In this document: positions 1-64,000 of the stretch, in pieces | Position numbering within the stretch: position 1 is the first letter of the stretch | Layout: each line of letters begins with the position of its first letter | Source: a virus | Lineage: Duplodnaviria > Heunggongvirae > Uroviricota > Caudoviricetes | DNA length: 64,000 nt | IMG/VR virus record: IMGVR_UViG_3300027798_000013 | Direction: 5' to 3' (one strand) | Notes under the pieces: generated by a model | Seen by the model: the letters and a program-made list of their open reading frames with translations, nothing else | Told to the model about the DNA's origin: nothing | Database searches by the model: none | Position numbers and translations under genes: made by a program

Positions 1-27
1 GGATATGATTTAACCACGCCCGCTGGG

Positions 28-444
28 TTGAATAAATTTAAATCGTTACTACCTGACTACGATATATTCATCAATCATAGCCAATTACAAGGCAACTTAC
101 AAAGCCAACTACTCACATTGGTTAGCAAAGCATGGACACACGGACATGTTGTTAATATAGGTAGTGTTTTAGAATTTAAAAAATGGGAATTCATTGAGCC
201 TACAGCGGCCGAAGAAAAACGTAAATTGCGTAATCTTAGTTTAGAGTTAAGTAGTGAGCATTTTAAAACTACACATCTTATTGTAGGCGGTTTACAAAGT
301 TACAATAACGATCCATTACGTATACATACAGATTGTGTTGCTGAAACAATTAAATGGATATTAGAAAATAGAAACCACATACCGCTACTGTATGTGGATC
401 GTGTAAGTGACGAACTAATTAAACAGTATATTAAACAACCGTAA
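28..444 (+). CDS. hypothetical protein. The track start is a TTG, and the frame is open back to position 1, so it may be 5' partial.
   Basis: ORF track; no stop codon upstream in frame to the window edge; no recognisable motif. Confidence 0.4.
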   Translation: MNKFKSLLPDYDIFINHSQLQGNLQSQLLTLVSKAWTHGHVVNIGSVLEFKKWEFIEPTAAEEKRKLRNLSLELSSEHFKTTHLIVGGLQSYNNDPLRIHTDCVAETIKWILENRNHIPLLYVDRVSDELIKQYIKQP

Positions 445-1375
445 TAAAATCTTCAGTCAAGTGTACGCAAGCAGGCATTATTTTATCATGTTCTGCTACC
501 CAGTTGTAAGGTTTGCTCGAATCTAATGCATTGCCAATACATATGAATGGTCGAGGTATTAAATTTCCAACAGTGTACTCACCATACTTTAATTGCAATA
601 CATCTTCTATGCTTGCTACTTTCTCATCGAAGTAGTTAAAAGAATTACAAAATGCCAATTGATATCCGCGATCCAATGCAGTAAGACCTATCTTGGAATA
701 CAAACGCCCCATACGGAAATAATATGTAAGATCAAATTCTTTGGGTGGCAAGGTAATTAATAAAGGTGCATTCATTTGCGGAATATGTATATTTCCTGGT
801 TTGCCTTCGCCTTCCCAATAGATTGCCAACGAGTATATAATATCACGTACTTTGGGATCTGTGACTATTATTTTGTATCCATCGTTTTCTCTTGTAAACT
901 CATCAATCATGTTAGAAATAATTTCAACAGTTTGTGCATCTACAGGAGTATTGACATCAAACGACCGATGTGCGTGGCGCAAAGTTTCGTACTTGTCCAA
1001 GTTACTATCAGCATCTGTATTAGATACAGTGATCTGTATGCTCGTAACTGATTCTTGAACAACATAATTAATACTGTTTTCTTCAAGAAAATATGCTATA
1101 CTACCAACAGCCATGCCAGTGTGCTGCCATTCTTCAAAGCGATTAACATGGGTTGGCATGGATGTTTCATTGTCGCGTCTAGGATCAGTTATTACAAATT
1201 CATCAGTTGGAGTAAAAGTAGCTGTCACAGTGTTATCAGTCTCCGATAGCGCACAACTATAAAAAGTGCGTCCGCATCTTACTGGAGCAATATAAATGAG
1301 TTTTTTGATGACATCGATTAGTTTCATGAAGATATTTAGCGAGTAAACTTGACGATAAGTACAAGTATGAAACAT
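431..1375 (-). CDS. hypothetical protein (314 aa)
   Basis: Long ORF that converges on and abuts the neighbouring genes; the internal + strand ORFs are shadow ORFs. Confidence 0.5.
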   Translation of the reverse strand: MFHTCTYRQVYSLNIFMKLIDVIKKLIYIAPVRCGRTFYSCALSETDNTVTATFTPTDEFVITDPRRDNETSMPTHVNRFEEWQHTGMAVGSIAYFLEENSINYVVQESVTSIQITVSNTDADSNLDKYETLRHAHRSFDVNTPVDAQTVEIISNMIDEFTRENDGYKIIVTDPKVRDIIYSLAIYWEGEGKPGNIHIPQMNAPLLITLPPKEFDLTYYFRMGRLYSKIGLTALDRGYQLAFCNSFNYFDEKVASIEDVLQLKYGEYTVGNLIPRPFICIGNALDSSKPYNWVAEHDKIMPACVHLTEDFITVV

Positions 1376-2002
1376 TATTTTGTATCAGATGCTAAGTTTT
1401 TAAAACTTGCTATTCCGTTAGCTCATGAAACTATGCTTAAAGAAGCGCAGGCCCTAAAGCATAGGTTTACTAGTCATAGGGGTAGCGAAAATCATACTGG
1501 TTGGAAAAGCCTAGCACTGTATGGTCTGGGTGAAGATAAACATGAAAGCTGGCAAGATTATGATTATGAAAATGCCGAACAAGCGGCTAAAGATTTTGTG
1601 TGGACCAAGGCCGCAGAAGACTGCCCCACTATTACCAACTGGCTTAAGACCAAATTTCCATGTAGTCGTTTTGGACGGGTGCGTCTAATGCTCATAGAAG
1701 CAGGCGGCCACATAGGTCCGCATACAGATACTAAGCACAGGATACTTGAAAATATAAACATTCCATTAAGCAATCCTAGGGAGTGTATTTGGCGATGGGG
1801 AGACGGTGAAGAATTGTTTATGGAGCCCGGTGGTGTGTATGCTATGAATATTAGTTATGAACATAGCGTGTACAATAACAGTACCGAAGACAGATATCAT
1901 TTAATTGTTGCTAGGCACGATTCTACCAATGAATGGAAAGCACTAATGGAGGCGGCCGCTACAGAACCCTTTCATTACATACTACACGAAATTGCCACTT
2001 AA
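1349..2002 (+). CDS. cupin-fold putative Fe(II)/2OG oxygenase (Asp/Asn beta-hydroxylase-like)
   Basis: GGHIGPHTD (HxD) followed by a distal His (YEHSVY), in a beta-rich context. One of five related cupin ORFs in this window. Confidence 0.45.
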   Translation: MTISTSMKHYFVSDAKFLKLAIPLAHETMLKEAQALKHRFTSHRGSENHTGWKSLALYGLGEDKHESWQDYDYENAEQAAKDFVWTKAAEDCPTITNWLKTKFPCSRFGRVRLMLIEAGGHIGPHTDTKHRILENINIPLSNPRECIWRWGDGEELFMEPGGVYAMNISYEHSVYNNSTEDRYHLIVARHDSTNEWKALMEAAATEPFHYILHEIAT

Positions 2003-3420
2003 CCTAACAGCCGTGGACTAGTCCAATCTAACTCGTGCCACGGAGTTTTTGTTAGTAGATTAATATCAGTCAAATCAAAATATTTTACAGGACCATTAAA
2101 AGTTTGTGGTATAGGATAATACCCGTCTGCACTTCGACTAGTCATTATGATATTGATATTAGGGTCAACATTTTTTAATTTATTAATTAGGGCATTTTCA
2201 CACCTAACTCTATATTTCAAACTCTGGGTGGCAATATAAGGACTATGCGTAAACACATCACTTAAATTTAATAGTGTACGTAGGCCAGGCTGAATCCAAT
2301 CGAGATCATATGAGCTCATATAATCAATTAACACATAGTCAAAATTTAATTTCTTAATTTTATCCCATATCGCTGGCCAGTCCGGATGCTTGCTTAAAAA
2401 ATTATTCCATTCCACGGTTGTATATTCTATGTATTGATCGATGTCTCGGTAGATGCCATTAGGAATTATGGGCAAATGTTTCTTATAAAAGGCCGGGTAA
2501 TCTATGCCGTCCCATTCTTCGACCATTGCTCGCATAAACTGTAATGTGTTATGATTTATATCAGTAAAGATTACTTTGGTGCTATCAGTAGTACCTAATC
2601 TATGTAAGTACATGATCCAGTATACACCTATGCCAACGGTGATGTACTGCTCAACTGGGCCTTTGAACGGAATTGCTTCGTTAAACTGGTCACTATTCCA
2701 ACTAGCAAAAAAATTATTACAAAAGAACTGATTGTGATATATGCCGGCCATCATCGTAAGAAAAACATGATCATATTCATAATACAAATATTTTTTACTG
2801 TTTCTTATAGGATCGCCCAGATCTCTTATAATTTTATCATGCTCTAGTGCAGTTGATATGATGTTCCAACCGTGGCATTTCATATCATATTGTTTTTTAT
2901 TCTTTCCGGGCTTTATCCATTTTGCTACTTCGTGGTCTTCGTACAGACACTCTGTGCTTCTTAATGGTTCTGTTTGTTCATGCGTGATTGATTCTGGAGC
3001 TCCTACAAATGGGCTTCCTATAGACTTATAGTCAGATAAGTTTACAATATAAAATTGATGATGTAATTCATAATAGCCATTTCGCCATTGGCTATTTTCG
3101 TTTCTATCTAAAATATGCCCTGCTAGGAAAAACTCCTCTGCACACAGTTTTTCAATAGCTGGAAATAAATTATCATTTAGTCCCAGACTCATTCCACTAG
3201 CAATGAGCACTGCATGTTGATATCCATCAGCAGCCTTTAACAACGCATCTTCATCTTTATCTATGAATACATCGTATCCGTTGGCAATGAATCGATGTAT
3301 AAGAAAATCTGTAATATTGATAGCGACCTCTCGGGCCCAACCACTAGAATAATTGTCCGTATTATCAACAATACAACACACAATAGGATTTTTATTTTGT
3401 ACGCAGAATTTGTTTACCAT
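1999..3420 (-). CDS. hypothetical protein (473 aa), possibly with a Rossmann-like segment
   Basis: Long ORF whose stop overlaps the neighbour in ATGA style. TVGIGVYW...KVIFTDIN weakly resembles a nucleotide-binding fold. Confidence 0.45.
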   Translation of the reverse strand: MVNKFCVQNKNPIVCCIVDNTDNYSSGWAREVAINITDFLIHRFIANGYDVFIDKDEDALLKAADGYQHAVLIASGMSLGLNDNLFPAIEKLCAEEFFLAGHILDRNENSQWRNGYYELHHQFYIVNLSDYKSIGSPFVGAPESITHEQTEPLRSTECLYEDHEVAKWIKPGKNKKQYDMKCHGWNIISTALEHDKIIRDLGDPIRNSKKYLYYEYDHVFLTMMAGIYHNQFFCNNFFASWNSDQFNEAIPFKGPVEQYITVGIGVYWIMYLHRLGTTDSTKVIFTDINHNTLQFMRAMVEEWDGIDYPAFYKKHLPIIPNGIYRDIDQYIEYTTVEWNNFLSKHPDWPAIWDKIKKLNFDYVLIDYMSSYDLDWIQPGLRTLLNLSDVFTHSPYIATQSLKYRVRCENALINKLKNVDPNINIIMTSRSADGYYPIPQTFNGPVKYFDLTDINLLTKTPWHELDWTSPRLLG

Positions 3421-3962
3421 CTTGTGTATCTTTCCAAATCTTGTAAGAACTTCTCAGGGTAGATTTGCCACACTGTTTGAGCATGTCCTCTATAGTCCAA
3501 TAAACACTTGAATTTAATCAGTCCTAATTTTTCTAATGTGGGAAAATAGTGCTCATGCACAAGCCGTTGACTAGCAACTTTGCTTGTATTGCTGGTGGCA
3601 TAAACATCGCCTTTTGTCCACTCTAAACAAACTGGTAATAAAAACTGGCTTGTTAAGTTTTGATGTTGGGCTATGGCAGTAGTGCGGGTCATCAATCCAC
3701 CATTACTTCTAGCACCTTCTAACACACAAGTTCGTGCCAACACCCTATAGCTGTTAACTCCCATCTCGAGAAAACTGTGTGCGGCCGCACTACCGATAGC
3801 TTTATCATCTTTGTATAATATCCATGCTGATTTTTCTTTTTCGTTATCAAAACAATCAATCATAGATTTTTGACTAGCATTGTTAACAAAGCCCTTAGCT
3901 TCCGCAGTTGTGTAAAACTCAGTTAACTCTAACTCAGGTGTCCACGGAATTACTTTATACAT
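3414..3962 (-). CDS. hypothetical protein
   Basis: ORF track; overlaps its neighbours by a few nucleotides. Confidence 0.45.
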   Translation of the reverse strand: MYKVIPWTPELELTEFYTTAEAKGFVNNASQKSMIDCFDNEKEKSAWILYKDDKAIGSAAAHSFLEMGVNSYRVLARTCVLEGARSNGGLMTRTTAIAQHQNLTSQFLLPVCLEWTKGDVYATSNTSKVASQRLVHEHYFPTLEKLGLIKFKCLLDYRGHAQTVWQIYPEKFLQDLERYTRW

Positions 3963-4651
3963 TTGGCCTTCTCTATAAAATCCCTTGGGTACATGTTGCT
4001 AAAACTTTGCCAGCACAATTCATTTAACAATTCAAAGGGCTGTGGCTTATCCCATTCAATACCCAACGATGTGATATGTTTTTTTAATTCGTCCTGTCTA
4101 GTTGAATAAATGTGGCTTTCAACATCTTTAATGCTTATGTTGTTTTCGTTGTCTCGATAGGTAAAGAAATAATTAATACTTTTTAATTTGCCACCCACAA
4201 TGAAATAACTGCTAGGATGCATACTGTACTTCCACAATCCTAAACTCCTATGTGCTTTGATAATGTTAAGCATTTGTTCCTGCCAATCCGGAAGTACTTC
4301 GTCAAATGTGCAGTTACCATCTAAACTTTGTTGCCAAAAATCAGGGCCGTCAATTTCTAAATATAACTTGCGAGATGCTAGATCTATGTTTATAATGGTA
4401 GGAACCAAATCAGGATACACATTACGCATTTGTGTAATATAGTTTACTTCTCTTAACCACTTCTCTTCCATTTTAGCAGGATCGACTACTTGATTTTTGC
4501 CTGCATGATATTCGCTGTCATTATGATACCATTGTACGAATGTTTTTTTATCATCGCTTATAAGACTAGTGTAGATTAAATTATTACGCCAAGGTTCTTG
4601 GCCAGGAATTTGGTTAAAGTAATAATTTAGTGCCATGCTATAATTTATCAT
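3950..4651 (-). CDS. hypothetical protein, paralog family A (member 1 of 2)
   Basis: Shares a block with ORF 10560..11237 (PDWQEQMLNI vs PTWQEQIYQM, followed by a hydrophobic Y/F-rich segment). Confidence 0.5.
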   Translation of the reverse strand: MINYSMALNYYFNQIPGQEPWRNNLIYTSLISDDKKTFVQWYHNDSEYHAGKNQVVDPAKMEEKWLREVNYITQMRNVYPDLVPTIINIDLASRKLYLEIDGPDFWQQSLDGNCTFDEVLPDWQEQMLNIIKAHRSLGLWKYSMHPSSYFIVGGKLKSINYFFTYRDNENNISIKDVESHIYSTRQDELKKHITSLGIEWDKPQPFELLNELCWQSFSNMYPRDFIEKAKCIK

Positions 4652-4656
4652 AAATA

Positions 4657-5706
4657 TTGCCTATGCAGAAAATAACTGATACTATGTCATTATGCGAGCA
4701 TTGTTATAGACACGTGCCTGCTGTTAAGTTTGAAAAAGATGGGGCAATTTGGCTAGGCAAGACTTGCCCTAAACACGGATACTTGGAACACTTGGTAGAG
4801 CCAGATGCAGACTTTTATCTAGATTACAATTATCCAAAACACCCATTAACGTCTTATTTCATCGAAGTCACCAATCGTTGTAATTTAACGTGTCCACACT
4901 GTTATCAGTTACCAGACAACAAAAGTGTAGATTTACCAATTGATTATATTGTACAACAAGTGTCCAGCTGGCCAGACGATGGCTATTGTGTATCGTTAGC
5001 TGGAGCTGAACCTACTGTACGAAAAGACTTGGATCAGTTAATTCGAGCAATCAAAGCTATTCCCGGCAAGCCAAGAAGTATTATTGTGTTGACAAATGGT
5101 GTTAATTTGTCTAAAATAGAGTATGCAGAAAAGTTTAAAGACATTGAAGATTTGCATTGGACTATAGGATTGAATCATCCGGATTATCAAGGGCATACTG
5201 TTCGTGCTAAACAGATTCAGGGAATAGAAAATTGTGTCAAGCTAGGATTTAGCATTAAGAATATCAGTTACACGCTAGAAGATTTAGAGCAACTAGAATA
5301 CTGCTTGGACGAAATACACAAATTTTATCCAGATACTTGCAAGCAATTCAGGATCCGAGTTGGCGTTGATATTGGGCGTAATCCAGAAGGCCCGCCTGTA
5401 TACCTCAGTCAGTTGGTCGATGCTACAAAAGATATAGCATTGAAACGCAACTGGACATACAGGGAAAATCAGGACACTGGGATTCGAGCACATTTTCCGA
5501 TATATATTAATAACATATATCTTAAATTAATACAGTGGCCCGATGCTACTACTATTGATATGGATGAGATGCAAACAGAAACCTGGGCTGATTTATTGCC
5601 AGGCAAACCAATTAGTCCTTTAATACACCAAGTTATGTTACGGGATGCAAGTGTCAACAACGGTATGATGTTATACGATGTTGTACCTGAAAGATATAGG
5701 AGATAA
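4657..5706 (+). CDS. radical SAM enzyme with an N-terminal CxxC...CxxH ribbon-like segment
   Basis: CNLTCPHCYQ (CxxxCxxC) about 80 aa in. Upstream are CEHCYRH...CPKHGY, downstream GAEPT and TNG-like motifs. Confidence 0.75.
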   Translation: MPMQKITDTMSLCEHCYRHVPAVKFEKDGAIWLGKTCPKHGYLEHLVEPDADFYLDYNYPKHPLTSYFIEVTNRCNLTCPHCYQLPDNKSVDLPIDYIVQQVSSWPDDGYCVSLAGAEPTVRKDLDQLIRAIKAIPGKPRSIIVLTNGVNLSKIEYAEKFKDIEDLHWTIGLNHPDYQGHTVRAKQIQGIENCVKLGFSIKNISYTLEDLEQLEYCLDEIHKFYPDTCKQFRIRVGVDIGRNPEGPPVYLSQLVDATKDIALKRNWTYRENQDTGIRAHFPIYINNIYLKLIQWPDATTIDMDEMQTETWADLLPGKPISPLIHQVMLRDASVNNGMMLYDVVPERYRR

Positions 5707-5707
5707 A

Positions 5708-6775
5708 ATGAAAATTAGCAAAATACCAGGACTGGGAAGATTTGGAATCTTTATCGATGATGTAGATTTTACCACCATTACCGACGAGGAGTGGATGGAG
5801 ATTGGAAAACTACATTTACAAAATTTAGTCACGATCATACGTGACTGTAAATTAACTTGGGACAAGCAAACTGATTTTTGCACACAGTTTGGCGATACTA
5901 GATACGGTGTTAGATACCTAATACTTAAGAAATATCCAGGCAAAACATTTACACAGATAGCAAGGTTAGCCATGCAAGATGATCCCAGTGTGGATGAGAT
6001 TGATCGTATTAGATTAAAAAGCATATTCAATATGCAAGAACTTACAGCTGACGGAAAACACGTTATGCGAGTCACTGGCAAGAAGGACGAAAACGGTAAC
6101 GCTTTAGGCATGTTTGCAGAAGGTGAGTTATTGTGGCACAGCAACGAAAGCGGCACATTAACATTTACACCGGGCGTAGCATTGTTAGGAGCTGAGAATA
6201 TGATTGGTTCCAGCACTGGATTTTTGACTACACCGGACTACTATGAAAACGTGAGTAATGCGTTTCGTAGTGAGTTGGATGAGATGATCCTAGTACATAG
6301 ATTTACTCCTGGACGTATTAATCCAGGATTGCGTGTGGAGCAAGACGAAGTAATGCATGCCAACATGTGTCCCGAAGATGATATGGAAATACCTATGGTT
6401 ATTACTAGTCCGGGCGGTATTAAAGGTCTACACTATAGTACCAACACAATACACAATATCAAAGGACTTAGTAAAGAAGCCAGCGATGAGATCTTTAAAG
6501 TTATCAATTCAGAATTGTTTGTGGAAAAATACACATATGATCACTGGTACAAAAGCAATAACGATTTTTGTCTTTTTGACAACAGTATTACACTGCACCG
6601 CAGACTAGGCGACATTAAAGACAGACTGTGCTATCGTGTACAACATGATTATAGTAATTTGCAGGACGGATTTTGGCAACCATATTTGCACGAACCAACT
6701 GCTAAAAGATACGAAGAAGAAATCAAATATTATGTTGATCTAGCAAACATTAAGGACTTTAAGTTACCAGCATGA
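5708..6775 (+). CDS. TauD/TfdA-like putative Fe(II)/2OG dioxygenase
   Basis: N-terminal LGRFGIFIDDVDFTTITDEEWMEIGKLHLQNLVTIIRDC...FGD pattern typical of TauD-family N-termini, then WHSNESG. AGGAG sits 7 nt before the ATG at 5708. The track's upstream start overlaps the previous gene. Confidence 0.5.
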   Translation: MKISKIPGLGRFGIFIDDVDFTTITDEEWMEIGKLHLQNLVTIIRDCKLTWDKQTDFCTQFGDTRYGVRYLILKKYPGKTFTQIARLAMQDDPSVDEIDRIRLKSIFNMQELTADGKHVMRVTGKKDENGNALGMFAEGELLWHSNESGTLTFTPGVALLGAENMIGSSTGFLTTPDYYENVSNAFRSELDEMILVHRFTPGRINPGLRVEQDEVMHANMCPEDDMEIPMVITSPGGIKGLHYSTNTIHNIKGLSKEASDEIFKVINSELFVEKYTYDHWYKSNNDFCLFDNSITLHRRLGDIKDRLCYRVQHDYSNLQDGFWQPYLHEPTAKRYEEEIKYYVDLANIKDFKLPA

Positions 6776-7560
6776 GATCCTTTATTACATCAATAATGTT
6801 ACTTGGCGGAGTGATAGCACTATTCAATATCGAATGGTACTGGCTAGTGTTGGCATTGGTTTATACAACAGTGCTTAACGATGTGTTTTGCCATCGCATT
6901 TGCAGTCACGGCATGTTTGAAATTGATACCAAATCAATCACATATAAGATTATGACTTTTCTTGCAAGTGCTGACATGGGTTACGGGCCAGTCAAATGGA
7001 TTGTGATGTCACACAGTTTGCATCATATACACAGCGACAATGGTCCTGAGGACGTTATGAACTGGCGCTACCATTGGTACAGCACCACTATCGTTAGCCC
7101 GTGGCCTCGTAAGGATGTAAAGCCTGCTGACTACGATGACTATTCTAAAAAACAATGGAAGAAGCATGAAGAAATAATGAGAGACCCATGGACTACTTGG
7201 TGCTGTGATAACCAAGTTGCTATTTCTATTGGAACGTTTTTAATTTTAGCCATAGTTTTTCCGTTAGTATTGCTTAATGTAATATTTGTAGGTAGAGTTT
7301 TGCTGAGCGTCATGACTGGGCTTGCAGGATTTGTTGGGCATATTAAAAATGTTCCGGCAAGCTATAGAAATTTTAACACCAACGATACAACATCAAACAA
7401 TATTTTATTACATTATTTGTTCCTAGGAATGTTTGCTGGAATGTTACAAAACAATCATCACGGCCAGCCTAGGTCAGTTCGTCCCAATGCCAAATGGTGG
7501 GAGTTAGATACAAGTTTGCCTTTTGTATTAACATTAAAATATGCCATGGAAAAGAAATGA
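6772..7560 (+). CDS. membrane di-iron desaturase/hydroxylase-like protein
   Basis: Multiple hydrophobic segments. His boxes HRICSHG, HSLHHIHSD and NHHGQP, as in fatty-acid desaturase/hydroxylase family enzymes. Confidence 0.55.
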   Translation: MRSFITSIMLLGGVIALFNIEWYWLVLALVYTTVLNDVFCHRICSHGMFEIDTKSITYKIMTFLASADMGYGPVKWIVMSHSLHHIHSDNGPEDVMNWRYHWYSTTIVSPWPRKDVKPADYDDYSKKQWKKHEEIMRDPWTTWCCDNQVAISIGTFLILAIVFPLVLLNVIFVGRVLLSVMTGLAGFVGHIKNVPASYRNFNTNDTTSNNILLHYLFLGMFAGMLQNNHHGQPRSVRPNAKWWELDTSLPFVLTLKYAMEKK

Positions 7561-8360
7561 TCAAAGGTATCAACAATCTTCCATACTTGGACATGTCTCC
7601 TTATTTGGATATGGATCAGTTTGATAAACTACAGCCTGAGATATTAACAGGTTTTGCACTAGCACGTGAGTATGCTAAAGAAGGTACTTGGATGAAACCA
7701 GGTTTTACTTTTGATGATATGAGTTACCGACTTAGTTGGAAACCTATCTATCAGGCGATGGATGAGTTCATGCAACTGCCAAAAGATGAACCTATATATC
7801 AAGCTGGCATAAAATTAATGCCAACAGATTTTAAAAACTTTCAACAACGCAATAAATTTACACGATTCCTAAAAATGGCTATGAATGCTTACGATCCTTA
7901 CATTTATTATTACCTGTGGGAAGAAGGGTCGTGGGACGATAGAACAGCACCACGTACACTTACTCCTGAAGCAGAATACTTTCCTCATACAGTTAAATGG
8001 GTTGAGAGTTTAGTAGGCACTGTGTTCCAAGATATCGGCCGTGTTATATTCTTTCACTGTGAAGCAGATGGTATTCCTTTTGAACATAGAGATTTAGATG
8101 CTGAGAATGGTGTCAACGTTGTTAAACCACACCGCAACGAGTTTATACACATACGCCCCAACACTAAAAAAGCAATGTATTTGTGGGATCCGGAAACAAA
8201 GGACAAAACATACTTAAATACTAGAGCGGCTTGGTGGAATGATCAAGACTGGCACGGCGGAGAACGTATTATGGAACAAAGTTATAGCTTGCGTGTTGAC
8301 GGCAAGTTTACAGACGAGTTTCGTAAAACTTTAGGTATCGACCATTTGGAGAGTTACTAA
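7557..8360 (+). CDS. hypothetical protein
   Basis: ORF track. The start is moved to the ATG that overlaps the upstream stop (ATGA). Confidence 0.45.
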   Translation: MIKGINNLPYLDMSPYLDMDQFDKLQPEILTGFALAREYAKEGTWMKPGFTFDDMSYRLSWKPIYQAMDEFMQLPKDEPIYQAGIKLMPTDFKNFQQRNKFTRFLKMAMNAYDPYIYYYLWEEGSWDDRTAPRTLTPEAEYFPHTVKWVESLVGTVFQDIGRVIFFHCEADGIPFEHRDLDAENGVNVVKPHRNEFIHIRPNTKKAMYLWDPETKDKTYLNTRAAWWNDQDWHGGERIMEQSYSLRVDGKFTDEFRKTLGIDHLESY

Positions 8361-8914
8361 TGAAACTACTAGGAAATTATGCACACTGGATCAAACAAGA
8401 GTGGATTGATCACATATTAACCAACGATGGATGGGGATTACCAAGAGCATGGGGCAATGATCAAAAAAGTCGTGTTGAGGGTATGATTAGATTATGTGGC
8501 ATGAACGCTTGCGAACGAGCATTGGCCGCAGGATATGATTTCAGCCAAGTCAAGTATCACGTGTATAACAAATCAACTTCCCCATTCGATTTAAAATTTA
8601 CAGATGACGAAGATGACGTCGAATGGAGATTTGTTAAATTAAAACCTGGGGATGTTATGCCTATGCATTTAGACAGCGATATTCCCAATTACACTTGTAG
8701 GAAATATTGGATGCCGTTACAGGATTCTGATATAGGCCATGTGTTTATATGGAAAGACACTGCTATGCTAAATTGGAAGAAAGGAGACCTATTTCAATTT
8801 GATGATGCTAACGAATGGCACGGTGCAACTAATATCGGTTTTACTCCTAGGATTATACTCAACATAAATGTATGGAATCCTGATTTGGATATAATTGAAA
8901 ATGGAATTAATTAA
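8360..8914 (+). CDS. cupin-fold putative oxygenase, paralog
   Basis: MPMHLDSD...EWHGATN. The whole length is similar to the next ORF. Confidence 0.5.
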   Translation: MKLLGNYAHWIKQEWIDHILTNDGWGLPRAWGNDQKSRVEGMIRLCGMNACERALAAGYDFSQVKYHVYNKSTSPFDLKFTDDEDDVEWRFVKLKPGDVMPMHLDSDIPNYTCRKYWMPLQDSDIGHVFIWKDTAMLNWKKGDLFQFDDANEWHGATNIGFTPRIILNINVWNPDLDIIENGIN

Positions 8915-9422
8915 AAATTACGCAAGTTGGATAACTCCTGAGTTTTTAGAGTTTATACATACACACAATGGCGACACAGTACCAGTATGGCAACCTGACA
9001 AGTGGAAGGGACACCCTATGTTAGACGAAGCTAGGGAAAAAACTCGTACAGGATACGCACATCGTAATCATGACTTCCAACAATTTAATCCGTCGACTAA
9101 AGATATGAAACATTATGATCTTCAGATACCTATCATTCCCGAGGACGACAGAGCGCAACTGTGGTGGATTATTAAATTATTCCCAGGGCAAATGCAACCC
9201 ATGCATTTTGATCCGCATTTGTTAGGATGCGTTAATCCAAAACGCTATACTATGTTTTTGCAAGATTGGCAACCGGGACATGTCTTTACCTGGAATGACC
9301 AATACATATCTAATTATAAAGCCGGAGATTTATTCCAATGGTACGACCCTATGATGTATCACGGTGTTGTAAATATCGGCCACGAGATTAGATATACTTT
9401 ACAGATTACAACACACGATTAA
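8901..9422 (+). CDS. cupin-fold putative oxygenase, paralog
   Basis: QPMHFDPH...MYHGVVN. Its N-terminus MELIKNYASWITPEF parallels MKLLGNYAHWIKQEW of the preceding ORF. The true ATG is at 8901; the track began at a TTG. Confidence 0.5.
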   Translation: MELIKNYASWITPEFLEFIHTHNGDTVPVWQPDKWKGHPMLDEAREKTRTGYAHRNHDFQQFNPSTKDMKHYDLQIPIIPEDDRAQLWWIIKLFPGQMQPMHFDPHLLGCVNPKRYTMFLQDWQPGHVFTWNDQYISNYKAGDLFQWYDPMMYHGVVNIGHEIRYTLQITTHD

Positions 9423-9423
9423 C

Positions 9424-10017
9424 ATGTCTGCTTACATAACCGGCGAACATAATTTAACATTCCTCCACATACCCAAAACAGCAGGTACTAGTATACTTGA
9501 TTGGTTGCGTACTAATAAAGGCGATAGTAATATCGTCGAATGGGAAACCCATCCTAAACATTCAGAATTACCGCAGGGAAACACTTCTTTTGCTATTGTA
9601 AGGAATCCGTGGGATAGAATGGTCAGTGCTTATCATTATTTAAAAAACATATCACTACCAGAAGGTAGCAGTTGGCTTGCACTTAATAATATTTCGCAGG
9701 ATAATTTTCCTAACTTTGATGAATGGATTAATAATCTAGCAAACTATAAAAATCCAGATGTATATTGGTTTAGGCCTGAAACACAGCAAATAGAATGGCT
9801 GGATCGGCCAGTAGATATAATTTTAAGATTTGAAAATTTAGCAGAGGAGTTCAGACGGATACAACATCATTATGGATGTTTCGATCCGTTGCCATTATTA
9901 TACGCTACCAAACACGAATCCTATAAAAATTACTACACAGAAAAAACTAAATCGATTGTTGCAAAATTTTCGCAACGTGACATAGATACTTTCAAATATA
10001 GTTTTAATATCCAATAA
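9424..10017 (+). CDS. PAPS-dependent sulfotransferase family protein
   Basis: FLHIPKTAGTSILDWL (5'-PSB-like) and RNPWDRMVSAYHY (3'-PB-like) motifs. Confidence 0.65.
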   Translation: MSAYITGEHNLTFLHIPKTAGTSILDWLRTNKGDSNIVEWETHPKHSELPQGNTSFAIVRNPWDRMVSAYHYLKNISLPEGSSWLALNNISQDNFPNFDEWINNLANYKNPDVYWFRPETQQIEWLDRPVDIILRFENLAEEFRRIQHHYGCFDPLPLLYATKHESYKNYYTEKTKSIVAKFSQRDIDTFKYSFNIQ

Positions 10018-10597
10018 GATGAAACTGATATTTAGGAGTTAGTCCGGCATTGATGCCCGAGTGCCACTCTCTAAAATAATTCCATTCAAATAGTGTGCCT
10101 TGCGGGCTGGCAATAAAATAATCTTGTTCTTCTTTTCCTAAGTAAAAAATATGGCCATGTGTAGGCTTAGATATTGTACAAACAAATCGTCTCGGAGTAC
10201 CTTTCTCGAGCCATTTTCCTACCTTGTCTTCACCATCAAAGTGCCAAGGTGCCATAGTGCCGGGGTCCAGTCTACTAATCCATGATCTATGTACTCCGTT
10301 GAGTCCAAGATAAGTTGCAAGTTTACTAGTTAGTTCTCCTGAAAAACCAGTGCCCGGATAATAATTGCACCAGTTAATGGCGCCCATATTGAAATTAGCA
10401 TCTCTCCAGTTTTTAAATACGACAGACATTTCATTGCCGTCAGCTTCCATGGCTTCCCACTGTGGCCAATCGGTGGTTCCCGGTTGATGTATTTGTTCAG
10501 GTGCTCCAAGGGACTCAATTAATGAATTCCAATCTATATCGTTGTACGGTGCTAACAATTTACAATTTTTCATATAGCTTCCTATAAAAATTATCAA
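10004..10597 (-). CDS. cupin-fold putative oxygenase-like protein
   Basis: APWHFDGED...EWHSGIN pattern, similar to the other cupin ORFs. Confidence 0.4.
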   Translation of the reverse strand: MIIFIGSYMKNCKLLAPYNDIDWNSLIESLGAPEQIHQPGTTDWPQWEAMEADGNEMSVVFKNWRDANFNMGAINWCNYYPGTGFSGELTSKLATYLGLNGVHRSWISRLDPGTMAPWHFDGEDKVGKWLEKGTPRRFVCTISKPTHGHIFYLGKEEQDYFIASPQGTLFEWNYFREWHSGINAGLTPKYQFHLIGY

Positions 10598-11237
10598 ATG
10601 GACTGTTGGGCCATGTTGTATTTAGGTGATGCAACATAGTATTTTTAAAAAATATTCTAGAATCGAGATTTCCATCAGGAGTAGTAGCTTGTTTAAATCG
10701 TTCTGTAGAGTCACCGCCCATCATTTCTTTTATGTTCTCTAGTTTTATAAAGGGATCATACATGCTTGCACACGAATAGAAATCTATTGTTTTTATATTG
10801 TTGTTCCTATCTAAGAAGAAACAATGAGGATATAGTGCCATTTTATAACAATTGATATTTTTTAAATCACATAGCATTTGATAAATTTGTTCCTGCCAGG
10901 TAGGACATTCTTGGTCTAGATTTCGACCTCCAAATATAATATGATTTAGACTTTCCTGATGCCATTCTATAAAAATTTTATTGTCTTCTATTTCCAATAG
11001 CGTTGGGGCCCAACTATACCCTTGCATTTTTGTTAGGAATTCTACTTCGCGTTGAAAAAAGAAATCGATTAATTCTTTTGATAATTTTATGTCTGCTTGG
11101 TAAGGGCTGTTGTGATCCCATAACATACACATAATAGTTTGATCAGGATTTATTAATGGAGTGTACATTAGGTTTGTGGTACATGTTGAAACTCCGTTTA
11201 CTATTTTATACAAATATGTCCAGTTATCAATGTTCAT
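10560..11237 (-). CDS. hypothetical protein, paralog family A (member 2 of 2)
   Basis: Similar to ORF 3950..4651. Confidence 0.5.
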   Translation of the reverse strand: MNIDNWTYLYKIVNGVSTCTTNLMYTPLINPDQTIMCMLWDHNSPYQADIKLSKELIDFFFQREVEFLTKMQGYSWAPTLLEIEDNKIFIEWHQESLNHIIFGGRNLDQECPTWQEQIYQMLCDLKNINCYKMALYPHCFFLDRNNNIKTIDFYSCASMYDPFIKLENIKEMMGGDSTERFKQATTPDGNLDSRIFFKNTMLHHLNTTWPNSPFDNFYRKLYEKL

Positions 11238-11905
11238 ATAATTCTAAACTCCGCTGGCAACATATATTTCAAGATATCTAGTTTATCTTGCTCGATATTA
11301 AATTGTATTGTTAAATCACCTTGTGTAAAATTGTTTATGAATCCTGCTTTGTTTGCTTCATTCAACCAAGCACTCATTGTATTGTCAAACACATACCTGG
11401 CATGGTCGGGACTAAAGGAAGTGAATTGTCCAATGGCAACATCTACTGAATTTTTTAGTTTGTTATTTTTTAATAATTTTCTAACTACCAACTGTGTTCT
11501 AGGAGTACGTCCAAAGTTAGCGGCAGTGTGTAGAAATCCAGCATCCATATCATACCATATGCCATCTTGCAACATTGGATGCATTGTTTCTCTTACTAGG
11601 TCAATTAGATAGCTGTTGTCGCCGCGTATGTTCAAATGATAGCGATCGTCTATATCTGCATGAATTTGGTAACATTGATTGGATCCCAAATTTATTATCC
11701 TAGCTTGTCCCTTAGTTACTGGCAACGAATTGTAAATAGTTTCCCAAACTGTGCCCCTGTATTCATCCTTCAATGTCCACGGATCATAAAAGAAATCGCC
11801 TGTGGGTTGGTTAATGACTGTGGTTCTCATTTCGGTTATAGGCAATTGGTTACACGCCTCTTGCAATAAAACTGTATCGACTGTATAATTAGTTGGAGCT
11901 AGCAT
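11234..11905 (-). CDS. cupin-like hypothetical protein
   Basis: QIHADIDDRYHL motif (HxD...H). Confidence 0.4.
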   Translation of the reverse strand: MLAPTNYTVDTVLLQEACNQLPITEMRTTVINQPTGDFFYDPWTLKDEYRGTVWETIYNSLPVTKGQARIINLGSNQCYQIHADIDDRYHLNIRGDNSYLIDLVRETMHPMLQDGIWYDMDAGFLHTAANFGRTPRTQLVVRKLLKNNKLKNSVDVAIGQFTSFSPDHARYVFDNTMSAWLNEANKAGFINNFTQGDLTIQFNIEQDKLDILKYMLPAEFRII

Positions 11906-11945
11906 AGGAATATTTATGCGCTAGTATAACTCAGTTAAATACTTT

Positions 11946-13208
11946 ATGAATATAAATACTCCCACATTTTGTATGCATCCTTTTACAGGATTAGCTACCA
12001 GAGAAGATGGCGCTATACAAGTATGTTGTCGTAGTCATCCAATTGGTAACATACAAGATAACACTTTGGAAGAAATATGGAACGGGGATAACATGAAGCG
12101 TATTCGTAAGCAAGTGCTTACAGGTTGTAGACCATCAGAATGCGAGCCTTGTTTTAGATTAGAAGATCAAGGTGTAGAGAGTTTGAGACAGCGACACATC
12201 TCGGGTAAGATTCCCGAAGCCCGTATTAATCTATATCCAACGGCTGTTCAATCTATGAATAGTGATTATACCATGCCGTTTGAGATTCCTACCATGGAAC
12301 TTAAACTAAACAACTTGTGTAATCTTAAATGCCGTATGTGCCATCCGGGAGACAGTACCGCGTGGAATGATTGGGCGGAAGTTAAAGAGTTTTACAAAGG
12401 TGAAGGGCAAGTTATATTTGATATTGTTGAAGCACACAATTTAGAAAAGAAACCGTTACTGGATAAGTTTGAAGATAATCCCAATTGGTGGGCAAGTTTA
12501 GAAAAGAACTTGCCATACTTCCGCCGTGTTGAGTTTGCAGGGGGCGAACCCCTAATGGACCCACAGCACTATCGTATATTAGATATGCTTGCACCTTACA
12601 GTGATCAAATTGAAATCAAATATGCCACTAACTTAACTACGCTGGGCAAGAGTAATCGCACCGTGTGGCAATACTGGCCCAAGTTTAAAAGTGTTGCTGT
12701 TAATGTAAGTATTGACGGAATTGGCGCTAGTTACGAATATGTACGAGGTAATGCTAGTTGGTCAGAAGTAGTGAACAATATTAAACAAATACAAACTATA
12801 CCTAATGTAAGCCGCATAGTAGGTGCGGTAGCTGTGCAGGTTAGCAATGTACTCATATTAGATAAAATGATTGAACTGTTCCTCAACGATTTGGGAATTG
12901 TATTCTACACTAATATGGTACAGTATCCCAATGTGCTATCTGCACAGGTTATTCCTAACGAATTAAAATCGCTTGCTGTTATTAAATTAAAAGCGGTTAG
13001 AGAATTAGTTCCGACTTTTAAATTAGTAAAAGAACATCCAATGTTAGAAGCATTAACTTACAAACAGATTGACGGCATAATTAATTTTATACTAGCGAAG
13101 GATAACACACACTTATGGGATGATTGCATAGAGTATAATCGACGCTTAGATGTTACAAGACAACAGAGTTTCTTTGACGTGACTCCGGAATTTGCTTCTT
13201 ACGTATGA
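11946..13208 (+). CDS. radical SAM enzyme, large type with an N-terminal Cys-rich domain
   Basis: CNLKCRMCHP core. N-terminus reads FCMHPF...VCCRSHP...GCRPSECEPC. Paralog of ORFs 16744..18129 and 43940..45136. Confidence 0.8.
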   Translation: MNINTPTFCMHPFTGLATREDGAIQVCCRSHPIGNIQDNTLEEIWNGDNMKRIRKQVLTGCRPSECEPCFRLEDQGVESLRQRHISGKIPEARINLYPTAVQSMNSDYTMPFEIPTMELKLNNLCNLKCRMCHPGDSTAWNDWAEVKEFYKGEGQVIFDIVEAHNLEKKPLLDKFEDNPNWWASLEKNLPYFRRVEFAGGEPLMDPQHYRILDMLAPYSDQIEIKYATNLTTLGKSNRTVWQYWPKFKSVAVNVSIDGIGASYEYVRGNASWSEVVNNIKQIQTIPNVSRIVGAVAVQVSNVLILDKMIELFLNDLGIVFYTNMVQYPNVLSAQVIPNELKSLAVIKLKAVRELVPTFKLVKEHPMLEALTYKQIDGIINFILAKDNTHLWDDCIEYNRRLDVTRQQSFFDVTPEFASYV

Positions 13209-14032
13209 AAATAACAAATCTCGATCCTAAAAAATACAAACGATTTTTTGCATTTGGATGCAGTTTTACCAATTATCAATGGTTGACATGGGCTGATATT
13301 ATAGGACATGATATAGAGTATTATGAAAATTGGGGCAAGCCTGGCGCCGGCAATCATTTTATCTTTAACAGTGTAATAGAGGCCGATGCAAAGTATGGCT
13401 TTGGCAAGGACGATTTGATTATTATCTTTTGGAGCACAAAGGAAAGAGAAGATAGATATCACAACAATGCATGGTTGCGCGATACTCTTCAAACTCAAGA
13501 AAAAACATACGGCAAAGAATGGGCTAAAAAGTTCAGTACAGATACTAGAGGATTTTTAATAAGAGATTTAGCATACATGAAAGCCATTCAAACTATACTG
13601 GAAAATAAAGAATGCGATTGGGCTAATTTTGCATGGTATGAATTTTTTAACAGTGAACAATTAAGAAAATCATTTGAGAATTCTAAAAATAAAGAACCTC
13701 TATTAAAAATTTGGAAAGAGAAAAGCCAAGAAGTTTACAATGGAAAAGATATTGCTGATTTTTTTGATGATCGCGATGCTATTAAACTGTATCAGGATGT
13801 CTTTATCAAAATAGATGCCACTTATAAATGGTTCAATGATGGACGTATTAATTCTAGAGTTGTGCCTGATAACGATGTTCACCCTACGCCAGAAGAAGCA
13901 CTACAATTTTTAGACTGGGTATGGCCAAATAATACAATAAGCAATAACGCTAGGGAACTAGCAAAACAATGGCAACTAAAAATATTTGATACGTTTGATA
14001 CGTTTGATCGTAAACAAGCAAGTAGACTATGA
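13205..14032 (+). CDS. SGNH/GDSL-like hydrolase family protein
   Basis: FAFGCSFTNY (block I), GAGNHF (block III), DNDVHPTP (block V-like). Paralog of 14906..15751. Confidence 0.55.
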   Translation: MKITNLDPKKYKRFFAFGCSFTNYQWLTWADIIGHDIEYYENWGKPGAGNHFIFNSVIEADAKYGFGKDDLIIIFWSTKEREDRYHNNAWLRDTLQTQEKTYGKEWAKKFSTDTRGFLIRDLAYMKAIQTILENKECDWANFAWYEFFNSEQLRKSFENSKNKEPLLKIWKEKSQEVYNGKDIADFFDDRDAIKLYQDVFIKIDATYKWFNDGRINSRVVPDNDVHPTPEEALQFLDWVWPNNTISNNARELAKQWQLKIFDTFDTFDRKQASRL

Positions 14033-14925
14033 TTAAAGTAACCAGTCGTTGGCCGCATCAGGACAGCATCAAGATAGAATGGAATCTTGGTAAACGATGT
14101 AACTACGACTGTAGTTATTGCCCAGCAAGTATACATGATAACTCAAGCCCGCACACTGACATAGAGATTCTTAAATCCACTGTGGACAGACTAATGACAC
14201 TAGGCAAACCCATACGTCTTAGTTTTACTGGAGGCGAGCCGTGTGTTCATCCTAAGTTTAGTGAGCTAGTAAAATACTGTAAACATGTTGGCATTAGTTG
14301 GATCAGTGTGACAACTAACGGAACATTGCCTTATGAATTTTATTCAGTATTGGAAGCGGATCAAATTGTGTTCAGTATACATTTAGAGTTTGACTGGAGG
14401 CGTGTTTTTAATACTGTAGAAAGTGTAGTAGATTTAACCAACAAAAAAGTCATAGCACAAATAATGGCGCATCACGATTATATGGATGCTGTATTACAAT
14501 TACGTGCTAGATGCTTGTTAGCCCATATTCCTAATACTGTAAGACGTATACGATGGACTGAAGGCGACCACGATTTATTTGATGATATGCGTTATAACAC
14601 AAATGATTTAAACTGGCTCAATGAACAAGAAGCCACTGTGGACGGTAATTGTGTAATAGACGGTGAGCAAATAATACACGCTAACGATGTTATTAAATTG
14701 CACCTAAACAAATACAAAGATTGGACTTGCAACGCAGGTATAGAAAGTCTAATGATAAATTGGAACGGGGATGTACACAGAGCGACTTGTAGAGTCGGTG
14801 GTAGTCTTGGCAACATATATGAAGGCAACTTCGTTGCTCCTAGCGAACCTGTAACTTGTGACCGTAATTTCTGTACCTGCGCGGCTGACATTCCACTTAC
14901 AAAATATGCACATACAAACACTTAA
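14029..14925 (+). CDS. radical SAM enzyme, short type with a C-terminal Cys cluster (SPASM/twitch-like)
   Basis: CNYDCSYCP near the N-terminus. C-terminal CNAGIES...CRVGG...CDRNFCTC. Confidence 0.8.
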   Translation: MIKVTSRWPHQDSIKIEWNLGKRCNYDCSYCPASIHDNSSPHTDIEILKSTVDRLMTLGKPIRLSFTGGEPCVHPKFSELVKYCKHVGISWISVTTNGTLPYEFYSVLEADQIVFSIHLEFDWRRVFNTVESVVDLTNKKVIAQIMAHHDYMDAVLQLRARCLLAHIPNTVRRIRWTEGDHDLFDDMRYNTNDLNWLNEQEATVDGNCVIDGEQIIHANDVIKLHLNKYKDWTCNAGIESLMINWNGDVHRATCRVGGSLGNIYEGNFVAPSEPVTCDRNFCTCAADIPLTKYAHTNT

Positions 14926-15751
14926 CCCTTCCAAATACAAAAGACTATTTACTTTTGGATGCAGTTTTACACGATACCTTTGGCCAACTTGGGCAGACAT
15001 TCTTGCAGAAGATATACCATACTATGAAAACTGGGGTTGTGGTGGCGCGGGCAATCTTTATATTTCTAATGCTATTATGGAAGCCCACAATAGGCATACA
15101 TTTACTGAAGATGATTTGATTGTAGTCATGTGGAGTAACAAAAATAGAGAAGATCGATATGTGGATAACAAATGGATGTTAACTCCTGGAGCAATGCTAG
15201 AAGAACGTTACGGGGCTAAATGGATTAAAAAGTTTTACGATGATCGCGGATGCATGATTAGAGATCTAGCCTTGATTCAATCAACGCAACTTTTCTTGGA
15301 TACACTAGACAGTGATTGGATTAACATGTCTATCAATACGTTTGCCAACGGTGATATCGATAAAATAAAAAAAATCGCTCCTGCATACTTGGAAGGTAAT
15401 GCAGATTACCATCAAGAAATTATTGTTCCATTACATCAGGGTGTTATTTCAGACCTGTTTATAGATCGAGATGTTATTGACTGCTATAAAAATGTATTTT
15501 TAAAGTTACAGCCGTCTGTGCTTAATATGTTACAAGATACTAGTGAATACAAATTGCGAGGCCGTCCTAACAAAAGTGATGGACATCCTACTCCTGCTGA
15601 AATTTTAAAATATTTAGATTTAGTATTTCCGGGCAATACCATTAGTTCCAAAGCTAGAGCTTATGCAGAATCATTTGAAGAACAGATATGGTCCCAAAGA
15701 ACTACTACAGAGATTTTTGAATCTAGATCGCAAACAATCATTAGATTATAA
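14906..15751 (+). CDS. SGNH/GDSL-like hydrolase family protein
   Basis: LFTFGCSFTRY, GAGNLY, SDGHPTP. The homologous N-terminus places the start at the ATG at 14906. Confidence 0.55.
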   Translation: MHIQTLNPSKYKRLFTFGCSFTRYLWPTWADILAEDIPYYENWGCGGAGNLYISNAIMEAHNRHTFTEDDLIVVMWSNKNREDRYVDNKWMLTPGAMLEERYGAKWIKKFYDDRGCMIRDLALIQSTQLFLDTLDSDWINMSINTFANGDIDKIKKIAPAYLEGNADYHQEIIVPLHQGVISDLFIDRDVIDCYKNVFLKLQPSVLNMLQDTSEYKLRGRPNKSDGHPTPAEILKYLDLVFPGNTISSKARAYAESFEEQIWSQRTTTEIFESRSQTIIRL

Positions 15752-16747
15752 GTTTGTTAATTCAGGAAATTTTGTCTTAGTTAAATGTGTTTCTGGAATA
15801 CAGGTACAACACTCCATCTGGCACTTTGATTGTTTAAATTCCGGATTGAATATATCGATAAAGTTATTGTCTAAAATATTATATCTTTGATCAAATAGTG
15901 GCTGTCCACACGATCCTTGTATTACTCCGTCCCAGCTTACATAGATAGAATCCAAACCAATATTACAGTCCCAACCTTTAAAATTAGTCCATCCGCGGTT
16001 AACATACGTATTGGGTGTGGCCAGCACTGGAAGAAATTTATCTTCTAACCAGACAATACTTTCAAATATTTTCATAGACCCGTCAAAAATTAAATTATAA
16101 TTTTTTAAAAACCATGCTGGGTTTGGTAATCTTTTTAATTCCTTGGACATATAAGTCTTTTGTACTGTAGTATATGGAAGATATCCCACAACTTCTTTAG
16201 CTAGTATAAACCAAGGATATTTGCTGTGTGCTTTCATATACTCGATAGCATCAACACACGAGTCCCATATAGTTGGATCCATTAATACTAATATTGTTAC
16301 TTTTTTATTTAAAGAATACAGTATATCAGCAACGTCAATCATGTGGTCGATATCACCTTCTTTGACATGATGTGACAATGTTGCATTATCAATTAAGTGA
16401 CCATTTTCTTTCCACCAACGCAAAGTTCTTGATCCGTTTGATGTAACACTTACGTAGACATCGTTTGATTTTTTTATTTCTAAAATAACTTTATCTAAGT
16501 CTTTCCATAATGTTGGCTCTCCGCCGCCTATATCTAGATGAAATTTAGTTTTTCCTAATTTAGTATACTGATTAAACAAATGTCGAAAATTAGAAATTAC
16601 CATACTGGTATCAGTTGGTACTTTAAAGTTGCCTTCATTTGATCCAGGAAAACAATAATCACACTTGAAATTGCATACGTTACTGGGACTCCATCTTATG
16701 TTTAAAATATTAGTCTTGGCAAGAGATTTTATTTTAATCGGGTTCAT
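15746..16747 (-). CDS. radical SAM enzyme, short SPASM/twitch-like type
   Basis: CNFKCDYCFP. C-terminal CNIGLDS...CGQP...CQMECCTC. Confidence 0.8.
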   Translation of the reverse strand: MNPIKIKSLAKTNILNIRWSPSNVCNFKCDYCFPGSNEGNFKVPTDTSMVISNFRHLFNQYTKLGKTKFHLDIGGGEPTLWKDLDKVILEIKKSNDVYVSVTSNGSRTLRWWKENGHLIDNATLSHHVKEGDIDHMIDVADILYSLNKKVTILVLMDPTIWDSCVDAIEYMKAHSKYPWFILAKEVVGYLPYTTVQKTYMSKELKRLPNPAWFLKNYNLIFDGSMKIFESIVWLEDKFLPVLATPNTYVNRGWTNFKGWDCNIGLDSIYVSWDGVIQGSCGQPLFDQRYNILDNNFIDIFNPEFKQSKCQMECCTCIPETHLTKTKFPELTNL

Positions 16748-18129
16748 AGCAAGTGTTCTAATTCAGGAAATACTTCCCTAGCATCTACATTGCGAATAGC
16801 ATCCAAGTTAACAACATACTCTTTAAAGTCTGGCAACAAATGTGTATGATCTTCTGCTTGGATAAATTTTAAGATGCCCTCCCAACGTTTCCAACCGTAT
16901 GGATTATCTTTCCAAAAATTATCATCTTGCCTATAGTTTTCCCACAACCAGTTTTTAAAGTCAGAAAATTGTTGTACAATTTCTTCCTTGTCTGCTTGGG
17001 GTAAAATCCTAGCACTTAAAAATGTTGGTATGTATAACAAGTGTAAGTTGATGATGCCGCCACCAGTTTGGTATTCGTCAAGTGAAAATTTATTAATCTT
17101 TTTAAATCCTTGAGTCAGTTTCCATTTGGCAAAATCGATAATATGCTTAATGTTAAACACTTGCACCGCGCAGGCTATTGCACAATGTACATTATCCGGT
17201 GCGTTATCCATTAACCACAAGCTACGTTCTATATCAGCCCAGTCAGTTGGGTAGCGAATGTAATTGTTACGTTCCATAACAGCATCTATACTAAATGCAT
17301 ATCGAACTTGTTTGAATTGACTCCAAACACTGATAATATCCTCGTTGACAAATATGCCGTTACTGTTATAACGCAAACTGATATTCTTAGCATAGCCACG
17401 ACGAATGATTTCATCTAAAAAGCGTCTATGCTCTTTGATCATTAATGGCTCGCCACCTGCAAAGTACAATTGAGTTATGTTAGGAATCTGTTCAAACACA
17501 TCATCCCAAAACTCTGGTTTTTCATACCATGTGTTATTGAATGATGCTTTATCAAAGCCCACTTGGTGCAACACAATAGTGCTTTTTGTTTTGGCTACTA
17601 GCTTGTCATAGTCTTGTAACCAGCGACTACTGTCATGCGGACTGCACATAACGCATTTTAGGTTACAAGTATGTCCAAGTCTTAAATCCAAGTATCGTAT
17701 AACAGGAGGAACAGCACCAGTATTATCAGTGTCACTGATAAGTTTATTAAAATCAAGACCGTCACGATTCCACTCATACATTTCCCATAAGCGTTTGCTT
17801 ACGACTCCATTGGATTCTTCTTCGAAACATTTTGTACAGCTGGCAGGAACATTACCTGCCAGCATGGTTAATCTCACGCTACGCATATACTGATTGTTAA
17901 ATGCTTCCAAAGGAGTTTCACGACCAAAGTTCGCAGGAGACCCATCTTCTTTTTTGACTAGCCCCACAGTATGATCTCCTGTAGCCGCGCCGCTAGCATT
18001 AGTGACACAACACAATCTAGCATCACCGTTAGGGCGTGTGGCCAAATGAATCCAGGGCAGAGCGCAGAAAGTCTTGCTTCCTGTCTTTTCTTCGATTAAT
18101 TTTACATAACCTTGTATCTTATCCTGCAT
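16744..18129 (-). CDS. radical SAM enzyme, large type with an N-terminal Cys-rich domain
   Basis: CNLKCVMCSP. N-terminus FCALPW...LCCVT...SCTKCFEEE. Confidence 0.8.
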   Translation of the reverse strand: MQDKIQGYVKLIEEKTGSKTFCALPWIHLATRPNGDARLCCVTNASGAATGDHTVGLVKKEDGSPANFGRETPLEAFNNQYMRSVRLTMLAGNVPASCTKCFEEESNGVVSKRLWEMYEWNRDGLDFNKLISDTDNTGAVPPVIRYLDLRLGHTCNLKCVMCSPHDSSRWLQDYDKLVAKTKSTIVLHQVGFDKASFNNTWYEKPEFWDDVFEQIPNITQLYFAGGEPLMIKEHRRFLDEIIRRGYAKNISLRYNSNGIFVNEDIISVWSQFKQVRYAFSIDAVMERNNYIRYPTDWADIERSLWLMDNAPDNVHCAIACAVQVFNIKHIIDFAKWKLTQGFKKINKFSLDEYQTGGGIINLHLLYIPTFLSARILPQADKEEIVQQFSDFKNWLWENYRQDDNFWKDNPYGWKRWEGILKFIQAEDHTHLLPDFKEYVVNLDAIRNVDAREVFPELEHLL

Positions 18130-18967
18130 TTTCTAAATACCTCAATAAAGGGCTTACACCAACTGGACAATTATCTCGCATAGCAATATGTATAGCCGGA
18201 GTAGGAGTCAAGTTGAAATCCTGGCATATCTTAAAATAGTTATCCCCGTGTGTGTTCCACAAGTAATCTGATTTGAAATTTGATAAGAAATGATTTGCTA
18301 TCATGACCGGTGCTCGAAGTAACATGTGAAAATCATTCATTATGCTAATGCTGTCTGGCTGTGTGTGTTTTGTCCATCGTAGCCCTACACGATTCCATCC
18401 TAGGCCCAGTCCTTTACTCAAGCTAATACCTACACTGCGGATTGATGGATGAGATAAATCAAAGTTGATTCCGCGACAGCAAGTAAGCCAAGCGCCATCC
18501 ACATGTACACCGATTCCCTTGTCTTGCGCTTCATCTAATACTTCCTCCATATTGATATGTACTGCGCCAGTGCTAGGAAACGGCATGGCAATTACTAGTG
18601 GTATATTTTCTCGTAACAGTCCTGGTCTAGTTCCCTGGTTACCTAGCCTATCGTGATATCTGTAATCATCAACAAGCACTTGTGGCTGGCATTGCATATA
18701 GATATTGTCAATGTATTGCGTACATCCTTGCATAATATCTATTCTGTCAAAAGTATCCAGTCCGGCTATATTATTAAGTGTACTGTTCTCTAACCAGTTA
18801 GACATGATTTCTTTAAAATCAACATAGACATTGTCCGATATATCTTTGTCCAGGGTTCCATCCAGCACTTCTTGTATAGTTTCTTCTATCAAGTTGTCAC
18901 TAAGAGGTTGCGGGCGTTCAGTTTCTAACCAGCGATCGGAATAGTTGGTTGCTATTTTAATTCTCAT
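18119..18967 (-). CDS. putative PLP-dependent (fold-type I aminotransferase-like) enzyme
   Basis: GVHVDGAW...SLSKGLG resembles the Asp/Lys PLP-binding region. Weak call. Confidence 0.4.
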   Translation of the reverse strand: MRIKIATNYSDRWLETERPQPLSDNLIEETIQEVLDGTLDKDISDNVYVDFKEIMSNWLENSTLNNIAGLDTFDRIDIMQGCTQYIDNIYMQCQPQVLVDDYRYHDRLGNQGTRPGLLRENIPLVIAMPFPSTGAVHINMEEVLDEAQDKGIGVHVDGAWLTCCRGINFDLSHPSIRSVGISLSKGLGLGWNRVGLRWTKHTQPDSISIMNDFHMLLRAPVMIANHFLSNFKSDYLWNTHGDNYFKICQDFNLTPTPAIHIAMRDNCPVGVSPLLRYLENAG

Positions 18968-20033
18968 GTACTACCTGATCTCTTGATTTTCCAAAATCAT
19001 TTATTGGTGCGCGACCACACATCCTGGCACAGGTTATTAAACTGCGTTTGTCCCAGTACTCGTACCACAAGTGTTGATAGCTATCGGACTCTATGATATC
19101 TTTTACGCCAAGTGCTACAGCGTTCAAATTGCCAATGCCGCCAAACGCTTCAACTATATCATGATATTGTGATAACATTTCATATCGCACTTCAGCGGCA
19201 TCATTTTTATCTATAAAGGTATACGGCGCACTTGCTATCCAACAACATGGAAATACATTCTTAAATGCATCTATATATACTGCTCGCTGATTTAGTGCTT
19301 GACAATCAATAACCGATTCGGATACTATTTGCTTGTAAGCATTAATAGCATTCTTGTCGATAAACTTTAAGGGAGTATCGGATGCTGGCTCGATTATATG
19401 TGTGACATTTCCATTCTTATCTAATACATCTACTTTAGGCTCGAGTAGGAAACGAGAACTGTTTTTCATAACAAAACTGGCAAAACCTAGATCCTTGCTC
19501 ATCTGCCTAGCTTTTTCTACTTGATCTTGGTTGTGTTTGAATCTGATAAAACACCATTCAGCAGTTCCGCCGGCGGCAATAAATGCCTTGGCATTTTCTA
19601 TTATATTTTCAAAACTTGTTCCAATACGGTAGACGTTGTGTGTATCACTAAGTCCATCTAACGCAAATACTACTGTGTGGATTTTTGGTAATGCTTTGGC
19701 CAAGTCACTCCACCAGCTGGTAGTTCTAGCACTGCCGTTAGTGTGTATACGCACATTGAGATTGGGATTGGTTTCTGTAGAATATCTACACATGTCGATC
19801 AGTTGTTTGTTCAATATAGGATCTCCAAAATTCCCACAAAAGAAAAAACCGTTTATTTGATTAAGTACTTCGGGAGTCATAATAGTTTTGAAATCTTCCA
19901 AAGACCAATCATTTAATTTTATTAAAGGATTCTCCAAGCCGCCACTACGATTGCGCGAACACATGGGACAACTGGCTTGGCAGTTGTTGGTAATCTCTAA
20001 ATGTACATCTAATAACTCGTTAAAGTGAAACAT
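18957..20033 (-). CDS. radical SAM enzyme
   Basis: CQASCPMCSR at the N-terminus, IHTNGS, FALDGLSDTHNVYR. C-terminal Cys-rich segment. Confidence 0.75.
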   Translation of the reverse strand: MFHFNELLDVHLEITNNCQASCPMCSRNRSGGLENPLIKLNDWSLEDFKTIMTPEVLNQINGFFFCGNFGDPILNKQLIDMCRYSTETNPNLNVRIHTNGSARTTSWWSDLAKALPKIHTVVFALDGLSDTHNVYRIGTSFENIIENAKAFIAAGGTAEWCFIRFKHNQDQVEKARQMSKDLGFASFVMKNSSRFLLEPKVDVLDKNGNVTHIIEPASDTPLKFIDKNAINAYKQIVSESVIDCQALNQRAVYIDAFKNVFPCCWIASAPYTFIDKNDAAEVRYEMLSQYHDIVEAFGGIGNLNAVALGVKDIIESDSYQHLWYEYWDKRSLITCARMCGRAPINDFGKSRDQVVHEN

Positions 20034-29009: not shown

Positions 29010-29431
29010 AAATCGGACTAAGTTATAGCCGTTGCATTTTGGACATTGTTGAAGGTCGTGTGGACATTGACGATGTACTAGTGCTGATCACTCGTACAGA
29101 TTTTGATCCTCGAGATGATGCTCAATGGTCGGGTATTTGGGAAGGCTATTGCCTAGGAGGCATGAGTAATCCAGAGTGGGGTCGCTACGACTTCCACAGT
29201 AAAGACGACGAGGACAAGTTCCGTAGCGTGAGCAGTATGCTATATGAAGATGGCAAAATGCATCAACCTCGACAATTCGGCGCTAATCCAAGACGCAGAC
29301 CAGAAATTTGGTTGGAAGCAGTTTTGCCAAATACAGAGCTTGCCAAAAATCCAGCCGCCCAAATGGCTTGGGACAAGTTTCAAACCATTGCTGGTTTGAC
29401 TAATGTGGAATTAGACGACAAGTACCGTTGA
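29006..29431 (+). CDS. hypothetical protein
   Basis: ORF track; ATGA coupling. Confidence 0.5.
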   Translation: MKIGLSYSRCILDIVEGRVDIDDVLVLITRTDFDPRDDAQWSGIWEGYCLGGMSNPEWGRYDFHSKDDEDKFRSVSSMLYEDGKMHQPRQFGANPRRRPEIWLEAVLPNTELAKNPAAQMAWDKFQTIAGLTNVELDDKYR

Positions 29432-29462
29432 CACGCGGCACCTTTGGTGCTATACTAACAAC

Positions 29463-29735
29463 ATGAAACATTTGCTTATCCTATCTGCGTTGGTACTTAC
29501 TGGCTGTAACAATGCGGCCAGTGGTCCCGCTCCTGTAAAAATGTTGACCTACCAAGAGTTAGTTGACTTTGAACCCAAGTGCGAACTGGCAAGTACACAA
29601 CAACCCATGTTGAAGAAGATTTTGGAAAGAAAGAATTTCGATCCAGAACCAGATAATCTCAAAGAAGAAGATAGGATTTACAATAGTCGTTTGAAAGCAA
29701 CACTTTGGTGGTATGAATATAGGTGCAAACAATGA
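29463..29735 (+). CDS. small lipoprotein
   Basis: MKHLLILSALVLTGC lipobox signal peptide. Confidence 0.5.
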   Translation: MKHLLILSALVLTGCNNAASGPAPVKMLTYQELVDFEPKCELASTQQPMLKKILERKNFDPEPDNLKEEDRIYNSRLKATLWWYEYRCKQ

Positions 29736-30085
29736 AAATATATATTTTGATTTTGGCATTGATAAGTGGTTCAGCTTGGGCTGGTTGCCAAAGCCGTGTG
29801 AGTACTGCTGTCAAAGGCGACGAAGTTGTCAGCACCAACACACTTACTGTTTGTGGTGAAGGACTTGGCGTACTGGAAAAGAAAGTTCGAATTGGACAAG
29901 TTATTTTGGAAACAGAAGTAGAAGATGTTCCCGAACTCAATATTACTTACTTCAAACACAGTCATTCCAAATGCCGTATGTTTAGAGAACGCTATGTATT
30001 CAATAATATCCTACAGGTCAATCACGGAGTGATTTGTCAAAAGGATGCCAAATTGGACATGTGGACAGTGGTGGACAAATGGTAA
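29732..30085 (+). CDS. secreted protein or lipoprotein
   Basis: MKIYILILALISGSAWAGC signal; ATGA coupling. Confidence 0.5.
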   Translation: MKIYILILALISGSAWAGCQSRVSTAVKGDEVVSTNTLTVCGEGLGVLEKKVRIGQVILETEVEDVPELNITYFKHSHSKCRMFRERYVFNNILQVNHGVICQKDAKLDMWTVVDKW

Positions 30086-30158
30086 AATCAATTGTTGACA
30101 ACGCACTACTAGTACGCTATAATACTAACATGCACAACACACACAGAAAGGCATTTAT

Positions 30159-30287
30159 ATGAAGGCATTCATCGCAGGCACAGTTTTTGGACTAGTTCTA
30201 GCCACTGTCGGATTCTCCGGCATTGCTCGAATGTTGGACAAAGGTGTAGACACAGTTAAAACACAAAGCACGGAGTTGGCAAAATGA
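30159..30287 (+). CDS. small single-TM peptide (42 aa), not in the ORF track
   Basis: MKAFIAGTVFGLVLATVGFSGIARML... Confidence 0.35.
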   Translation: MKAFIAGTVFGLVLATVGFSGIARMLDKGVDTVKTQSTELAK

Positions 30288-30409
30288 AAATTATCCTAGC
30301 ACTTATTTTGGTTATTAACTTAGCCGCATGTTCAACTGTATCAGGAATCGGCAAAGACATTTCGTCTGGTGCTGAATGGTCCAAAGAAAAAATAGGAAAA
30401 GCACTATGA
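30284..30409 (+). CDS. entericidin-like small lipoprotein (41 aa), not in the ORF track
   Basis: MKIILALILVINLAACSTVSGIGKDISSGAEW resembles entericidin A/B (lipobox followed by G-x-G-x-D-I). ATGA coupled on both sides. Confidence 0.55.
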   Translation: MKIILALILVINLAACSTVSGIGKDISSGAEWSKEKIGKAL

Positions 30410-30981
30410 AAAAAACTCTATTGTTAATCCCCGTGGTTGCCATGTTGGCGGCTTGTGGCACAACTGATGTGTATCAACGCCGTGCTGACAATGAACGTCA
30501 ATATCAAGAAGAAGCCATTGACAGGGCACTCAAGAAGCGTCCAGAGTGGATGACCAAATTGCCCGTTAGTAACAGTGCAATTTTTGCCGCCGCTGAAGGT
30601 TCAGCTGACAGCTATAACATGGCTATCCATATGGCACGTACCAATGCTCTGACAGACCTGTGCTACAGTGCAGATGGCAGAGTCAGTAGCCAAACTAAAC
30701 AGTTTGAAACAGGTAGCTCAAAGTCCAGCAGTATTGAAAAAGTAACACGTACAAATTGTAACAGTGTTGACGTGACTGGCTATGAAACTTATGGTGCCAA
30801 AGACGTGGGTGAGAATCCTTTGGTAATTCGCACTGGTAGCAAGTTCACTGCCTATGTATTGGTGGCATTGCCTACTGGCGATGCCAATGTGCAACGCAAA
30901 TACAAAGACGGACTCAAGCGTGATGAACGTGAACAAGTTCGTGCTACTGAAGCGTTCAAAGAACTACCTAAGGTGCAATAA
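30406..30981 (+). CDS. lipoprotein
   Basis: MKKTLLLIPVVAMLAACG lipobox. The start is moved to the ATG that overlaps the entericidin-like stop. Confidence 0.55.
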   Translation: MKKTLLLIPVVAMLAACGTTDVYQRRADNERQYQEEAIDRALKKRPEWMTKLPVSNSAIFAAAEGSADSYNMAIHMARTNALTDLCYSADGRVSSQTKQFETGSSKSSSIEKVTRTNCNSVDVTGYETYGAKDVGENPLVIRTGSKFTAYVLVALPTGDANVQRKYKDGLKRDEREQVRATEAFKELPKVQ

Positions 30982-31424
30982 TGATTAAAGAATTTATGAA
31001 TATTATAGAATCAATGGAAGGCATCACTGATGCTTGGTTTAAAAATGGTAGCTTTGAAACTTATAAAAAGCCTGCCAAAGAACGTTATGAAATTGCGGAT
31101 GAACCAGGTACCATTGAAACACTAGAAGGCCCAGTTAAGTATCCTGCTGGATACTATATCATGACTGGACCAAAAGGTGAACAGTATCCAATTACTCCGG
31201 AAAAGTTTCGTGATCTCAAAGACGATTTAGGTGACGGAGTTTGTACGCCTAAAAAAATCATGAAGATTGCTAAACTTGCAGATCATTCTGGATCAGTTGA
31301 CACAAGCTGGGGTGAGAAGCTACATTACAATCCTAGCGAAGATGTTATTGTTCGTCACGGTGAAAATGATTATGGTGTTGTAAAGAAAGACATCTTTGCT
31401 CAAACTTACGAGATGCCAAAATGA
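30981..31424 (+). CDS. hypothetical protein
   Basis: ORF track. Confidence 0.5.
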   Translation: MIKEFMNIIESMEGITDAWFKNGSFETYKKPAKERYEIADEPGTIETLEGPVKYPAGYYIMTGPKGEQYPITPEKFRDLKDDLGDGVCTPKKIMKIAKLADHSGSVDTSWGEKLHYNPSEDVIVRHGENDYGVVKKDIFAQTYEMPK

Positions 31425-31597
31425 TCCGTCTTTGGTTAGCATTTGCCATACTTGCTGTCTTGATACATTTGGGCATTACTGCCTGGAGAAAGATAGAAAG
31501 AAAGGAGCGATGGTCATTGACTAAGTCCGTTGCGTATAGTATACTTGTCTCGTTGCTGGCTGTTCTAGCAATGACAGTAATTGTAATTTTATTCTAA
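31421..31597 (+). CDS. small two-TM membrane protein (58 aa), not in the ORF track
   Basis: MIRLWLAFAILAVLIHLGITAW...SILVSLLAVLAMTVIVILF; ATGA coupling. Confidence 0.4.
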   Translation: MIRLWLAFAILAVLIHLGITAWRKIERKERWSLTKSVAYSILVSLLAVLAMTVIVILF

Positions 31598-31606
31598 GGA
31601 AACATA

Positions 31607-32407
31607 ATGAAACGTATTTTGACTCTTTCTGTTCTTGCCGCGGCTGTGCTGGCAACAGGTTGTACTCGTATCGAAACTGGTGAAGTTGGTGTGCGAGTTG
31701 GTTTTGATAAACAGGTGCAAAGTGGTGAACTACTTCCCGGTTCTTTTAATCAAAGTATTATTGGTGAAGTACTCACATTCCCTATCAAGGATGTGAACGT
31801 GGTACTGGAGAATATGACCCCAGTGGCCAAAGACAACTCAACCATGAAAGACTTTGATGCTGTGGTTGTCTACAACATCAACCCTGGCCAGGTATCTGAA
31901 CTGTATGCAACCAAGAACAGGAGCTTCCATGCTGAGTTCAAAGGTGATACCTATGTGATGTACAACTACATTGTGCAGAATGCTCGTAACGCTATCTACA
32001 AGGCCGCTCGCAAGTACGAGGCCCTGGACATGGCAGATGCTCGTAGCGACATGGAAACCTTTATCAAGGAAGAAATTGTTCGCAATCTTGCCGAGGAAAA
32101 GTTGGACGGTAGTATCACTATTAGTCAAGTGCTAATCCGTAATATTGTACCAGCTGACTCAGTGGTAGCAAGTGCTAACGAATTGGTCAAGGCCAAGAAC
32201 GAGTTCAAGACTGAAGAAGTCAAAGTGGCCACTGCTCGCAAGCGTAATGAATCGATGCAAGCCAACCCAATGGCAATTCCTTTGTTGCGAGCTGAAGCTG
32301 AAGCTGAAGCTATGCGCAAGTTGCCAGATGCTATTGCCAACTTCAAAGGTCAGACCTTGGTCATTAACGGAGTAGTAACACCTACTGTACAAACTAACGG
32401 AAAATAA
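31607..32407 (+). CDS. SPFH/band-7 domain lipoprotein (prohibitin/HflK-like)
   Basis: Lipobox LATGC followed by IETGEVGVRVGF..., the SPFH N-terminal signature. Confidence 0.65.
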   Translation: MKRILTLSVLAAAVLATGCTRIETGEVGVRVGFDKQVQSGELLPGSFNQSIIGEVLTFPIKDVNVVLENMTPVAKDNSTMKDFDAVVVYNINPGQVSELYATKNRSFHAEFKGDTYVMYNYIVQNARNAIYKAARKYEALDMADARSDMETFIKEEIVRNLAEEKLDGSITISQVLIRNIVPADSVVASANELVKAKNEFKTEEVKVATARKRNESMQANPMAIPLLRAEAEAEAMRKLPDAIANFKGQTLVINGVVTPTVQTNGK

Positions 32408-32417
32408 GGAGAAGATT

Positions 32418-33113
32418 ATGTTTGGTGCAAATTATACAAATGGCGGTATTTTAAATTATCGCTCAGCAGAAGAAATTAATTCGGCCATGGGTCGAGTTTA
32501 CGGACACATGAGTCTGGCAGTTGTTGTATCCATGCTGATCAGTTACTTTGTGGGCACTAGCCCAGAGTTGATACAATTCTTTTTTACAGGTGTACTAAAG
32601 TGGATTGTGATCTTTGCTCCACTGGCGGCCATTTTTGGTGTCAGCTACGTGCTAGGCAACAATCCCAGCAAAGGTGTAGCTCAGTTATGTTTGCATGGTT
32701 TTGCGGCACTTATGGGCTTGAGCTTTAGCATGATATTTGCTGTGTTCAACATGGGTAGTATTGTGTCAGCATTTATGGGTGCGGCAATCCTGTTTGGTGT
32801 AATGAGTGGCTACGGTTACTTTACCAAAAAGGATCTAAGTGGCATGGGACAAATGATGTTTGTGGGATTGATTGCTATTGTGATTGCCAGCATTGTTAAT
32901 ATCTTTATTGGCTCAACTGTCATGCAAATGGTTATCTCGGCATTGGCTATCATTATCTTTTTGGGACTCACTGCTTATGACACACAACGAATCCGTGAAG
33001 AAGTCAGTGTTGACACTAGCCCAGCCGTGGAAGTAACAGGTGCATTATCTTTGTACATGAACTTTATCAACTTGTTCCTAAACTTGTTACAACTGTTTGG
33101 CGAAAGAAAATAA
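32418..33113 (+). CDS. BI-1/YccA family multi-TM membrane protein
   Basis: About seven hydrophobic segments with the YccA-like layout; N-terminus YRSAEEINSAMGRVYGHMSLAV. Confidence 0.65.
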   Translation: MFGANYTNGGILNYRSAEEINSAMGRVYGHMSLAVVVSMLISYFVGTSPELIQFFFTGVLKWIVIFAPLAAIFGVSYVLGNNPSKGVAQLCLHGFAALMGLSFSMIFAVFNMGSIVSAFMGAAILFGVMSGYGYFTKKDLSGMGQMMFVGLIAIVIASIVNIFIGSTVMQMVISALAIIIFLGLTAYDTQRIREEVSVDTSPAVEVTGALSLYMNFINLFLNLLQLFGERK

Positions 33114-33114
33114 A

Positions 33115-33255
33115 ATGGAAGATCAACGCTGTTGCGGTGGCGGCAATTGTATCATCAACGATGAAGGCGAGTGTTGGTGCGGACAGCGTTGGGATGGTAC
33201 AAAGATGTGCTTTCCCGTTTTAGAAACTGAAAAGAAAGAGGACGATGATGTTTGA
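33115..33255 (+). CDS. small Cys-rich peptide (46 aa), not in the ORF track
   Basis: MEDQRCCGGGNCIINDEGECWCGQRWDGTKMCFPVLE... with 6 Cys. Coding status uncertain. Confidence 0.25.
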   Translation: MEDQRCCGGGNCIINDEGECWCGQRWDGTKMCFPVLETEKKEDDDV

Positions 33256-33505
33256 TTGGTTCAAAAAAGCCGGCTACAAGAATGTAGTACCAATGTTTCC
33301 TGATCAGGTCCCGTTTGATGACGAACCTACAGTACCAAAGAAAGAGTCCAAGACTTATTACACGTTTGGTGTTACAGATGACAATCGTTTGGCATTCACA
33401 ATGGGTTACACCACACTCACCATGAATCGTCCAGGCATACAGAATTTGATTGACCAACTTGAGCTTTTTAAGAATCAACTGCATGAGGAAGATAAAGATG
33501 TTTAG
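33245..33505 (+). CDS. hypothetical protein
   Basis: ORF track. Confidence 0.4.
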   Translation: MMFDWFKKAGYKNVVPMFPDQVPFDDEPTVPKKESKTYYTFGVTDDNRLAFTMGYTTLTMNRPGIQNLIDQLELFKNQLHEEDKDV

Positions 33506-33878
33506 TGTACTCAAATTCATTTGGCTGATAAGCCGTTCCTCGTGGGACATCATGAACCCCAATCTAAATCCCTTACGCCATGCACCTGTGTATGTCAAAT
33601 ACTTTCTCAGCATCCTGCTGGGATGTTTTTGGAGTCTGGCATTTGGTCTTTACATCGGCGAATTGCTCACTATTGGTTACAACATGTTGGGTCATATTGC
33701 CATCATCAGCATGGTGTTTGCCACCTGGGGTGTGTTTCGTTCAGTGGAAAACACCTATAAGCCACGCACAGGTGTGAACTGGTTACGAGCTCCAGATCAC
33801 TCCAGTCGTTGTGATGAGTTGACTGAAGATCAGCGGCTGGCCGGTGTGACTCGCGCTGATCAAATGCTGAGCCGTTGA
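33498..33878 (+). CDS. membrane protein
   Basis: Hydrophobic segments. The start is moved to the ATG that overlaps the previous stop. Confidence 0.4.
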   Translation: MFSVLKFIWLISRSSWDIMNPNLNPLRHAPVYVKYFLSILLGCFWSLAFGLYIGELLTIGYNMLGHIAIISMVFATWGVFRSVENTYKPRTGVNWLRAPDHSSRCDELTEDQRLAGVTRADQMLSR

Positions 33879-33973
33879 AGAATGAATTTCTTTTGGGGAT
33901 TCTTATTAGGATATATTGTGGGTGTGCTATACATGGCATATCGTTCTAACATAGATTCAAGGACAACTACAGA

Positions 33974-34396
33974 ATGAAATTCTTCGAACCTTTGCGTGAT
34001 GACCTAATGGTACAGCAACAGATCGCCAATAGTTGGGAACACATGGTAGGAGTCATCATGCTGAACCAAACCAGTCGCAAGCCGGTCAAGCTGACCTTGC
34101 CCGAATTCCTTTATTGGTTTCCTACTCCACATGCACTGATAGATGCTGAAGAAGATTTTGTCAAAAGCATATTAGCTCCTTTGGGTATGGCCAATGTCAG
34201 ATACAATCGATTGATCGGTATGAGTAAAGACTACTTGACCTGGAACGGCGAAGATGCTACAATACTATATGGTATTGGAAAATATGGTAGCGACAGTTAC
34301 GAAATATTTTTCAAACAGAATTATTCTGTAGAACCTACAGACAAAGAATTAAAACGATATTTAGAAGAGGAAATATATGACACAACTAGTACCTAA
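33974..34396 (+). CDS. HhH-GPD-like (endonuclease III superfamily) base-excision repair protein, short
   Basis: MLNQTSRKPV...LFE..PTP..L..AEE...I..LG followed by LYGIGKYGSDSYEIF, which parallels the EndoIII helix-hairpin-helix. Confidence 0.4.
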   Translation: MKFFEPLRDDLMVQQQIANSWEHMVGVIMLNQTSRKPVKLTLPEFLYWFPTPHALIDAEEDFVKSILAPLGMANVRYNRLIGMSKDYLTWNGEDATILYGIGKYGSDSYEIFFKQNYSVEPTDKELKRYLEEEIYDTTST

Positions 34397-34904
34397 TGTA
34401 ACATTCGCATTTCGCGAAGGCGACGAATCACCAGAGGGTGGTGGTTGCCCAATCGGTGGCAAATTTGTTTTCAAAACAACAGATGATTTGTTTGCCAACA
34501 AGCGAGTGGTAGTATTCAGCTTGCCCGGCGCATTTACACCCACATGCTCAACATATCAACTGCCAGATTTTGAAGAACAATACGAAGACTTTAGAGCACA
34601 AGGTATCGATGACATTTATTGTGTCAGCGTAAATGATGCTTTTGTAATGAACGAGTGGGCACGTAGTTTGAACATTCAAAATGTACATCCAATTCCCGAC
34701 GGTGGTTTCAATTTTACACGAGGCATGGGCATGTTGGTTGATATGAGTCACATTGGCTTTGGATGGCGCAGTCGTCGCTATGCGGCTGTAATTGATAATG
34801 GACAAGTACAACACATGTTCATCGAACCAGAAGCCAGCGACACTGATCCAGATCCGTATGGTGTATCGAGCCCAGAAAATGTTATGAAATACCTTAAAGG
34901 ATAA
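34377..34904 (+). CDS. peroxiredoxin (Prx5/redoxin-like)
   Basis: [15 protein letters not shown] peroxidatic-Cys motif in a redoxin context. Confidence 0.75.
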
Positions 34905-34906
34905 AA

Positions 34907-35527
34907 ATGCCTAATCTAGTACCAATGGTAATTGAAAGTGAGCCGAAAGGCGAAAGAGCTTATGACATTTACAGTCGTTTGCTCAAGGACCGTGTGATCA
35001 TGTTGGACACGGATGTCAACGAGCATACGTCCAGTTTGTTAGTGGCACAGTTGCTCTTTTTAGAGAGTCAAGGAAACGAAGACATTAACCTGTTTATCAA
35101 TAGCCCTGGTGGGTCCGTTACTGCTGGCCTTGCTATTTACGATACCATGCAGTTTATCCGACCAGACGTCGCCACTTACGTTATGGGACAAGCCTGTAGT
35201 ATGGGCTCATTCCTTGCTCAAGCCGGCGCACCTGGAAAGCGGTTTGTTCTGCCCGAAGCCCGTACAATGATCCATCGTGTGAGTTCTGGTACTCCTGGAA
35301 CCCGTGGTACAGTACACGTACAGGAATTGGAATTTGAGGACGCAAAACGTAGTTTTGAAGAATCTAAGCGTATTAACGAACGCCTAACTGAACTGTATGT
35401 CAAGCACAATACCGCTGGAAAAACGTATAGTCAGCTGTACGAAGCTATGAAGTTTGACACGTTTTTGAGTGCCAAAGAAGCAGTGGAATACGGGTTGGCT
35501 GACAAAGTCATTGAAAAGCGTCCGTAA
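34907..35527 (+). CDS. clpP: ATP-dependent Clp protease proteolytic subunit ClpP
   Basis: Similar along the full length to ClpP: [35 protein letters not shown] (active-site Ser), MIHRVSSG. Confidence 0.85.
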
Positions 35528-35555
35528 TTATTAGTTCGGGGTCACTGACTCCAAA

Positions 35556-36467
35556 CTATTTTATTTCAACAACCCCTTTGAGTTCAACACTGTCTACTAG
35601 ACTCATAAGGGCGTTGAGTCCGCCGCTTTGCCACGATTCGACAGGTCCACAAAACACAGCTTTAAGATAATGCATGCCTGGGGTGCCAGTGGGTTGTTTG
35701 AATGCTACCAACTGCGTGGTTTCGGCGACTAGTATGTTAGAACTAAACATGCTACCTTTGTATTTTTCCGCATTGCCTATACAATTCCCAAACTTGTTAC
35801 TTGAATCAAATCTTTTTGATCCTAGGAATTTGTAACCCAACGGTTCCCAATCTTCTCGAGTATCACCCCTGCCTCCCAACGATGAAGTATCAACCCAGTG
35901 TTTTAGCGGTGCATCATATTCATTTATAGAAAGAGTAGCACCGTTGTAATCGTAAGTGTTGAGTACACTTATTCGTTGTCCAAGGAATTTGGATCTTATT
36001 GACATGGCTTTCTCAATTTGTGCGGAATATTTTCCGCCAGGAGAAAGATTAGAATTTACAGAAAATATAGAGGAAGCATAAGGTTTATAGCCGCCGTCAA
36101 TGACTCCTTTTTCATCGTTATCTTCCGCACCTCGTTGTGGTTGGACTTTCATACCTCCCGGCGGAGGCACTATAGCTTGCCCTGATTTGGTAACATATCC
36201 TGTAGAGTTGTCTGAATCTTGTTCAGATGATTTATCCGAGCCAGGCTCATCAAAAATATCACCTATATTACTGCCTATTTGTCCCAAGCGATCGCCTGCA
36301 CGTTTGCCAAAAATTCCGCCAATAGTTGATCCAATTTTGCGGCCAATCTCGCCTTCTATCATAGGATTACTAACCACACGACCAGTGCGGAGATCCAGTC
36401 CTCGAATCAGCTGGCCGCCACGGTCAATATGTTCTAAATGGTCTATCAGTTTTCTTAAATCATTCAT
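35556..36467 (-). CDS. hypothetical protein with a Gly-rich N-terminal repeat region
   Basis: GEIGRKIGSTIGGIFGKRAGDRLGQIGSNIGDIF repeats. The only minus-strand gene in this block. Confidence 0.5.
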   Translation of the reverse strand: MNDLRKLIDHLEHIDRGGQLIRGLDLRTGRVVSNPMIEGEIGRKIGSTIGGIFGKRAGDRLGQIGSNIGDIFDEPGSDKSSEQDSDNSTGYVTKSGQAIVPPPGGMKVQPQRGAEDNDEKGVIDGGYKPYASSIFSVNSNLSPGGKYSAQIEKAMSIRSKFLGQRISVLNTYDYNGATLSINEYDAPLKHWVDTSSLGGRGDTREDWEPLGYKFLGSKRFDSSNKFGNCIGNAEKYKGSMFSSNILVAETTQLVAFKQPTGTPGMHYLKAVFCGPVESWQSGGLNALMSLVDSVELKGVVEIK

Positions 36468-36568
36468 TTTAAGTCCTAGGAAGGTTGTTCAGTATTTATT
36501 CGGGTGGCAGGAATTGCTGTTAAAAAAATGTCCGTAAAACACGGGTTTTTTAGAAATTCATAGTACAC

Positions 36569-36576
36569 TATAAATA
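36569..36576 (+). promoter_or_regulatory. TATAAATA motif (T4-type late-promoter-like) upstream of gene 36596
   Basis: Exact TATAAATA about 20 nt before the ATG, followed by an AGGAG RBS. Confidence 0.3.
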
Positions 36577-36595
36577 CACATGTTAGGAGTGTGCT

Positions 36596-37324
36596 ATGTC
36601 CCGTTCAGCGTTCAATTGGTCCGAGTTGGATCGAAATACCCTGTATTCCATGCTTTATCAGCTGAAATCAGAAATAGTTGATAAACGGCTAACCATAGGT
36701 GAAATTACCAGCACAATAAGTAAGCATATCAAAGCCCAACTTCCTGTCAAAATAACCAGCAGTAGACACAAGCCCGTTAAGCCAGGCGAAGTTTGGATAG
36801 GTGGTGCTTATTACGCCGATCTCGACAGCGCAGGAAATAAACGATTTATTGAAGTAGAACTGGTATTTCCAACCACTGCTGACACTATGAAAACCAGCGC
36901 ATATCGGTGGGAGCGTATGTGTTGCTTATTTGCCGATACAGTACTACACGAAATCATACACACACGCCAATATCGTGCTAGACGCTTCAAAGATATTCCA
37001 GGTTACGAAAGTACCGCCTATTATGCCAAGGATCGAAGAGAACAAGAGTACTATGGGCATCGTGATGAAATGGGCGCACACAGTTTCAATCTAGCACAAG
37101 ACATGATTGATAAGTTTGGTTTTGATACTCGAGCTATCAAAGAATACTTGGACAGTCCAGTACCAAAACGTGTTCGTTCAAATGGCTGGGGACGTTTTAT
37201 GAAAGCATTTGAGTACAATCATAGTCATCCAAAAGTCATACAGATGAAGCATAAAATTATGACTCAATTGGAAAATGCCTACGCAGGCAAGCCATTTAAG
37301 ACCACAAACCACTTGACATACTGA
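36596..37324 (+). CDS. HExxH-motif protein (SprT-like or zinc-metallopeptidase-like)
   Basis: DTVLHEIIHTRQY. Confidence 0.35.
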   Translation: MSRSAFNWSELDRNTLYSMLYQLKSEIVDKRLTIGEITSTISKHIKAQLPVKITSSRHKPVKPGEVWIGGAYYADLDSAGNKRFIEVELVFPTTADTMKTSAYRWERMCCLFADTVLHEIIHTRQYRARRFKDIPGYESTAYYAKDRREQEYYGHRDEMGAHSFNLAQDMIDKFGFDTRAIKEYLDSPVPKRVRSNGWGRFMKAFEYNHSHPKVIQMKHKIMTQLENAYAGKPFKTTNHLTY

Positions 37325-37373
37325 TAATTACACTGTATAATAAACACTTATACAGTTAACTATCGGAGTAAAC

Positions 37374-38699
37374 ATGAGCGTTTGTGCTAGTCATATTTGG
37401 GATTTGGAAAGTCATCCTTCCCGTCTAAACAAAGAAGCAATCATTGAATCCATTGCCCAATCAGGCAATAAGGAATTTTTTGAAGGTTGTCGCCTTGCAT
37501 TGGATCCCATGATTACTTTTGGTATTAAACAAGTTCCGGAGAAAACAGATGAAGATGGTGCTGGCTTACCTTGGGATAGTTTTACTCTCGCTCTTACTGG
37601 CTTTGTCACACGTCAAGTTACCGGTAACACAGCTAGGGATATGATCCAAGCAATGATGAAATCCGCCACCAAGAAAGAGTGGAATGGATGGTATCGACGT
37701 ATCCTTATCAAGGACTTGCGTTGCGGTACAAGTGAAAAAACAATTAACAAAGTAGTGGAAAAGAAATATGCTGACTATGCTATTCCTGTATTCGGTTGTC
37801 AGCTTGCTCATGACAGTGCTAATCATGAGTCGAAGGTATCAGGCAAAAAACTTATCGAAGTTAAACTCGACGGAGTTAGAGTGCTTACTATTGTACGTAG
37901 TGATGGTCGGGTGGATATGTTCAGTCGCAATGGTAAAGAACTGGTTAATTTTCCGCACATTGTAGAACAACTTAGTGCAGTGGTCAAGACACATGGCACT
38001 GACAAAAATATAGATGTTGTACTCGACGGCGAGATAATGAGTAGCAGTTTTCAAGACTTAATGAAACAAGTACACCGCAAGGACAATGTGGAAGCAGGTG
38101 ATGCTGTTCTCAACTTGTTCGATGTGATTCCATTAGAAGATTTTGAAAAAGGTGTTTGGGACAAAGATCAATCTGCTCGCAGTGACATGGTTTACTATTG
38201 GCACAAAACTTACAAAGACATGTTGCCTAACGTATCCGTTGTTGGTCATGAACTTGTTGATTTGGATACCGAAGAAGGTCAAGTTCGTTATAAAGAAATC
38301 AATGCCAAAGCCATTGAGGGTGGATATGAAGGCATCATGCTTAAAGATCCAGCGGCTGGATACGAATGTAAACGCAGTGTGGCTTGGTTAAAACTCAAAC
38401 CGTTTATTGAAGTGTCGCTTGCTGTAGTTGATACAGAAGAAGGTACTGGTAAGAATGTGGGTAAGCTGGGTGCGCTGGTTTGCGAAGGTGTCGACGACGG
38501 CAAGTCTATTCGTGTCAATGTTGGCAGTGGACTTACCGATGAGCAACGTGATGGCTTTTGGCAGTTTAAAGATGATTGCGTTGGCATGGTGGCAGAAGTA
38601 CGTGCTGATGCAGTAACACAAAATCAAGACGGCACATACAGTTTGCGCTTTCCACGTTTTAAAGGTTTTAGAGGATTTGCCCCAGGAGAAAAAATATAA
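37374..38699 (+). CDS. ATP-dependent DNA ligase
   Basis: KLDGVR (KxDG adenylation motif I). Downstream motifs EG.MLK and the OB domain follow in order. Confidence 0.8.
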   Translation: MSVCASHIWDLESHPSRLNKEAIIESIAQSGNKEFFEGCRLALDPMITFGIKQVPEKTDEDGAGLPWDSFTLALTGFVTRQVTGNTARDMIQAMMKSATKKEWNGWYRRILIKDLRCGTSEKTINKVVEKKYADYAIPVFGCQLAHDSANHESKVSGKKLIEVKLDGVRVLTIVRSDGRVDMFSRNGKELVNFPHIVEQLSAVVKTHGTDKNIDVVLDGEIMSSSFQDLMKQVHRKDNVEAGDAVLNLFDVIPLEDFEKGVWDKDQSARSDMVYYWHKTYKDMLPNVSVVGHELVDLDTEEGQVRYKEINAKAIEGGYEGIMLKDPAAGYECKRSVAWLKLKPFIEVSLAVVDTEEGTGKNVGKLGALVCEGVDDGKSIRVNVGSGLTDEQRDGFWQFKDDCVGMVAEVRADAVTQNQDGTYSLRFPRFKGFRGFAPGEKI

Positions 38700-39061
38700 T
38701 GACTAATCCGTTTCGTGATCAAGAAAAATTTATGCGGGCTTGCGACCAAACAGTTGGGGGCGAGTTTGATGAAGATCAATTTAATTTGTATGTTACATTG
38801 ATTGAAGAAGAATGCAATGAACTTGCTGATGCTATTCAAGCGCATGATCAAGTAGAAACACTGGATGCTCTTATTGACATTTTGGTTGTTACCATTGGTG
38901 CTATTCATAGCATGGGCAGTGATGCTGAAGGTGCATGGAAAGAAGTAATGAGTACAAACTTTGCTAAAATTGGTGAAGATGGCAAAGTACGTAAGCGTGA
39001 AGATGGCAAAGTATTGAAGCCGATTGGTTGGGTTCCGCCTGATCTAAAATCGTTTGTATAA
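38699..39061 (+). CDS. MazG-like nucleoside triphosphate pyrophosphohydrolase
   Basis: EECNELADAI...DALIDILVV, an EExxE...D helical pair typical of the MazG/HisE all-alpha NTP-PPase fold. Confidence 0.65.
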   Translation: MTNPFRDQEKFMRACDQTVGGEFDEDQFNLYVTLIEEECNELADAIQAHDQVETLDALIDILVVTIGAIHSMGSDAEGAWKEVMSTNFAKIGEDGKVRKREDGKVLKPIGWVPPDLKSFV

Positions 39062-39071
39062 GGAATAAAAA

Positions 39072-39908
39072 ATGAGATCGCATTATTGGACTATTGGAAA
39101 ATTTTCAGACTGGCTTCGCGGCACACCCAAGCTCAAGTGTGGCACTAGCGAAGAATGGGATGCCTGGTATAAGACTGCTGAAAAAGCACATCCTATCCGT
39201 TACTGGATTGCCGAAGAAGGTCTAGACCACCTTCAAAAATTTGTTTACTACATACCGGACAAGCTAAATGACATACGCTATTATATTAACAATCGCTGGG
39301 TTACTCACAGCCATGCTCTTACCGCCCATCCTCGAGACATACAGCCGGGCAACTGGAGTGATGTGGGCAATCGCTTTCTTCCTTGTCTTTTCAATGAGCT
39401 TGTTAATTTTGTTGAAATAGAACAAGCGTGGCATCACTGCTTGTGGAGTGATGAAGCCAAGACCCAATTCAATGTGCCTTGGTACCGCACTGGTTGGCTA
39501 CGACTACGTACATGGCGCAGTCCAGAAGCCGGCATGGAATATTTGAAATGGGCCAGTGAACTCACTGTTGGCGAGGACATGGGTGCTGAACCTGGTAGCG
39601 AAGGATTTGGGGAACCGACCTGGCAAGCCAAAAGTGCTAAGGAAATTATTGAGCTTTACACTTGGTGGACTGTGACCTATCGCGCTCGTCCAGACCCGCA
39701 TAACGCCAGTGGCTGGAGTGCGTACTGTGAAGCAAGCCGTATTGCCAACGGCGGCAAACTAAGTTGGAGTAGTGACAAGAGCCCTGAACTCAAAGCCATG
39801 AGCGATGCCGCACACAAAAAGCTACAAGAAATCGAAGTGGCTTACGAAGCAGAAGATGAAGCCATGATGATTCGTCTTATCAAAATACGTCAAAGTCTTT
39901 GGACCTAA
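39072..39908 (+). CDS. hypothetical protein
   Basis: ORF track. Confidence 0.5.
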   Translation: MRSHYWTIGKFSDWLRGTPKLKCGTSEEWDAWYKTAEKAHPIRYWIAEEGLDHLQKFVYYIPDKLNDIRYYINNRWVTHSHALTAHPRDIQPGNWSDVGNRFLPCLFNELVNFVEIEQAWHHCLWSDEAKTQFNVPWYRTGWLRLRTWRSPEAGMEYLKWASELTVGEDMGAEPGSEGFGEPTWQAKSAKEIIELYTWWTVTYRARPDPHNASGWSAYCEASRIANGGKLSWSSDKSPELKAMSDAAHKKLQEIEVAYEAEDEAMMIRLIKIRQSLWT

Positions 39909-41308
39909 TGAAGGGCGATGAAGTAACTAACGTAAACGGCCGCTTTGAATCACATTACTTAAATGATTCGGAGTCGGTCTTTTCTGCCCTTAACAAAGTC
40001 AGCCCTAGTTTCTGTCTTGCCAAGTGGTACAATGTCAGCATACACATACCCACAGGTCGCACACACAGTTGTTATCATCCGCCCACACATCAAATTCCTC
40101 TGAAGGAAATTGCTATTGATGTATCAGCACTACACAATACCAAATATAAAAAGAATCAGCGTAAACTCATGCTGAAAGGTGAGCGGCCGATCGAGTGCGG
40201 ATTTTGCTGGCAAATTGAAGACAGCGGCACACAACTAAGTGACAGAGCTTATCGTAGCAAGGATGTGTATGAGCCTGGCTTGATAGAAGAAGCGCAGTTG
40301 GTAGAGAATCCTAATCCACGTTATGTGGAAGTAAACTTTAATCAAGCCTGTAACTTGAAATGTAGTTATTGCTCTCCGCACCTAAGCACAGAGTGGAACA
40401 AGGAAATAGACCGACACGGGCCTTACTTGTTAGCAGACAATAAAACACACAACGACACACAATGGATGCGGAATCAAAACATGGTTCCCAACAACAGTTT
40501 AGACAATCCATACTTGTTAGCTTTTTGGGAATGGTTACCACAGATATATCCCACACTACACACCTTCCGCATGACTGGCGGCGAACCTTTGATGGACAAG
40601 AATACATTCCGTATGTTTGATTACGTTAAAGAACACCCAAGCGAGCGGTTACATCTAAGCATCACATCAAACTGTTGTCCACCTAAAGGACAATGGACTA
40701 AGTTCATGACCAGCTTGAAAGAGATTACAGATACGGATGCTGTTAATCACTTTATGTTGTTCTGTAGTTTAGACTCGTGGGGTGCTCAAGCAGAGTATAT
40801 TCGTAATGGTTTAGACTTCTGTACCCTATATACTAACATAACTGACTACTTGAAGAACAGTAGCAAACACAGTCTTACCTTTATTATCACATTCAATGCC
40901 CTGAGCTATACTGGCTTTGTTAAGTACATTGAGAACATACATAAATTAAGACAAGAATACAACACAGATAGACAGCTGATCTGGTTTGACATTCCTATGC
41001 TGAATGACCCTATGTGGATGAATCCCAAACTGCTACCTAACATGGTGTCTGAATTAGAACGTGCTATAGATTTTATGAAGGCAAATGAAGAAGGCGAACA
41101 CAATCGCTTTAAGGGTTTTAAAGATTTTGAAATCAGCAAAGTACAACGCCTGATTGACTGGGTAAAGAGTGACAGCAAGTTTGACAGAGCCACAGCAATG
41201 AAGAACTTTTATCTATTCTTTAGCCAGCATGATGAACGCAGGGGAACAAGTTTTTTAAATACATTCCCCGAACTAACAGACTTTTGGAACACTTGTGAAA
41301 AGACCTAA
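39899..41308 (+). CDS. radical SAM enzyme, tandem paralog 1 of 4
   Basis: CNLKCSYCSP core. N-terminus SPSFCLAKWYN...SCYHPPTH...ECGFCWQIED. Confidence 0.8.
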   Translation: MDLMKGDEVTNVNGRFESHYLNDSESVFSALNKVSPSFCLAKWYNVSIHIPTGRTHSCYHPPTHQIPLKEIAIDVSALHNTKYKKNQRKLMLKGERPIECGFCWQIEDSGTQLSDRAYRSKDVYEPGLIEEAQLVENPNPRYVEVNFNQACNLKCSYCSPHLSTEWNKEIDRHGPYLLADNKTHNDTQWMRNQNMVPNNSLDNPYLLAFWEWLPQIYPTLHTFRMTGGEPLMDKNTFRMFDYVKEHPSERLHLSITSNCCPPKGQWTKFMTSLKEITDTDAVNHFMLFCSLDSWGAQAEYIRNGLDFCTLYTNITDYLKNSSKHSLTFIITFNALSYTGFVKYIENIHKLRQEYNTDRQLIWFDIPMLNDPMWMNPKLLPNMVSELERAIDFMKANEEGEHNRFKGFKDFEISKVQRLIDWVKSDSKFDRATAMKNFYLFFSQHDERRGTSFLNTFPELTDFWNTCEKT

Positions 41309-42644
41309 CGAAACCGATTTAGAATATAAAAAACGTGTACTGGATGCTATTAGCCCCAGCTTCTGCGGAGCCAAGTGGTACAATGCCACTATCTGGCTTG
41401 GATCAGGGCAAACAACAAGTTGTCATCATCCGCCTGCACATAAAGCAGACATACAAATAGTTAAATTTAATCCCAAGGCAATTCATAACACTCCCCAGAA
41501 GAAAGAAGATCGCCGTAAGATGTTGGCTGGAGAACGTCCTTCAGGGTGTGAGTACTGCTGGAAGATTGAAGATATGGGTGTGGACGCTGTAAGTGACAGA
41601 CCTTACAAGAGTATGACATACACCGAAGAAGCATTGCTGGAAGCAACAAGAACTCCAGTGGACCAGGATGTGGATTTGCAAACACTTGAAATAGCATTTG
41701 ACCGTACTTGTCAGTTTGCTTGTAGTTATTGTAACCCAGCGTTCAGTACAACATGGGTTAAAGATATTAAGAAGAACGGTCCTTATGTTAATCTAGTCAC
41801 AGATGGTCGTGGACATTTTACTCATGTACACGAAAACGATCAGTTGTTTGACTTTCATGAAGAGAATCCGTATATTGAAGCATTTTTTAAATGGTGGGAA
41901 AGTGACCTACACCGCACACTGAAAGAGTTACGCATCACAGGTGGCGAGCCCTTGATGAGTGGGCACACTTGGAAGTTGTTTGATTGGTTTAAAGCAAACA
42001 AAAATAAGAGTACATGTCAGCTAGCCATTAATAGTAATTTGGGATTCGGGCAAGATGTAGTACAACGTATGCTAGACAGTACTGACGGTGTTAAGATGAT
42101 GCTGTATACCAGCAATGAAAGTGTAGGGCCACATGCTGAATACATTCGTGACGGATTGGAATGGAGTCAATGGATCAGTAATATGGAATTCTTGCTTAAA
42201 GCAGAACGTATGCGTCTAAGTGTTATGATGACTATTAACGCATTATGCTTGGAAAGTTTGCCTGAGATGTTGGATCAAGTAATGGCTTGGAAGAAGACGT
42301 ATGGACAATGGCACATTAACTTTAGTCTTAACATACTGCGTTTTCCAAGTTTCCAAAGTGCATTAACTTTGCCGGATCACGTTAGACAAGAATATAATAA
42401 ACGTCTTGCTGAGTGGTATGAACTTAATCGTGGCAATCCGGATTTGAATAACTTTGAAAAGAGTAATATTGAACGTTTGATAGATTACTTAGACATTGTT
42501 AAAACTCCACACGGTGAGGGTTATGTACAAGCCACAGCACAAAAAGATTTCAAACAATTTTACGAACAATATGATGTTCGTAGAGGAAAAGATTTCCGTA
42601 AAACATTTAGCCCCATGCTTGTAGAATGGTATGAATCTATTTAA
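41295..42644 (+). CDS. radical SAM enzyme, tandem paralog 2 of 4
   Basis: CQFACSYCNP. N-terminus SPSFCGAKWYN...SCHHPPAH...CEYCWKIED. Confidence 0.8.
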   Translation: MKRPNETDLEYKKRVLDAISPSFCGAKWYNATIWLGSGQTTSCHHPPAHKADIQIVKFNPKAIHNTPQKKEDRRKMLAGERPSGCEYCWKIEDMGVDAVSDRPYKSMTYTEEALLEATRTPVDQDVDLQTLEIAFDRTCQFACSYCNPAFSTTWVKDIKKNGPYVNLVTDGRGHFTHVHENDQLFDFHEENPYIEAFFKWWESDLHRTLKELRITGGEPLMSGHTWKLFDWFKANKNKSTCQLAINSNLGFGQDVVQRMLDSTDGVKMMLYTSNESVGPHAEYIRDGLEWSQWISNMEFLLKAERMRLSVMMTINALCLESLPEMLDQVMAWKKTYGQWHINFSLNILRFPSFQSALTLPDHVRQEYNKRLAEWYELNRGNPDLNNFEKSNIERLIDYLDIVKTPHGEGYVQATAQKDFKQFYEQYDVRRGKDFRKTFSPMLVEWYESI

Positions 42645-43950
42645 TTGGTTTAAACCCAAGGATCCTGCAAAGAAATATTTTTACTTTAAAGAAGAAAAAA
42701 TGGATCCTGTTAGCCCTACATTTTGTGGGGCTAAATGGTTTGAAAGTACTATATGGCTGTATCAGGGAACTACTGCCAGTTGTCATCATAACCCGTTCCA
42801 TAAGATACAGTTGGATCAAAACGATCCTGGCTCTTTACATAACACTCCTGTCAAATTAAAAGAACGTATAGACATGTTGGCAGGCGGCAAGCCAACCAAT
42901 TGTAGTTATTGCTGGAATGCGGAAGCTAATGGAACACTGAGTGATCGTGTGATAAAAACTAACAGCGTACCTACAAAAATATTTAAACGTTGGTTTCAAA
43001 GTAAACCGCTGGTTGTTACTCCTACACTTTTAGAAATTGCTTTTGAACGTACTTGTAATTTGGCCTGTGCATATTGTGGGCCAAGTTTTAGTAGCAAATG
43101 GGCAAGTGATATAAAGAAGCGCGGTCCGTATGTAAACTTGATAACAGACAGTCGTTACAACACCGACTCTGGTAATGATGTTATAGATAACGATCATAAT
43201 CCATACACTGAATCATTTTTTAAATGGTGGCCTCTCATAGAACGTGATTTGAACTGTTTACGCATCACAGGTGGTGAGCCGTTAATGAGTCCAAATTTTT
43301 GGCGCTGTTTGGATATGTTTAAAAAATTCAAAGGCACATTAATAGTCAACACTAATTTGATTTGCTACAAGGATGAACTTCAGTCTCTACTGAACAAAAC
43401 CCGTAAGGTAGAATTACGCATACACACCAGTATGGAAAGCAATCTAGACCAAGCTGAATATGTTAGGGATGGTTTTGATAAAACAGTATGGTTAGCCAAC
43501 GTACATTTTATATTACATCATAGACGTGTTATGCTAAATGTCACCACTGCCATTAATAATATGGCTGTTTGGAGTTTTATCGATTATCTGAAACTCATGC
43601 GTGAGTTAAAGACTAAGTACGGAAAGAAGCGTGTGGAGATCAATTGTAACTTTGTACATTACCCTGCGTTTATGCGTGTACAAATGATTCCCGCCGCACA
43701 GCGTAGGATACTAGCCGATGAAGTCAATAATTGGTTCGTGTTGAATAAAAAACTGCTTAACGATAAAGAACAACAGCACATATTGCGATTCATAAGTACT
43801 ATGGATGCAGGCTGGATTGATCAAGATTACGAAATTAAAGATGCGTACAATGATTTGAAGAACTTCATTGTGCAATATGACACCCGTAGAGGAAAGAATT
43901 TTAGACATGCCTTGGATAAAAGATTTGTTGAGTGGTACGATGGACTCTAA
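42631..43950 (+). CDS. radical SAM enzyme, tandem paralog 3 of 4
   Basis: CNLACAYCGP. N-terminus SPTFCGAKWFE...SCHHNPFH...CSYCWNAEA. The start may instead be the ATG at 42700. Confidence 0.8.
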   Translation: MNLFNWFKPKDPAKKYFYFKEEKMDPVSPTFCGAKWFESTIWLYQGTTASCHHNPFHKIQLDQNDPGSLHNTPVKLKERIDMLAGGKPTNCSYCWNAEANGTLSDRVIKTNSVPTKIFKRWFQSKPLVVTPTLLEIAFERTCNLACAYCGPSFSSKWASDIKKRGPYVNLITDSRYNTDSGNDVIDNDHNPYTESFFKWWPLIERDLNCLRITGGEPLMSPNFWRCLDMFKKFKGTLIVNTNLICYKDELQSLLNKTRKVELRIHTSMESNLDQAEYVRDGFDKTVWLANVHFILHHRRVMLNVTTAINNMAVWSFIDYLKLMRELKTKYGKKRVEINCNFVHYPAFMRVQMIPAAQRRILADEVNNWFVLNKKLLNDKEQQHILRFISTMDAGWIDQDYEIKDAYNDLKNFIVQYDTRRGKNFRHALDKRFVEWYDGL

Positions 43951-45136
43951 CTGGTACTGTAAATTACCCTGGACTGGATTCAGTAATGACCCAGACGGCA
44001 AAGCACGGCCCTGTTGCCTGTACAAGGATCACATCAAAGACGATGCTGGTCAGATAATGTATGTGCAAACCAGCTCAGTCAAGGAGATATTCTCCAGCAA
44101 ATACATGAAGGATTTACGACAGCAGTTTCGTGACGGTGCCAAACCCAGTGCTTGCGAAACTTGTATTGTTGACGAACAGAACAACTACACAAGCAAGCGT
44201 CAACGTCACATTGAAGGTGATTTTTATTTTTTACCGGACTATACTAAAGAGCCAGAATTCCCAGTAGAGTATCAAATGATACTGAGCAATGCCTGTAACT
44301 TGAAATGTCGTAGCTGTACGCCGAGTCATAGCAGTTTGTGGCAAGCTGAACACAAAGTTATCTGGGGTAATACTGGTTACAAAATGCCCGAAGGACAGAG
44401 TGGCGAAAACGACAGCGTGTTATGGAACAAGCGTAGTGAGTGGATGCCCAGTGTTGCTAGATTAGAAATTGTAGGCGGTGAGCCTTTTTACATTAATCGT
44501 TGGAAGATACTGTGGCAGGAGTTTATTGAACAAGACTTGGCTAAGAATATCAACATGGATATTAGTACTAACTGCACTATCTATGCTGGAGATACAGTTG
44601 CAGATCTAGTAGAGAATTTTAGACACATTGGGCTCGGGCTTAGTGTTGACGGCATGGGCAAAGTATACAATTACTTAAGACATCCTGGCGAATGGGAAGA
44701 AGTCAAGGCCAATATGTTTGCCTATAACGACATGATTAAAACTATCAATCGCAGAAAAATAGGACCAAGCGTTAGCCATACTATTGGTTGGATCAATGCT
44801 TGGGAGTTACCAGAATTTCATACGTTTGTCAAAGATGAACTAGATGAATTTAAAATATGGAATAACATTATTCACTATCCGCCGCATATGGCAGTGTATA
44901 TGATTCCTGCCACACTTAAAGATCGTATTAAGGCCAAGTGGGCTACCTACGATTGGGGCAGATATAAAAACGACATCGCAGGCATTGTTAGTTTGATGTA
45001 TAGTCAACAGCCCAGTGATGATGAAATCAAACAAGCCTACAAAACATTCAAACAACACGATACTGTGCGTAATGAAAACTTGTTGGATATTTTGCCGGAA
45101 GAGATTGTGGAAGAGATCAGACCTTACTATGAATAG
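43940..45136 (+). CDS. radical SAM enzyme, tandem paralog 4 of 4 (large type)
   Basis: CNLKCRSCTP. N-terminus YCKLPW...PCCLY...ACETCIVDE. The track start lies 72 nt upstream inside the previous gene. Confidence 0.8.
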   Translation: MDSNWYCKLPWTGFSNDPDGKARPCCLYKDHIKDDAGQIMYVQTSSVKEIFSSKYMKDLRQQFRDGAKPSACETCIVDEQNNYTSKRQRHIEGDFYFLPDYTKEPEFPVEYQMILSNACNLKCRSCTPSHSSLWQAEHKVIWGNTGYKMPEGQSGENDSVLWNKRSEWMPSVARLEIVGGEPFYINRWKILWQEFIEQDLAKNINMDISTNCTIYAGDTVADLVENFRHIGLGLSVDGMGKVYNYLRHPGEWEEVKANMFAYNDMIKTINRRKIGPSVSHTIGWINAWELPEFHTFVKDELDEFKIWNNIIHYPPHMAVYMIPATLKDRIKAKWATYDWGRYKNDIAGIVSLMYSQQPSDDEIKQAYKTFKQHDTVRNENLLDILPEEIVEEIRPYYE

Positions 45137-45650
45137 AATTTGGATATTTGGAGATAGTTTTGCGTCAAGCTCTGATAGCAAATCATGGAGCAAGATGCTT
45201 GGTCCCAATGTTATTAATCTTGCCAGCAATGGTAGTAGCGAATATAGAATATGGAAAACATATCAACAGCACAAGATAAACATCAATCCCAGCGACCGTG
45301 TAATTTTTTGTCACACCAGTTTTAGCAGAGTATATCTAAAAAATACAGAGACTATATGGAGTAGATTACTACCAAGTCATCCATTGTGCGATTTAATCTT
45401 AGCAGATATACACGATAAAAAAGAAGATAAATTTATTAGTATTTTAAAACAAATATGGGATGAAATTTATTTCAAAGATACATACGAACTAATGTACAAG
45501 GATCTAACATCTGTACCTAACAGCATACATTTAAATTTTTTTGATAGCAGTTGCTACTACGATATATGGACCAGTAACCCTGGCAATATAAACCATATGG
45601 ACGATGCTGGTAATTGTATGGTATTAGAAAATATCTTAGAAGAATTATGA
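45129..45650 (+). CDS. SGNH/GDSL-like hydrolase, short form
   Basis: MNRIWIFGDSFASS (GDS block I), ASNGSS (block III). The ATG overlaps the upstream stop. Confidence 0.55.
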   Translation: MNRIWIFGDSFASSSDSKSWSKMLGPNVINLASNGSSEYRIWKTYQQHKININPSDRVIFCHTSFSRVYLKNTETIWSRLLPSHPLCDLILADIHDKKEDKFISILKQIWDEIYFKDTYELMYKDLTSVPNSIHLNFFDSSCYYDIWTSNPGNINHMDDAGNCMVLENILEEL

Positions 45651-46360
45651 GAATAATAGCATTTGGCAGTAGTCATACTACTGGATATAATTTGCAGGAT
45701 ATCAAAGGAGATACTGATGCTATTAGTAAATTTGCATATCCTCAGGTTGTTGCCAACGACTTAAAGTGTGAATGTATTAATCTAGCACGTACAGGAAATG
45801 GCTTAGATCAGATCTATACAGATGTATACGGATTTTTGCCTAGCAGTTTGCCCGATGACATACTACTTGTTCATTTACCAACAAACACAAGTTGGTTTAA
45901 ATTGATTACTTCTGAAAATGAAGCAATTAGTATAATTAAACCTGATAGCTTAGATCCTAAGGGTCGACAATTTAAGACAGCCTTAAATCAGTACTATGGT
46001 ATACTTACCGGCGACAATCATTTTAATCGATTATGGTATATAAATTTTTACAGTTTAATAAATTTATTACATTTTCATAAAAAGAAATTCATTTGGTTTA
46101 CCGATTCGTATTTGGATGTGTATGAAAAATTTGAGTATTACATGGACAATATGCCCAAGTGTACAGCTACAGAAATTGAGAAGATGAAATTGGCAACTCC
46201 TGATCCTAGTCAAAATCATTTGAAGGAAACATTTTCAGATTATTTAATTCGAAATTTTCCAGCAACTCAGATGTCTTGCGGCCACTATAACATTGACGGG
46301 CACGACATTTGGGCAAGAACTATTTTGGTTCCCTACATAAAAGAGCGGTTGACATCATGA
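45647..46360 (+). CDS. SGNH-like hydrolase family protein
   Basis: MRIIAFGSSHTTGY, RTGNGLDQ, DGHDIW (blocks I, III and V-like). ATGA coupling. Confidence 0.45.
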   Translation: MRIIAFGSSHTTGYNLQDIKGDTDAISKFAYPQVVANDLKCECINLARTGNGLDQIYTDVYGFLPSSLPDDILLVHLPTNTSWFKLITSENEAISIIKPDSLDPKGRQFKTALNQYYGILTGDNHFNRLWYINFYSLINLLHFHKKKFIWFTDSYLDVYEKFEYYMDNMPKCTATEIEKMKLATPDPSQNHLKETFSDYLIRNFPATQMSCGHYNIDGHDIWARTILVPYIKERLTS

Positions 46361-46384
46361 CCCAGAGACGCTATAATACATACA

Positions 46385-47614
46385 TTGTTAAACAAACAGG
46401 AGCAGAAATTGGCTACTAAAGCACCAGTAAAAAAGTCACGCATTACTAAGAAACAAGTAACCGCACATCGTACTCGTGCTGTCAAAGACTATAGCCCAGT
46501 TTGGGAAGGTTGCGAAACTTGGGACGCAGACACATTCCATCGTCATTTCAAACGCTCGATGGATTTCTATCGTTTAGAAAGTGACATTAAGAGTTACAAG
46601 CCTGCTGTTGCCAAGTGGATGGAAACTGTTGGTTGCGTCAAATCTGACATTACAGCGTTCAAAAAAGTAAAAGATTCGCGTGTTGGTACCACAATGGGTG
46701 CAGTGGCCTGCTGTTTGAATCGCGGTATGACTCCACACCGCGCTGACTTTAATCAAGGACGCGACACGGCCGCTTGGTTGCGAGCTGAGATTGTCAAAGT
46801 TATTGCTGAAGGCAAAAATGATGTTGACCCGGACGAAGTCAAAGCGGCTGAAGCGGCCAAACCATCGGTGTATGTTCCAACCATCCAAGAGCGGGTTAAA
46901 GAATCTGCCTACAGAATGACTGAAGAAATTGAAGATGCCATCGAAGGCTTCCAAACTGATCCAGAATCTTTTGATCCCAAAGCATTTAAGATGCTTAACT
47001 TGCTCAAAGGCAAAGAAGTCAAAGCCGCTCACGCAAGGATCATTAAAGGGTTCTACAGCAAGGATTTAGCTGAGCTGGAGGAGTTGGCATCCGGCGGTGC
47101 AGACGAACAGCTACGTGAGGGCTACAGCCACCGTACGAAGAAGCAAATCAAGAACTTGATTGCATTCTATCAAGAGATTATGAGTGCATGTGATATGCTG
47201 GCACAAGAAGCCAAAGTTAATCGTGCGCCACGTGCTAAGAAAGCAGTTCCAGCAGAAAAGATTGTTGCCAAACTCAAGTACATGAAGACCAACGAGCCTC
47301 TAAAACTTGTGAGTATTAACCCAGCTGACATTATTGGCACTAGCGAACTGTGGATCTTCAACACTAAAACACGCAAGTTGGGCAAGTATGTTGCTAAAGA
47401 GTTTAATGTGCTAGGTGTTAAAGGCACCACAATCACTGGATTTAATGAGAATACCAGTGTACAAAAGACTGTTCGCAAGCCTGAGGACAAGCTCAAGGAA
47501 TTCAAAGCCGCTGGCAAGGTACAGTTGCGTAAGTTCTTGGAAGATATCAACGCCACAGACACTCGAATGAACGGACGCATTAACGAAGATACTATCCTAC
47601 TCAAAGTAGCATAA
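46385..47614 (+). CDS. hypothetical protein with a basic N-terminus; start codon uncertain (TTG)
   Basis: Long ORF followed by a strong terminator. No ATG sits near the AGGAG site. Confidence 0.5.
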   Translation: MLNKQEQKLATKAPVKKSRITKKQVTAHRTRAVKDYSPVWEGCETWDADTFHRHFKRSMDFYRLESDIKSYKPAVAKWMETVGCVKSDITAFKKVKDSRVGTTMGAVACCLNRGMTPHRADFNQGRDTAAWLRAEIVKVIAEGKNDVDPDEVKAAEAAKPSVYVPTIQERVKESAYRMTEEIEDAIEGFQTDPESFDPKAFKMLNLLKGKEVKAAHARIIKGFYSKDLAELEELASGGADEQLREGYSHRTKKQIKNLIAFYQEIMSACDMLAQEAKVNRAPRAKKAVPAEKIVAKLKYMKTNEPLKLVSINPADIIGTSELWIFNTKTRKLGKYVAKEFNVLGVKGTTITGFNENTSVQKTVRKPEDKLKEFKAAGKVQLRKFLEDINATDTRMNGRINEDTILLKVA

Positions 47615-47618
47615 TTAG

Positions 47619-47653
47619 AAAGCCCAGGACTCCTGGGCTTTCTTTTGGCTTTT
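47619..47653 (+). terminator. rho-independent terminator
   Basis: AAAGCCCAG-GACTC-CTGGGCTTT hairpin followed by CTTTTGGCTTTT. Confidence 0.7.
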
Positions 47654-47670
47654 ATGTTTGTGTCTTTTGG

Positions 47671-47678
47671 TATAAATA
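47671..47678 (+). promoter_or_regulatory. TATAAATA motif (T4-type late-promoter-like) upstream of structural gene 47697
   Basis: Exact TATAAATA 19 nt before the ATG, between a terminator and an AAGGA RBS. Confidence 0.35.
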
Positions 47679-47696
47679 TACAAAAGGACTGCCTAC

Positions 47697-49193
47697 ATGA
47701 GCCAACTATTCACTATACTAGACGATAAAATTGTAATTAACAAGGCCCTGCTACGTTATGTAGAAGGTCCTACTTCCCTTACTGGGTCACTTGAAATCTT
47801 GGGCGGCGCTAGTGTACAAGATAATTTGATTGTGAAAGGCAGAATTGTTGCCGATGTTATCGAAGCTAACCAAATTATTAATAAGGGACTTGGCGGCGGC
47901 AGTGGAGACACTACTAATTTTAGAGCTGAATCCGAAGAGTCATTAAACGGACAAGGTGTTACTTGGAACGTTGGCGATACAGAAAGCACACTCGTATACC
48001 GTCCAGGCAACAGACTATACACCAACTTACATTTGGATTTGGAGCGTGGCCGTGCTTACAAGATAGATAATATCGAAGTACTGACTGGTAATACGTTAGG
48101 TAGTAGCGTTAGCCGTTCAAGTTTGCGTCAATTAGGTCCATTAAACAACTTAATTGTTAATGGTAATGTTGAGATTGGACAGTTTGTTTATGTAGATAGC
48201 GATACTGGACGAGTTGGTTTTGGTACTGAAAGTCCTAACGGTTCATTTAGTATTGTTGACAACGGTGCAGAATTTGTTATTGGCAGTCCAAGTACAGGCA
48301 CAGTAAACATCGGTACTTACAGCAATCACGATGTTGCTATTACTACAGACAATATTGCCCGTGTTACAGTTAAAACAGGCGGTGATGTACATGTTGGAAA
48401 TGTCACAAGTCGTGGCGCTAAGTTCTTTGTACATGGTACAATACATGCAGAAAACATTGTTACTGAAACTAAAATTGAACGTACTGACAGCGTTAAATTT
48501 CTAGCAACCGACGGCACAGTTTTCGGTATTGGTTTGCAGTGGGTGGGTTCTGGAAGTCCTAAGCAACTTATCCTACGCCCTGATCCAGATAGACTATGGT
48601 CAAGTGAACATATTGAACTTGCGGCGCATCGCAGTTTAATGATTAATAATAATAGAGTATTGGACGAAACCACACTAGGTGTATCTGTTACAGATTCTAG
48701 TTTGACTAGCGTGGGTAATCTCACGTCATTAACTGTAAATGGGGCGTCGGTTCTTAGCGATACTACTGCACAAAAGATACAAGCAACAGAAATTAATTTT
48801 GGTGAAGGTAGTCAACTGGTTAAAGTTAATGATAGAGGCGTTACTAGTAGCCTAAGTTTCAATCTAACAGTGGGTGAACAAAACATCATCTATGCTGACA
48901 GCGGAAGTATTACAATTGGTTCTTCAGAAAATACCCGTAGACAAATTCGAGCGTTTGGTACACTAAGCGTTAACGTAAATAATCCAGATCCAGAGCTACA
49001 GTTTGCAGTGGCTGGTAATATTGGGTTCGCTGGCCGAAAATTCATTACTGGTGCGAGTGCGCCTGAACAAGGTAATTACAATGTTGGCGACATTTGTTGG
49101 AGCGATGTTCCACAGATTGGCGGTAATGTTGGTTGGATCTGTTGCGTTGCAGGTGCTCCGGGCATGTGGTTTAAATTTGGTATGATTGGTTAA
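47697..49193 (+). CDS. putative virion structural protein (beta-helix or fibre-like repeats)
   Basis: Gly/Thr/Val/Asn-rich with repeated xGxVxIGT-like strands. Flanked by a terminator and a late-type promoter motif. Confidence 0.45.
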   Translation: MSQLFTILDDKIVINKALLRYVEGPTSLTGSLEILGGASVQDNLIVKGRIVADVIEANQIINKGLGGGSGDTTNFRAESEESLNGQGVTWNVGDTESTLVYRPGNRLYTNLHLDLERGRAYKIDNIEVLTGNTLGSSVSRSSLRQLGPLNNLIVNGNVEIGQFVYVDSDTGRVGFGTESPNGSFSIVDNGAEFVIGSPSTGTVNIGTYSNHDVAITTDNIARVTVKTGGDVHVGNVTSRGAKFFVHGTIHAENIVTETKIERTDSVKFLATDGTVFGIGLQWVGSGSPKQLILRPDPDRLWSSEHIELAAHRSLMINNNRVLDETTLGVSVTDSSLTSVGNLTSLTVNGASVLSDTTAQKIQATEINFGEGSQLVKVNDRGVTSSLSFNLTVGEQNIIYADSGSITIGSSENTRRQIRAFGTLSVNVNNPDPELQFAVAGNIGFAGRKFITGASAPEQGNYNVGDICWSDVPQIGGNVGWICCVAGAPGMWFKFGMIG

Positions 49194-49202
49194 CCAATAC
49201 CA

Positions 49203-49230
49203 TTGACCTTTACGCATAAAAGCGTATAAT
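49203..49230 (+). promoter_or_regulatory. sigma70-like promoter: TTGACC, 16-nt spacer, TATAAT
   Basis: -35 at 49203-49208 and -10 at 49225-49230, about 70 nt upstream of gene 49304. Confidence 0.35.
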
Positions 49231-49303
49231 TACTACATGCGGACTAAGACGCTCATCCCGCAATATAAACTCTGCGTGTCATTGCTTATTCAAGGAGAAT
49301 ACA

Positions 49304-49819
49304 ATGGCAAAATTTTACTCAACAAAAACTTACGGTAACGACAGAGGCTTATCCTGCTGTTTTAGACAATGGCGTGCCACACACAGCCATTGCTCAACAA
49401 TACATGGTTATTCAATTGGTATCAAATTAATATTTGAATGTGATACTCTAGATGACAAAAACTGGTGCATGGACTTTGGTGGCTTAAAAGAATTTAAGGC
49501 CTGGGCCGATTCTATGTTCGATCACACACTAGTGGTTGCTGAAGACGATCCTATGCTGGAATTTTTCAAACATATGAATGAGATGGTGGATATTGAAAGT
49601 AAAGATCATCTAAGCAAACTGCCACACGAGCGCGGCGCACTGTGCGATCTAAGAATTGTTCCAGGTGTAGGCTGTGAAATGTTTGCCAAAATGGCATATG
49701 ACAAAATGGCTGAGCTTTTAGCTAGTGGCGATATGCATTACCCAATCAATCCAACAGTCAGGATCAAATCAGTTGAGGTATTTGAACACGGTGCTAATTC
49801 GGCTACGTACGAAGGTTAA
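49304..49819 (+). CDS. 6-pyruvoyl-tetrahydropterin synthase / QueD-like protein
   Basis: Fits the PTPS fold pattern: CCFRQWRATHSHCSTIHGYSIG (a Cx3HGY variant of the CxxxHGH zinc motif) followed by DFGGLKEF. Confidence 0.55.
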   Translation: MAKFYSTKTYGNDRGLSCCFRQWRATHSHCSTIHGYSIGIKLIFECDTLDDKNWCMDFGGLKEFKAWADSMFDHTLVVAEDDPMLEFFKHMNEMVDIESKDHLSKLPHERGALCDLRIVPGVGCEMFAKMAYDKMAELLASGDMHYPINPTVRIKSVEVFEHGANSATYEG

Positions 49820-49981
49820 GCATTACTGGAGACTGTGGGCAAAAGCTCTGGGTGAAAAATCGGGCAGTTCGGACGTGGAAGCGGACCGAATTGCTTGCAT
49901 TAGAACTGCGATTGTGTTAATATATGTACTTACAAACTTTTTTATAATCTTAGGTGTCGTACGACACTGGTAAAGGCACAC

Positions 49982-51004
49982 ATGAAACGTATAGGCTATG
50001 CTTGCAAATGGTTAGACGATGCTAGTGAAGTGAGAGGCATGAAAGTAAATGCCGCTAATAGAGTAATGAATGGTCGCAGTACCACCATGCGATGGTTGCG
50101 TGAACATCCGCTTGAAGCTGAACAACGTCAATATGACTTGATGAATCACAACACAAGTGCCGCGGTTAAAATGATTGAAAAAGTTGCTACTCTGCCACCC
50201 GAGCGCAGAATGATGCGTATTGGATCTGAAATGCTGAGTGGCTACACTGAAAAAGATTGGATTACTTGGTGGCAACATCCAGATCAACAACAGCATTGCG
50301 AACGTATCTTTGCTCCAGTAGGTGAAGCCGCTCGCAAACATGATGTGCGTATTAGTTTCCATCCAGGACAGTTCTGTGTGCTGGCCAGTGAGAATCCCGG
50401 CATCGTAGAACGTAGCATTGAAGAATTTGAATATCATGCGGACATGGCTAGATGGATGGGCTTTGGTAAGACATTCCAAGACATGAAGATCAATGTGCAT
50501 ATTTCAGGCAAGCGTGGTCCTGAAGGCATCAAAGAAACGCTGAAGAAGTTGAGCCCCGAAGCCCGTAACTGCATCACTATTGAGAATGATGAGAACTGCT
50601 GGGGTGTGGATAGCAGTATTGAACTGGTGGATCACTGTGCGCTGGTATTGGACATTCACCATCATTGGATTCGCACCGGCGAGTACATTCAGCCTGCAGA
50701 TGATAGAGTCAAACGTATCATTGATTCTTGGCGTGGTGTACGGCCAGTATGCCATTACAGTGTGAGTAGAGAAGATGTGTTGGTGGATCACCCAGTGAAT
50801 GTGTTGCCAGATCATACTGAACTGTTAGCACAAGGCTACAAGAAACAAAAGATGCGGGCACACAGTGATTGGTACTGGAATCAGCCAGTGACTGATTGGG
50901 CGTTGGGCTTCTGGGAAAACTTTGACATCATGTGTGAAAGCAAAGGTAAAAACTTGAGCAGTGAGCAAGTGTACAATAGGGCAGTAGAACTAAAATTAGT
51001 ATAG
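49982..51004 (+). CDS. uvdE: UV damage endonuclease UvdE
   Basis: RISFHPGQF...INVHISG...ITIENDE...LDIHHH matches the conserved UvdE TIM-barrel metal-ligand blocks in order. Confidence 0.75.
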   Translation: MKRIGYACKWLDDASEVRGMKVNAANRVMNGRSTTMRWLREHPLEAEQRQYDLMNHNTSAAVKMIEKVATLPPERRMMRIGSEMLSGYTEKDWITWWQHPDQQQHCERIFAPVGEAARKHDVRISFHPGQFCVLASENPGIVERSIEEFEYHADMARWMGFGKTFQDMKINVHISGKRGPEGIKETLKKLSPEARNCITIENDENCWGVDSSIELVDHCALVLDIHHHWIRTGEYIQPADDRVKRIIDSWRGVRPVCHYSVSREDVLVDHPVNVLPDHTELLAQGYKKQKMRAHSDWYWNQPVTDWALGFWENFDIMCESKGKNLSSEQVYNRAVELKLV

Positions 51005-51022
51005 GAATTATGAAACAAATAG

Positions 51023-51250
51023 ATGGGAAATAACACTAGTAAAAAAGGTCAGCGCACCACACAACGACAAGCGCCTCGGCAATATGGCGCTACAAAATCA
51101 AGCCCAAAGCTATCTCGAGATCAACTGATACACAGGTTGGAAACTCTCCGAGAAGAGCTGGAAGAAAATCCCAATTTGAATGAACAGCGCAAGGCCAGGA
51201 TTCAAGAGGATATGGCTCGATACTCTGAGCAATTAGACAAGTTAATATAA
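51023..51250 (+). CDS. small basic protein with a coiled-coil C-terminus
   Basis: ORF track; Lys/Arg/Gln-rich. Confidence 0.45.
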   Translation: MGNNTSKKGQRTTQRQAPRQYGATKSSPKLSRDQLIHRLETLREELEENPNLNEQRKARIQEDMARYSEQLDKLI

Positions 51251-51278
51251 GGGCACAAGACCCTTATATTATTTTGCC
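51248..51278. terminator. candidate bidirectional terminator between convergent genes
   Basis: AAGGG-CACAAGA-CCCTT hairpin followed by an ATATTATTTT tract. Confidence 0.35.
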
Positions 51279-51529
51279 GCTTTTGGAGTACGTGGCTTTT
51301 TAGCCGCTGGTGCTTTCTTAGCTGTAGTTTTCTTAGCCGCTGGCTTTTTAGCTGGAGCCATTGATTCAACAACTGCTTGAGTAGCCTGGTCAGCAACTGG
51401 AATTGGACGTTGGGCAAGAGCAATATCTGATGTATCTTCCCATGATTTTGCTTCTACTTTATACGGTACTTCGGCAACTGGTGCTTCCTTAGGTGTAATT
51501 CCAAACAAACTTTTAATATAATGTAACAT
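51269..51529 (-). CDS. histone H1-like / AKKP-repeat basic protein, putative DNA-binding
   Basis: C-terminal PAKKPAAKKTTAKKAPAAKKPRTPKAAK. Confidence 0.5.
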   Translation of the reverse strand: MLHYIKSLFGITPKEAPVAEVPYKVEAKSWEDTSDIALAQRPIPVADQATQAVVESMAPAKKPAAKKTTAKKAPAAKKPRTPKAAK

Positions 51530-51558
51530 GGTTAATCTCCTGTTGAGTATTTATATAG

Positions 51559-51846
51559 CTATAATTGGCCTATAGTTTTTAAGCTACTAGCCGGTATATC
51601 CCAAATCTTACGTGCTTCTACACCTTTGAGTTGTGCAAACTTTTTTGGGTCACAGTCAGCACACACATGGTAAAAATTATTGTTTATGCGTTTGGGATCC
51701 ATACTTCCTTTATCTCGATAAATTACTTCGCTACATGCATCACATTGTAGCACAACCACAGTTTTTTTACGCTTGTAGGTATGAGTAATGCCCCTATTGC
51801 TGGTGCGTACATGATGTGATTCTCTAAACTCAGTGCGTATGAACAT
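51559..51846 (-). CDS. zinc-ribbon (CxxC...CxxC) basic protein
   Basis: CDAC...CADC. Confidence 0.45.
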
Positions 51847-51904
51847 ATACTATTTACATTCGGATTATAAAATTGGTTTGATAAATATCATATCGAGGGC
51901 AATC

Positions 51905-52228
51905 ATGATCACTATATCCGAGTCAGCAAAAACAAAAATCAAGGACCTACTCCTTGAAGAAAACAATCCCCAATTATCATTACGCACTTTTGTACAAGGT
52001 GGAGGCTGTAGTGGCTTTAGCTACGGTTTTACTTTTGACGATGTAATGAATGAGGATGATTTTGAAGTTCCTCTAGATGAATTTAAGTTACTTGTAGATG
52101 CAATGAGTATGCAATATCTGCAGGGTGCAGAAATAGACTATAAAGAAGAGCTTGCAGGCAGTTCTTTCACAATCACAAATCCCAACGCAAAATCAACATG
52201 CGGTTGCGGTTCTAGCTTCGGAGTTTAA
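51905..52228 (+). CDS. IscA/HesB/ErpA-type Fe-S cluster A-type carrier
   Basis: [16 protein letters not shown], then C-terminal CGCGSSF, the canonical three-Cys signature. The start is moved to the ATG at 51905. Confidence 0.75.
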
Positions 52229-52233
52229 TAAAA

Positions 52234-55200
52234 ATGGCAAAACAAGAAATTGATATTGGTATACAAGGTAATGACGGCACAGGCGACAGTATTCGTGACT
52301 CGTTCCGCAAGGTAAATGATAACTTTACAGAAGTATATGCAATTTTTGGCCTGGGCGGCACGATTAAATTCACTGCTCTAGGGGATACTCCGGATAGCTA
52401 TACTGCTGATCAGGTGTTTATTACTAACGGTGCAGGCACATCAATACTTGCTAAAACACTAACTGCCACTGGAGGTGTTAGTATTGATAACAGCCGTGCT
52501 GGCGAATTACGTTTGGTTGGTACCACATCCGATTTGAGAAACGACATTGCTCCTCGTTTAGGTGGACCATTAAACATTAATAATTTAGCAGTTGGTAACA
52601 TTCCTGATCCAAGCTCAGCATTGGTCAATGCGTTCAATGCCACGTATGCAAGTCTTGGTATTTCAACAACTATTGATAAATTGGCAATTAGCAAGGGTTA
52701 TGCTGACACTCACTATGTTGGCAAAGGCGACGGCAACGTGGTTGTAGGAGCATTGCGTTTACGTGATGAACCGCTGACTCCAGATTTAACTGACATAACT
52801 TATGATTCAACGTTAACTAGCAACTATCTATCAAACGAAGCATTGCCACGTAAAAATACAGTGTATCGTGGCGGTGACACAATGATTGGCAAGTTGACTC
52901 TCAGCGATCATCCTGCTCCAGTAGCTGGCTTTGGCACTCCAAACAGTGCAGATGACAAGCAGGCCGCTACAAAATTTTATGTTGATAATGAAGTATTTGT
53001 CAGCTCAACCAACTTGTATGTACGCACAGACGGCGATGACACACAATTAAAAACTCCTCCCGGACGCGAAGGCCGGAACTGGGCACATGCTTATAAAACT
53101 ATTGGTGCGGCCGCACTTCAAGCTGAAACACTACAAAGTCTGGCCAGCTTGGAACCTGGGCCATATCGTCAAAAGATCAGCTTTACAATTAGTCCCAATC
53201 AGTTTAACTCAACAATACAATCTGTCACACGCAGTGGCGGAAATACAGGTGTTGCTGGTTATGAAGATGCCGCGGCATTGCTCACTGCAAACAAAGCATT
53301 CATTCAAGCAGAAACTATTGCATACATCAATAACAAATATGTAAACACATTCACTTACGACCAAGTTAGATATCAAAGTGACATAGCATCAATTTTAACA
53401 GCAGTTGGCACTGACCTTGTGATTGGTTCTAATTACAATAGTCTGCAATTTGCCACTTCTTACTTTGCAAAGCAAAATTCCGCAATTATTAGTAATCAAT
53501 TGATTCAGACTGTTGATGCTATTAACTATGCCAGAGATGAAGTGTTGGCTTTTGCCTATAACTCTGCTTCGCTTACTACCTATCTTAATTCTGTGATCGA
53601 TGCTGTTAATTATGACATGGTGTTGAATTCCAACTATCAGAGTATCGTTTCTGCTAGATATTATCCAGATGCGGCTACCGGATTAACAGTTGAAGAAATA
53701 GTTGGAGCACTCGGCCAGTTAAAACTAGAATTAAATAATTTAGCACAAATTGGTGGTAACCCAGTAACGGTTGCTCGGGATAGAATTACCAGTTGCATCA
53801 ATGCCATGATTGTGGTGGTTCAGGGCGGTATTGAACCAGCATTGATCATGACTGCAACCAGCAGTTCAAGCATAGCAAAACAAAGCGCAAGAACTTTGTT
53901 ATTGAACAACATAGCATTTGCACAGGCTGAAATTATTGCTTGGATAGCGGCCAATTATCCAAAATTAGCATATAGTCAAACTACTTGTAAACGAGATGTT
54001 GCTTACATTATGGAAGCCATTGCATATGATCAGTTGTATGGTGGTAACAGCAGAACTGTTTATGCAGGACAAAGATATTGGGAAAATGCCGTTAGACAGA
54101 TTGCTAGTAGCGAACTTGCGGCGACCAAGGGTGCCATTGCATATATCAATACGCTGGCGCAAGCAATTATTAATAATGTTGGACCAGCACAAGTTTATCA
54201 AAACAGTGTTAATCAGTATCAGAATCAAACATACACTGGCGGCGCGGCACAAGGCCCAACTATTTCAAATTTAGTTGCACTTATTTCAGGCACTACATTT
54301 ACAATTACTGCTACTAATAGCATTAGTGGAATTACAACTGCTAGCACAACAAATATGACTGCTGGTATGTTGTTAACTTTTGACCTAGCATCTGCTATAA
54401 CTGTTACTGGTTTCCAAAGTAAGTCAGGCTCAGGCCCATACTTGGTAACGTTTGCAGTACCAGCATGGACTGTGCAACCTTTAGCTAACACATCATTTAC
54501 CATGGCCGGCAATGCCAACACCAGTTACAACGGTAATTTTGCTGTTAACAGTTCTACACCTACAACAGTTACCCTTAGCTATCCTAATGATCCTGGTGTT
54601 TATGGAGGTGGTGCAACAACTATTACTTCTTACTTTGGCGGCATTACTGGCGGCACAGCTTACTATGTAATTGAAATTACAGATGCCACACGTTTCAAAA
54701 TTTCATCATCGTCGGGCGGCTCGGCAATTACATTAACAAATACACAAGTTACAACAACAGCAACATGGGCAGGGTTGATATCAGCTAACAATGCGCCTGC
54801 TGTTACGCCGCCAAATTATGCCGCAGGTGCCGCAACACTGGTAACAGTTTATGGAAATATTAATTCTGCAAAAACTTCAGCAATTACCAATACCATAACG
54901 TTTGTTAACAACACATATCCATATATTAATAATGCAACTGCTATCACGCAGATTACCGCGTTGTTCAATACAATTACTAATACACTGTTGTTCAGCTTGG
55001 CAAATAGAACAAGTGTATCATTAGTTGCGCCTTCTTCATTAGGGTCTCCATTTAATAGTGCATCTCAATTATTATTGGCCAACGTTGGATTTATATCAGC
55101 AGAAGTTACTGGTTGGATCAAACAAAATTACGCATCACTAAATTATGTTGATGCTGACGGCCAAATACAATGGCAGAAAGATGTGCAATTGCTTGTGGAA

Positions 55201-58200
55201 GCAGTGGCCTATGATTTGACTTACGGCGGGCTAAGTGGCTCAACTACTGCGGCCAATCAATTTTGGACCAGTGCAGTAGTAAATGCGCTAACAGTATATA
55301 CCAGTGCTATTGATCCAACTGAAAAAGCAGCCAAGGTAGCCAGTCTTAGTTATCTGCAAACAATATCTGCTTCTATCATCGGTAACAATCCACCAAGTGC
55401 GCTGTATCAAAGTATTTTACCCAAGACAGCGACATTTATATCCAAGGCCGGATCGGGCCCTTATCTAGTTAGACTATCTACACCTACTCGAATTATACCA
55501 ATCCCAGTTGGTGAAAAAATTACAGTGGCCGGCAACTCAAATACTGGTTACAACGGGACATTCGTAGTAACTGCCAGTACATCAACCAGTACAACAATTT
55601 CTTACCCAAGTGATCCTGGTACATGGAGTATTGCAACCACCACTACATTTGAATTGGCTCAAACAACCAGCGGAACTTATACAGATGGAGCTGGTGCTGT
55701 TACCGCTATGAATACCAAGTGGGATAGAATTATTAATGTAATAGATCTTAATCCTCCCAACTTGGTTACAGCAACACCAGATTTAACCAATAGTTCATAT
55801 GCTAGTACAGGTTATGTTGCAGTGCGTTCTACAATTTTAGCCAATGCATTAACAGTTGCACAGTCAACCACAACTTACTTAAATGAAAAATACAAAGGCG
55901 GCTTCAACTATAACGAAGCCCTTTGTCGCAGAGACGTGGGATATATTGTTGATGCCATGAGCATTGATCTGTTAAGTGGTGGCACATATCAAAGTATCAA
56001 TGCTGGTAAGAGTTATTACAAAAGTGCCAGTGCTAGGCTAGCTATTACAACACAGTTGACAGAAACTCTCGATGGTATTCAATATGCTAGAACTTTAGGA
56101 TTGCAAGTTTTAAATCAAACAGTTGCAAGTCGTTATCAAGTGTTGGTAACGCAGGCCGTGGACGGTAGTAAAGATGCAAATCGAGGATACACTGCATCTG
56201 CTACATATTCAACATCATCCAGCACTACATTGAATGTTACCAGCATAAGTGGAACTGTCAAAGTTGGTATGACCGTATCGGGCACTGGATATACTGCTGG
56301 ACAAGTTGTTACTGCGGTGAATGGAAATCAACTTACATTAAGTGCGGCCGCTAATGGTACACCAAGCGGCGCATTAACTTTTACCATTACAGCTATTACC
56401 ACATTTACCAACAACTATGCTATTATGTTAAGCATTGTAGTTAATGGTGTAGGTGTTGCACCTACACCAGACTTTGGAACAGGTATCTATACCATTACAT
56501 TTACCAACGGCGGCAACGGCTATGTTGACCAATGCCCTCCTGGTGATTTTAATATTTTGCCAGGAAAAATTTTACGAGGTGGTTCTTCTGGTGCCACAGC
56601 AAATATATTAAGCTATAGTCCTGGATCATTAACTGGTGCATCAAATGACACAATCACTTGCCAGTTACTACAACCTGGATTCTTTGACCAAGCAAATAAT
56701 GAAGAATTAGAATTTGCTGAAAGTGTCGGTGCATTGCAAATTGTTATATTTGTTGAAGCTGGTATTTACAACGAAGATTACCCAATACGATTAACCGCCA
56801 ACGTTTCAATCAAAGGTGATGAATTCCGTAGAACAATTATTCGACCATTGGATCGAGTTAGTCAAAGTCCATGGCGTAAACTATTCTTCTACCGCGATTC
56901 AGTCATTGACGGTATGCAGATTGGTCCTATTGATAACAGTGTTGACTATGTTCCATCTACAAACCTCATTAGTTTTGTAAGCAAGACCAGTGTTGGTAGT
57001 GGTGCATACGATGTTGTGTTTAATATACCTACGCAAACATTTACCCCCAGCACCTTATTAACATATACGGTTGCTGGCAATACAAACTTGTCTTATAATG
57101 GAACATTCACTTGTGTTGCAAGTTCTACTACACAAATTACATTGCGTTATGCAAGTGATCCAGGAACATATGGCACAAGTACTGTTTCAACTATCGGACC
57201 ATTAGTTACAGCGACTATCAGCGGAACTGTTGGCAAAATTATTATTACATTGAGTAGTAACACACAGGTCAGTGTCAGTTATCTAGGCTATGTATTCCAA
57301 TCGGATGTATTAGACAGCAACGGCAAGCCTGGTCGTGCAGTAGTTGACAGTGTATCTGGTAACTTCATGAATGCCACAGTGATGTATCCGTTTACACAAA
57401 CAGCGGTAGCAACAATTAACTATACAAATGCTTTTACATTTGCAGTAGGCGAAACAATTGCACAAAGCGGAACAACATCCAGTGCTACTGGCGTTGTTAT
57501 TTCAGCAACAGCAACACAGTTAACTTATAAAGTTACTTCGGGCATCATGTCAAACACCAACGGTGCTATTATTGGAGCGACCAGCGGGGCGCAGGCCAGT
57601 GTGAGTTCTATATCGTTTGGTGTTCTTGCACCTACTTCATGGCATCTCTATGAAACTAAAAACTACGGACGTCATTATTTGACTGACCCGGCGGATATAA
57701 ACAGTACTCCAAAGAACAATAGAGACATTGACGTATTTTTATGCGGTAATGCTGTACGTATGAACAACATGACCGGTGAAGGTCATGGCGGATTTATGAT
57801 GGTGCTGGATCCAGAAGGCCAAATCAAATCTAAATCACCGTATGGACAGGTTGCTACCAGTTTTAGCCGAAGCCAAAACAAACAAGTTTTTGCCGGTGGA
57901 CAATTTGTAGATGGATTTGCCGGACGTTTGTTTGGACAAATAACATTCGCAAGTGTTGACGGATTTACATTAATTGTAACAGGCGGTGTTAATAGTGGAT
58001 TAGACATACGTGCTCCCCAAACTCCTAGTGCATTCTTTGTGCGTGGCGGCCGTTATCAGATTAATACTGTAAGCAATTATGCACAAACATTTGATGTGAA
58101 TGGAAATGTTATTGGCGGAACTGTTCAATTAAATCTTGGTGCTCAAACACCATGGCTTGGGGGCGCTGGACAAAAAATTAATATTGAAATGGCTGGTAAT

Positions 58201-64000: not shown

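What the first reader, a model, noticed from the sequence alone, without database searches (positions are those of the whole stretch)
9424..10017. Sulfation module: a sulfotransferase with a distant APS-kinase-like/nucleotidyltransferase fusion and a TauD-like enzyme
A PAPS-type sulfotransferase (PKTAGTS and RNPWDR motifs) lies in the same island as a fusion gene at 20033-20824. Its N-terminal half has the GSGKTT P-loop followed by D-D-V-R, in the order seen in adenylylsulfate kinase. Its C-terminal half has the HxGH and ISxTxIR motifs of nucleotidylyltransferases. If the nucleotidyltransferase half adenylylates sulfate, or another acid, and the kinase half phosphorylates APS, the phage would make its own PAPS donor. 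TauD-family enzymes act on sulfonates and sulfate esters. Together these hint at a sulfated product, either a glycan or a small molecule.
Basis: inference. Interest (0 to 1): 0.65.

Follow-up and report, generated by a model that had tools for sequence, protein, structure and literature searches.

The report
Phage sulfotransferase plus mini PAPS synthase
This uncultured large phage carries a sulfotransferase and a compact two-domain enzyme (a cut-down APS kinase joined to a small NMNAT-like nucleotidyltransferase); across many unrelated viruses and marine bacteria these genes travel together or with other APS enzymes, so the fusion is probably a new, very small way of making the sulfate donor PAPS.

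Summary
ORF 9424-10017 (+) is a family-2 sulfotransferase (ST) with intact PAPS-binding motifs. ORF 20033-20824 (-) fuses an APS-kinase-like P-loop domain to a ~115-residue HxGH nucleotidyltransferase (NT). ORF 5678-6775 is TauD-like. The kinase half matches APS kinases best by sequence and fold, and it keeps the APS-contacting Asp, Arg, Phe and Arg residues. The NT half is NMNAT-derived, not a canonical ATP sulfurylase. Its contexts nevertheless all involve APS:
- it is fused or adjacent to the reduced kinase;
- it is fused to canonical CysC in a marine family;
- in SAR116 it lies directly upstream of aprM-aprB-aprA plus cysC, where sat lies in Allochromatium;
- 13 of 80 ST-bearing viral loci carry the kinase/NT within 10 kb, and six of them have it directly adjacent to the ST.
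None of the window's 26 other island genes tested recurs with ST in this way, and TauD does not. The fusion is far commoner than the ST, and the 80 closest viral loci show no ST in their flanks, so it also has ST-independent uses. No biochemistry exists. Best reading: a minimal PAPS synthase feeding a phage sulfation step, probably on hydroxyl groups made by the four AspH-like oxygenases flanking the ST.

The parts
9424..10017 (+). Sulfotransferase, family 2, 197 aa. 5'-PSB motif HIPKTAGTS and 3'-PB motif VRNPWDRMVS.
   Evidence: Pfam PF03567 41.8 bits; phrog_3347; motif conservation in 121 homologues; 3'-PB region aligns to a solved sulfotransferase, 5x2b.
20033..20824 (-). Bifunctional fusion protein, 263 aa: APS-kinase-like domain plus NMNAT-like nucleotidyltransferase. 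Candidate minimal PAPS synthase.
   Evidence: (phrog_10255 'kinase', 162 bits).
20405..20824 (-). Kinase half, residues 1-140. P-loop GLPGSGKTT; NADD in place of DGDN; R42, F50, R55, Q58; shortened lid.
   Evidence: Pfam APS_kinase 47.3 bits. Best PDB sequence hit is APS kinase 2yvu. Foldseek top six and most of the top 50 are APS kinases. D39, R42, F50 and R55 are conserved in 163-165 of 165 family representatives and align to the APS-contact residues of M. tuberculosis CysC (PMC4373884).
20033..20398 (-). Nucleotidyltransferase half, residues 143-263 plus stop. Motifs GRWQPWHDGH, NPF, GRGVGY, ISATKIR. About 50 residues shorter than NMNAT.
8360..8914 (+). AspH-like cupin oxygenase (HxD...H), two genes upstream of the ST. 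Candidate hydroxylase that makes the acceptor OH (inferred).
   Evidence: Pfam Asp_Arg_Hydrox 31.3 bits; motif MHLDSD...WHGATNIG in the translation.
8895..9422 (+). Paralogous cupin-like protein directly upstream of the ST (MHFDPH...YHGVVNIG).
   Evidence: Motif read from the translation. No Pfam hit. Conserved next to the ST in relatives L008-L011.
10004..10597 (-). Paralogous cupin-like protein directly downstream of the ST, convergent (WHFDGE...WHSGINAG).
   Evidence: Motif read from the translation. No Pfam hit.
11234..11905 (-). Fourth AspH-like cupin (IHADID...LHTAANFG).
   Evidence: Weak Pfam Asp_Arg_Hydrox, 14.3 bits, below the cut-off; motif in the translation.
5678..6775 (+). TauD/clavaminate-synthase-like 2OG oxygenase. 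It lies in the island, but membership of the sulfation module is not supported.
   Evidence: Pfam TauD 55 bits. Absent from the ST-bearing island variant L010/L011. Found with ST in only 1 of 80 viral ST loci, the syntenic relative L100.

Best explanation
The 263-aa protein is a minimal bifunctional PAPS synthase with the same domain order as animal PAPSS (kinase at the N-terminus, adenylyltransferase at the C-terminus). Three steps are proposed.

Step 1 (inferred): the ~115-residue NMNAT-derived HxGH domain transfers AMP from ATP to sulfate, giving APS and PPi. It has lost the nicotinamide-riboside-binding segment and gained two invariant arginines.

Step 2 (inferred from conserved residues and fold): the cut-down APS kinase domain phosphorylates the 3'-OH of APS to give PAPS.

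Step 3 (inferred): the sulfotransferase at 9424-10017 uses that PAPS to O-sulfate an acceptor made in the same island. The most likely acceptor is a hydroxyl group installed by the four AspH-like cupin oxygenases that flank the ST, on a peptide, protein or glycan.

The fusion is a widespread gene in this phage group, whereas the ST is an accessory consumer of its product. Shown here: domain identities, residue conservation and repeated gene linkage. Not shown: any enzymatic activity, the donor, or the acceptor.
For: 1. Kinase half is APS-kinase-like.
- Pfam APS_kinase 47.3 bits; best PDB sequence hits are APS kinases; APS kinases dominate the Foldseek ranking.
- The residues that hold APS in M. 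tuberculosis CysC (D480, R483, F492, R497; PMC4373884) align to D39, R42, F50 and R55, conserved in 163-165 of 165 representatives. An aromatic (Y/F105) aligns to the lid Phe.

2. The NT domain is always found with APS enzymes.
- It is fused or overlapping with the reduced kinase in phages and in 63+7 of 80 bacterial loci.
- It is fused to a full canonical CysC (212 bits) in an abundant marine family.
- In SAR116 loci L022, L027 and L028 it lies immediately upstream, on the same strand, of aprM, aprB (130 bits) and aprA (685 bits). A phosphoesterase and canonical CysC follow. This is the position that sat holds in the co-transcribed sat-aprMBA operon of A. vinosum (PMC3779200).

3. Linkage to ST.
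- 13 of 80 ST-bearing IMG/VR loci carry the kinase/NT within 10 kb. It is directly adjacent or overlapping in L102, L105, L107, L106, L156 and L158, and also in L013, L014 and the SAR86 locus L076.
- The ST proteins in these cases are only 23-46% identical to one another, so the linkage is old or was gained repeatedly.
- Among the 27 island genes tested, only the fusion recurs with ST outside the syntenic relatives.
- In the cultured-phage collection only 3 records carry this ST. One also has the fusion (DLP6) and one has canonical CysC (LR756500).

4. The kinase can occur with ST without the NT (L106; canonical CysC alone in LR756500). This fits a sulfurylase step that the host can supply.

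5. The ST has canonical, conserved PAPS-binding motifs.

6. There is precedent: beta-hydroxylase + sulfotransferase + PAPS-synthetase neighbourhoods were predicted to hydroxylate and then sulfate collagen-like or tail-collar proteins (PMC2938197).
Against: - The kinase departs from canonical APS kinase. The first Asp of DGDN is Asn in 147 of 165 representatives, the ISP Ser is Ala or Cys, and the lid is about 20 residues shorter. It fails the NCBIfam equivalog cut-offs (36 vs 139 bits).
- The fusion is vastly commoner than the ST: about 8000 scored candidate clusters with E<=1e-3 (the best 120 are 80-91% identical), against about 31 close ST clusters.
- The 80 closest viral fusion loci have no ST within 10 kb, and L180 has the island without the ST.
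- Casjensviridae phages carry the fusion next to a NADAR gene and have no detectable ST.
- Most SAR86 pairs lie beside a methyltransferase-like gene, not an ST.
- In this window the two genes are 10 kb apart on opposite strands.
Confidence: 0.6

Rival explanations
1. NAD+ salvage enzyme, like NadR or NARP3. The kinase half phosphorylates nicotinamide riboside and the NMNAT-like half adenylylates NMN to NAD+, for example to counter NAD-depleting defences. The ST is unrelated and uses host PAPS.
For: - The NT half's closest relatives are NadM/archaeal NMNATs.
- A NADAR gene overlaps the start of the fusion in Sano, Bacata and Bhz60, and lies two genes from CysC in LR756500.
- Phages are known to carry NadR-like NR-to-NAD+ enzymes (NARP3; PMC13464706).
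- The fusion is widespread without ST.
Against: - The kinase half is APS-kinase-like, not RNK-like. NadR scores 17 bits against 47 for APS kinase, and no NadR appears in the Foldseek top 50.
- The NT lacks about 50 residues of NMNAT and has Arg-Asp where NMNATs have Gly-Ser.
- It scores 23 bits against NMNAT cut-offs of 127-181.
- This reading does not explain the fusion to canonical CysC, the aprMBA-cysC context or the repeated adjacency to ST.
- There is no NADAR in the window.
Confidence: 0.12
2. The fusion makes a PAPS-like but non-sulfate donor, as in Campylobacter O-methyl-phosphoramidate synthesis. There, an NT (Cj1416) and an APS-kinase homologue (Cj1415) help build 3'-phospho-CDP-phosphoramidate. 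The sulfotransferase-fold enzyme would then transfer that other group to a glycan.
For: - The MeOPN pathway is a precedent (PMC11800397).
- The shortened kinase lid and altered DGDN motif could reflect a different nucleotide.
- Bacterial kinase/NT pairs and several viral cassettes lie in polysaccharide loci: UDP-glucose dehydrogenase, Wzz, KpsF-like, GT2 and Capsule_synth.
Against: - No glutamine-kinase or amidohydrolase partners were seen.
- Both phosphosulfate-binding Arg and both adenine-stacking aromatics are kept.
- The NT is linked to APS reductase and canonical CysC, which are specific to sulfate chemistry.
- The ST motifs are those of ordinary PAPS-dependent enzymes.
- The relationship to Cj1415/Cj1416 could not be tested by sequence.
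Confidence: 0.12
3. Kinase plus nucleotidyltransferase activate a small alcohol or sugar (X -> X-P -> NDP-X), as LicA/LicC, HldE or TagD-type systems do, to decorate a glycan. Co-occurrence with ST would only reflect shared residence in glycan-modification clusters.
For: - The genes lie in polysaccharide loci.
- In other proteins the kinase half is fused to an SGNH-like domain (P0269, P0331).
Against: - The kinase acceptor site is that of a nucleotide (APS) binder.
- The kinase occurs with ST without the NT (L106), and the NT occurs without the kinase next to aprMBA. Neither fits an obligate X-kinase/X-P transferase pair.
- The canonical CysC fusion is unexplained.
Confidence: 0.07
4. No functional link in this particular window. 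The fusion is a core housekeeping gene that happens to lie at the edge of a mosaic island, and the ST draws on the host PAPS pool.
For: - The genes are 10 kb apart on opposite strands.
- The island is mosaic, and close relatives have the fusion without the ST (L180) or the ST without a nearby fusion (L010).
- In the 328-kb relative L003 the fusion lies in a different neighbourhood.
Against: - Even if position here is incidental, the two products are linked elsewhere by direct adjacency in at least 8 diverged loci.
- A genome that has both would be expected to couple them metabolically.
Confidence: 0.09

Closest known systems
Bifunctional PAPS synthase (metazoan PAPSS1/2) and bacterial Sat-CysC or CysN-CysC fusions
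   Same: One polypeptide combines an HxGH adenylyltransferase with a P-loop APS kinase. The domain order (kinase at the N-terminus, transferase at the C-terminus) is that of human PAPSS (PMC11697783). The APS-contact residues of the kinase are kept.
   Different: - The transferase domain is about 115 residues and NMNAT-derived. It is not a ~400-residue ATP sulfurylase with a PUA-like domain, and it shows no sequence match to Sat.
- The kinase has NADD in place of DGDN and a lid about 20 residues shorter.
- The total of 263 aa compares with about 620 aa.
Archaeal/NadM-type NMN adenylyltransferase; NadR; phage NARP3 enzyme Bas30_86
   Same: The GRxQPxHxGH, NPF and ISxTxIR motifs and the fold. 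Like NadR and NARP3, it joins an NT to a P-loop kinase (PMC13464706).
   Different: - The domain order is reversed.
- The kinase is of the APS-kinase lineage, not RNK.
- The NT lacks the segment between beta3 and the C-terminal helix and has Arg-Asp in place of Gly-Ser.
- The genomic partners are ST, CysC and AprMBA rather than PnuC or NAD genes.
Campylobacter jejuni MeOPN donor pathway (Cj1415 kinase and Cj1416 nucleotidyltransferase)
   Same: An APS-kinase homologue and a nucleotidyltransferase, encoded side by side in a surface-glycan locus, build a 3'-phosphorylated nucleotide donor analogous to PAPS (PMC11800397).
   Different: That pathway needs two further enzymes (Cj1417, Cj1418) and uses CTP. 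No such partners were seen here. Sequence relationship not tested.
sat-aprMBA operon of sulfur oxidisers (Allochromatium vinosum)
   Same: A gene for an adenylyltransferase lies immediately upstream of aprM-aprB-aprA on the same strand (PMC3779200). The SAR116 loci have the NT gene in that position.
   Different: The upstream gene is the 129-aa NT, not a ~400-aa Sat. Canonical cysC lies downstream.
Predicted beta-hydroxylase + sulfotransferase + PAPS-synthetase neighbourhoods (Iyer et al. 2010, PMC2938197)
   Same: AspH-family oxygenases sit next to a P-loop sulfotransferase with a dedicated PAPS supply. The proposed logic is hydroxylation followed by sulfation of collagen-like or tail-collar proteins or peptides. 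Phage dioxygenase/halogenase arrays are also described there.
   Different: In that study the PAPS synthetase is canonical. Here it is the compact fusion, and the island additionally holds 7 radical SAM genes. The acceptor is unknown.
CoA synthase (PPAT + dephospho-CoA kinase)
   Different: The kinase family is different, and there is no link to pantothenate genes.

Membership tests
APS kinase (CysC, PF01583) | Walker A P-loop GxxGxGK(T/S) | tested here: met
   GLPGSGKTT; G14, K15 and T16 conserved in 161-164 of 165.
APS kinase (CysC, PF01583) | Family model score above the curated threshold over the whole domain | tested here: inconclusive
   Pfam 47.3 bits exceeds 21.1, but only model positions 4-94 of 152 match. 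NCBIfam TIGR00455 gives 36.3 bits against a cut-off of 138.7, and PRK05541 46.6 against 127.
APS kinase (CysC, PF01583) | LDGD(N) motif with both aspartates | tested here: not met
   The sequence is L-N-A-D-D. The second Asp (D39) is conserved in 163 of 165; the first is Asn in 147 of 165. Mutating both Asp to Ala abolishes human APSK activity (as cited in PMC11697783).
APS kinase (CysC, PF01583) | APS-binding residues: two Arg on the phosphosulfate and two aromatics sandwiching the adenine | tested here: met
   R42 (165/165), R55 (164/165), F50 (164/165), Y/F105 (163/165), aligned to R483, R497, F492 and F576 of Mtb CysC. The lid alignment is uncertain.
APS kinase (CysC, PF01583) | Full-length lid with the conserved Lys and Arg (KGLYKKAR) | tested here: not met
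   The lid is about 20 residues shorter and the KGLYKKAR segment is absent.
APS kinase (CysC, PF01583) | Phosphorylates APS to PAPS | not testable with these tools
   Needs an enzyme assay or cysC complementation.
ATP sulfurylase (Sat, PF01747) | HxGH motif in a Rossmann-like nucleotidyltransferase fold | tested here: met
ATP sulfurylase (Sat, PF01747) | Sequence membership, with the QxRN and GRDHAG motifs and the PUA-like N-domain | tested here: not met
   No Pfam or PDB sequence hit to any ATP sulfurylase at E<=10. The domain is about 115 aa with no N-domain. Only a GR(D/G)VGY motif is loosely similar.
ATP sulfurylase (Sat, PF01747) | Genomic coupling to APS-consuming enzymes | tested here: met
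   Fused to CysC; upstream of aprMBA-cysC; adjacent to the kinase and ST.
ATP sulfurylase (Sat, PF01747) | Forms APS from ATP and sulfate | not testable with these tools
   Needs a 35S-sulfate or molybdolysis assay.
NMN adenylyltransferase (archaeal/NadM type) | GRFQPxHxGH, NPF and SxTxxR motifs | tested here: met
   GRWQPWHDGH, NPF, ISATKIR; profile E 2.5e-10 to 2qjt.
NMN adenylyltransferase (archaeal/NadM type) | Family model score above threshold and full-length domain (~170 aa) | tested here: not met
   23-24 bits against cut-offs of 127-181. The domain is about 115 aa, and HMMER aligns only the first ~70 and last ~25 positions.
NMN adenylyltransferase (archaeal/NadM type) | Association with NAD metabolism genes | tested here: inconclusive
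   NADAR is adjacent in Casjensviridae. None is present in the window or in the other loci scanned with the NADAR profile.
Sulfotransferase family 2 (PF03567) | Model score above threshold | tested here: met
   41.8 bits against 22.
Sulfotransferase family 2 (PF03567) | 5'-PSB (PKxxGT/S) and 3'-PB (RxPxxRxxS) PAPS-binding motifs | tested here: met
   P17, K18, G21, R60, N61, P62, D64, R65 and S68 are 95-100% conserved.
Sulfotransferase family 2 (PF03567) | Transfers sulfate from PAPS to a defined acceptor | not testable with these tools
   The acceptor is unknown.
TauD/TfdA 2OG oxygenase as part of the sulfation module | Consistent co-occurrence with ST or the fusion | tested here: not met
   Found in only 1 of 80 ST loci (syntenic L100) and absent from L010/L011.

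The most novel reading that the evidence does not exclude
The ~115-residue NMNAT-derived domain is a third, previously unrecognised class of sulfate adenylyltransferase, alongside Sat and CysD. That would make the 263-aa fusion the smallest known PAPS synthase. It would be abundant in aquatic phages, spread as a mobile kinase/NT cassette through SAR86 and other marine bacteria reported to lack sulfate assimilation genes, and would replace sat in the aprMBA operons of SAR116.
Probability: 0.5. Interest if true: 0.82.

Novelty: new variant of a known kind. Interest (0 to 1): 0.68.

Why it matters
Only two enzyme lineages are known to carry out sulfate activation. A third, tiny one would change how sulfur metabolism is annotated. 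Thousands of phage and marine bacterial genes now labelled 'kinase', 'ABC-type ATPase' or 'adenylylsulfate kinase' would be affected. It would fill an apparent gap in SAR116 and SAR86, which have APS reductase or CysC-type genes with no sulfurylase gene nearby. It would also show that phages bring their own PAPS supply to sulfate glycans or proteins during infection. The protein is small and soluble-looking, and it can be tested directly by complementation and a 35S assay. It would also be a compact PAPS-regeneration module for biocatalytic sulfation.

Tried and rejected
- Megablast of the island against 50,697 phage records gave no match.
- AF2 on the full-length protein with 22 close homologues gave a poor C-terminal half (pLDDT 30-50). 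This was solved by modelling the C half alone, with the marine NT-CysC family added to the alignment.
- I tested whether the 144-aa ORF between NADAR and CysC in LR756500 is the NT domain. It is not (hhalign probability 0.2).
- I searched for NADAR in the window and in seven other held loci. It was found only in L093, the locus that supplied one of the profile's seed sequences.
- I searched all held loci for CysD and CysN homologues and found none. I looked for PAPS-reductase-like or other sulfur genes among ten further window ORFs and found none.
- I first assumed the 80 bacterial loci were NT-CysC fusions. They are mostly split reduced-kinase/NT pairs. The organism of the true NT-canonical-CysC family remains unknown.
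- Kinase half fused to an SGNH-like domain, compared with the window's two SGNH-like paralogues: only weak similarity (E 0.01-0.14). Not pursued.
- The metallophosphoesterase at 27137-28000 as a PAP phosphatase: it is homologous to a DLP6 gene near that phage's fusion (E 3e-31) but unrelated to the SAR116 phosphoesterase, and it is rarely linked to the fusion. Dropped.
- The promoter/terminator scan was at chance level.
- The BFVD fold search gave only weak generic hits. The afdb50 library was unavailable.
- The Cj1415 paper PMC5938747 is not held, so the relationship to Cj1415/1416 is untested.
Full report
1. What is there

The window is an uncultured large phage. It has no near match among 50,697 phage records. 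It has PHROG hits, a DNA ligase and ClpP. Close relatives occur on IMG/VR and metagenome contigs of up to 328-346 kb.

Between about 0.4 and 21.8 kb lies a lower-GC island (36-39% against 41-44% elsewhere). It is packed with tailoring enzymes:
- seven radical SAM genes;
- five or six AspH-like cupins;
- a TauD-like oxygenase (5678-6775);
- a fatty-acid-desaturase-like gene;
- two SGNH-like paralogues;
- the sulfotransferase (ST);
- the fusion.

The ST at 9424-10017 (+) is one 197-aa ORF. It hits Pfam Sulfotransfer_2 at 41.8 bits. Its PAPS-binding motifs HIPKTAGTS and VRNPWDRMVS are largely 85-100% conserved in 121 homologues.

The fusion at 20033-20824 (-) is one 263-aa ORF, translationally coupled to radical SAM genes on both sides.

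2. The kinase half

Residues 4-91 match Pfam APS_kinase at 47.3 bits. The best PDB sequence hits are APS kinases (2yvu at E 3.8e-7, PAPSS1, Sat/CysC). An AF2 model of this half is confident (pLDDT 76-94 over most of it), and its best Foldseek matches in the PDB are mostly APS kinases.

In M. tuberculosis CysC, APS is held as follows (PMC4373884):
- Asp480 lies near the ribose hydroxyls;
- Arg483 and Arg497 hold the phosphosulfate;
- Phe492 and Phe576 sandwich the adenine.

An alignment of 165 family representatives with canonical CysC puts D39, R42, F50 and R55 at these core positions. They are conserved in 163-165 of 165. Y/F105 aligns to the lid Phe.

There are departures from canonical APS kinase. 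The first Asp of DGDN is Asn in 147 of 165. The ISP serine is Ala or Cys. The lid is about 20 residues shorter. NCBIfam equivalog thresholds are not reached. It is therefore a reduced derivative of APS kinase whose acceptor pocket still looks built for APS. It is not a dNMP or NR kinase.

3. The nucleotidyltransferase (NT) half

However, it is about 50 residues shorter than NMNAT. HMMER aligns only the first ~70 and last ~25 positions. The family has invariant Arg186 and Arg233 where NMNATs have Gly-Ser and no conserved counterpart. A truncated acceptor site with new arginines fits a small anionic acceptor. That is inference, not proof.

4. Context of the NT domain

This evidence moved my judgement most.

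(a) The two halves also occur as separate, overlapping genes. The NT also occurs fused to a full canonical CysC (P0374: PF01583 at 212 bits over positions 2-151). That family has more than 100 clusters in marine metagenomes and lies on low-GC bacterial chromosomes.

(b) In 80 bacterial genome loci, 63 have a split reduced-kinase/NT pair (mostly SAR86), 7 have the fusion and 10 have the NT alone. SAR86 assemblies were reported to lack sulfate uptake and assimilatory reduction enzymes (PMC3358033).

(c) In SAR116/Puniceispirillales loci L022, L027 and L028 (and in L024, where the contig ends after aprM), the stand-alone NT gene lies immediately upstream, on the same strand, of:
- aprM;
- aprB (130 bits to 1jnr_B);
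- aprA (685 bits to 2fja_A);
- a phosphoesterase and a small ORF;
- canonical cysC (223 bits to E. coli CysC).

In Allochromatium vinosum the gene in exactly that position, co-transcribed with aprMBA, is sat, the ATP sulfurylase (PMC3779200).

Every recurrent partner of the NT domain makes or consumes APS.

5. Link to the sulfotransferase

A scan of IMG/VR with an ST alignment returned at least 412 viral stretches. In the 80 loci kept (1.1 Mb), 13 carry the kinase/NT within 10 kb. Direct adjacencies, often with overlapping stop and start codons, are:

| Locus | Arrangement |
|---|---|
| L102 | fusion 3975-4844, ST 4846-5487 |
| L105, L107 | fusion, then ST |
| L106 | kinase half alone, then ST |
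| L156 | kinase, NT, ST |
| L158 | 134-aa CysC-like kinase 9275-9679, NT 9654-10001, ST 9998-10567, inside a sugar-modification operon |

L175 has the fusion with six ST paralogues. Further cases are L014 (AspH-like gene, fusion, ST) and L013 (radical SAM, Trp halogenase, two 2OG oxygenases, ST, one unknown gene, fusion). The SAR86 locus L076 has kinase half, NT half and an ST-like gene.

The ST proteins in these cases are only 23-46% identical to one another.

As an internal control, none of the window's 26 other island genes tested recurs with ST outside the two syntenic relatives in more than two loci. The fusion recurs in ten or more.

Among cultured or deposited phages only three records carry this ST. 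DLP6 also has the fusion, and the huge phage LR756500 has canonical CysC, with its ST sitting among GT2, methyltransferase and capsule genes.

6. The asymmetry

The reverse does not hold. The fusion has about 8000 scored candidate clusters at E<=1e-3, and the best 120 are 80-91% identical to the window protein. Close ST homologues number about 31 clusters.

The 80 closest viral fusion loci show no ST within their flanks. Window-like synteny would put the ST 19 nt beyond the flank, as in L205/L100. However, only about 5 of the 80 have this island, and L180 has it without the ST.

Casjensviridae phages pair the fusion with a NADAR gene and have no detectable ST. Most SAR86 pairs follow a methyltransferase-like gene.

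The fusion therefore makes something of general use, and the ST is one consumer of it. In this window the two genes are 10 kb apart, so the link here is inferred from comparison, not from position.

7. TauD and the acceptor

TauD travels with ST only in the nearest relatives. It is absent from island variant L010/L011, which keeps the ST. It is not part of the module.

What does flank the ST closely, both here and in relatives, are four paralogous AspH-like cupins with HxD...H motifs (8360-8914, 8895-9422, 10004-10597, 11234-11905). AspH or 2OG oxygenases also lie next to the cassette in L013 and L014.

Iyer et al. (PMC2938197) had already predicted bacterial beta-hydroxylase + sulfotransferase + PAPS-synthetase neighbourhoods that hydroxylate and then sulfate collagen-like or tail-collar proteins. 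In other viral loci the ST lies in glycan operons.

The acceptor in this phage is unknown. I favour a hydroxyl installed by the neighbouring oxygenases on a peptide, protein or glycan, with low confidence.

8. Verdict

Best explanation, at confidence about 0.6: the fusion is a minimal PAPS synthase. An NMNAT-derived sulfate adenylyltransferase is joined to a reduced APS kinase, and it supplies the phage ST.

Rivals:

| Rival | Confidence |
|---|---|
| NadR/NARP3-like NAD salvage | 0.12 |
| MeOPN-like non-sulfate 3'-phospho-nucleotide donor | 0.12 |
| X-kinase plus NDP-X activation | 0.07 |
| No coupling in this genome | 0.09 |

Relative to known systems this is a new variant of a known kind. 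The logic of PAPSS and of hydroxylase-ST-PAPS neighbourhoods is known. The compact enzyme, and in particular the putative new sulfurylase lineage, is not. Everything about catalysis is inferred, and the tests are simple (a 35S assay and cysC/cysDN complementation).

Noticed in passing
window 4657-5706, 11946-13208, 14029-14925, 15746-16747, 16744-18129, 18957-20033, 20821-21783; also 39899-45136: The 64-kb window is unusually rich in radical SAM genes. Seven lie in the island and pass the Pfam threshold. A second tandem block of four putative ones lies at 39.9-45.1 kb, supported by weak Pfam or PHROG hits.
   Followed up: partly
window 11946-13208 and 16744-18129: In two of the radical SAM proteins the SPASM-like Cys-rich domain lies at the N-terminus, before the radical SAM core. 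The usual position is C-terminal.
   Followed up: no
window 52234-63999 (runs off the end): A giant ORF of at least 3922 aa with no Pfam match begins [31 protein letters not shown]. It is not listed by the ORF tool because it runs off the window. It could be a fibre-like structural protein and a candidate substrate for the modification enzymes.
   Followed up: partly
window 51815-52225: An IscA/HesB-type iron-sulfur cluster assembly protein (Pfam Fe-S_biosyn, 69 bits) lies just upstream of the giant ORF. This is plausible support for the many radical SAM enzymes.
   Followed up: no
L027 8001-13434; also L022, L028, L024: In SAR116/Puniceispirillales genomes the 129-aa NT gene lies directly upstream of aprM-aprB-aprA, followed by a metallophosphoesterase, a small ORF and canonical cysC. 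This is the position of sat in sat-aprMBA operons.
   Followed up: yes
L001 6565-7738, L094 3565-4741, L095 3565-4741; L093 6795-8222: In Casjensviridae phages (Sano, Bacata, Bhz60) a NADAR-domain gene overlaps the start of the fusion gene. In huge phage LR756500 a NADAR gene lies two genes from canonical CysC, next to a PNK3P/HAD phosphatase. This association is not explained by the PAPS model.
   Followed up: partly
L175/L176 1-16238; L145: One viral contig carries six sulfotransferase paralogues plus the fusion within 16 kb. Another carries three STs plus the fusion.
   Followed up: no
L013 26-6801: A single-strand operon on a freshwater contig binned as Bacteroidetes (probably phage): radical SAM, unknown, tryptophan halogenase (323 bits), two 2OG-Fe(II) oxygenases, ST, unknown, fusion.
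   Followed up: partly
window 13205-14032 and 14858-15751; proteins P0269, P0331: Two paralogous SGNH-like proteins (FGCSFT...GAGN) lie in the island. In other metagenomic proteins the reduced kinase half is fused to an SGNH-like domain (GDSFT...GASND). Similarity to the window paralogues is only marginal (E 0.01-0.14).
   Followed up: partly
L017-L091 (for example L023, L040, L059, L090): The stand-alone NT protein sequences shown for MAGs assigned to SAR86, SAR116, Woeseiaceae and Marinoscillum look nearly identical by eye, yet sit in different neighbourhoods, several beside Wzz, UDP-glucose dehydrogenase or KpsF-like genes. This suggests a mobile cassette, or mis-binning.
   Followed up: partly
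window 27137-28000; L002 5025-5822: A calcineurin-like phosphoesterase in the window is homologous (30% identity, E 3e-31) to the 'Ser/Thr phosphatase' two genes upstream of the fusion in phage DLP6. It was found in only 2 further fusion loci.
   Followed up: partly
window 4657-5706; L098 5938-7035: A radical SAM protein with an HMPTM-type N-terminal zinc ribbon lies in the island. A homologous architecture lies next to a distant ST homologue on an unrelated contig.
   Followed up: no
window 32418-33113, 34907-35527, 37374-38699: Bax-inhibitor-1-like membrane protein (184 bits), ClpP protease (209 bits) and ATP-dependent DNA ligase are encoded outside the island.
   Followed up: no
window 6772-7560 / 7494-8360: The desaturase-like ORF and the next ORF overlap by 67 nt as listed. 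The true start of the downstream gene is probably a later ATG, since relatives call it at 266 aa.
   Followed up: no

Follow-up and report, generated by a model that had tools for sequence, protein, structure and literature searches.

A huge freshwater phage, with related contigs of up to ~370 kb, carries at positions 11946–15751 of the window (the whole stretch of DNA that was analyzed, 64 kb in length) a single translationally coupled operon, in which two radical SAM (rSAM) genes alternate with two paralogous genes for SGNH enzymes. This operon lies at the heart of an accessory island of low GC content that is rich in rSAM genes, 11 of which are found in the window. We tentatively propose (probability about 0.42) that the enzymes of the island tailor, in the cytoplasm, a carbohydrate or glycolipid from which LPS- or capsule-type envelope material of the host is made. 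To our knowledge, few accessory genes that lack an explanation are as common in large aquatic phages as those for rSAM enzymes, and we know of no multi-rSAM phage island with a known product.

Organization of the Operon

The genes of the operon are joined by ATGA overlaps:

11946..13208, + strand: A1, radical SAM enzyme with an N-terminal twitch/SPASM-like Cys-rich domain (N_Twi_rSAM; NF033640, 337 bits, cutoff 170)
13205..14032, + strand: H1, predicted serine esterase/acyltransferase with the SGNH fold, from a virus-restricted family that no model covers (block I F-G-C-S-F-T)
14029..14925, + strand: A2, short radical SAM enzyme, 298 aa, with a C-terminal Cys-rich tail, CDRNFCTC (Pfam Radical_SAM, 3e-11; CNYDCSYC)
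14906..15751, + strand: H2, paralog of H1 with the same catalytic motifs (BLASTP against H1, E 2e-68)

A1 matches the Pfam families SPASM (residues 9–69) and Radical_SAM (residues 123–283) and contains the motif CNLKCRMC, and the C-terminus of A2 resembles the STM4011-family rSAM NF038073 (E 7e-14, under the cutoff). The original prediction, made from the letters alone, had noted a pairing of rSAM genes with SGNH-like genes. This pairing is real, and both identities are borne out by models, motifs and a fold comparison that placed the putative hydrolases in the SGNH fold; the stop-start coupling and the paralogy of the two hydrolases hold as well. H1 and H2 share about 41–42% identity and each lies in its own clade of the family tree, H2 clustering with its counterpart in L028 (75% identity) in the position after the short rSAM. 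Judged by their sequences they are old paralogs, and with N_Twi copies that are 19–28% identical to A1 this does not fit the earlier idea of at least three copies of one two-enzyme cassette arising by duplication.

Promoter and terminator scans stayed close to background, with one promoter-like site (10/12) ahead of A1, at 11861–11889; within the operon itself no strong terminator was predicted. Neither a DNA similarity search with positions 11900–15800 nor tblastn with H1 gave a match among GenBank phages, so that there is no annotated relative to draw on.

Fold and Active Site of the H1/H2 Family

At 50% identity, the H1/H2 family falls into at least 1,456 clusters; it is found almost only in viral contigs, being nearly absent from cellular genomes. 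H1, H2 and H3 (a third SGNH protein, described below) had no match in Pfam, PHROG or NCBIfam at E <= 0.1 or 0.01, and the H1, H4 and DUF6071 profiles retrieved nothing relevant from the PDB by sequence. The proteins have the three-layer α/β/α architecture of the SGNH fold, and their structural neighbors include AOAH with bound LPS, the peptidoglycan O-acetyltransferases PatB and OatA, and many carbohydrate esterases.

Within block I of the H1 family, G18 and S20 are present in 211/211 sequences. The residue directly before the nucleophile is an unusual cysteine (Cys19, 98% conserved), with the canonical Asp at this position in three members. In the region of blocks II/III, which canonically supply the Gly and Asn (GxND) of the oxyanion hole, the family conserves N42-W-G44...G47-x-G49-N50 after strand 2 (N50 in 213/215); after strand 3 it lacks GxND, and W76...R81-E-D-R-Y stands there instead. 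In block V, H226 is found in 182/182 sequences and Asp224 in 176/182, at position –2 from the histidine (D-x-H-P-T-P) instead of the canonical –3 (DxxH). S20, N50 and H226 are invariant in the family alignment that includes H2, and both SGNH enzymes of the operon appear catalytically intact and are predicted to be esterases or acyltransferases. The catalytic serine lies at residues 8–20 in all four SGNH proteins of the window (H1–H4), which leaves no space for a signal peptide and argues for a cytoplasmic location. One member of the family, P0378, is a 618-aa fusion, but its N-terminal 366 residues contain neither CX3CX2C nor a Pfam match, ruling out a fusion to an rSAM enzyme.

Radical SAM Enzymes and Accessory Genes Around the Operon

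Further genes on either side of the operon are:

4663..5706, + strand: radical SAM enzyme of island 1 resembling lipid-tail (Tes) and TrsS rSAMs (NF045702, 4.9e-22; NF045646, 8.8e-22; both under cutoff)
6772..7560, + strand: fatty-acid-desaturase-family membrane di-iron protein of island 1 (PF00487, 6.6e-11)
9424..10017, + strand: sulfotransferase of island 1 (PF03567, 1.8e-10)
15746..16747, – strand: convergent short radical SAM enzyme, 333 aa (Pfam Radical_SAM, 9e-12; CNFKCDYC), kept as '<s' after H in related loci
16744..18129, – strand: convergent N_Twi radical SAM enzyme, 461 aa (NF033640, 382 bits), kept as '<N' in related loci
18119..18967, – strand: 282-aa protein in which S-L-S-K-G-L-G...R-V-G may correspond to the PLP-lysine region of aminotransferases (by motif only; no Pfam or NCBIfam match)
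18957..20033, – strand: short radical SAM enzyme, 358 aa (Pfam Radical_SAM, 4.8e-08)
20033..20824, – strand: P-loop kinase resembling APS kinase, with a weakly cytidylyltransferase-like C-terminus (PF01583, 3e-12; PF01467, 0.0056)
20821..21783, – strand: short radical SAM enzyme, 320 aa (Pfam Radical_SAM, 8.9e-14)

Island 1 also encodes a TauD-like protein and an LpxO-type hydroxylase, and Asp/Arg hydroxylases are among the island genes. The window contains six N_Twi copies, and the four that were scanned against NF033640, a family to which no reaction has been assigned, all exceed its cutoff (the two listed above, and the last two of island 2 with 236 and 281 bits). They share CX3CX2C and an N-terminal Cys-rich twitch, with Pfam SPASM at residues 9–69 and 7–75, and C9, C28, C66, C69, C125, C129 and C132 are invariant in the N_Twi alignment. 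Compared with the PDB, the N_Twi profile matched the generic rSAM core only (8vpo, MoaA, viperin, BtrN twitch), which is silent on the substrate; its best sequence match, a RiPP cyclopropyl synthase, likewise covers just this core. A comparison of the N_Twi rSAM with plasmids gave no match.

Island 2 Carries Two Other SGNH Families

A second island holds the remaining SGNH genes, preceded by a tandem array of N_Twi radical SAM genes (recognized with an HMM from the window's own copies, and by CX3CX2C):

39899..41308, + strand: N_Twi radical SAM, first of four
41295..42644, + strand: N_Twi radical SAM, second
42631..43950, + strand: N_Twi radical SAM, third
43940..45136, + strand: N_Twi radical SAM, fourth
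45129..45650, + strand: H3, small SGNH-fold protein, 173 aa (block I F-G-D-S-F)
45647..46360, + strand: H4, GDSL/SGNH protein, 237 aa (block I F-G-S-S-H)

The same four-gene N_Twi array is present in four related loci (L007, L008, L092 and L111). Island 2 has DNA ligase and a MazG-like gene on one side and PTPS/QueD and UvdE on the other, and adjoins tail-fiber-like genes.

Positions 43940–46360 had been taken for a recurrence of the couple seen in the operon, but H3 and H4 each represent a different SGNH family, and neither is related in sequence to H1/H2. G8-D9-S10 is invariant in the H3 family, as are G7-S8, H213 and H219 in the H4 family, and N155-H156 of H3 and G212-H213 of H4 make a Ser-His dyad possible in both. 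Pfam Lipase_GDSL (PF00657) is matched by 14/18 members of the H4 family (best 4.9e-08; E 0.18 for the copy in the window). As H1 showed no relation to H3 or to H4 when the profiles were compared with one another, we rejected the idea that the SGNH site of island 2 is a diverged copy of the H1/H2 site. The 282-aa protein at 18119 and a 278-aa protein at 39072, both beside N_Twi rSAMs, were considered as relatives of H1/H2 or of the DUF6071 proteins of Ralstonia phage RsoM2USA, and were dismissed on finding no BLASTP similarity.

Gene Neighborhood of the H1/H2 Family

Among 56 dereplicated H1/H2-family homologs, 44 adjoin an rSAM gene, against about 17.6–19.2 expected, a comparison whose P-values overstate independence because the compared loci share descent; 51/56 have an rSAM gene within three genes, and 12/56 have no rSAM neighbor. 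The median gap between H and an rSAM gene on the same strand is –4 nt, and the ATGA overlap is usual. The pairing is therefore conserved beyond this genome for the H1/H2 family, but not for the H3 family (6/43 adjacent to an rSAM vs. 6.0 expected, no enrichment), which pairs with H4 instead.

Adjacency events divide by rSAM class into 18 N_Twi, 32 short, 14 QueE-like and 6 B12-binding. The usual H1/H2 unit is not a 1:1 pair but a triad of N_Twi rSAM, short rSAM and H, facing a convergent short rSAM and N_Twi rSAM. The order varies while an rSAM neighbor is kept (N-s-H, N-H-s, H-N, N-N-H-H-N and B-H-Q; N, N_Twi; s, short; B, B12-binding; Q, QueE-like), even in a clade with 35–38% identity in which the partners have wholly changed to B12-binding and QueE-like enzymes. 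In the distant B-H-Q clade, the QueE-like rSAM that follows H scores 41–52 bits, far from the equivalog cutoffs of 200–300. A single conserved partner was rejected, since this enzyme and the short rSAM upstream of H are alike only at the superfamily level (84–111 columns).

The two kinds of gene might have no specific relation and simply reside together in a hypervariable island, through inherited synteny and tight phage packing. Consistent with this, rSAM genes make up ~19% of all genes in the compared loci, 53% of the other non-rSAM genes in the island spans adjoin an rSAM, and a strict within-island control per locus leaves a modest excess of H adjacency (33 observed vs. 25.3 expected). The absence of enrichment for H3, the 12 H genes without an rSAM neighbor and the general frequency of start/stop overlaps in phage genomes point the same way. 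We nevertheless regard this explanation as unlikely, if deserving of some weight, as rSAM genes on both flanks are far commoner for H than for other island genes (26/48 vs. 29/350 pooled; 20 vs. 7.6 expected in the strict control per locus), and adjacency outlasts several rearrangements as well as the complete change of partner family in the 35–38% identical clade.

Proposed Function in Envelope Precursor Tailoring

The carbohydrate or LPS reading is suggested by the sulfotransferase, APS-kinase-like, TauD-like, LpxO-type and desaturase-like genes of island 1, and by sugar-nucleotide enzymes and glycosyltransferases near H or N_Twi rSAM genes in relatives. In L008, a UDP-glucose/GDP-mannose dehydrogenase and DegT directly follow H4; in the B-H-Q clade, a GDP-mannose 4,6-dehydratase, a methyltransferase, a phosphoribosyltransferase and an SDR (the last by sequence inspection only) lie beside H. 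Vibrio phage K566 has GT8 and GT4 glycosyltransferases interleaved with N_Twi rSAMs and PagP nearby, and RsoM2USA has a carbamoyltransferase beside its N_Twi rSAM. An envelope target is further indicated by the structural neighbors, among them LPS-bound AOAH, and by the position of island 2 beside tail-fiber-like genes, which mirrors the pelagimyophage host-recognition island (PMC7029224). The 64-kb window itself yielded neither a glycosyltransferase nor a nucleotide-sugar enzyme, which counts against this reading.

In such tailoring, the rSAM enzymes would perform radical C-H chemistry on an intermediate (methylation, epimerization, dehydration or C-C coupling), and the SGNH enzymes, through a Ser20-His226 acyl-enzyme, would attach an O-acyl group to that intermediate or take one off. 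The interpretation offered by the original prediction is supported in part: a radical step followed by acyl transfer or removal is a reasonable, putative scheme, in which we infer the substrate class, the order of the steps and an esterase or transferase role for H. The original prediction also knew of no description of the cassette, and our literature search found no published account of rSAM-SGNH coupling.

Several observations speak against this tailoring scheme, including the missing GxND block III and the Asp at –2 in H, and the modest size of the within-island adjacency excess. Twitch/SPASM rSAMs mostly modify peptides, and the best PDB match is a RiPP enzyme; the Asp/Arg hydroxylases, TauD-like protein and sulfotransferase could equally act on proteins. 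Together with the rSAMs they might modify a phage protein, for example the giant tail fiber beside island 2, or a RiPP-like peptide, with the SGNH proteins as esterases or acyltransferases on the product. This is rather unlikely, given that neither a RiPP recognition element nor a short gene for a precursor was seen and that overlapping genes fill the N-s-H-s-N core, that in relatives H and N_Twi rSAMs have sugar-nucleotide enzymes and glycosyltransferases as neighbors, and that matches to RiPP maturases cover the generic rSAM core only, far under the family cutoffs.

Hypermodification of nucleotides or DNA, in which the phage genome would receive a modified base or a nucleotide decorated with a sugar (7-deazapurine-like or other) and the SGNH enzyme would strip a transient acyl group, would agree with the setting of island 2 between DNA ligase/MazG-like and PTPS/QueD/UvdE genes, with the QueE-like rSAM after H in the distant clade and the PP-loop and phosphoribosyltransferase genes nearby, and with a weak QueC match in L001. 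Campylobacter phages of the CP220/CPt10 type carry 7-deazaguanine DNA, and their 11–12 rSAM genes provide a precedent. We consider it improbable, however, as the QueE-like proteins fall far below the equivalog cutoffs, DpdA/TGT, GTP cyclohydrolase I and a base-hydroxymethylase were not found in the window, and eleven rSAM genes are far beyond any known DNA-modification pathway. Finally, the near-invariant Cys19-Ser20, the translational coupling and the Gly-Cys-Ser block of the DUF6071 paralogs flanking the RsoM2USA N_Twi rSAM recall anaerobic sulfatase maturation (Cys/Ser to formylglycine) by anSME enzymes, which are SPASM-type rSAMs, but it is highly improbable that the adjacent rSAM modifies the SGNH protein itself, as three members have Asp at position 19, 12/56 H genes lack an rSAM neighbor, H3 (GDS) and H4 (GSS) lack the cysteine, and the variable partner class (N_Twi, short, QueE-like, B12) fits a dedicated maturase poorly.

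Beyond precursor tailoring, it is conceivable, if unlikely, that three enzymes (N_Twi rSAM, short rSAM and Gly-Cys-Ser SGNH) work as a dedicated machine specific to viruses, perhaps physically associated, and make a novel radical-modified, acylated metabolite or envelope component during infection. If so, radical C-H activation combined with Ser-His acyl chemistry would be a new biosynthetic logic spread over thousands of uncultured freshwater phages, and not a variant of ordinary LPS O-acetylation. The four-gene coupled operon is a compact and concrete target, as the chemistry of both enzyme types can be assayed (release of 5'-deoxyadenosine for the rSAMs, ester hydrolysis or transfer for the SGNH enzymes), and it brings to light a large viral SGNH family missed by current domain libraries. 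Solving it would show how the phage affects the envelope or metabolism of its host, and could reveal new radical chemistry on sugars or lipids.

Comparison With Known Systems

Pelagimyophages and cyanomyophages have a hypervariable host-recognition island (PMC7029224), which in the pelagimyophages carries LPS genes and rSAM cassettes, and which resembles the present case as a variable island beside tail-fiber genes in a large aquatic phage. The rSAM cassettes were not analyzed in that study, which does not mention GDSL; the present phage is not T4-like by the matches obtained, and its rSAM load (11 genes in 64 kb) is much higher. Campylobacter phages CP220/CPt10 carry their rSAM genes in exchangeable modules of unassigned function, accompanied by amidinotransferases and not by SGNH proteins (PMC2853527), and these rSAMs have no BLAST-level homology to those of the window.

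Among isolated phages, a close N_Twi rSAM was found in the jumbo phage RsoM2USA alone (410 bits with the window-derived HMM). Its locus reads DNA ligase, DUF6071, N_Twi rSAM, two DUF6071, carbamoyltransferase, and the synteny from ligase to rSAM corresponds to 37374 to 39899 of the window. The flanking ~282-aa paralogs contain N-G-C-S-M, GGSxN and DHPLEExHK motifs, and align weakly with the H1 family (hhalign E 1e-3, probability 22%, in register over 136 columns), so that a relationship is a lead only. H1 and H2 did not match DUF6071 (PF19547) at E <= 0.1, a DUF6071 pattern scan in IMG/VR found no relatives, and tblastn in phages returned RsoM2USA itself only.

The closest known systems for the H proteins are SGNH/GDSL carbohydrate and lipid esterases and O-acyltransferases (ChoE, 6uqv; PatB, 7tjb; OatA C-terminal domain, 6vjp), together with CE2/CE3 esterases and acyloxyacyl hydrolase (5w7a). 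Unlike these enzymes, H1–H3 match no Pfam GDSL model, and the H1 family has G-C-S instead of G-D-S in block I, W-S-x-K-E-R-E-D-R-Y leading into a β-hairpin in place of the GxND block III, and an Asp at –2 from the histidine, in proteins that are predicted to be cytoplasmic and are nearly all viral.

Gene organization of the rSAM–SGNH operon

In the operon at 11946–15751, radical SAM (rSAM) genes (A1, A2) alternate with SGNH-like genes (H1, H2), and all four ORFs are present as originally predicted. Two further SGNH-like genes (H3, H4) lie at a second site, behind tandem rSAM genes with an N-terminal twitch domain (N_Twi):

11946–13208: A1, rSAM protein of 420 aa with a CNLKCRMC cluster motif, an N-terminal Pfam SPASM-like domain and a Radical_SAM core
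13205–14032: H1, SGNH-like protein
14029–14925: A2, short rSAM protein of 298 aa (Pfam, 3e-11) with a Cys-rich C-terminus
14906–15751 (counted from the ATG): H2, SGNH-like protein
43940–45136: fourth of four tandem N_Twi rSAMs, second site
45129–45650: H3, SGNH-like protein, second site
45647–46360: H4, SGNH-like protein, second site

A1 scores 337 bits (cutoff 170) on NCBIfam NF033640 ("twitch domain-containing radical SAM protein"). The A1/H1 and H1/A2 junctions are ATGA overlaps and A2 and H2 overlap by 20 nt, bearing out the proposed coupling of the operon genes; at the second site, the N_Twi gene overlaps H3 by 8 nt and the H3/H4 junction is again an ATGA overlap. H1 and H2 are indeed paralogs (42% identity, E 2e-68).

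The two sites had been read as one two-enzyme cassette duplicated at least three times, and this reading has to be abandoned. By BLAST and profile-profile comparison, no sequence relation of H3 or H4 to H1/H2 or to each other was detectable, the N_Twi rSAM copies are only 19–28% identical to A1, and the duplication behind H1 and H2 is old. A tree of 97 homologs places H2 with a gene of locus L028 (75% identity) in the position after a short rSAM, and H1 in a subclade that moved to flank the N_Twi gene.

SGNH fold and active site of the H proteins

None of H1–H4 matches Pfam, PHROGs or NCBIfam directly. The Pfam family Lipase_GDSL is matched by 14 of 18 H4-family members (best 4.9e-08), and fold prediction, set beforehand as a possible refutation, came out in favour of an SGNH fold for the putative hydrolases. 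The fetched loci and an exhaustive search together supplied 217 H1-family sequences for alignment, in which Gly18, Ser20, Thr22 and His226 are 100% conserved, Asn50 99% and Asp224 97%. Because of this conservation the family looks enzymatically intact, its members resembling working enzymes rather than decayed folds. It is atypical in three respects: block I reads G-C-S (Cys in 98% of sequences, Asp in three exceptions), the GxND block III is missing, and the Asp stands two residues ahead of the His instead of three. In all four proteins (H1–H4) the catalytic Ser lies inside the first 8–20 residues, leaving no space for a signal peptide, which points to a cytoplasmic location.

A metagenomic protein of 618 aa (P0378) carries an H1-family domain at residues 368–518, fused C-terminal of a 366-aa region with neither a Pfam match nor an rSAM motif. 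This fusion partner might disclose the pathway.

Distribution of the H1 family

The H1 family gives 636 matches among 90%-identity clusters and, when clustered at 50% identity, at least 1,456 clusters (E ≤ 1e-3); nearly all lack a functional name, and a Pfam domain was found in none. A scan with two peptide patterns matched at least 463 stretches of IMG/VR viral contigs and, among cellular genomes (185,579 bacterial and archaeal species, each represented by one genome), a single 6-kb contig, although distant cellular relatives could be missed by these patterns. As this contig (L089, from a Crocinitomicaceae bacterium MAG) shares its gene order with viral loci L039–L042, it probably derives from a phage and was binned together with a Bacteroidota MAG, a weak clue to the host. 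Contigs with H1-family genes reach 363–379 kb, indicating huge phages; in GenBank phages no H1 homolog was found.

Neighbourhood of the SGNH genes

Our ORF calls cover 90 sources, 89 of them fetched loci and the other the window itself, and the ORFs were labelled with HMMs built from the window's rSAMs, the H families and two further neighbour families. Relatives of H1/H2 at ≥41% identity nearly always lie in the order N_Twi rSAM, short rSAM, H, after which a short and an N_Twi rSAM follow in convergent orientation; in some loci H lies on one or other side of the first N_Twi gene instead. In a clade at 35–38% identity, H stands between an upstream B12-binding rSAM (PF02310 and PF04055) and a downstream QueE-like rSAM, with a GDP-mannose 4,6-dehydratase, a methyltransferase and a phosphoribosyltransferase nearby, as well as an SDR-like and a PP-loop protein recognised by sequence only.

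After dereplication at 90% identity, 44 of 56 H genes have an immediate rSAM neighbour, compared with 17.6–19.2 expected for a gene placed at random in that locus, and 51 have one within three genes; as the compared loci share descent, the P-values set an upper limit to the significance. Between H and an rSAM on the same strand, the gap has a median of −4 nt. In a stricter control, H was compared with the other non-rSAM genes inside the span that the outermost rSAM genes of a locus delimit: 33 were adjacent to an rSAM (25.3 expected) and 20 were flanked on both sides (7.6 expected). Pooled, 26 of 48 H genes are flanked on both sides, versus 29 of 350 other non-rSAM island genes. These counts make H a core resident of rSAM clusters; the specific pairing is real, but less striking than the naive test implies. 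Mere co-residence in the island, without a specific couple, is an unlikely account.

For the H1/H2 family the association with rSAM genes is genuine and conserved beyond this genome. The H3 family shows no enrichment beside rSAM genes (6 of 43, 6.0 expected) and is partnered by H4 or further H3 copies in 20 of 43 cases. Distant H3/H4 relatives form tandem arrays in L118–L124 (3-3-3-4, 3-4-3-3-4) with no rSAM nearby, so the expansion of small SGNH genes in these phages does not depend on rSAM genes. The order of four N_Twi rSAMs, H3 and H4 is confined to the lineage of the window, L007, L008, L092 and L111; L096 is a variant with three N_Twi genes, one set apart by an unrelated gene.

Gene content of the rSAM islands

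Eleven rSAM genes occur in the window, grouped into two islands (4663–5706, 11946–21783, 39899–45136). GC content is 0.36–0.40 in island 1, which includes the operon, and about 0.38 in island 2, compared with 0.40–0.44 in the intervening DNA. This difference suggests that the islands are accessory modules, either acquired or evolving fast. Other genes in and around the islands are:

1367–2002, 5678–6775, 6772–7560, 8360–8914: two Asp/Arg-hydroxylase (LpxO-type) proteins, a TauD-like dioxygenase and a fatty-acid-desaturase-family protein (the last at 6772–7560); island 1, upstream of the rSAM operon
9424–10017: sulfotransferase, island 1
20033–20824: APS-kinase-like P-loop protein with a weak cytidylyltransferase-like tail, island 1
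37374–39061: ATP-dependent DNA ligase and MazG/PRA-PH-like pyrophosphohydrolase, one side of island 2
49304–51004: PTPS/QueD and UV-damage endonuclease UvdE, other side of island 2
52216–63999: ORF of >3,928 aa running off the window end, tail-fibre-type N-terminus (GNDGTGDSIRDSFRKVNDNF), PTPS/UvdE side of island 2

Island 1 also encodes a Tes/TrsS-like rSAM. With the sulfotransferase and the APS-kinase-like protein, the phage may bring along its own means of sulfation. The oxygen-dependent oxidases of island 1 (hydroxylases, dioxygenase, desaturase-family protein) adjoin oxygen-sensitive rSAM enzymes. The arrangement of ligase/MazG-like genes, island 2 and PTPS/UvdE recurs in L007 and L008. 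A tail-fibre-like protein of 498 aa is also encoded on the PTPS/UvdE side, and the >3,928-aa ORF probably encodes a giant fibre for host recognition; its homolog in L007 has a called length of 4,721 aa.

At 31607–33113, an SPFH/Band-7 protein (PF01145, 1.9e-15) is directly followed by a strong match to the Bax-inhibitor-1/YccA family of membrane proteins (PF01027, 2.8e-54). Bacterial members of both families are associated with the FtsH protease, so this pair may let the phage interfere with proteolysis at the membrane.

A possible role in envelope precursor tailoring

Our preferred, still tentative reading (probability about 0.4) is that the rSAM and SGNH enzymes tailor a host-envelope precursor, either a carbohydrate or a glycolipid, in the cytoplasm. 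The rSAM enzymes would perform radical C-H chemistry on the precursor intermediate, and the SGNH enzymes would add an O-acyl group to, or remove it from, the same intermediate via a Ser20–His226 acyl-enzyme. The analysis shows the enzyme classes, the intact active sites, the translational coupling and the conserved neighbourhood; the substrate class, the order of the steps and the role of H as esterase or transferase are what we infer here. In L008, H4 is directly followed by a UDP-glucose/GDP-mannose dehydrogenase and a DegT aminotransferase; in Vibrio phage K566, GT8 and GT4 glycosyltransferases are interleaved with N_Twi-like rSAMs, with PagP close by.

That the enzymes modify a virion protein or peptide is improbable, and hypermodification of nucleotides or DNA more so. 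An rSAM acting as maturase of the SGNH protein is highly improbable, given the Cys19-to-Asp variants and the changing classes of rSAM partner.

Comparison with known phage systems

Literature searches found no published rSAM–SGNH coupling. The precedents in print do not go beyond description: LPS genes and "radical SAM cassettes" are present in the host-recognition islands of pelagimyophages (PMC7029224), and Campylobacter phages CP220 and CPt10 have 11–12 rSAM genes in exchangeable modules (PMC2853527). Such rSAM-bearing accessory islands have been noted before and never explained; here, rSAM genes within such islands are combined with an SGNH family that no model covers and that is apparently restricted to viruses. 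The Ralstonia jumbo phage RsoM2USA (MG752970, 123467–130403) has the order DNA ligase, DUF6071, N_Twi rSAM, two DUF6071 and carbamoyltransferase, all annotated "hypothetical" across its N_Twi/DUF6071 locus; as in the window, the N_Twi rSAM comes shortly after a DNA ligase. Its DUF6071 paralogs carry N-G-C-S-M, GGSxN and DHPLEExHK motifs, the Gly-Cys-Ser block resembles that of H1/H2, and their alignment with H1 is weak and in register. RsoM2USA offers an isolated, cultivable proxy for experiments.

Follow-up and report, generated by a model that had tools for sequence, protein, structure and literature searches.

The SPASM and twitch domains of radical SAM (rSAM) enzymes are defined in reviews as C-terminal extensions (PMC9012708, PMC6231123). 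The published SPASM motif comprises seven Cys residues, CX9-15GX4C-gap-CX2CX5CX3C-gap-C (PMC6231123), and the twitch, or half-SPASM, domain has the first four of these Cys without the other three and binds one cluster, according to the definition of Grell, Goldman and Drennan (PMC6231123). The order of structural elements described for SkfB and BtrN is β1'-β2'-(β3'-α1')-α2', with Cys residues on both sides of the hairpin and past α2' (PMC6231123). For the auxiliary cluster, a role as acceptor of an electron from the substrate radical was proposed for BtrN and anSME and was directly observed for AuxI of SuiB (PMC9012708). [quoted passage not shown] Among marine viruses, 12 rSAM genes have been reported in one T4-like genome, and the same study counts ClpP with the Fe-S-related viral genes (Nishimura et al. 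2017, PMC5332604).

The window analyzed here is a 64,000-nucleotide stretch of DNA from the IMG/VR virus record IMGVR_UViG_3300027798_000013 (Caudoviricetes), and its viral nature is indicated by matches to structural and tail-fibre-like proteins and by a QueD-like gene. The DNA from 11900 to 18200 gave no match to isolated phages, and a protein search against isolated phages returned only distant matches, to Ralstonia phage RsoM2USA and Vibrio phages K566 and K567, with 22–23% identity. The window contains 11 rSAM genes in total. An initial annotation, made from the sequence, had listed six of them as sharing a Cys-rich N-terminal domain; when the window open reading frames (ORFs) of 250 aa or more were searched with a hidden Markov model (HMM) of the six proteins, exactly six full-length matches resulted, the same six. 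The region first annotated, 11946–12260 (+ strand), corresponds to codons 1–105 of a 420-aa ORF. In the alignment, overall identity among the six paralogs, denoted A to F, was 21–28%.

The six genes and their motifs were located by pattern search and confirmed by a translation check. Two of the genes stand apart from the others. Paralog A (11946–13208, + strand, 420 aa) has its twitch motif, running from C9 to E73 and including C9, C27/C28, C66 and C69, at 11970–12164 (+), and its rSAM motif CNLKCRMC (C125, C129, and C132) at 12318–12341 (+). Paralog B (16744–18129, − strand, 461 aa) has its twitch motif (C22 to E105) at 17815–18066 (−) and the rSAM motif CNLKCVMC at 17644–17667 (−), and the insert between its hairpin Cys and the CxxC is 19 residues longer. 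The remaining four genes form a tandem array on the + strand. Its first gene encodes paralog D (39899–41308, 469 aa; twitch motif C39 to E107 at 40013–40219; rSAM motif CNLKCSYC at 40349–40372), followed by paralog E (41295–42644, 449 aa; twitch motif C24 to E92 at 41364–41570; rSAM motif CQFACSYC at 41709–41732) and paralog F (42631–43950, 439 aa; twitch motif C32 to E98 at 42724–42924; rSAM motif CNLACAYC at 43054–43077). The final gene of the array encodes paralog C (43868–45136, 422 aa from a TTG at 43868), with its twitch motif (C31 to E103) at 43958–44176 and the rSAM motif CNLKCRSC at 44294–44317. Translation of paralog C could plausibly begin instead at an ATG at 43940, which would give a protein of 398 aa.

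The gene boundaries show that the domain is indeed N-terminal in these proteins. Paralog A starts 40 nt past a gene on the opposite strand. In the array, the stop and start codons of adjacent genes overlap, and the frame of each of D, E, F, and C differs from that of the preceding gene. The possibility that the N-terminal domains are C-terminal tails of the preceding genes was ruled out, as the frames differ and a stop codon intervenes, while A and B stand alone. The literature places the twitch domain behind the rSAM (β/α)6 core, toward the C-terminus; in these proteins, the domain was found upstream of CxxxCxxC in 6/6. Judged from the gene sequences, the putative twitch domain lies ahead of the catalytic barrel, and not behind it, in all six genes. 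The initial annotation was right that a stretch of sequence precedes the CxxxCxxC site, but its estimate of roughly 100 residues was too short, the site starting at residue 125–155.

A regular expression, C-x12/13-G-x4/5-C-x31..50-G-x2-P-x2-C-x2-C-x3-E, described the N-termini of all six paralogs. The motif spans 65–84 residues and is followed in every paralog by a linker of 39–51 residues before CxxxCxxC. Alignment of the six N-termini revealed nine invariant residues, C9, G22, C27, R54, G60, P63, C66, C69, and E73 in the numbering of A. The alignment could have contradicted the claim of a common Cys pattern; instead, the Cys positions were conserved in 6/6 paralogs, the four Cys being invariant despite the low paralog identity. 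The two variants described earlier were also recovered, with CC in A, B, and C, and SC(H/Y)H in D, E, and F (SCYH in D, SCHH in E and F). The spacing of the first Cys pair is x17–x18 and not x15–17, as had been noted.

To place this pattern in a wider family, conservation was examined in 150 representatives of 50%-identity clusters drawn from 1.84 billion proteins, which provided 155–174 domain instances. Among 155 near-full-length domain instances, conservation was 98, 97, 100, and 100% for the four twitch Cys and 100% for each Cys of the rSAM site. These seven, four twitch and three rSAM, were the only conserved Cys columns across the 155 diverged domains, in which neither the stretch past the CxxC nor the C-terminal region has a conserved Cys. 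Judged by these alignments, the four-Cys pattern is far beyond chance, because the Cys are kept among paralogs of 21–28% identity and are conserved family-wide. The motif of the six paralogs corresponds to the first four Cys of the seven-Cys SPASM motif, with the remaining three missing; no conserved second-cluster motif CX5CX3C...C was found across the 155 domains, so a second (AuxII) cluster would not be expected. In most of the family, D, E, and F included, the second ligand Cys is surrounded by conserved His residues, in the form G-x-T-H-S-C-H-H-P-x-x-H.

Profile searches assigned the domain to a curated family. The NCBIfam model NF033640, 'N_Twi_rSAM, twitch domain-containing radical SAM protein', matched 6/6 paralogs at 236–382 bits (A, 336.8; B, 382.1; C, 281.1; D, 312.4; E, 295.9; F, 236.1), against a curated cutoff of 170, and covered the proteins from model position 1 or 2 to positions 392–397 of 398. 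In paralog C, the match begins at residue 27. The isolated N-termini (115–137 aa) matched positions 1 to 85–111 of the model with E values from 3e-17 to 5e-27. We read the 'N_' in the family name as denoting N-terminal position; this is our own reading of the name, and it fits the architecture. The Pfam SPASM model (PF13186, gathering score 21.5) matched residues 9–69 of A (E 2e-10, 38.4/41.2 bits) and residues 31–99 of C (E 3e-9, 33.6/37.3 bits), scored just under the gathering score for B (18.9 bits), and did not match the N-termini of D, E, and F. The N-terminus of A also aligned, weakly, with the C-terminal SPASM portions of several classical family models, among them TIGR04311 (positions 347–391 of 423) and TIGR04317 (274–313 of 349), which is direct evidence that the same module occurs at the other end of classical rSAM/SPASM proteins. 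As for the catalytic core, CxxxCxxC is present in 6/6 and GGEP is invariant; PF04055 (Radical_SAM) scored above its gathering score in A and B only; C to F fell short of it (23.5–25.8 against 29.5 bits) but are covered by NF033640.

Other comparisons were less informative about the N-terminal domain. A profile of the full-length alignment, searched against PDB sequences, retrieved rSAM cores only (best E 2e-6), with the N-terminal domain in none of the best stretches listed. A comparison within the window was meant to show the relocation inside one genome. With hhalign, the N-terminal profile aligned to the whole short rSAM proteins 14029, 15746, and 18957 on their rSAM CxxxCxxC regions; against isolated C-terminal Cys-rich tails, those of 14029 and 15746 aligned in the expected register, but with a probability below 4%, which is not significant.

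The structure of paralog A was predicted with AlphaFold2 from a 33-sequence alignment (pLDDT 89.3, pTM 0.89). In the model, strands at residues 15–18 and 23–25 form a hairpin and are followed by a strand at 32–35 and helices at 41–45 and 48–58, with C66 and C69 opening a further helix at 64–74. The resulting predicted order, β-hairpin, β3', α1', α2', and then CxxC, matches the published twitch topology. The best PDB matches of the full-length model were all rSAM enzymes of the SPASM/twitch subgroup (SkfB, GDGT-MAS, CteB, BlsE, DesII, SuiB, MoaA, and anSME), with TM scores of only 0.3–0.38, and none of the PDB matches to the model was a solved structure with an N-terminal twitch architecture. 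The suggestion of the initial annotation that a SPASM/twitch motif has been relocated to the N-terminus is supported by the Pfam SPASM and NF033640 matches, the SPASM-model alignments and the predicted fold. The relocation may amount to a true circular permutation, in which the cluster would keep its place in space relative to the barrel.

These observations are best explained, and we think quite probably, by rSAM enzymes of the SPASM/twitch subgroup with an N-terminal twitch domain and one fully Cys-ligated auxiliary [4Fe-4S] cluster that acts as electron acceptor or relay. The twitch half-domain and the 39–51 residue linker would precede the (β/α)6 core, which bears CxxxCxxC and GGEP, and the helical region at the C-terminus has no conserved Cys. 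Of the four Cys, the first precedes the hairpin, the second closely follows it and the other two form the CxxC after α2'; together they would most probably ligate one auxiliary [4Fe-4S] cluster completely, as those of BtrN do. If BtrN, anSME, and SuiB are a guide, the 5'-deoxyadenosyl radical would generate a substrate radical with which this cluster exchanges an electron, as acceptor or as relay, and the cluster would have no direct part in substrate binding. Because the paralogs form arrays and adjoin other rSAM genes, a sulfotransferase gene, an APS-kinase-like gene and oxygenase genes, they may act in turn on a single substrate, a small molecule or glycan, each adding a radical tailoring step while the virus infects its host. 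The analysis shows the motif, its conservation, the homology to SPASM/twitch domains, the predicted fold and the family membership; which metal is bound, whether each of the four Cys is a ligand, how the cluster is built, its part in electron transfer and the substrate class are what we infer from these.

The same four Cys could also be part of a twitch Fe-S cluster with an open iron site, resembling MoaA and SkfB, in which one Cys or the flanking His residues are non-ligating and the substrate attaches directly to the unique Fe, so that the cluster would do more than pass electrons. The twitch clusters of MoaA and SkfB have an open coordination site, SkfB despite a conserved fourth Cys (PMC6231123); the pre-hairpin Cys of SkfB is present yet is not a cluster ligand (PMC6231123), and four conserved Cys therefore do not prove four ligands. 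Because of the CC doublet in A, B, and C, either C27 or C28 could be the ligand, and the His residues conserved beside the second ligand Cys in most members hint at a more elaborate site; these His could reflect different ligation, another metal or a role in substrate binding. Against this, the twitch Cys are as strictly conserved (97–100%) as the rSAM ligands, which agrees with complete ligation of the kind found in BtrN and anSME, so that one fully ligated [4Fe-4S] cluster is expected rather than a MoaA-like open site. We regard the open site as rather unlikely.

A second alternative, also raised by the initial annotation, is that the four-Cys module is a zinc ribbon or treble clef, a structural Zn2+ site with a stabilizing or docking function only and without an auxiliary Fe-S cluster. 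Four Cys including a CxxC are able to bind Zn, and another rSAM protein of the window (4657–5706) has a true zinc ribbon at its N-terminus (PF23545, E 3e-14), such that fusions of this kind do exist here. Searched against PDB sequences, the N-terminal profile weakly matched C2H2 linkers of the form 'TGEKPxxCxxC' (best E 0.0014), but these matches cover just some 30 residues and lack the His pair, and they were rejected as homology. A zinc ribbon or C2H2 finger would have two knuckles; the domain has a single CxxC knuckle and no His pair, and no ribbon-like structural matches were found. The zinc ribbon and C2H2 finger were rejected on the predicted fold and the motif, and we consider a purely structural Zn site very unlikely. 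Finally, a peptide-recognition domain resembling the RRE of RiPP maturases, with incidental Cys, is scarcely credible: N-terminal RREs are common among SPASM/twitch rSAM enzymes (PMC6231123), and PqqD-like and M16 peptidase neighbors occur at two and four bacterial loci, respectively, but the model of A has no winged-helix fold, the N-termini have no PqqD/RRE family match, and the Cys are the most conserved residues of the domain, so that predicted fold and conservation contradict this reading.

The family to which the six proteins belong is large. At E ≤ 1e-30, 6,095 clusters at 50% identity match the family, and relatives are encoded by 590 of the 600 records among the IMG/VR pattern matches listed. 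In a set of 81 loci, comprising 80 IMG/VR loci of at most 21 kb and the window, at least two paralogs were present in 68 and at least four in 26, with a maximum of seven. Bacterial assemblies, mostly metagenome-assembled genomes (MAGs), with arrays of 4–7 paralogs include Flavobacteriales, Bdellovibrionia, Legionellales, and Haliscomenobacter, and single copies occur in Streptomyces and other actinomycetes. Fused family proteins of 800–1,400 aa, containing two or three copies, also exist. Arrays of 2–7 paralogs are typical in viral contigs and bacterial assemblies, and the six-paralog set is not special to the window.

Genome neighborhoods offer hints about the substrate. Near the first rSAM island of the window, at 1–22 kb, are genes for a sulfotransferase, an APS-kinase-like protein, a TauD-type oxygenase, two Asp/Arg-hydroxylase-type oxygenases and a fatty-acid-desaturase-like protein. 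Around bacterial loci of the family, the most frequent neighbor families among 129 ORFs, given as raw counts with no background normalization, were GT2, GT1, and other radical SAM proteins (6 each), NAD-dependent epimerases (4) and sugar-nucleotide dehydratases resembling GDP-mannose dehydratase (3). These neighbor families are a weak hint toward sugar or glycan substrates, while the PqqD and M16 peptidase neighbors at a few bacterial loci point to peptide substrates. The twitch enzymes BtrN, DesII, BlsE, and SpeY act on sugar and aminocyclitol substrates, and the sugar lean of the neighbors fits these. The paralogs also neighbor other rSAM genes and genes of 2OG and di-iron oxygenases. Genes for ClpP and a peroxiredoxin are present elsewhere in the window.

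As a tentative and rather doubtful proposal, the N-terminal twitch enzymes might constitute a distinct, domain-permuted subclass whose paralogs jointly run a virus-carried, multi-step radical tailoring pathway. In the window the target could be a sulfated sugar, glycan or lipid, because the sulfotransferase, the APS-kinase-like gene and the oxygenases adjoin, and the His-rich site S-C-H-H-P-x-x-H beside the cluster might support chemistry that C-terminal twitch enzymes do not show.

The specific finding in the window changes little, as the domain is what the initial annotation had guessed and the family model is already curated. Its wider interest is that the literature sees this domain as a C-terminal extension, while a very large, virus-enriched and array-forming family has it in N-terminal form. 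The structure of one member would tell whether domain order affects the position of the auxiliary cluster, and knowing the substrate would account for the presence of about a dozen oxygen-sensitive radical enzymes in some marine viruses. Searches of the literature and the PDB for the N-terminal twitch form or NF033640 found no paper, biochemistry, solved structure or assigned reaction. The architecture, which the initial annotation had called unusual, is so with respect to the experimental literature, where the domains are C-terminal, but not as a kind, since a curated NCBIfam family exists.

Several known systems invite comparison. The T4-like marine viral genomes of PMC5332604 resemble the window, with its 11 rSAM genes and ClpP, in gene content; that study counts rSAM genes and does not describe the N-terminal twitch architecture. 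BtrN (PDB 4M7S and 4M7T), a twitch rSAM dehydrogenase of about 250 aa, has its twitch domain C-terminal to the core, whereas that of the window proteins is N-terminal; BtrN is also without the C-terminal helical bundle, and its sequence likeness to the paralogs is limited to the rSAM core. The SPASM rSAM enzymes anSME (4K36), PqqE (6C8V), CteB (5WGG), and SuiB have three extra Cys (CX5CX3C...C), an AuxII cluster and a C-terminal domain, whereas the window family conserves four Cys only and has the domain at the N-terminus. [quoted passage not shown] By these profile matches, the architecture is one already catalogued by NCBI, and the six proteins can be classed as new viral members of a known family.

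Conserved His residues flank the second cluster-ligand Cys in most members of the N-twitch family, including paralogs D, E, and F among the six radical SAM (rSAM) proteins of the window (A–F) that carry a four-Cys twitch domain N-terminal to the barrel. The consensus around this Cys is G-x-T-H-S-C-H-H-P-x-x-H, and the site is located at 40067-40087 in D, 41418-41438 in E, and 42778-42798 in F. The CC variant, to which A, B, and C belong, is the minority form, present in 45 of the 155 near-full-length domain instances from representatives of 50%-identity clusters. The His residues near the second ligand Cys could provide an extra ligand, act as a proton relay, or contact the substrate.

Assignment of start codons probably affects the first cluster Cys in many database entries. 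Many database versions of A homologs (411 aa; P0049, P0079, and others) start at the internal Met of the 'FCMHPF' motif, and the first cluster Cys is therefore missing from these entries, which slightly reduces the apparent conservation of C9, the first twitch Cys of A. The start codon of these entries has probably been miscalled. Paralog C has an ambiguous start, either TTG 43868, which opens the longest ORF, or ATG 43940, which was picked in the initial annotation. The overlap with the F gene is 83 nt if TTG is used, but 11 nt if ATG is used, the latter being close to the 14 nt by which D overlaps E and E overlaps F. Counted in the longer ORF, the family-model match of C starts at residue 27, two residues past ATG 43940.

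Tandem occurrence of two to seven N-twitch paralogs was found in viral contigs (loci L044-L123) and in bacterial MAGs (loci L005, L007, L009, L015, and L037). In addition, homologs P0161-P0310 include two- or three-copy N-twitch fusions, forming proteins of 800-1,400 aa. These tandem fusions would be candidates for the intermediate type needed for a duplication-and-truncation route to circular permutation.

The rSAM island is flanked by a sulfotransferase (Sulfotransfer_2) and an APS-kinase-like P-loop protein (9424-10017 and 20033-20824), accompanied by a TauD-type oxygenase, two Asp/Arg-hydroxylase-type oxygenases, and a fatty-acid-desaturase-like protein (1349-2002, 5678-6775, 6772-7560, and 8360-8914). 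As a group, these genes resemble a pathway tailoring a small molecule or glycan that is sulfated and oxidised. Two paralogous ORFs (13205-14032 and 14858-15751), each adjoined by an rSAM gene, share 42% identity across 272 aa and an '(A/T)FGCSFT' motif at their start; neither has a Pfam or PHROG match.

Auxiliary genes of the window encode an SPFH/Band 7 protein (31607-32407), a Bax-inhibitor-1 membrane protein (32418-33113), a peroxiredoxin (34377-34904), ClpP (34907-35527), an ATP-dependent DNA ligase (37374-38699), a QueD-like 6-pyruvoyl-tetrahydropterin synthase of the 7-deazaguanine pathway (49304-49819), and a UvdE UV endonuclease (49982-51004). From 52234 past the window end (beyond 64000) runs a single Thr-, Ser-, Gly-, and Ala-rich open reading frame, at least 3,922 codons long, that probably encodes a giant virion protein resembling a fibre or adhesin.

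Altogether, the 64-kb window contains 11 rSAM genes, six encoding the N-twitch proteins and five encoding others. One of the latter (4657-5706) carries a true N-terminal zinc ribbon (PF23545, Zn_ribbon_HMPTM), three (14029-14925, 15746-16747, and 18957-20033) have a Cys-rich tail at the C-terminus, the canonical twitch position, and the fifth is located at 20821-21783. For comparison, 12 rSAM genes have been reported in one T4-like marine viral genome (PMC5332604).

Follow-up and report, generated by a model that had tools for sequence, protein, structure and literature searches.

Within positions 30159 to 33113 of the window, by which we mean the whole 64,000-nt stretch of phage DNA that was analyzed, a small transmembrane (TM) hairpin protein (G) and the SPFH lipoprotein encoded directly behind it (H) are the sole strictly co-inherited pair. 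We tentatively propose, at a little less than an even chance, that the interval belongs to a fast-shuffling accessory region, where it forms the core of an operon under a promoter of the host type, and that its genes form three separable cassettes conditioning the envelope early in infection, with G and H acting as a scaffold. The three cassettes are a TM micro-protein followed by two lipoproteins (C-D-E), the hairpin-SPFH pair (G-H), and a channel-type protein of the BI-1 family (I), which moves independently. They are separable across loci and are not one co-inherited module. What was observed comprises gene structure, topology signals, purifying selection, a promoter consensus, and the linkage pattern. 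The original prediction had described a cluster of envelope proteins containing an entericidin-like lipoprotein, an SPFH lipoprotein, and a BI-1 family protein, all of which were recovered; its single SPFH/YccA module and its suggestion of holin or spanin functions were not supported.

Judging from its sequence, the source element is an uncultivated, large (jumbo-class) freshwater phage. A DNA ligase and a structural protein of the virion were among the PHROG matches in the window, and the IMG/VR contigs carrying relatives of H (452 relatives) and of I (473 relatives) were up to 383 kb long. A search of GenBank phages returned no near match to the window.

Genes C to I all lie on the plus strand, as does every other feature located below, at the positions originally assigned to them, and the ORFs named there as lipoproteins or membrane proteins are present with predicted lipoboxes or TM segments. 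ATGA overlaps were read in the sequence at the C/D and D/E junctions, and the ORF coordinates give overlaps of 1 nt (E/F) and 4 nt (F/G) and gaps of 9 to 10 nt (G/H and H/I). A candidate promoter with a perfect sigma-70 consensus (TTGACA-N17-TATAAT; 30095 to 30123) is located 36 nt 5' of C. Three perfect consensus sites were observed in the window against 0.10 expected, and among 13 distinct related loci, 9 retained at least 11 of the 12 promoter positions 57 to 64 nt upstream of C. Given the perfect site at 30095, its conservation 5' of C, the excess over expectation, and the ATGA overlaps, the genes apparently constitute an operon read from a host-type promoter. Early expression, which we infer from the same consensus match, would be expected. 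A second promoter-like site (TTGACA-17-TATACT with TG, matching at 11 of 12 positions; 29428 to 29456) lies just 5' of gene A.

Two genes precede this candidate operon core. A (29463 to 29735) encodes a 90-aa predicted lipoprotein (LTGC, Cys15) and is a flanking member of the envelope cluster, and B (29732 to 30085) encodes a 117-aa protein whose N-terminal stretch is hydrophobic and signal-like. Neither matched a Pfam or PHROG family; homologues were found in approximately six loci for A (dN/dS, 0.18) and approximately seven for B. Downstream, the small ORFs J (52 aa, Cys rich), K (86 aa), L (approximately 110 aa, two TM segments), and M (31 aa, hydrophobic), at 33097 to 33977, continue the same tightly packed string as A to I. 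J and K were kept in 8 to 14 loci (dN/dS, approximately 0.3), and L and M were seen only in the closest relatives. Between the C-D-E and G-H cassettes, F (30981 to 31424) encodes a 147-aa soluble protein, predicted not to be membrane associated, that matched Pfam PGDYG at a subthreshold 25.1 bits (gathering threshold, 27) and phrog_419 (E = 1.1e-11). F is missing from the closest relative (L001) and is best described as a passenger gene. PADLOC models of antiphage defense matched none of 10 proteins scanned.

The envelope targeting of this region, as originally suggested, was confirmed statistically: between 29.4 and 34 kb, 7 of 11 greedily selected ORFs encode membrane or exported proteins, compared with 6 of the 67 located elsewhere in the window (Fisher P = 1.6e-4). 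Homologues of the lipoproteins A, D, E, and H have kept the lipobox cysteine. The small TM peptides placed at 30159 and 31421 carry one segment (C) and two segments (G), respectively. Median dN/dS values across relatives in IMG/VR phage contigs were 0.30 for both C and D (14 and 7 distinct sequences, respectively) and 0.32 for G (57 distinct sequences, every one exactly 58 aa); this purifying selection, with dN/dS near 0.3 throughout, indicates that the three small ORFs are real genes. Public gene callers did annotate these small ORFs in the relatives.

The first cassette was found complete in approximately 10 of 80 loci. C (42 aa; 30159 to 30287) has a single TM helix at its N terminus, followed by a charged, amphipathic tail (hydrophobic moment, 0.54); it matched no family but has 14 distinct homologues of 42 to 44 aa, and in relatives a lipoprotein gene often follows it. 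D (41 aa; 30284 to 30409) has the lipobox LAAC (Cys16), present in all six distinct homologues, and its mature form of 26 aa starts with CSTVSGIGKDISSG. The description of D as closely resembling entericidin holds for the likeness and fails for the closeness. D scored 18.6 bits against Pfam Entericidin (PF08085; gathering threshold, 23.3) and 23.5 bits against NCBIfam EcnB (cutoff, 94), and among 41 members of its family, which numbers at least 203 proteins of 38 to 45 aa, 24 matched the Pfam model, at subthreshold scores only. Profile alignment with Escherichia coli EcnA/EcnB gave a probability of 96.4% (hhalign E = 1.4e-9; 28 columns), a score to which the generic signal peptide and lipobox contribute. 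E (191 aa; LAAC, Cys17; 30406 to 30981) is a possibly LPP20-like lipoprotein (E = 0.025 for Pfam LPP20, which only two of eight relatives matched) whose start is likely at 30406 (MKKTLLL...LAAC) rather than at 30376. An AF2 model of E was unusable. Homologues of E occur in approximately 10 loci and in the Methylophilales phage Melnitz.

These small proteins could alternatively make up a lysis cassette, with C or G as holin or antiholin, C with D or E as a spanin-like pair of the inner and outer membranes, and D as a bacteriolytic effector of the entericidin type. The annotation of E. coli EcnB as bacteriolytic fits this reading, as does the order of a TM protein and an overlapping lipoprotein, which mimics that of i-spanin and o-spanin genes. 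Melnitz additionally carries a C-like 45-aa TM peptide and the E homologue directly 5' of a "cell wall hydrolase" gene. However, a Pfam scan of the neighbors between 28 and 36 kb found no endolysin; it covered two ORFs at 28602 to 29431, A and B (29463 to 30085), C to I with L (30159 to 33113 and 33546 to 33878), J and K (33097 to 33505), and the ORFs at 33974 to 36467. C and D are too short for canonical spanins because approximately 20 residues of C lie outside the membrane and mature D has 26, and the genes have a promoter that matches the host sigma-70 consensus. In two related loci (L039 and L041), a SAR-type hydrolase gene followed by a TM protein gene forms a separate cassette 3 to 4 kb from H, and a search of the window for a homologue of that hydrolase found none. 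As an i-spanin, a type of protein with a long periplasmic coiled-coil domain, C was rejected for its short extension past the TM segment and for the absence of an endolysin among the scanned neighbors, gene order being the only resemblance; as a holin, it was rejected on its single TM segment, the absence of an adjoining lysin, and the host-type promoter. G was likewise rejected as a holin, since its chain stops (..VILF) within the second TM segment and so lacks the charged tail typical of holins. No holin or spanin signature was found in the region. The suggestion that such functions be sought here was not supported, and we consider a lysis cassette very unlikely.

The second cassette shows the strongest linkage. 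G (31421 to 31597) is a 58-aa hairpin in which a basic loop (RKIERKERWSLTK) joins two TM segments and the C-terminal end, ..V(I/V)LF, is conserved. Its family comprises 459 proteins; among the matches listed, all are 58 aa long and none has a Pfam domain. Against Pfam, G itself gave only subthreshold matches (E > 0.04), none of them to NfeD. G and H share a reading frame and are 9 nt apart, and the start of H is preceded by an AAGGA ribosome-binding site. In all 79 informative loci, a hairpin gene lies directly upstream of H (78 detected by tblastn and L054 by inspection; the 80th, L011, has no upstream DNA and was left out). The intervening gap is 8 to 14 nt in 61 loci, and a 28-aa TM micro-ORF is inserted in 15. 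This strictly conserved pair had been missed in the original prediction.

The layout extends beyond close relatives. A small two-TM ORF lies directly 5' of the SPFH gene in five of six distant lineages of cultured phages (BUCT-ZZ01, S-CREM1, Kuttervirus, phiEa2809, and Bphi-R2919), against a background of 9 in 934 genes; the arrangement recurs in Kyanoviridae, Ackermannviridae, and Obolenskvirus phages as well as in some Burkholderiales chromosomes. In Roseateles and Parvibium, the hairpin preceding the H homologue ends in LF and is homologous to G (hhalign E = 1.8e-4). The hairpins of Kuttervirus, Erwinia, Acinetobacter, and cyanophages have no detectable homology to G, with hhalign probabilities equal to those of reversed-sequence controls, and their conservation is thus architectural only. 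Most bacterial homologues of H (Bdellovibrio, Polaromonas, and Massilia) stand without a hairpin; therefore, G is not obligatory for H.

H (266 aa; 31607 to 32407) has a lipobox (ATGC, Cys19) and a Pfam Band_7 domain (E = 1.9e-15; model positions 2 to 174 of 176) that begins two residues past the lipidated cysteine, and it matched phrog_200, annotated "lipoprotein" (E = 1.9e-31). An AF2 model of H reached a pLDDT of only 55. Besides the IMG/VR relatives, 4,523 proteins in the protein database are related to it. The subfamily comprises 281 clusters at 50% identity, with a lipobox in 76 of 90 full-length representatives, and Bdellovibrio, Bacteriovorax, and Burkholderiales carry homologues on their chromosomes. 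H had been called an SPFH/band-7 lipoprotein and set beside HflK/C-type SPFH proteins; the SPFH domain and the lipobox bear out that label, and no HflK or HflC match was found in NCBIfam at E ≤ 0.1. By hhalign, H was about equally distant from HflK, HflC, and QmcA (probabilities of 38% and 17% for HflK and HflC). Orthology to HflK/C was rejected because H has no equivalog match, has a lipobox in place of the TM anchor, and is a single gene. By these sequence features, H belongs to a separate subfamily of SPFH lipoproteins. In E. coli, sorting rules predict outer membrane targeting when the residue after the lipidated cysteine is other than Asp. Here this residue is always T, G, or S, so that the rules predict outer membrane targeting of H; this would separate it from an inner membrane hairpin and speaks against the scaffold proposed below.

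The lipoproteins and TM peptides might instead exclude competing phages by blocking their receptors or DNA entry, in the manner of T5 Llp, T1/phi80 Cor, or T4 Imm/Sp. Exclusion proteins would be suited by a host-type promoter and by the predicted periplasmic or membrane location, and genes here turn over fast, as they typically do in conflict loci; in Ackermannviridae, genes labeled "superinfection exclusion" (unverified annotations) adjoin the hairpin-SPFH pair. However, none of the proteins resembles Llp, Cor, Imm, or Sp in sequence, and the single PDB match to a "lytic conversion lipoprotein" spans the signal peptide only (E = 0.16). A physiological membrane role is argued by the stand-alone chromosomal orthologues of H in Bdellovibrio and Burkholderiales and by the nature of BI-1 as a conserved cellular family. 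We therefore regard exclusion as unlikely.

The third cassette is the polytopic membrane protein I (231 aa; 32418 to 33113). It matched Pfam Bax1-I (PF01027) over model positions 2 to 207 of 207 with 184.5 bits against a threshold of 34.1 (E = 2.8e-54) and aligned over its full length with the structure of Bacillus subtilis YetJ (PDB 4PGR). The dN/dS of I is 0.07. The Asp of the YDTQ motif is conserved, and the second di-aspartyl position is Asn (AAC, 33060 to 33062; LYMNFINLF versus the YetJ-type LYLDFINLF), so that I has one of the two Asp residues of the di-aspartyl pH sensor, presumably D171/D195 in YetJ numbering. This second position is Asp in 78 of 80 BI-1 relatives. Among cultured-phage records, just nine dubious fragments matched BI-1.

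The label "YccA/BI-1 family" was accurate as to BI-1 and not as to YccA: the best NCBIfam match of I, "FtsH protease modulator YccA" (NF007765), scored 44.7 bits against an equivalog cutoff of 353, and orthology was rejected. That match nevertheless lends some support to a joint regulation of host FtsH by H and I, as by HflK/C and YccA in E. coli, where YccA binds both FtsH and HflKC. A gap of 10 nt separates the two genes in the window, as it does in L001, L011, L014, and L015, and a ClpP gene, the commonest gene near BI-1 in relatives, occurs within 5 kb in 29 of 80 BI-1 loci, hinting at a proteostasis theme. The window has such a homologue (34907 to 35527; Pfam CLP_protease, E = 6.4e-62) as context outside the cassettes. 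However, BI-1 adjoins H in only 4 of 80 H-centered loci (and lies approximately 3 kb away in about 10), and of 80 BI-1-centered loci, just 11 have H within 5 kb and 46 have no other window gene nearby. These linkage counts do not support the idea that the SPFH protein and the YccA-like protein form one functional module. Together with the low YccA score and the remoteness of H, a lipid-anchored single gene product, from HflK, HflC, and QmcA alike, they make joint regulation of FtsH quite unlikely; H and I could each act on FtsH independently.

Our preferred reading, envelope conditioning by three cassettes, gives G and H the role of a two-part SPFH membrane scaffold, which we infer as follows. 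By the positive-inside rule, the basic loop of G would be cytoplasmic and both termini periplasmic. H, lipid anchored with its SPFH domain flush on the membrane, would oligomerize, like other SPFH proteins, and so build a ring or cage on the periplasmic side. The TM component, which in HflK/C is part of the same chain, would come from G, acting through the conserved LF at its periplasmic C terminus. Acting with I, which may be a cation-leak channel or FtsH decoy, and with the lipopeptides, the scaffold would serve in early infection to condition membrane integrity and proteostasis, not to promote lysis. A more specific version, in our judgment unlikely, is that hairpin and SPFH lipoprotein form a previously unrecognized two-component, "split HflK/C-like" periplasmic cage that fences off or sequesters inner membrane complexes during infection. 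If true, such a cage would be deployed by at least four phage families (this jumbo lineage, Kyanoviridae, Ackermannviridae, and Obolenskvirus) and by some Burkholderiales, with FtsH and secretion or DNA-entry sites as candidate targets, and the freshwater jumbo phages would have further envelope effectors in their own BI-1 channel and in the entericidin-like lipopeptides.

Like the enterobacterial entericidins EcnA and EcnB, D is a 40- to 48-aa precursor with a lipobox, shares the mature motif C-(S/N)-T-x-x-G-x-G-x-D-I, and is moderately amphipathic. EcnA and EcnB form a toxin/antidote tandem, whereas D is a phage-borne single copy between C and E, always with the C micro-protein in front. With the BI-1/TMBIM proteins YetJ (B. 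subtilis) and YccA (E. coli), I shares a full-length family match and the YDTQ Asp; it differs in being phage borne, in having Asn at the second position of the YetJ sensor, and in not being a YccA equivalog.

In the HflK/HflC-FtsH cage of E. coli, as in H, an SPFH domain predicted to face the periplasm is anchored N-terminally in the membrane and is followed by a helical EA-rich C-terminal region. However, HflK and HflC are a paralogue pair that enclose FtsH and carry their TM helix in the chain, whereas H is a single gene product with a lipid anchor, its putative TM component being encoded separately as the 58-aa G. SPFH-NfeD operons (E. coli QmcA-YbbJ and archaeal stomatin-STOPP) also link an SPFH gene closely to a small membrane protein partner, with which it is cotranscribed. 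That partner is encoded downstream and has an NfeD OB-fold, whereas G is encoded upstream and has just two TM helices (hhalign probability for YbbJ, 0.1%), and QmcA faces the cytoplasm, whereas H is predicted to be exported. Published reports cite the HflK/C-FtsH cage and QmcA-YbbJ as precedents for SPFH-partner complexes (PMC13086221, PMC13220708), the latter complex having been solved (PMC13220708). Another parallel is offered by the phrog_200 proteins of Kuttervirus/Vi01-like, Erwinia, Acinetobacter, and Synechococcus phages, which have, like H, a lipobox and an upstream two-TM ORF and are 23 to 29% (Ackermannviridae and Acinetobacter), 41% (BUCT-ZZ01), and 35% (S-CREM1) identical to H. Proteins of this type have been published only as being of unknown function or as minor mass spectrometry hits (PMC10892097, PMC7760394, PMC6034870). 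Operons of an SPFH gene plus a partner are thus already known, and the hairpin arrangement of G and H is a new form among them.

The membrane-protein region is made up of consecutive plus-strand ORFs (A to M, 29463-33977). The first six encode a 90-aa lipoprotein (A, 29463-29735; lipobox LTGC), a 117-aa protein with a signal-like N terminus (B, 29732-30085), a 42-aa micro-protein with one N-terminal transmembrane (TM) segment (C, 30159-30287), the entericidin-like lipoprotein of 41 aa (D, 30284-30409; lipobox LAAC), a 191-aa lipoprotein (E, 30406-30981; lipobox LAAC), and a soluble 147-aa protein (F, 30981-31424). These are followed by a 58-aa protein with two TM segments (the hairpin, G, 31421-31597), a 266-aa SPFH/band-7 lipoprotein (H, 31607-32407; lipobox ATGC at Cys19), a polytopic 231-aa BI-1/TMBIM-family protein (I, 32418-33113), and the small ORFs J, K, L, and M (33097-33977). 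Using homologs of each ORF recovered from 80 related loci, we obtained median dN/dS values of 0.30 for both C and D (14 and 7 distinct sequences, respectively), 0.32 for G (57 distinct sequences, each exactly 58 aa), 0.11 for H (61 sequences), and 0.07 for I (9 sequences). The lipobox cysteine was kept in the homologs of A, D, E, and H. Of the 11 greedy ORFs between 29.4 and 34 kb, 7 encode proteins predicted to be membrane-bound or exported, versus 6 of 67 elsewhere in the window (p = 1.6e-4). On the basis of this enrichment, the purifying dN/dS values, the conserved lipobox cysteines, and the family matches presented below, the genes of the original prediction are real: they lie, on the plus strand, at the coordinates it had given, their lipoboxes and TM segments are present, and the small ORFs are conserved. 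For A, B, C, and G, no meaningful family match was found in PHROGs, NCBIfam, or PADLOC, and PADLOC detected no defense system among the proteins submitted. A 52-aa Cys-rich ORF (J, CCGGGNCIINDEGECWCGQRWDGTKMC; 33097-33255, plus strand) overlaps the end of the BI-1 gene; it was kept in eight loci (dN/dS, 0.27) and had no family match.

The 64-kb window has a G+C content of about 40% and densely packed short ORFs, with no tRNA genes. No near-identical relative was present among 50,697 GenBank phage records, megablast of the region against GenBank phages returned no match, and exact-protein look-ups found neither H nor the protein P0001 on record. Relatives of H (452) and of the BI-1 protein (473) were identified in IMG/VR; the contigs carrying H relatives reach 383 kb. 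The IMG sample numbers probably denote freshwater. Matches to PHROGs in the window included an ATP-dependent DNA ligase, a virion structural protein, an endonuclease, and several radical-SAM proteins, and its ClpP was 60% identical to that of jumbo phage PA5oct. From the IMG/VR contigs, these PHROG matches, and the PA5oct-like ClpP, we concluded that the window belongs to an uncultivated large phage. At least seven radical-SAM-like ORFs were spread over 11946-20033 and 39899-45136, with three consecutive at 39899-43950 and others at 43868-45136, 11946-13208, 16744-18129, and 18957-20033. A single plus-strand ORF of at least 3,928 codons (52216-63999) extends past the window end; it had no Pfam family at an E value of ≤1e-3 and is an unannotatable, unusually large protein for a phage.

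A perfect TTGACA-N17-TATAAT promoter (30095-30123) is located 36 nt upstream of C. Three such sites were found in the window versus 0.10 expected (at 30095, 37313, and 46349), all on the plus strand and each just 5' of a plus-strand gene, which suggests extensive use of the host sigma-70 RNA polymerase. Of 13 distinct related loci, 9 retained at least 11 of the 12 positions of the site upstream of C. Downstream of this site, ATGA overlaps join C to D and D to E. According to the ORF coordinates, E/F and F/G overlap by 1 and 4 nt, respectively, the G/H and H/I gaps are 9 to 10 nt, and I and J overlap. Given this promoter and the overlapping or tight junctions, the region resembles an "early-type" operon transcribed by the host RNA polymerase, with translational coupling; the early timing would follow from the promoter type.

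Gene order was compared across 160 related loci of about 12 kb each (80 centered on H and 80 centered on BI-1). Only the hairpin and H stayed together: tblastn placed G directly 5' of H in 78 of the 80 H-centered loci, and a diverged 58-aa hairpin occupied the same position in one more (L054). The last locus (L011) had no upstream DNA and was left out of the count, so that a hairpin preceded H in 79 of 79 informative loci. C, D, and E occurred together in about 10 of the 80 H-centered loci. F was absent even from the closest relative (L001), and another relative, with a 97%-identical H, carried entirely different small genes around G-H and a 147-aa ORF upstream of it. BI-1 abutted H in 4 of the 80 H-centered loci, and in about 10 it followed H at a distance of about 3 kb; conversely, H was within 5 kb of BI-1 in 11 of the 80 BI-1-centered loci. 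None of the other genes of the window was present in 46 of the latter, and the most common neighbor of BI-1 was ClpP (29 of 80). The region is thus a mosaic of separable cassettes. The original prediction had joined the SPFH and YccA-like proteins in one module possibly acting on FtsH, a reading drawn from one genome that dissolves across the 160 loci and that cautions against guilt by adjacency. We consider it probable that the region consists of three separable envelope-protein cassettes within a promoter-driven jumbo-phage operon.

The BI-1 protein matched Pfam Bax1-I (E = 2.8e-54) and aligned over its full length with the YetJ structure 4PGR; assignment as a YccA equivalog was rejected. 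In the motif LY(L/M)DFINLF, an Asp is found in YetJ and in 78 of 80 phage relatives, whereas the window has Asn (residue 215, AAC at 33060-33062; LYMNFINLF), as does one relative (L175). Either a functional variant or a polymorphism from sequencing could account for this Asn. Only nine weak, mostly unannotated fragments matched BI-1 among cultured-phage records, so the family is essentially unreported in isolated phages, and we found no report of phage BI-1/TMBIM proteins in the literature.

D scored 18.6 bits against Pfam Entericidin, under the 23.3-bit threshold, and the matches in 24 of 41 members of its family were all sub-threshold. It has the size and the lipobox of Escherichia coli EcnA and EcnB, as well as their motif C-(S/N)-T..G.G.D-I in the mature peptide. 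The corresponding hhalign comparison gave 96.4% probability (E = 1.4e-9, 28 columns), a score that is partly due to a generic signal peptide. At least 203 proteins of 38 to 45 aa belong to this family; their JGI label is "predicted small secreted protein," presumably the COG name for entericidins. Mature D is moderately amphipathic. D was single copy and always behind C; in other loci, C was also found ahead of different lipoprotein genes or of very small TM ORFs. For E, there were weak hints only of an LPP20-like protein, a candidate that was not retained, and the single-sequence AF2 model (pLDDT, 38) was unusable. Both the entericidin-like lipopeptides and the BI-1 proteins are common in one freshwater jumbo-phage lineage and represent new phage gene families; literature searches found no report of the former either.

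The region had also been proposed as a place to look for holins or spanins. C and G fall outside the canonical criteria for holins and i-spanins, and no endolysin-type domain was detected among the scanned neighbors, which argues against that proposal. A SAR-type hydrolase was encoded 3 to 4 kb from H, beside its own TM protein, in two relatives (L039 and L041); the window has no homolog of it and no cell wall hydrolase of the type found in Methylophilales phage Melnitz. The sole evidence toward lysis is the Melnitz gene layout (L238, 1863-3187), in which a C-like 45-aa peptide with an N-terminal TM segment and an E homolog directly precede a signal-anchored "cell wall hydrolase" and which may represent a lysis-associated use of a C/E-type pair.

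H matched Pfam Band_7 (E = 1.9e-15) and phrog_200, "lipoprotein" (E = 1.9e-31). It was remote from E. coli HflK, HflC, and QmcA to about the same degree, and NCBIfam gave no HflK/HflC equivalog match. Exhaustive phmmer searches yielded only 281 clusters of homologs at 50% identity, and 76 of 90 full-length representatives had a lipobox followed almost directly by (T/G/S)-R-(I/V)-E-T-G-x-V-G; judged from these sequences, H represents a compact lipoprotein subfamily of SPFH. A genome scan with a five-sequence H alignment revealed chromosomal homologs, mostly stand-alone genes, in the predatory Bdellovibrio and in Bacteriovorax (60 to 66% identity, the closest cellular relatives; Bdellovibrio examples, L091, L092, and L094) and in many Burkholderiales (47 to 57%). 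This distribution may bear on host range or gene origin. A PDB sequence search with H returned nothing relevant, and its AF2 model (pLDDT, 55; 43 sequences in a shallow alignment) was unusable. Many large phages have annotated SPFH proteins, whose function is explicitly stated as unknown (PMC7760394). The literature that we found on the function of phage SPFH, BI-1, and entericidin proteins comprised annotations, mass spectrometry listings (in which virion preparations sometimes gave low counts of phage SPFH proteins, described as of unknown function), and a virulence factor, the SPFH protein of a Pasteurella prophage, which is reported in outer membrane vesicles.

Of the new results, the conserved pair of hairpin and SPFH lipoprotein is the strongest. 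The G family comprised 459 proteins; all matches listed were 58 aa long, and none had a Pfam domain or a name. They share a basic loop (RK..GKERW.LTK), which the positive-inside rule would place in the cytoplasm with both termini in the periplasm, and end in V(I/V)LF with almost no variation. In 15 related loci, including L004 to L006, L023, and L024 (about 5905-6000 in L004), a 28-aa one-TM micro-ORF (MINDRYLRPLYFALGFAVCFFLFSQGII) lies between G and H; it is absent from the window. Small two-TM ORFs also abut or overlap the SPFH gene start in Synechococcus phages BUCT-ZZ01 (58 aa) and S-CREM1 (53 aa), Kuttervirus phages SJ3 and SilasIsHot (72 aa), Erwinia phage phiEa2809 (64 aa), and Acinetobacter phage Bphi-R2919 (83 to 95 aa), against a background rate of 9 in 934 genes; Acinetobacter phage Ab15 has none upstream of its SPFH gene. 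The ORFs of SJ3 (NC_024122; L082, 2726-2944) and phiEa2809 (L086, 1307-1501) are unannotated in public records, and that of SilasIsHot is annotated as gp55. Comparison of the G family with the Kuttervirus, Erwinia, Acinetobacter, and cyanophage hairpins by hhalign gave nothing above reversed-sequence controls. With homology to G undetectable in these distant phages, conservation outside the G family is architectural. E. coli YjeT and YbbJ, tried as relatives of G, likewise gave no hhalign signal above such controls. The chromosomal H homologs of Roseateles, Parvibium, and a few MAGs are preceded by a 58- to 60-aa hairpin ending in LF, and the Roseateles hairpin was the sole one tested that seemed homologous to G (E = 1.8e-4).

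Under the Lol sorting rules of E. coli, lipoproteins with a residue other than Asp at position +2 go to the outer membrane. In the H subfamily, this residue was never Asp, and H is therefore predicted to be sorted to the outer membrane, the chief source of doubt about a G-H complex. The near-constant tiny two-TM partner of the SPFH gene, often unannotated, makes its function testable, and the Kuttervirus phages that infect Salmonella and E. coli, which have the same layout, provide a tractable model. By analogy with HflK/C and QmcA-YbbJ, we tentatively propose, as a possibility with the odds against it, that G and H could form a two-part membrane scaffold.

Follow-up and report, generated by a model that had tools for sequence, protein, structure and literature searches.

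Why should a phage carry four radical SAM (rSAM) genes in a row, followed by two genes for SGNH-like proteins, and what would these proteins act on together? The window, that is the whole stretch of 64,000 nucleotides analysed here, comes from a large environmental phage that has the RsoM2USA/XacN1 jumbo myoviruses among its relatives.

Genes and transcription of the block

The ORF coordinates place six genes on the + strand in 39908-46360, with every gene overlapping its predecessor. This agrees with the sequence-only reading, which had described consecutive, translationally coupled rSAM genes on the + strand with two further genes directly after them. The features of the region are:

37313..37341, + strand: sigma-70 promoter with perfect consensus (TTGACA-N17-TATAAT), lying 33 nt ahead of the DNA ligase gene
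39072..39908, + strand: u278, 278 aa, stop codon sharing 1 nt with the rS1 start
39908..41308, + strand: rS1, 466 aa, N-terminal-twitch radical SAM enzyme, clade A
41295..42644, + strand: rS2, 449 aa, GTG start, N-terminal-twitch radical SAM enzyme, clade A
42631..43950, + strand: rS3, 439 aa, N-terminal-twitch radical SAM enzyme, clade A, lineage-restricted paralogue
43907..45136, + strand: rS4, 409 aa from the ATG at 43907, N-terminal-twitch radical SAM enzyme, clade B
45129..45650, + strand: hyd1, 173 aa, short SGNH-like protein with an FGDSF motif
45647..46360, + strand: hyd2, 237 aa, SGNH-fold protein (predicted) with an FGSSH motif
46349..46377, + strand: second perfect sigma-70 consensus promoter, within the 3' end of hyd2 and ahead of the gene at 46385-47614
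46385-47614: phrog_11903 gene, next downstream of hyd2
47617-47643: strong terminator after the phrog_11903 gene

The overlaps are 1 nt (u278/rS1), 14 nt (rS1/rS2 and rS2/rS3), 11-74 nt (rS3/rS4), 8 nt (rS4/hyd1) and 4 nt (hyd1/hyd2). An alternative start for rS1 is the TTG at 39899 (469 aa); on identical contigs the gene is called from the ATG at 39908. The start of rS4 is ambiguous (43868, 43877, 43907 or 43940), giving a protein of about 398-422 aa.

Three perfect matches to the sigma-70 consensus are found in the window where 0.06 are expected, and no terminator-like site was found on the + strand from the promoter at 37313 to position 46360. The promoter at 37313 is likely to be the start of a transcription unit that ends with hyd2, and the predicted promoter at 46349 marks the downstream boundary of the cassette. 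The u278 protein has no match in Pfam, NCBIfam or PHROG. A 498-aa gene resembling virion structural proteins of cyanophages lies about 1.3 kb (one gene) downstream of the array. Other genes near the cassette code for a QueD/PTPS homologue, UvdE and an HhH-GPD protein.

Radical SAM and SGNH-like proteins

All four rSAM proteins belong to NF033640 (N_Twi_rSAM), a very large family that is already catalogued and from whose other members they are indistinguishable. They score 312.4 (rS1), 295.9 (rS2), 236.1 (rS3) and 281.1 bits (rS4) against a curated cutoff of 170 bits, and they cover positions 1 to 392-397 of the 398 in the model. Pfam PF04055 gives them just 23.5-25.8 bits, below its gathering score of 29.5, and the Pfam SPASM model matches residues 31-99 of rS4 (E 4.9e-8). 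No assayed member, solved structure or paper on NF033640 turned up in the literature searched, and we know of no characterised member.

The architecture consists of a twitch domain with four Cys, then the radical SAM core with CxxxCxxC, then a helical C-terminal region. The four Cys that precede CxxxCxxC (36, 55, 97 and 100 in rS1; C24, C43, C85 and C88 in rS2) are at least 97% conserved among 360 family members. The cluster motifs are CNLKCSYC (rS1, at 148), CQFACSYC, CNLACAYC and CNLKCRSC, and GGEP is found in all four proteins. The residues conserved throughout the family, seven Cys together with the GGEP, N, S and R positions, are all kept in rS1-rS4, which are predicted to be catalytically intact. 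In the AF2 model of rS2 (pLDDT 89.8) the twitch region is a beta-hairpin with helices.

Alignment of the four paralogues confirmed the shared N-terminal and core motifs and the division into three plus one that had been noticed by eye. The motif SP(S/T)FC(L/G)AKW(Y/F)...SC(Y/H)H(P/N)P...C.(F/Y)CW describes rS1, rS2 and rS3, and YCKLPW...CC describes rS4. The two motif types are thus real, but the earlier wording needs correction for single-residue departures in rS1 and rS3, and rS4 had been called large although it is the smallest of the four. Clustering places rS1-rS3 in one super-clade and rS4 in another, together with two genes of island 1, the other group of rSAM genes in the window. The members of these families in island 1 are:

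11946..13208, + strand: fifth N_Twi_rSAM, clade B (local HMM of the four paralogues, 4e-51)
13205-14032: SGNH-like paralogue directly after the 11946 gene (comp12 HMM, 5.7e-9)
14858..15751, + strand: fourth SGNH-like (hyd/DUF6071) member (comp12 HMM, 3.3e-10), with the canonical D..HPTP block V motif
16744..18129, - strand: sixth N_Twi_rSAM, clade B (local HMM, 4.8e-44)

The type encoded at 16744 is the commonest one from the third position onwards in viral arrays. Five rSAMs of other types are also present in the window. The number of rSAM genes in the 64 kb is 11 and not 12 as first stated, since 11 ORFs have CxxxCxxC and 11 match Pfam Radical_SAM at E<=1e-3. Asp/Asn beta-hydroxylases are encoded in island 1 as well.

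The two genes directly after the rSAMs had been read as hydrolases, and this holds in that hyd1 and hyd2 are predicted to be divergent SGNH-fold esterase or acyltransferase paralogues. Neither protein has a Pfam match at E<=0.1, with the GDSL models PF00657 and PF13472 included, nor a match in NCBIfam or PHROG. For hyd2 the SGNH fold is predicted from an AF2 model (pLDDT 88.2), for which the best Foldseek match in PDB is E. coli TAP (1jrl, E 8e-5). At E<=1e-3 the 13 best PDB matches consist entirely of SGNH/GDSL enzymes, including TAP/lysophospholipase L1, rhamnogalacturonan acetylesterase (1deo), GDSL lipases and CE2 esterases. With such enzymes hyd2 shares the predicted fold, the N-terminal F-G-x-S nucleophile motif and the C-terminal His, but the identity is 12-14% and hyd2 lacks the DxxH Asp. 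One homologue of hyd2 (60% identical) has a precomputed PF00657 match and another is named lysophospholipase L1-like esterase. The assignment of hyd1, which is shortened compared with the known enzymes, comes from homology: it aligns with the hyd2 homologues, keeps F-G-x-S and His, and is matched (E 1.9e-8) by an HMM of the recurrent neighbour family comp12, whose representative matches Pfam DUF6071. Among 28 aligned SGNH-like sequences F-G-x-S is invariant and the His nearly so. Both hyd2 (CGH) and hyd1 have no Asp at the position three residues ahead of this His; the island-1 paralogues have D..HPTP. SGNH-like partners occur in 18 of 80 related viral loci, and the window has four.

Candidate substrates

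A chromosomal homologue in Bacteriovorax lies between GT4 glycosyltransferases and an ABC-2 exporter of Wzm/Wzt type, and a 7-copy array in a marine gammaproteobacterium adjoins an NDP-sugar epimerase/dehydratase and a nucleotide-diphospho-sugar transferase. The 120 bacterial neighbours include GT2 (5), GT1/4 (5), ABC transporters (4) and epimerases (2), as raw counts from a small census with no formal background model. The 132 viral neighbours inside or after arrays include DegT sugar aminotransferase, UDP-glucose/GDP-mannose dehydrogenase, NeuB, Polysacc_synt_2/epimerase and NodU-type carbamoyltransferase; these loci are related by phylogeny, and their common gene order may therefore be due to descent and not function. 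A fusion with a GT2 glycosyltransferase occurs in one family member, and a GT8/glycogenin-like family (weak match, E 1e-3) is found upstream of most arrays. GT2 enzymes glycosylate peptides too. No glycosyltransferase or sugar-nucleotide gene was detected in the window, among the 25 commonest Pfam families. This context, which is circumstantial, speaks for carbohydrate substrates more than for fibre peptides or nucleotides.

The reading that we tentatively prefer, with a little less than even confidence, is that the cassette is the distal part of a unit of about 9 kb in which four NF033640 rSAMs from two ancient subclades and two SGNH proteins tailor a carbohydrate-containing substrate. The unit seems to be transcribed by the host RNA polymerase. 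Each rSAM would cleave SAM at its CxxxCxxC cluster and take a hydrogen atom from one such substrate, every enzyme at a position of its own. This substrate might be a nucleotide-sugar or a glycan bound for a cell-surface polysaccharide or glycoconjugate. The substrate radical would be resolved with the help of a fully Cys-ligated auxiliary [4Fe-4S] cluster in the twitch domain, with oxidation, epimerisation, dehydration, decarboxylation or C-C bond formation as the possible outcome. A joint action of rS1 and rS2 as a pair is probable, and the SGNH proteins might attach or strip O-acyl groups on the same molecule. This would leave the infected cell with a changed surface glycan, or would decorate a component of the virion.

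Among the closest known enzymes, BlsE (cytosylglucuronate decarboxylase) and MoaA are twitch-type rSAMs that act on sugar-nucleoside or nucleotide substrates, and their auxiliary domain is C-terminal. About 215 core residues align with BlsE (7vob) and MoaA (1tv7) at 14-15% identity, but the auxiliary domain of rS1-rS4 is N-terminal. The NCBIfam models for MoaA give rS1-rS4 12-34 bits against cutoffs of 231-325 (at best 34 against 284).

A serious alternative, although an unlikely one, is that the rSAMs are RiPP- or anSME-like maturases that introduce cross-links, epimerisations or oxidations into a tail fibre, another virion protein or a secreted peptide, with the SGNH proteins trimming or acylating the product. 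Tail-fibre-like genes flank most viral arrays, most of which come directly after them, and one array is then followed by an Mtd_N/PTL_trimer receptor-binding protein. The structural-like 498-aa gene downstream of the array, the fusions of family members to a subtilisin-like protease and to repeat domains ECExH(S/T)(S/T), the M16 peptidase and SPASM rSAM that also adjoin the Bacteriovorax homologue, and the beta-hydroxylases of island 1 point in the same direction. However, rS1-rS4 have no match to an RRE/PqqD domain in Pfam at E<=0.1, and the overlapping genes of the operon leave no space for a small precursor-peptide ORF. The early-type sigma-70 promoter is shared with the DNA ligase gene and not with structural genes, and neighbouring sugar-nucleotide genes and ABC-2 exporters are not what a peptide maturase would lead one to expect. 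Relative to the SPASM/twitch maturases anSME (4k36), SkfB (6efn), SuiB (5v1q) and CteB (5wgg), the domain order of rS1-rS4 is permuted, and there are four auxiliary Cys, which imply one auxiliary cluster, against seven or eight. The NCBIfam models for RiPP-type peptide maturases give rS1-rS4 11-31 bits against cutoffs of 340-855.

It is distinctly less probable that what the enzymes make or tailor is a small molecule or lipid, as a phage-encoded secondary or auxiliary metabolite, in place of a polymer. The window encodes oxygenases of TauD type and Asp/Arg-hydroxylase type, a fatty-acid desaturase, a sulfotransferase and an APS-kinase-like protein, which would suit such a pathway, as would the rSAMs of other types and a GNAT-like motif seen by eye in one fusion. 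These genes of the window are nevertheless more than 18 kb away, in the other island and outside the operon, and polyketide, NRPS and lipid-pathway genes are not enriched among the bacterial and viral neighbours of arrays.

Modification of phage DNA or of nucleotide precursors against host restriction, by base hypermodification or by tailoring of sugars linked to the DNA, is very unlikely. rSAMs are known in thymidine hypermodification pathways, and the predicted transcription from one early-type promoter together with the genes for DNA ligase and a MazG-like protein would fit, as would the nearby QueD/PTPS, UvdE and HhH-GPD genes. But the PTPS, ligase and UvdE genes belong to the backbone and are present whatever the rSAM content, and the bacterial homologues are in polysaccharide-type loci. 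The bacterial and viral neighbours of arrays included no hydroxymethylase, DNA glycosyltransferase or DpdA-like gene, and the NCBIfam models for QueE (at best 18.8 bits, cutoff 260) and viperin (23 bits, cutoff 180) score, like those for MoaA, far below their cutoffs.

Assembly of the array and related phages

The block is a modular accessory cassette, an assembled set of genes in a variable slot of the backbone between u278 and the phrog_11903 gene. The slot holds one rSAM gene in the related loci L109 and L122, three in L004 and four in the window; in L125 and L127 the third and fourth rSAM genes differ from those of the window. The hydrolases are lost in the close relative L130, where hyd2 is deleted. 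u278 adjoins the slot in L004, L109, L122, L125, L129 and L130 whatever the number of rSAM genes, and it is a backbone gene of the lineage outside the mobile rSAM set. At least three rSAM copies are present in 54 of the 80 related viral loci, with a maximum of eight, and 137 of 207 neighbouring rSAM pairs in viral loci are directly adjacent and on the same strand.

The rS1 orthogroup has 93 members in 91 loci and the rS2 orthogroup 57 members in 54 loci, so that each occurs about once per locus, and the order with the rS1-type before the rS2-type is usually kept across loci. The same order is found in at least one fusion of an rS1-type and an rS2-type module, P0160. Among the 150 highest-ranking family representatives, about 30 have two or three matching stretches in 800-1400 aa, and a build from several modules was borne out in the seven of them whose sequences were read. 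For rS3 the best relative outside near-identical contigs is 56% identical (L125), and the gene is absent in L004 and L127; the rS4 orthologues are 84% (L125), 74% (L127) and 57-59% (L004) identical. Selection on all six genes is strongly purifying, with dN/dS of 0.04-0.05 (rS1), 0.02-0.04 (rS2), 0.06-0.07 (rS3), 0.02-0.03 (rS4), 0.08 (hyd1) and 0.10 (hyd2); the value for u278 is 0.12-0.20.

It is hardly credible that the array arose by recent local amplification and contains redundant or decaying copies: the rSAM genes are adjacent, alike in length and share motifs, and rS4 is split in two in the otherwise identical contig L003, but the paralogues are just 20-39% identical in pairs, rS1, rS2 and rS4 are each closer to orthologues in other phages than to the paralogues here, and dN/dS and the conserved catalytic residues show no decay in any of the four.

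The idea of diverged paralogues with position-specific chemistry on a polymer is supported in part, as regards the divergence, the separate conserved orthogroups and the intact residues and selection. The array is no in-situ tandem duplication, and its membership shifts among close relatives. Methylation had been among the proposed reactions; a cobalamin-dependent one is unlikely because no B12-binding domain was detected in rS1-rS4 with Pfam and NCBIfam. The four paralogues probably do distinct jobs on a shared substrate.

On a wider scale, it is possible, although we consider it somewhat doubtful, that N-terminal-twitch rSAM arrays constitute an unrecognised and very widespread phage-borne system for combinatorial radical editing of glycans. 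Such a system would combine two to eight modules with glycosyltransferases, carbamoyltransferases and SGNH acyl-esterases, and rS1 and rS2 would be an obligate pair that is sometimes fused. If so, sugars on the host envelope or on the fibres of the phage itself would be rewritten, and cassettes would be shuffled among phages and predatory or marine bacteria in the manner of O-antigen loci. This shuffling would then drive diversity in host range and superinfection exclusion.

A similar behaviour has been described for pelagimyophages, where rSAM 'gene cassettes' are found near tail-fibre genes in a hypervariable island for host recognition (PMC7029224). Those cassettes come and go between similar genomes, like the content of the u278-phrog_11903 slot and of the 80 viral loci. 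The paper assigns its rSAMs neither to a family nor to a function, and the present phage differs in lineage, being of the RsoM2USA-like jumbo type.

Relatives in cultured phages are isolated matches as compared with the four-gene array here. The rS2 model matches the 'MoaA/NifB/PqqE family protein' of Vibrio phages KVP40 and phi-pp2 (Q6WHP4, I6XCF1) with a TM score of 0.72-0.74 when normalised to the target and 0.56-0.58 when normalised to the query. ORF202 of Ralstonia phage RsoM2USA is 52% identical to rS2, and that genome has a second matching place. These proteins are annotated just generically or, as in RsoM2USA, as hypothetical.

The gene block and its transcription

Six open reading frames (ORFs) lie on the + strand at 39.9-46.4 kb, four for radical SAM (rSAM) proteins (rS1-rS4) and two for SGNH-like proteins (hyd1 and hyd2), and a gene for a protein of 278 amino acids (u278) precedes them:

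39072-39908, +, u278, gene directly upstream of rS1
39908-41308, +, rS1, ORF with NF033640 match
41295-42644, +, rS2, ORF with NF033640 match
42631-43950, +, rS3, ORF with NF033640 match
about 43907-45136, +, rS4, ORF with NF033640 match
45129-45650, +, hyd1, ORF, SGNH-like
45647-46360, +, hyd2, ORF, SGNH-fold model

Each ORF overlaps its predecessor, from u278/rS1 (a stop-start overlap) to hyd1/hyd2 by 1, 14, 14, 11-74, 8 and 4 nt. The four rSAM proteins match nearly the full length of the curated NCBIfam model NF033640, "twitch domain-containing radical SAM protein", with 312, 296, 236 and 281 bits for rS1 to rS4 (cutoff 170 bits). The ORFs and these scores confirm the tandem block proposed in the sequence-only reading. 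With Pfam, Radical_SAM is sub-threshold on rS1-4 and SPASM is found on the N-terminus of rS4. The alignment shows that every rSAM copy has four N-terminal cysteines, CxxxCxxC and GGEP. The division into two motif classes is also real: rS1-3 with SPxFCxAKW...SChHPP...CxYCW (clade A) cluster together and rS4 with YCKLPW...CC (clade B) stands apart, grouping with two family members (11946-13208 and 16744-18129) in island 1, the first rSAM-rich region of the window. The window was earlier credited with 12 rSAM genes; our count is 11. Membership among QueE, MoaA, viperin, anSME, RiPP maturases or B12-dependent methylases was rejected on NCBIfam model comparison.

Perfect sigma-70 sites occur three times on the + strand, compared with 0.06 expected by chance, and there is one strong terminator-like hairpin:

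30095-30123, +, perfect sigma-70 consensus promoter, TTGACA-N17-TATAAT
37313-37341, +, perfect sigma-70 consensus promoter, 33 nt upstream of the ligase gene
46349-46377, +, perfect sigma-70 consensus promoter, within the 3' end of hyd2, ahead of the next gene
47617-47643, +, strong intrinsic-terminator-like hairpin, 12-bp stem with 7 GC pairs, T-run

The three sites suggest early-type transcription units for the host RNA polymerase in that part of the genome. Because of the positions of the promoters at 37313 and 46349 and the placement of the terminator, the ligase, MazG, u278, rS1-4 and hyd1-2 genes appear to form a single transcription unit for the host polymerase. The phrog_11903 gene (46385-47614) has the hairpin directly 3' of it and appears to be transcribed by itself from a perfect promoter of its own.

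Paralogue age, selection and the wider family

The array did not originate by recent redundant duplication, which is excluded by the low identity between paralogues, separate orthogroups, low dN/dS and intact conserved residues. In the alignment rS1 is 34%, 28% and 20% identical to rS2, rS3 and rS4, respectively, and rS2 is 38-39% identical to rS3. In 124 related loci the rS1-type genes (93 members in 91 loci) and the rS2-type genes (57 members in 54 loci) fall into two distinct groups when the threshold is set at 45% identity; they are usually adjacent with rS1 first. Orthologues of rS4 in relatives have 57-84% identity; rS3 is restricted to its own lineage, and its best relative beyond near-identical contigs is 56% identical. 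Comparison with contigs whose proteins are 91-98% identical gave dN/dS values of 0.02-0.07 for the rSAM genes and 0.08-0.10 for the hydrolase genes. In an alignment of 360 family members, 18 positions are conserved at ≥90%, and each of rS1-4 retains all of them. The invariant residues R73, R102 and R285 are candidates for an anion-binding (nucleotide) site. Judged from these comparisons and from the changing content of their slot, the paralogues are old, functional and modular.

The block occupies a variable slot between u278 and phrog_11903. The backbone runs ClpP, DNA ligase, MazG-like, u278, the slot, phrog_11903, a structural-like protein of 498 amino acids, PTPS, UvdE, an IscA-like protein and a giant ORF, and the same order is found in relatives with 91% identity on a 304-kb contig and about 66% on a 373-kb contig. 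A protein identical to rS2 is present on metagenomic contigs of up to 208 kb. Two related loci (L109 and L122) have one rSAM gene each in the slot, L004 has three and lacks rS3, and in L127 rS3 is missing and a further clade-B copy is present. In L125 a 56%-identical gene takes the rS3 position and there are extra genes, including one for a DUF6492 protein. Both hydrolase genes are replaced by a 36-amino-acid ORF (11841-11951) in L130, where rS2 is 97% identical, and rS4 is split into pieces of 263 and 140 amino acids in the otherwise identical L003 (7263-8531).

The 498-amino-acid protein has segments in common with cyanophage virion structural and baseplate proteins. The IscA-like Fe-S assembly gene (51833-52228) precedes the giant ORF (52216-64000, +), which is open to the window end with at least 3,928 amino acids (3,431 to 4,695 in the calls for relatives) and could not be placed convincingly in any Pfam family. 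In a megablast search with the 6.5-kb block, none of 50,697 phage records matched. Among cultured phages, a clear homologue of rS2 was seen only in the Ralstonia jumbo phage RsoM2USA (ORF202, 52% identity, annotated hypothetical), whose paper does not discuss it; the cultured phage KVP40 also encodes an rSAM relative.

The family is usually found in multi-paralogue arrays in variable host-interaction regions of environmental phages. At least 584 members were confirmed in a scan of viral contigs, and searching 1.84 billion cluster representatives with a profile gave 6,095 at E≤1e-30, counted as clusters at 50% identity. Among 80 viral loci fetched, at least three family genes within 21 kb were found in 54 and at least four in 42, with a maximum of eight, and 137 of 207 neighbouring pairs are directly adjacent on the same strand. 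The sequence analysis confirms the block as real and under selection, a probably co-transcribed cassette that combines four rSAM enzymes of the N-terminal-twitch type with two SGNH-fold proteins. The cassette is one instance of a very common phage module.

Of the best 150 representatives, about 30 show two or three matching stretches over 800-1400 amino acids, and seven of nine such sequences inspected are clear multi-module fusions. In P0160 an rS1-type module is followed by an rS2-type module, both with intact cysteine sets; this fusion order is the same as the gene order in the block, which argues that the two types act together. The rS1-like enzymes P0263 and P0266 carry, at residues about 60-360, three to eight N-terminal repeats of about 35-45 amino acids with the motif ..ECExH(S/T)(S/T)x(F/Y)(I/V).., which might be a fused substrate or docking domain.

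Literature searches for the NF033640/N-terminal-twitch rSAM family gave no account of it and no characterised member, nor are these genes mentioned in the moraphage, amoC-phage or RsoM2USA papers. In pelagimyophages, rSAM cassettes are described in a tail-fibre "host recognition cluster", with no function assigned there (PMC7029224).

The SGNH-like proteins

Neither hyd1 nor hyd2 has a match in the Pfam, NCBIfam and PHROG profile libraries. PDB sequence searches with both gave only noise, so a fold search was needed. The AlphaFold model of hyd2, with 28 homologues as input, has a pLDDT of 88; in the PDB it most closely matches E. coli thioesterase I/lysophospholipase L1, rhamnogalacturonan acetylesterase, GDSL lipases and CE2 esterases. 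In the family alignment F-G-x-S is invariant and the C-terminal histidine nearly so. These features show that the earlier label "SGNH-like" is right for the fold, but the catalytic aspartate is not conserved in hyd1 or hyd2. The former is a shortened paralogue of the latter (28% identity). Two paralogues in island 1 have the canonical block V:

13205-14032, +, hyd paralogue, D..HPTP block V
14858-15751, +, hyd paralogue, D..HPTP block V

They belong to an overlapping run (11946-15751, +) in which N_Twi_rSAM, SGNH-like, another rSAM and SGNH-like genes alternate, and the pairing of rSAM and hyd genes is common to this run and the rS1-hyd2 block.

The gene just upstream of the RsoM2USA rSAM gene (L044 11180-12022; record 128198-129043) is annotated "hypothetical protein". 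Its product has GCS and DHPLEDGHKLWA motifs and resembles the hyd family weakly but collinearly (hhalign E 0.0035, probability 9%), from which the pairing may also exist in this cultured phage; we regard this as a lead only. The gene is unrelated to u278.

Candidate substrates

Bacterial context was drawn from long chromosomal contigs (L013, 1.8 Mb; L019, 0.94 Mb), because several contigs in metagenome-assembled genomes (MAGs) may be phage DNA binned with bacteria: L006, L008 (Haliscomenobacter MAG) and L022 (Legionellales MAG) have the same conserved block as viral contigs, with arrays of 5-6 copies. The 1.8-Mb Bacteriovorax contig has a single family copy, with GT4 glycosyltransferases on one side and an ABC-2 exporter on the other. 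On a marine gammaproteobacterial contig, seven copies adjoin an NDP-sugar epimerase/dehydratase and a nucleotide-diphospho-sugar transferase, together with a 2OG oxygenase and a PNP_UDP_1-family nucleoside phosphorylase/nucleosidase. After other rSAMs, the most frequent families of 120 bacterial neighbours are GT2 (5), GT1/4 (5) and ABC transporters (4). The 132 viral neighbours inside or after arrays include DegT aminotransferases, UDP-glucose/GDP-mannose dehydrogenases, NeuB, Polysacc_synt_2/epimerases, carbamoyltransferases and methyltransferases. An rS2-like module is fused to a GT2 glycosyltransferase in P0196, and the family upstream of most arrays has a weak glycogenin/GT8 resemblance (E 1e-3).

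Adjoining this GT8-like family upstream of most viral arrays is a conserved family of roughly 300 amino acids with a DGDN motif (comp1), which is fused to an rS1-like module in P0224 (hhalign probability 99.6%). It is GT-A-like by eye, but we do not class it as a glycosyltransferase: it has no PDB sequence match, and hhalign against a GT2 domain or the GT8-like family was not significant. The window itself has none of the families that are conserved upstream of other viral arrays.

5'-Deoxyadenosine is a product of many rSAM enzymes. A PNP_UDP_1-family gene lies inside a 7-copy bacterial array (L026, 15212-15769), and its product, if an MTA/SAH-type nucleosidase, could clear this compound.

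With slightly less than even confidence, we favour a stepwise, position-specific radical tailoring of a carbohydrate-containing substrate, on which the SGNH proteins would carry out acyl editing. As expected from family knowledge, each rSAM enzyme would cleave SAM, abstract a hydrogen atom from the substrate and transfer electrons via a four-cysteine auxiliary cluster. Other clues run counter to this reading. Tail-fibre-like genes lie ahead of most viral arrays, and one array is followed by a gene for an Mtd-type receptor-binding protein. Some family members are fused to a subtilisin-like domain or to Cys/His/Ser-rich repeats, the Bacteriovorax copy also has an M16 peptidase and a SPASM rSAM as neighbours, there is no glycosyltransferase among the 25 commonest Pfam families of the window, and the pelagimyophage cassettes, too, belong to a tail-fibre cluster. 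Modification of a protein or fibre is the main rival, at clearly lower confidence. Chemistry on small molecules or lipids, or related to DNA, ranks lower still.

If the carbohydrate hypothesis is true, radical chemistry would join the known ways in which phages remodel cell-surface or virion glycans. The six genes form a compact operon with clear limits, each gene is conserved and under selection, and there are close natural variants without single components: the hydrolases (L130), rS3 (L004) and intact rS4 (L003). The operon is therefore a practical entry point to the biochemistry of the family, and could help to test how phages use their many radical enzymes.

Island 1 also encodes a Sulfotransfer_2 protein (9424-10017, +) and an APS-kinase-like P-loop protein with GLPGSGKT (20033-20824, -), which suggest a phage sulfation route of PAPS supply and transfer; both genes have rSAM and oxygenase genes of island 1 around them. 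Another kind of rSAM (4657-5706, +), with an N-terminal "HMPTM" zinc-ribbon domain (PF23545), adjoins TauD-type and Asp/Arg-hydroxylase-type oxygenases and a fatty-acid desaturase.
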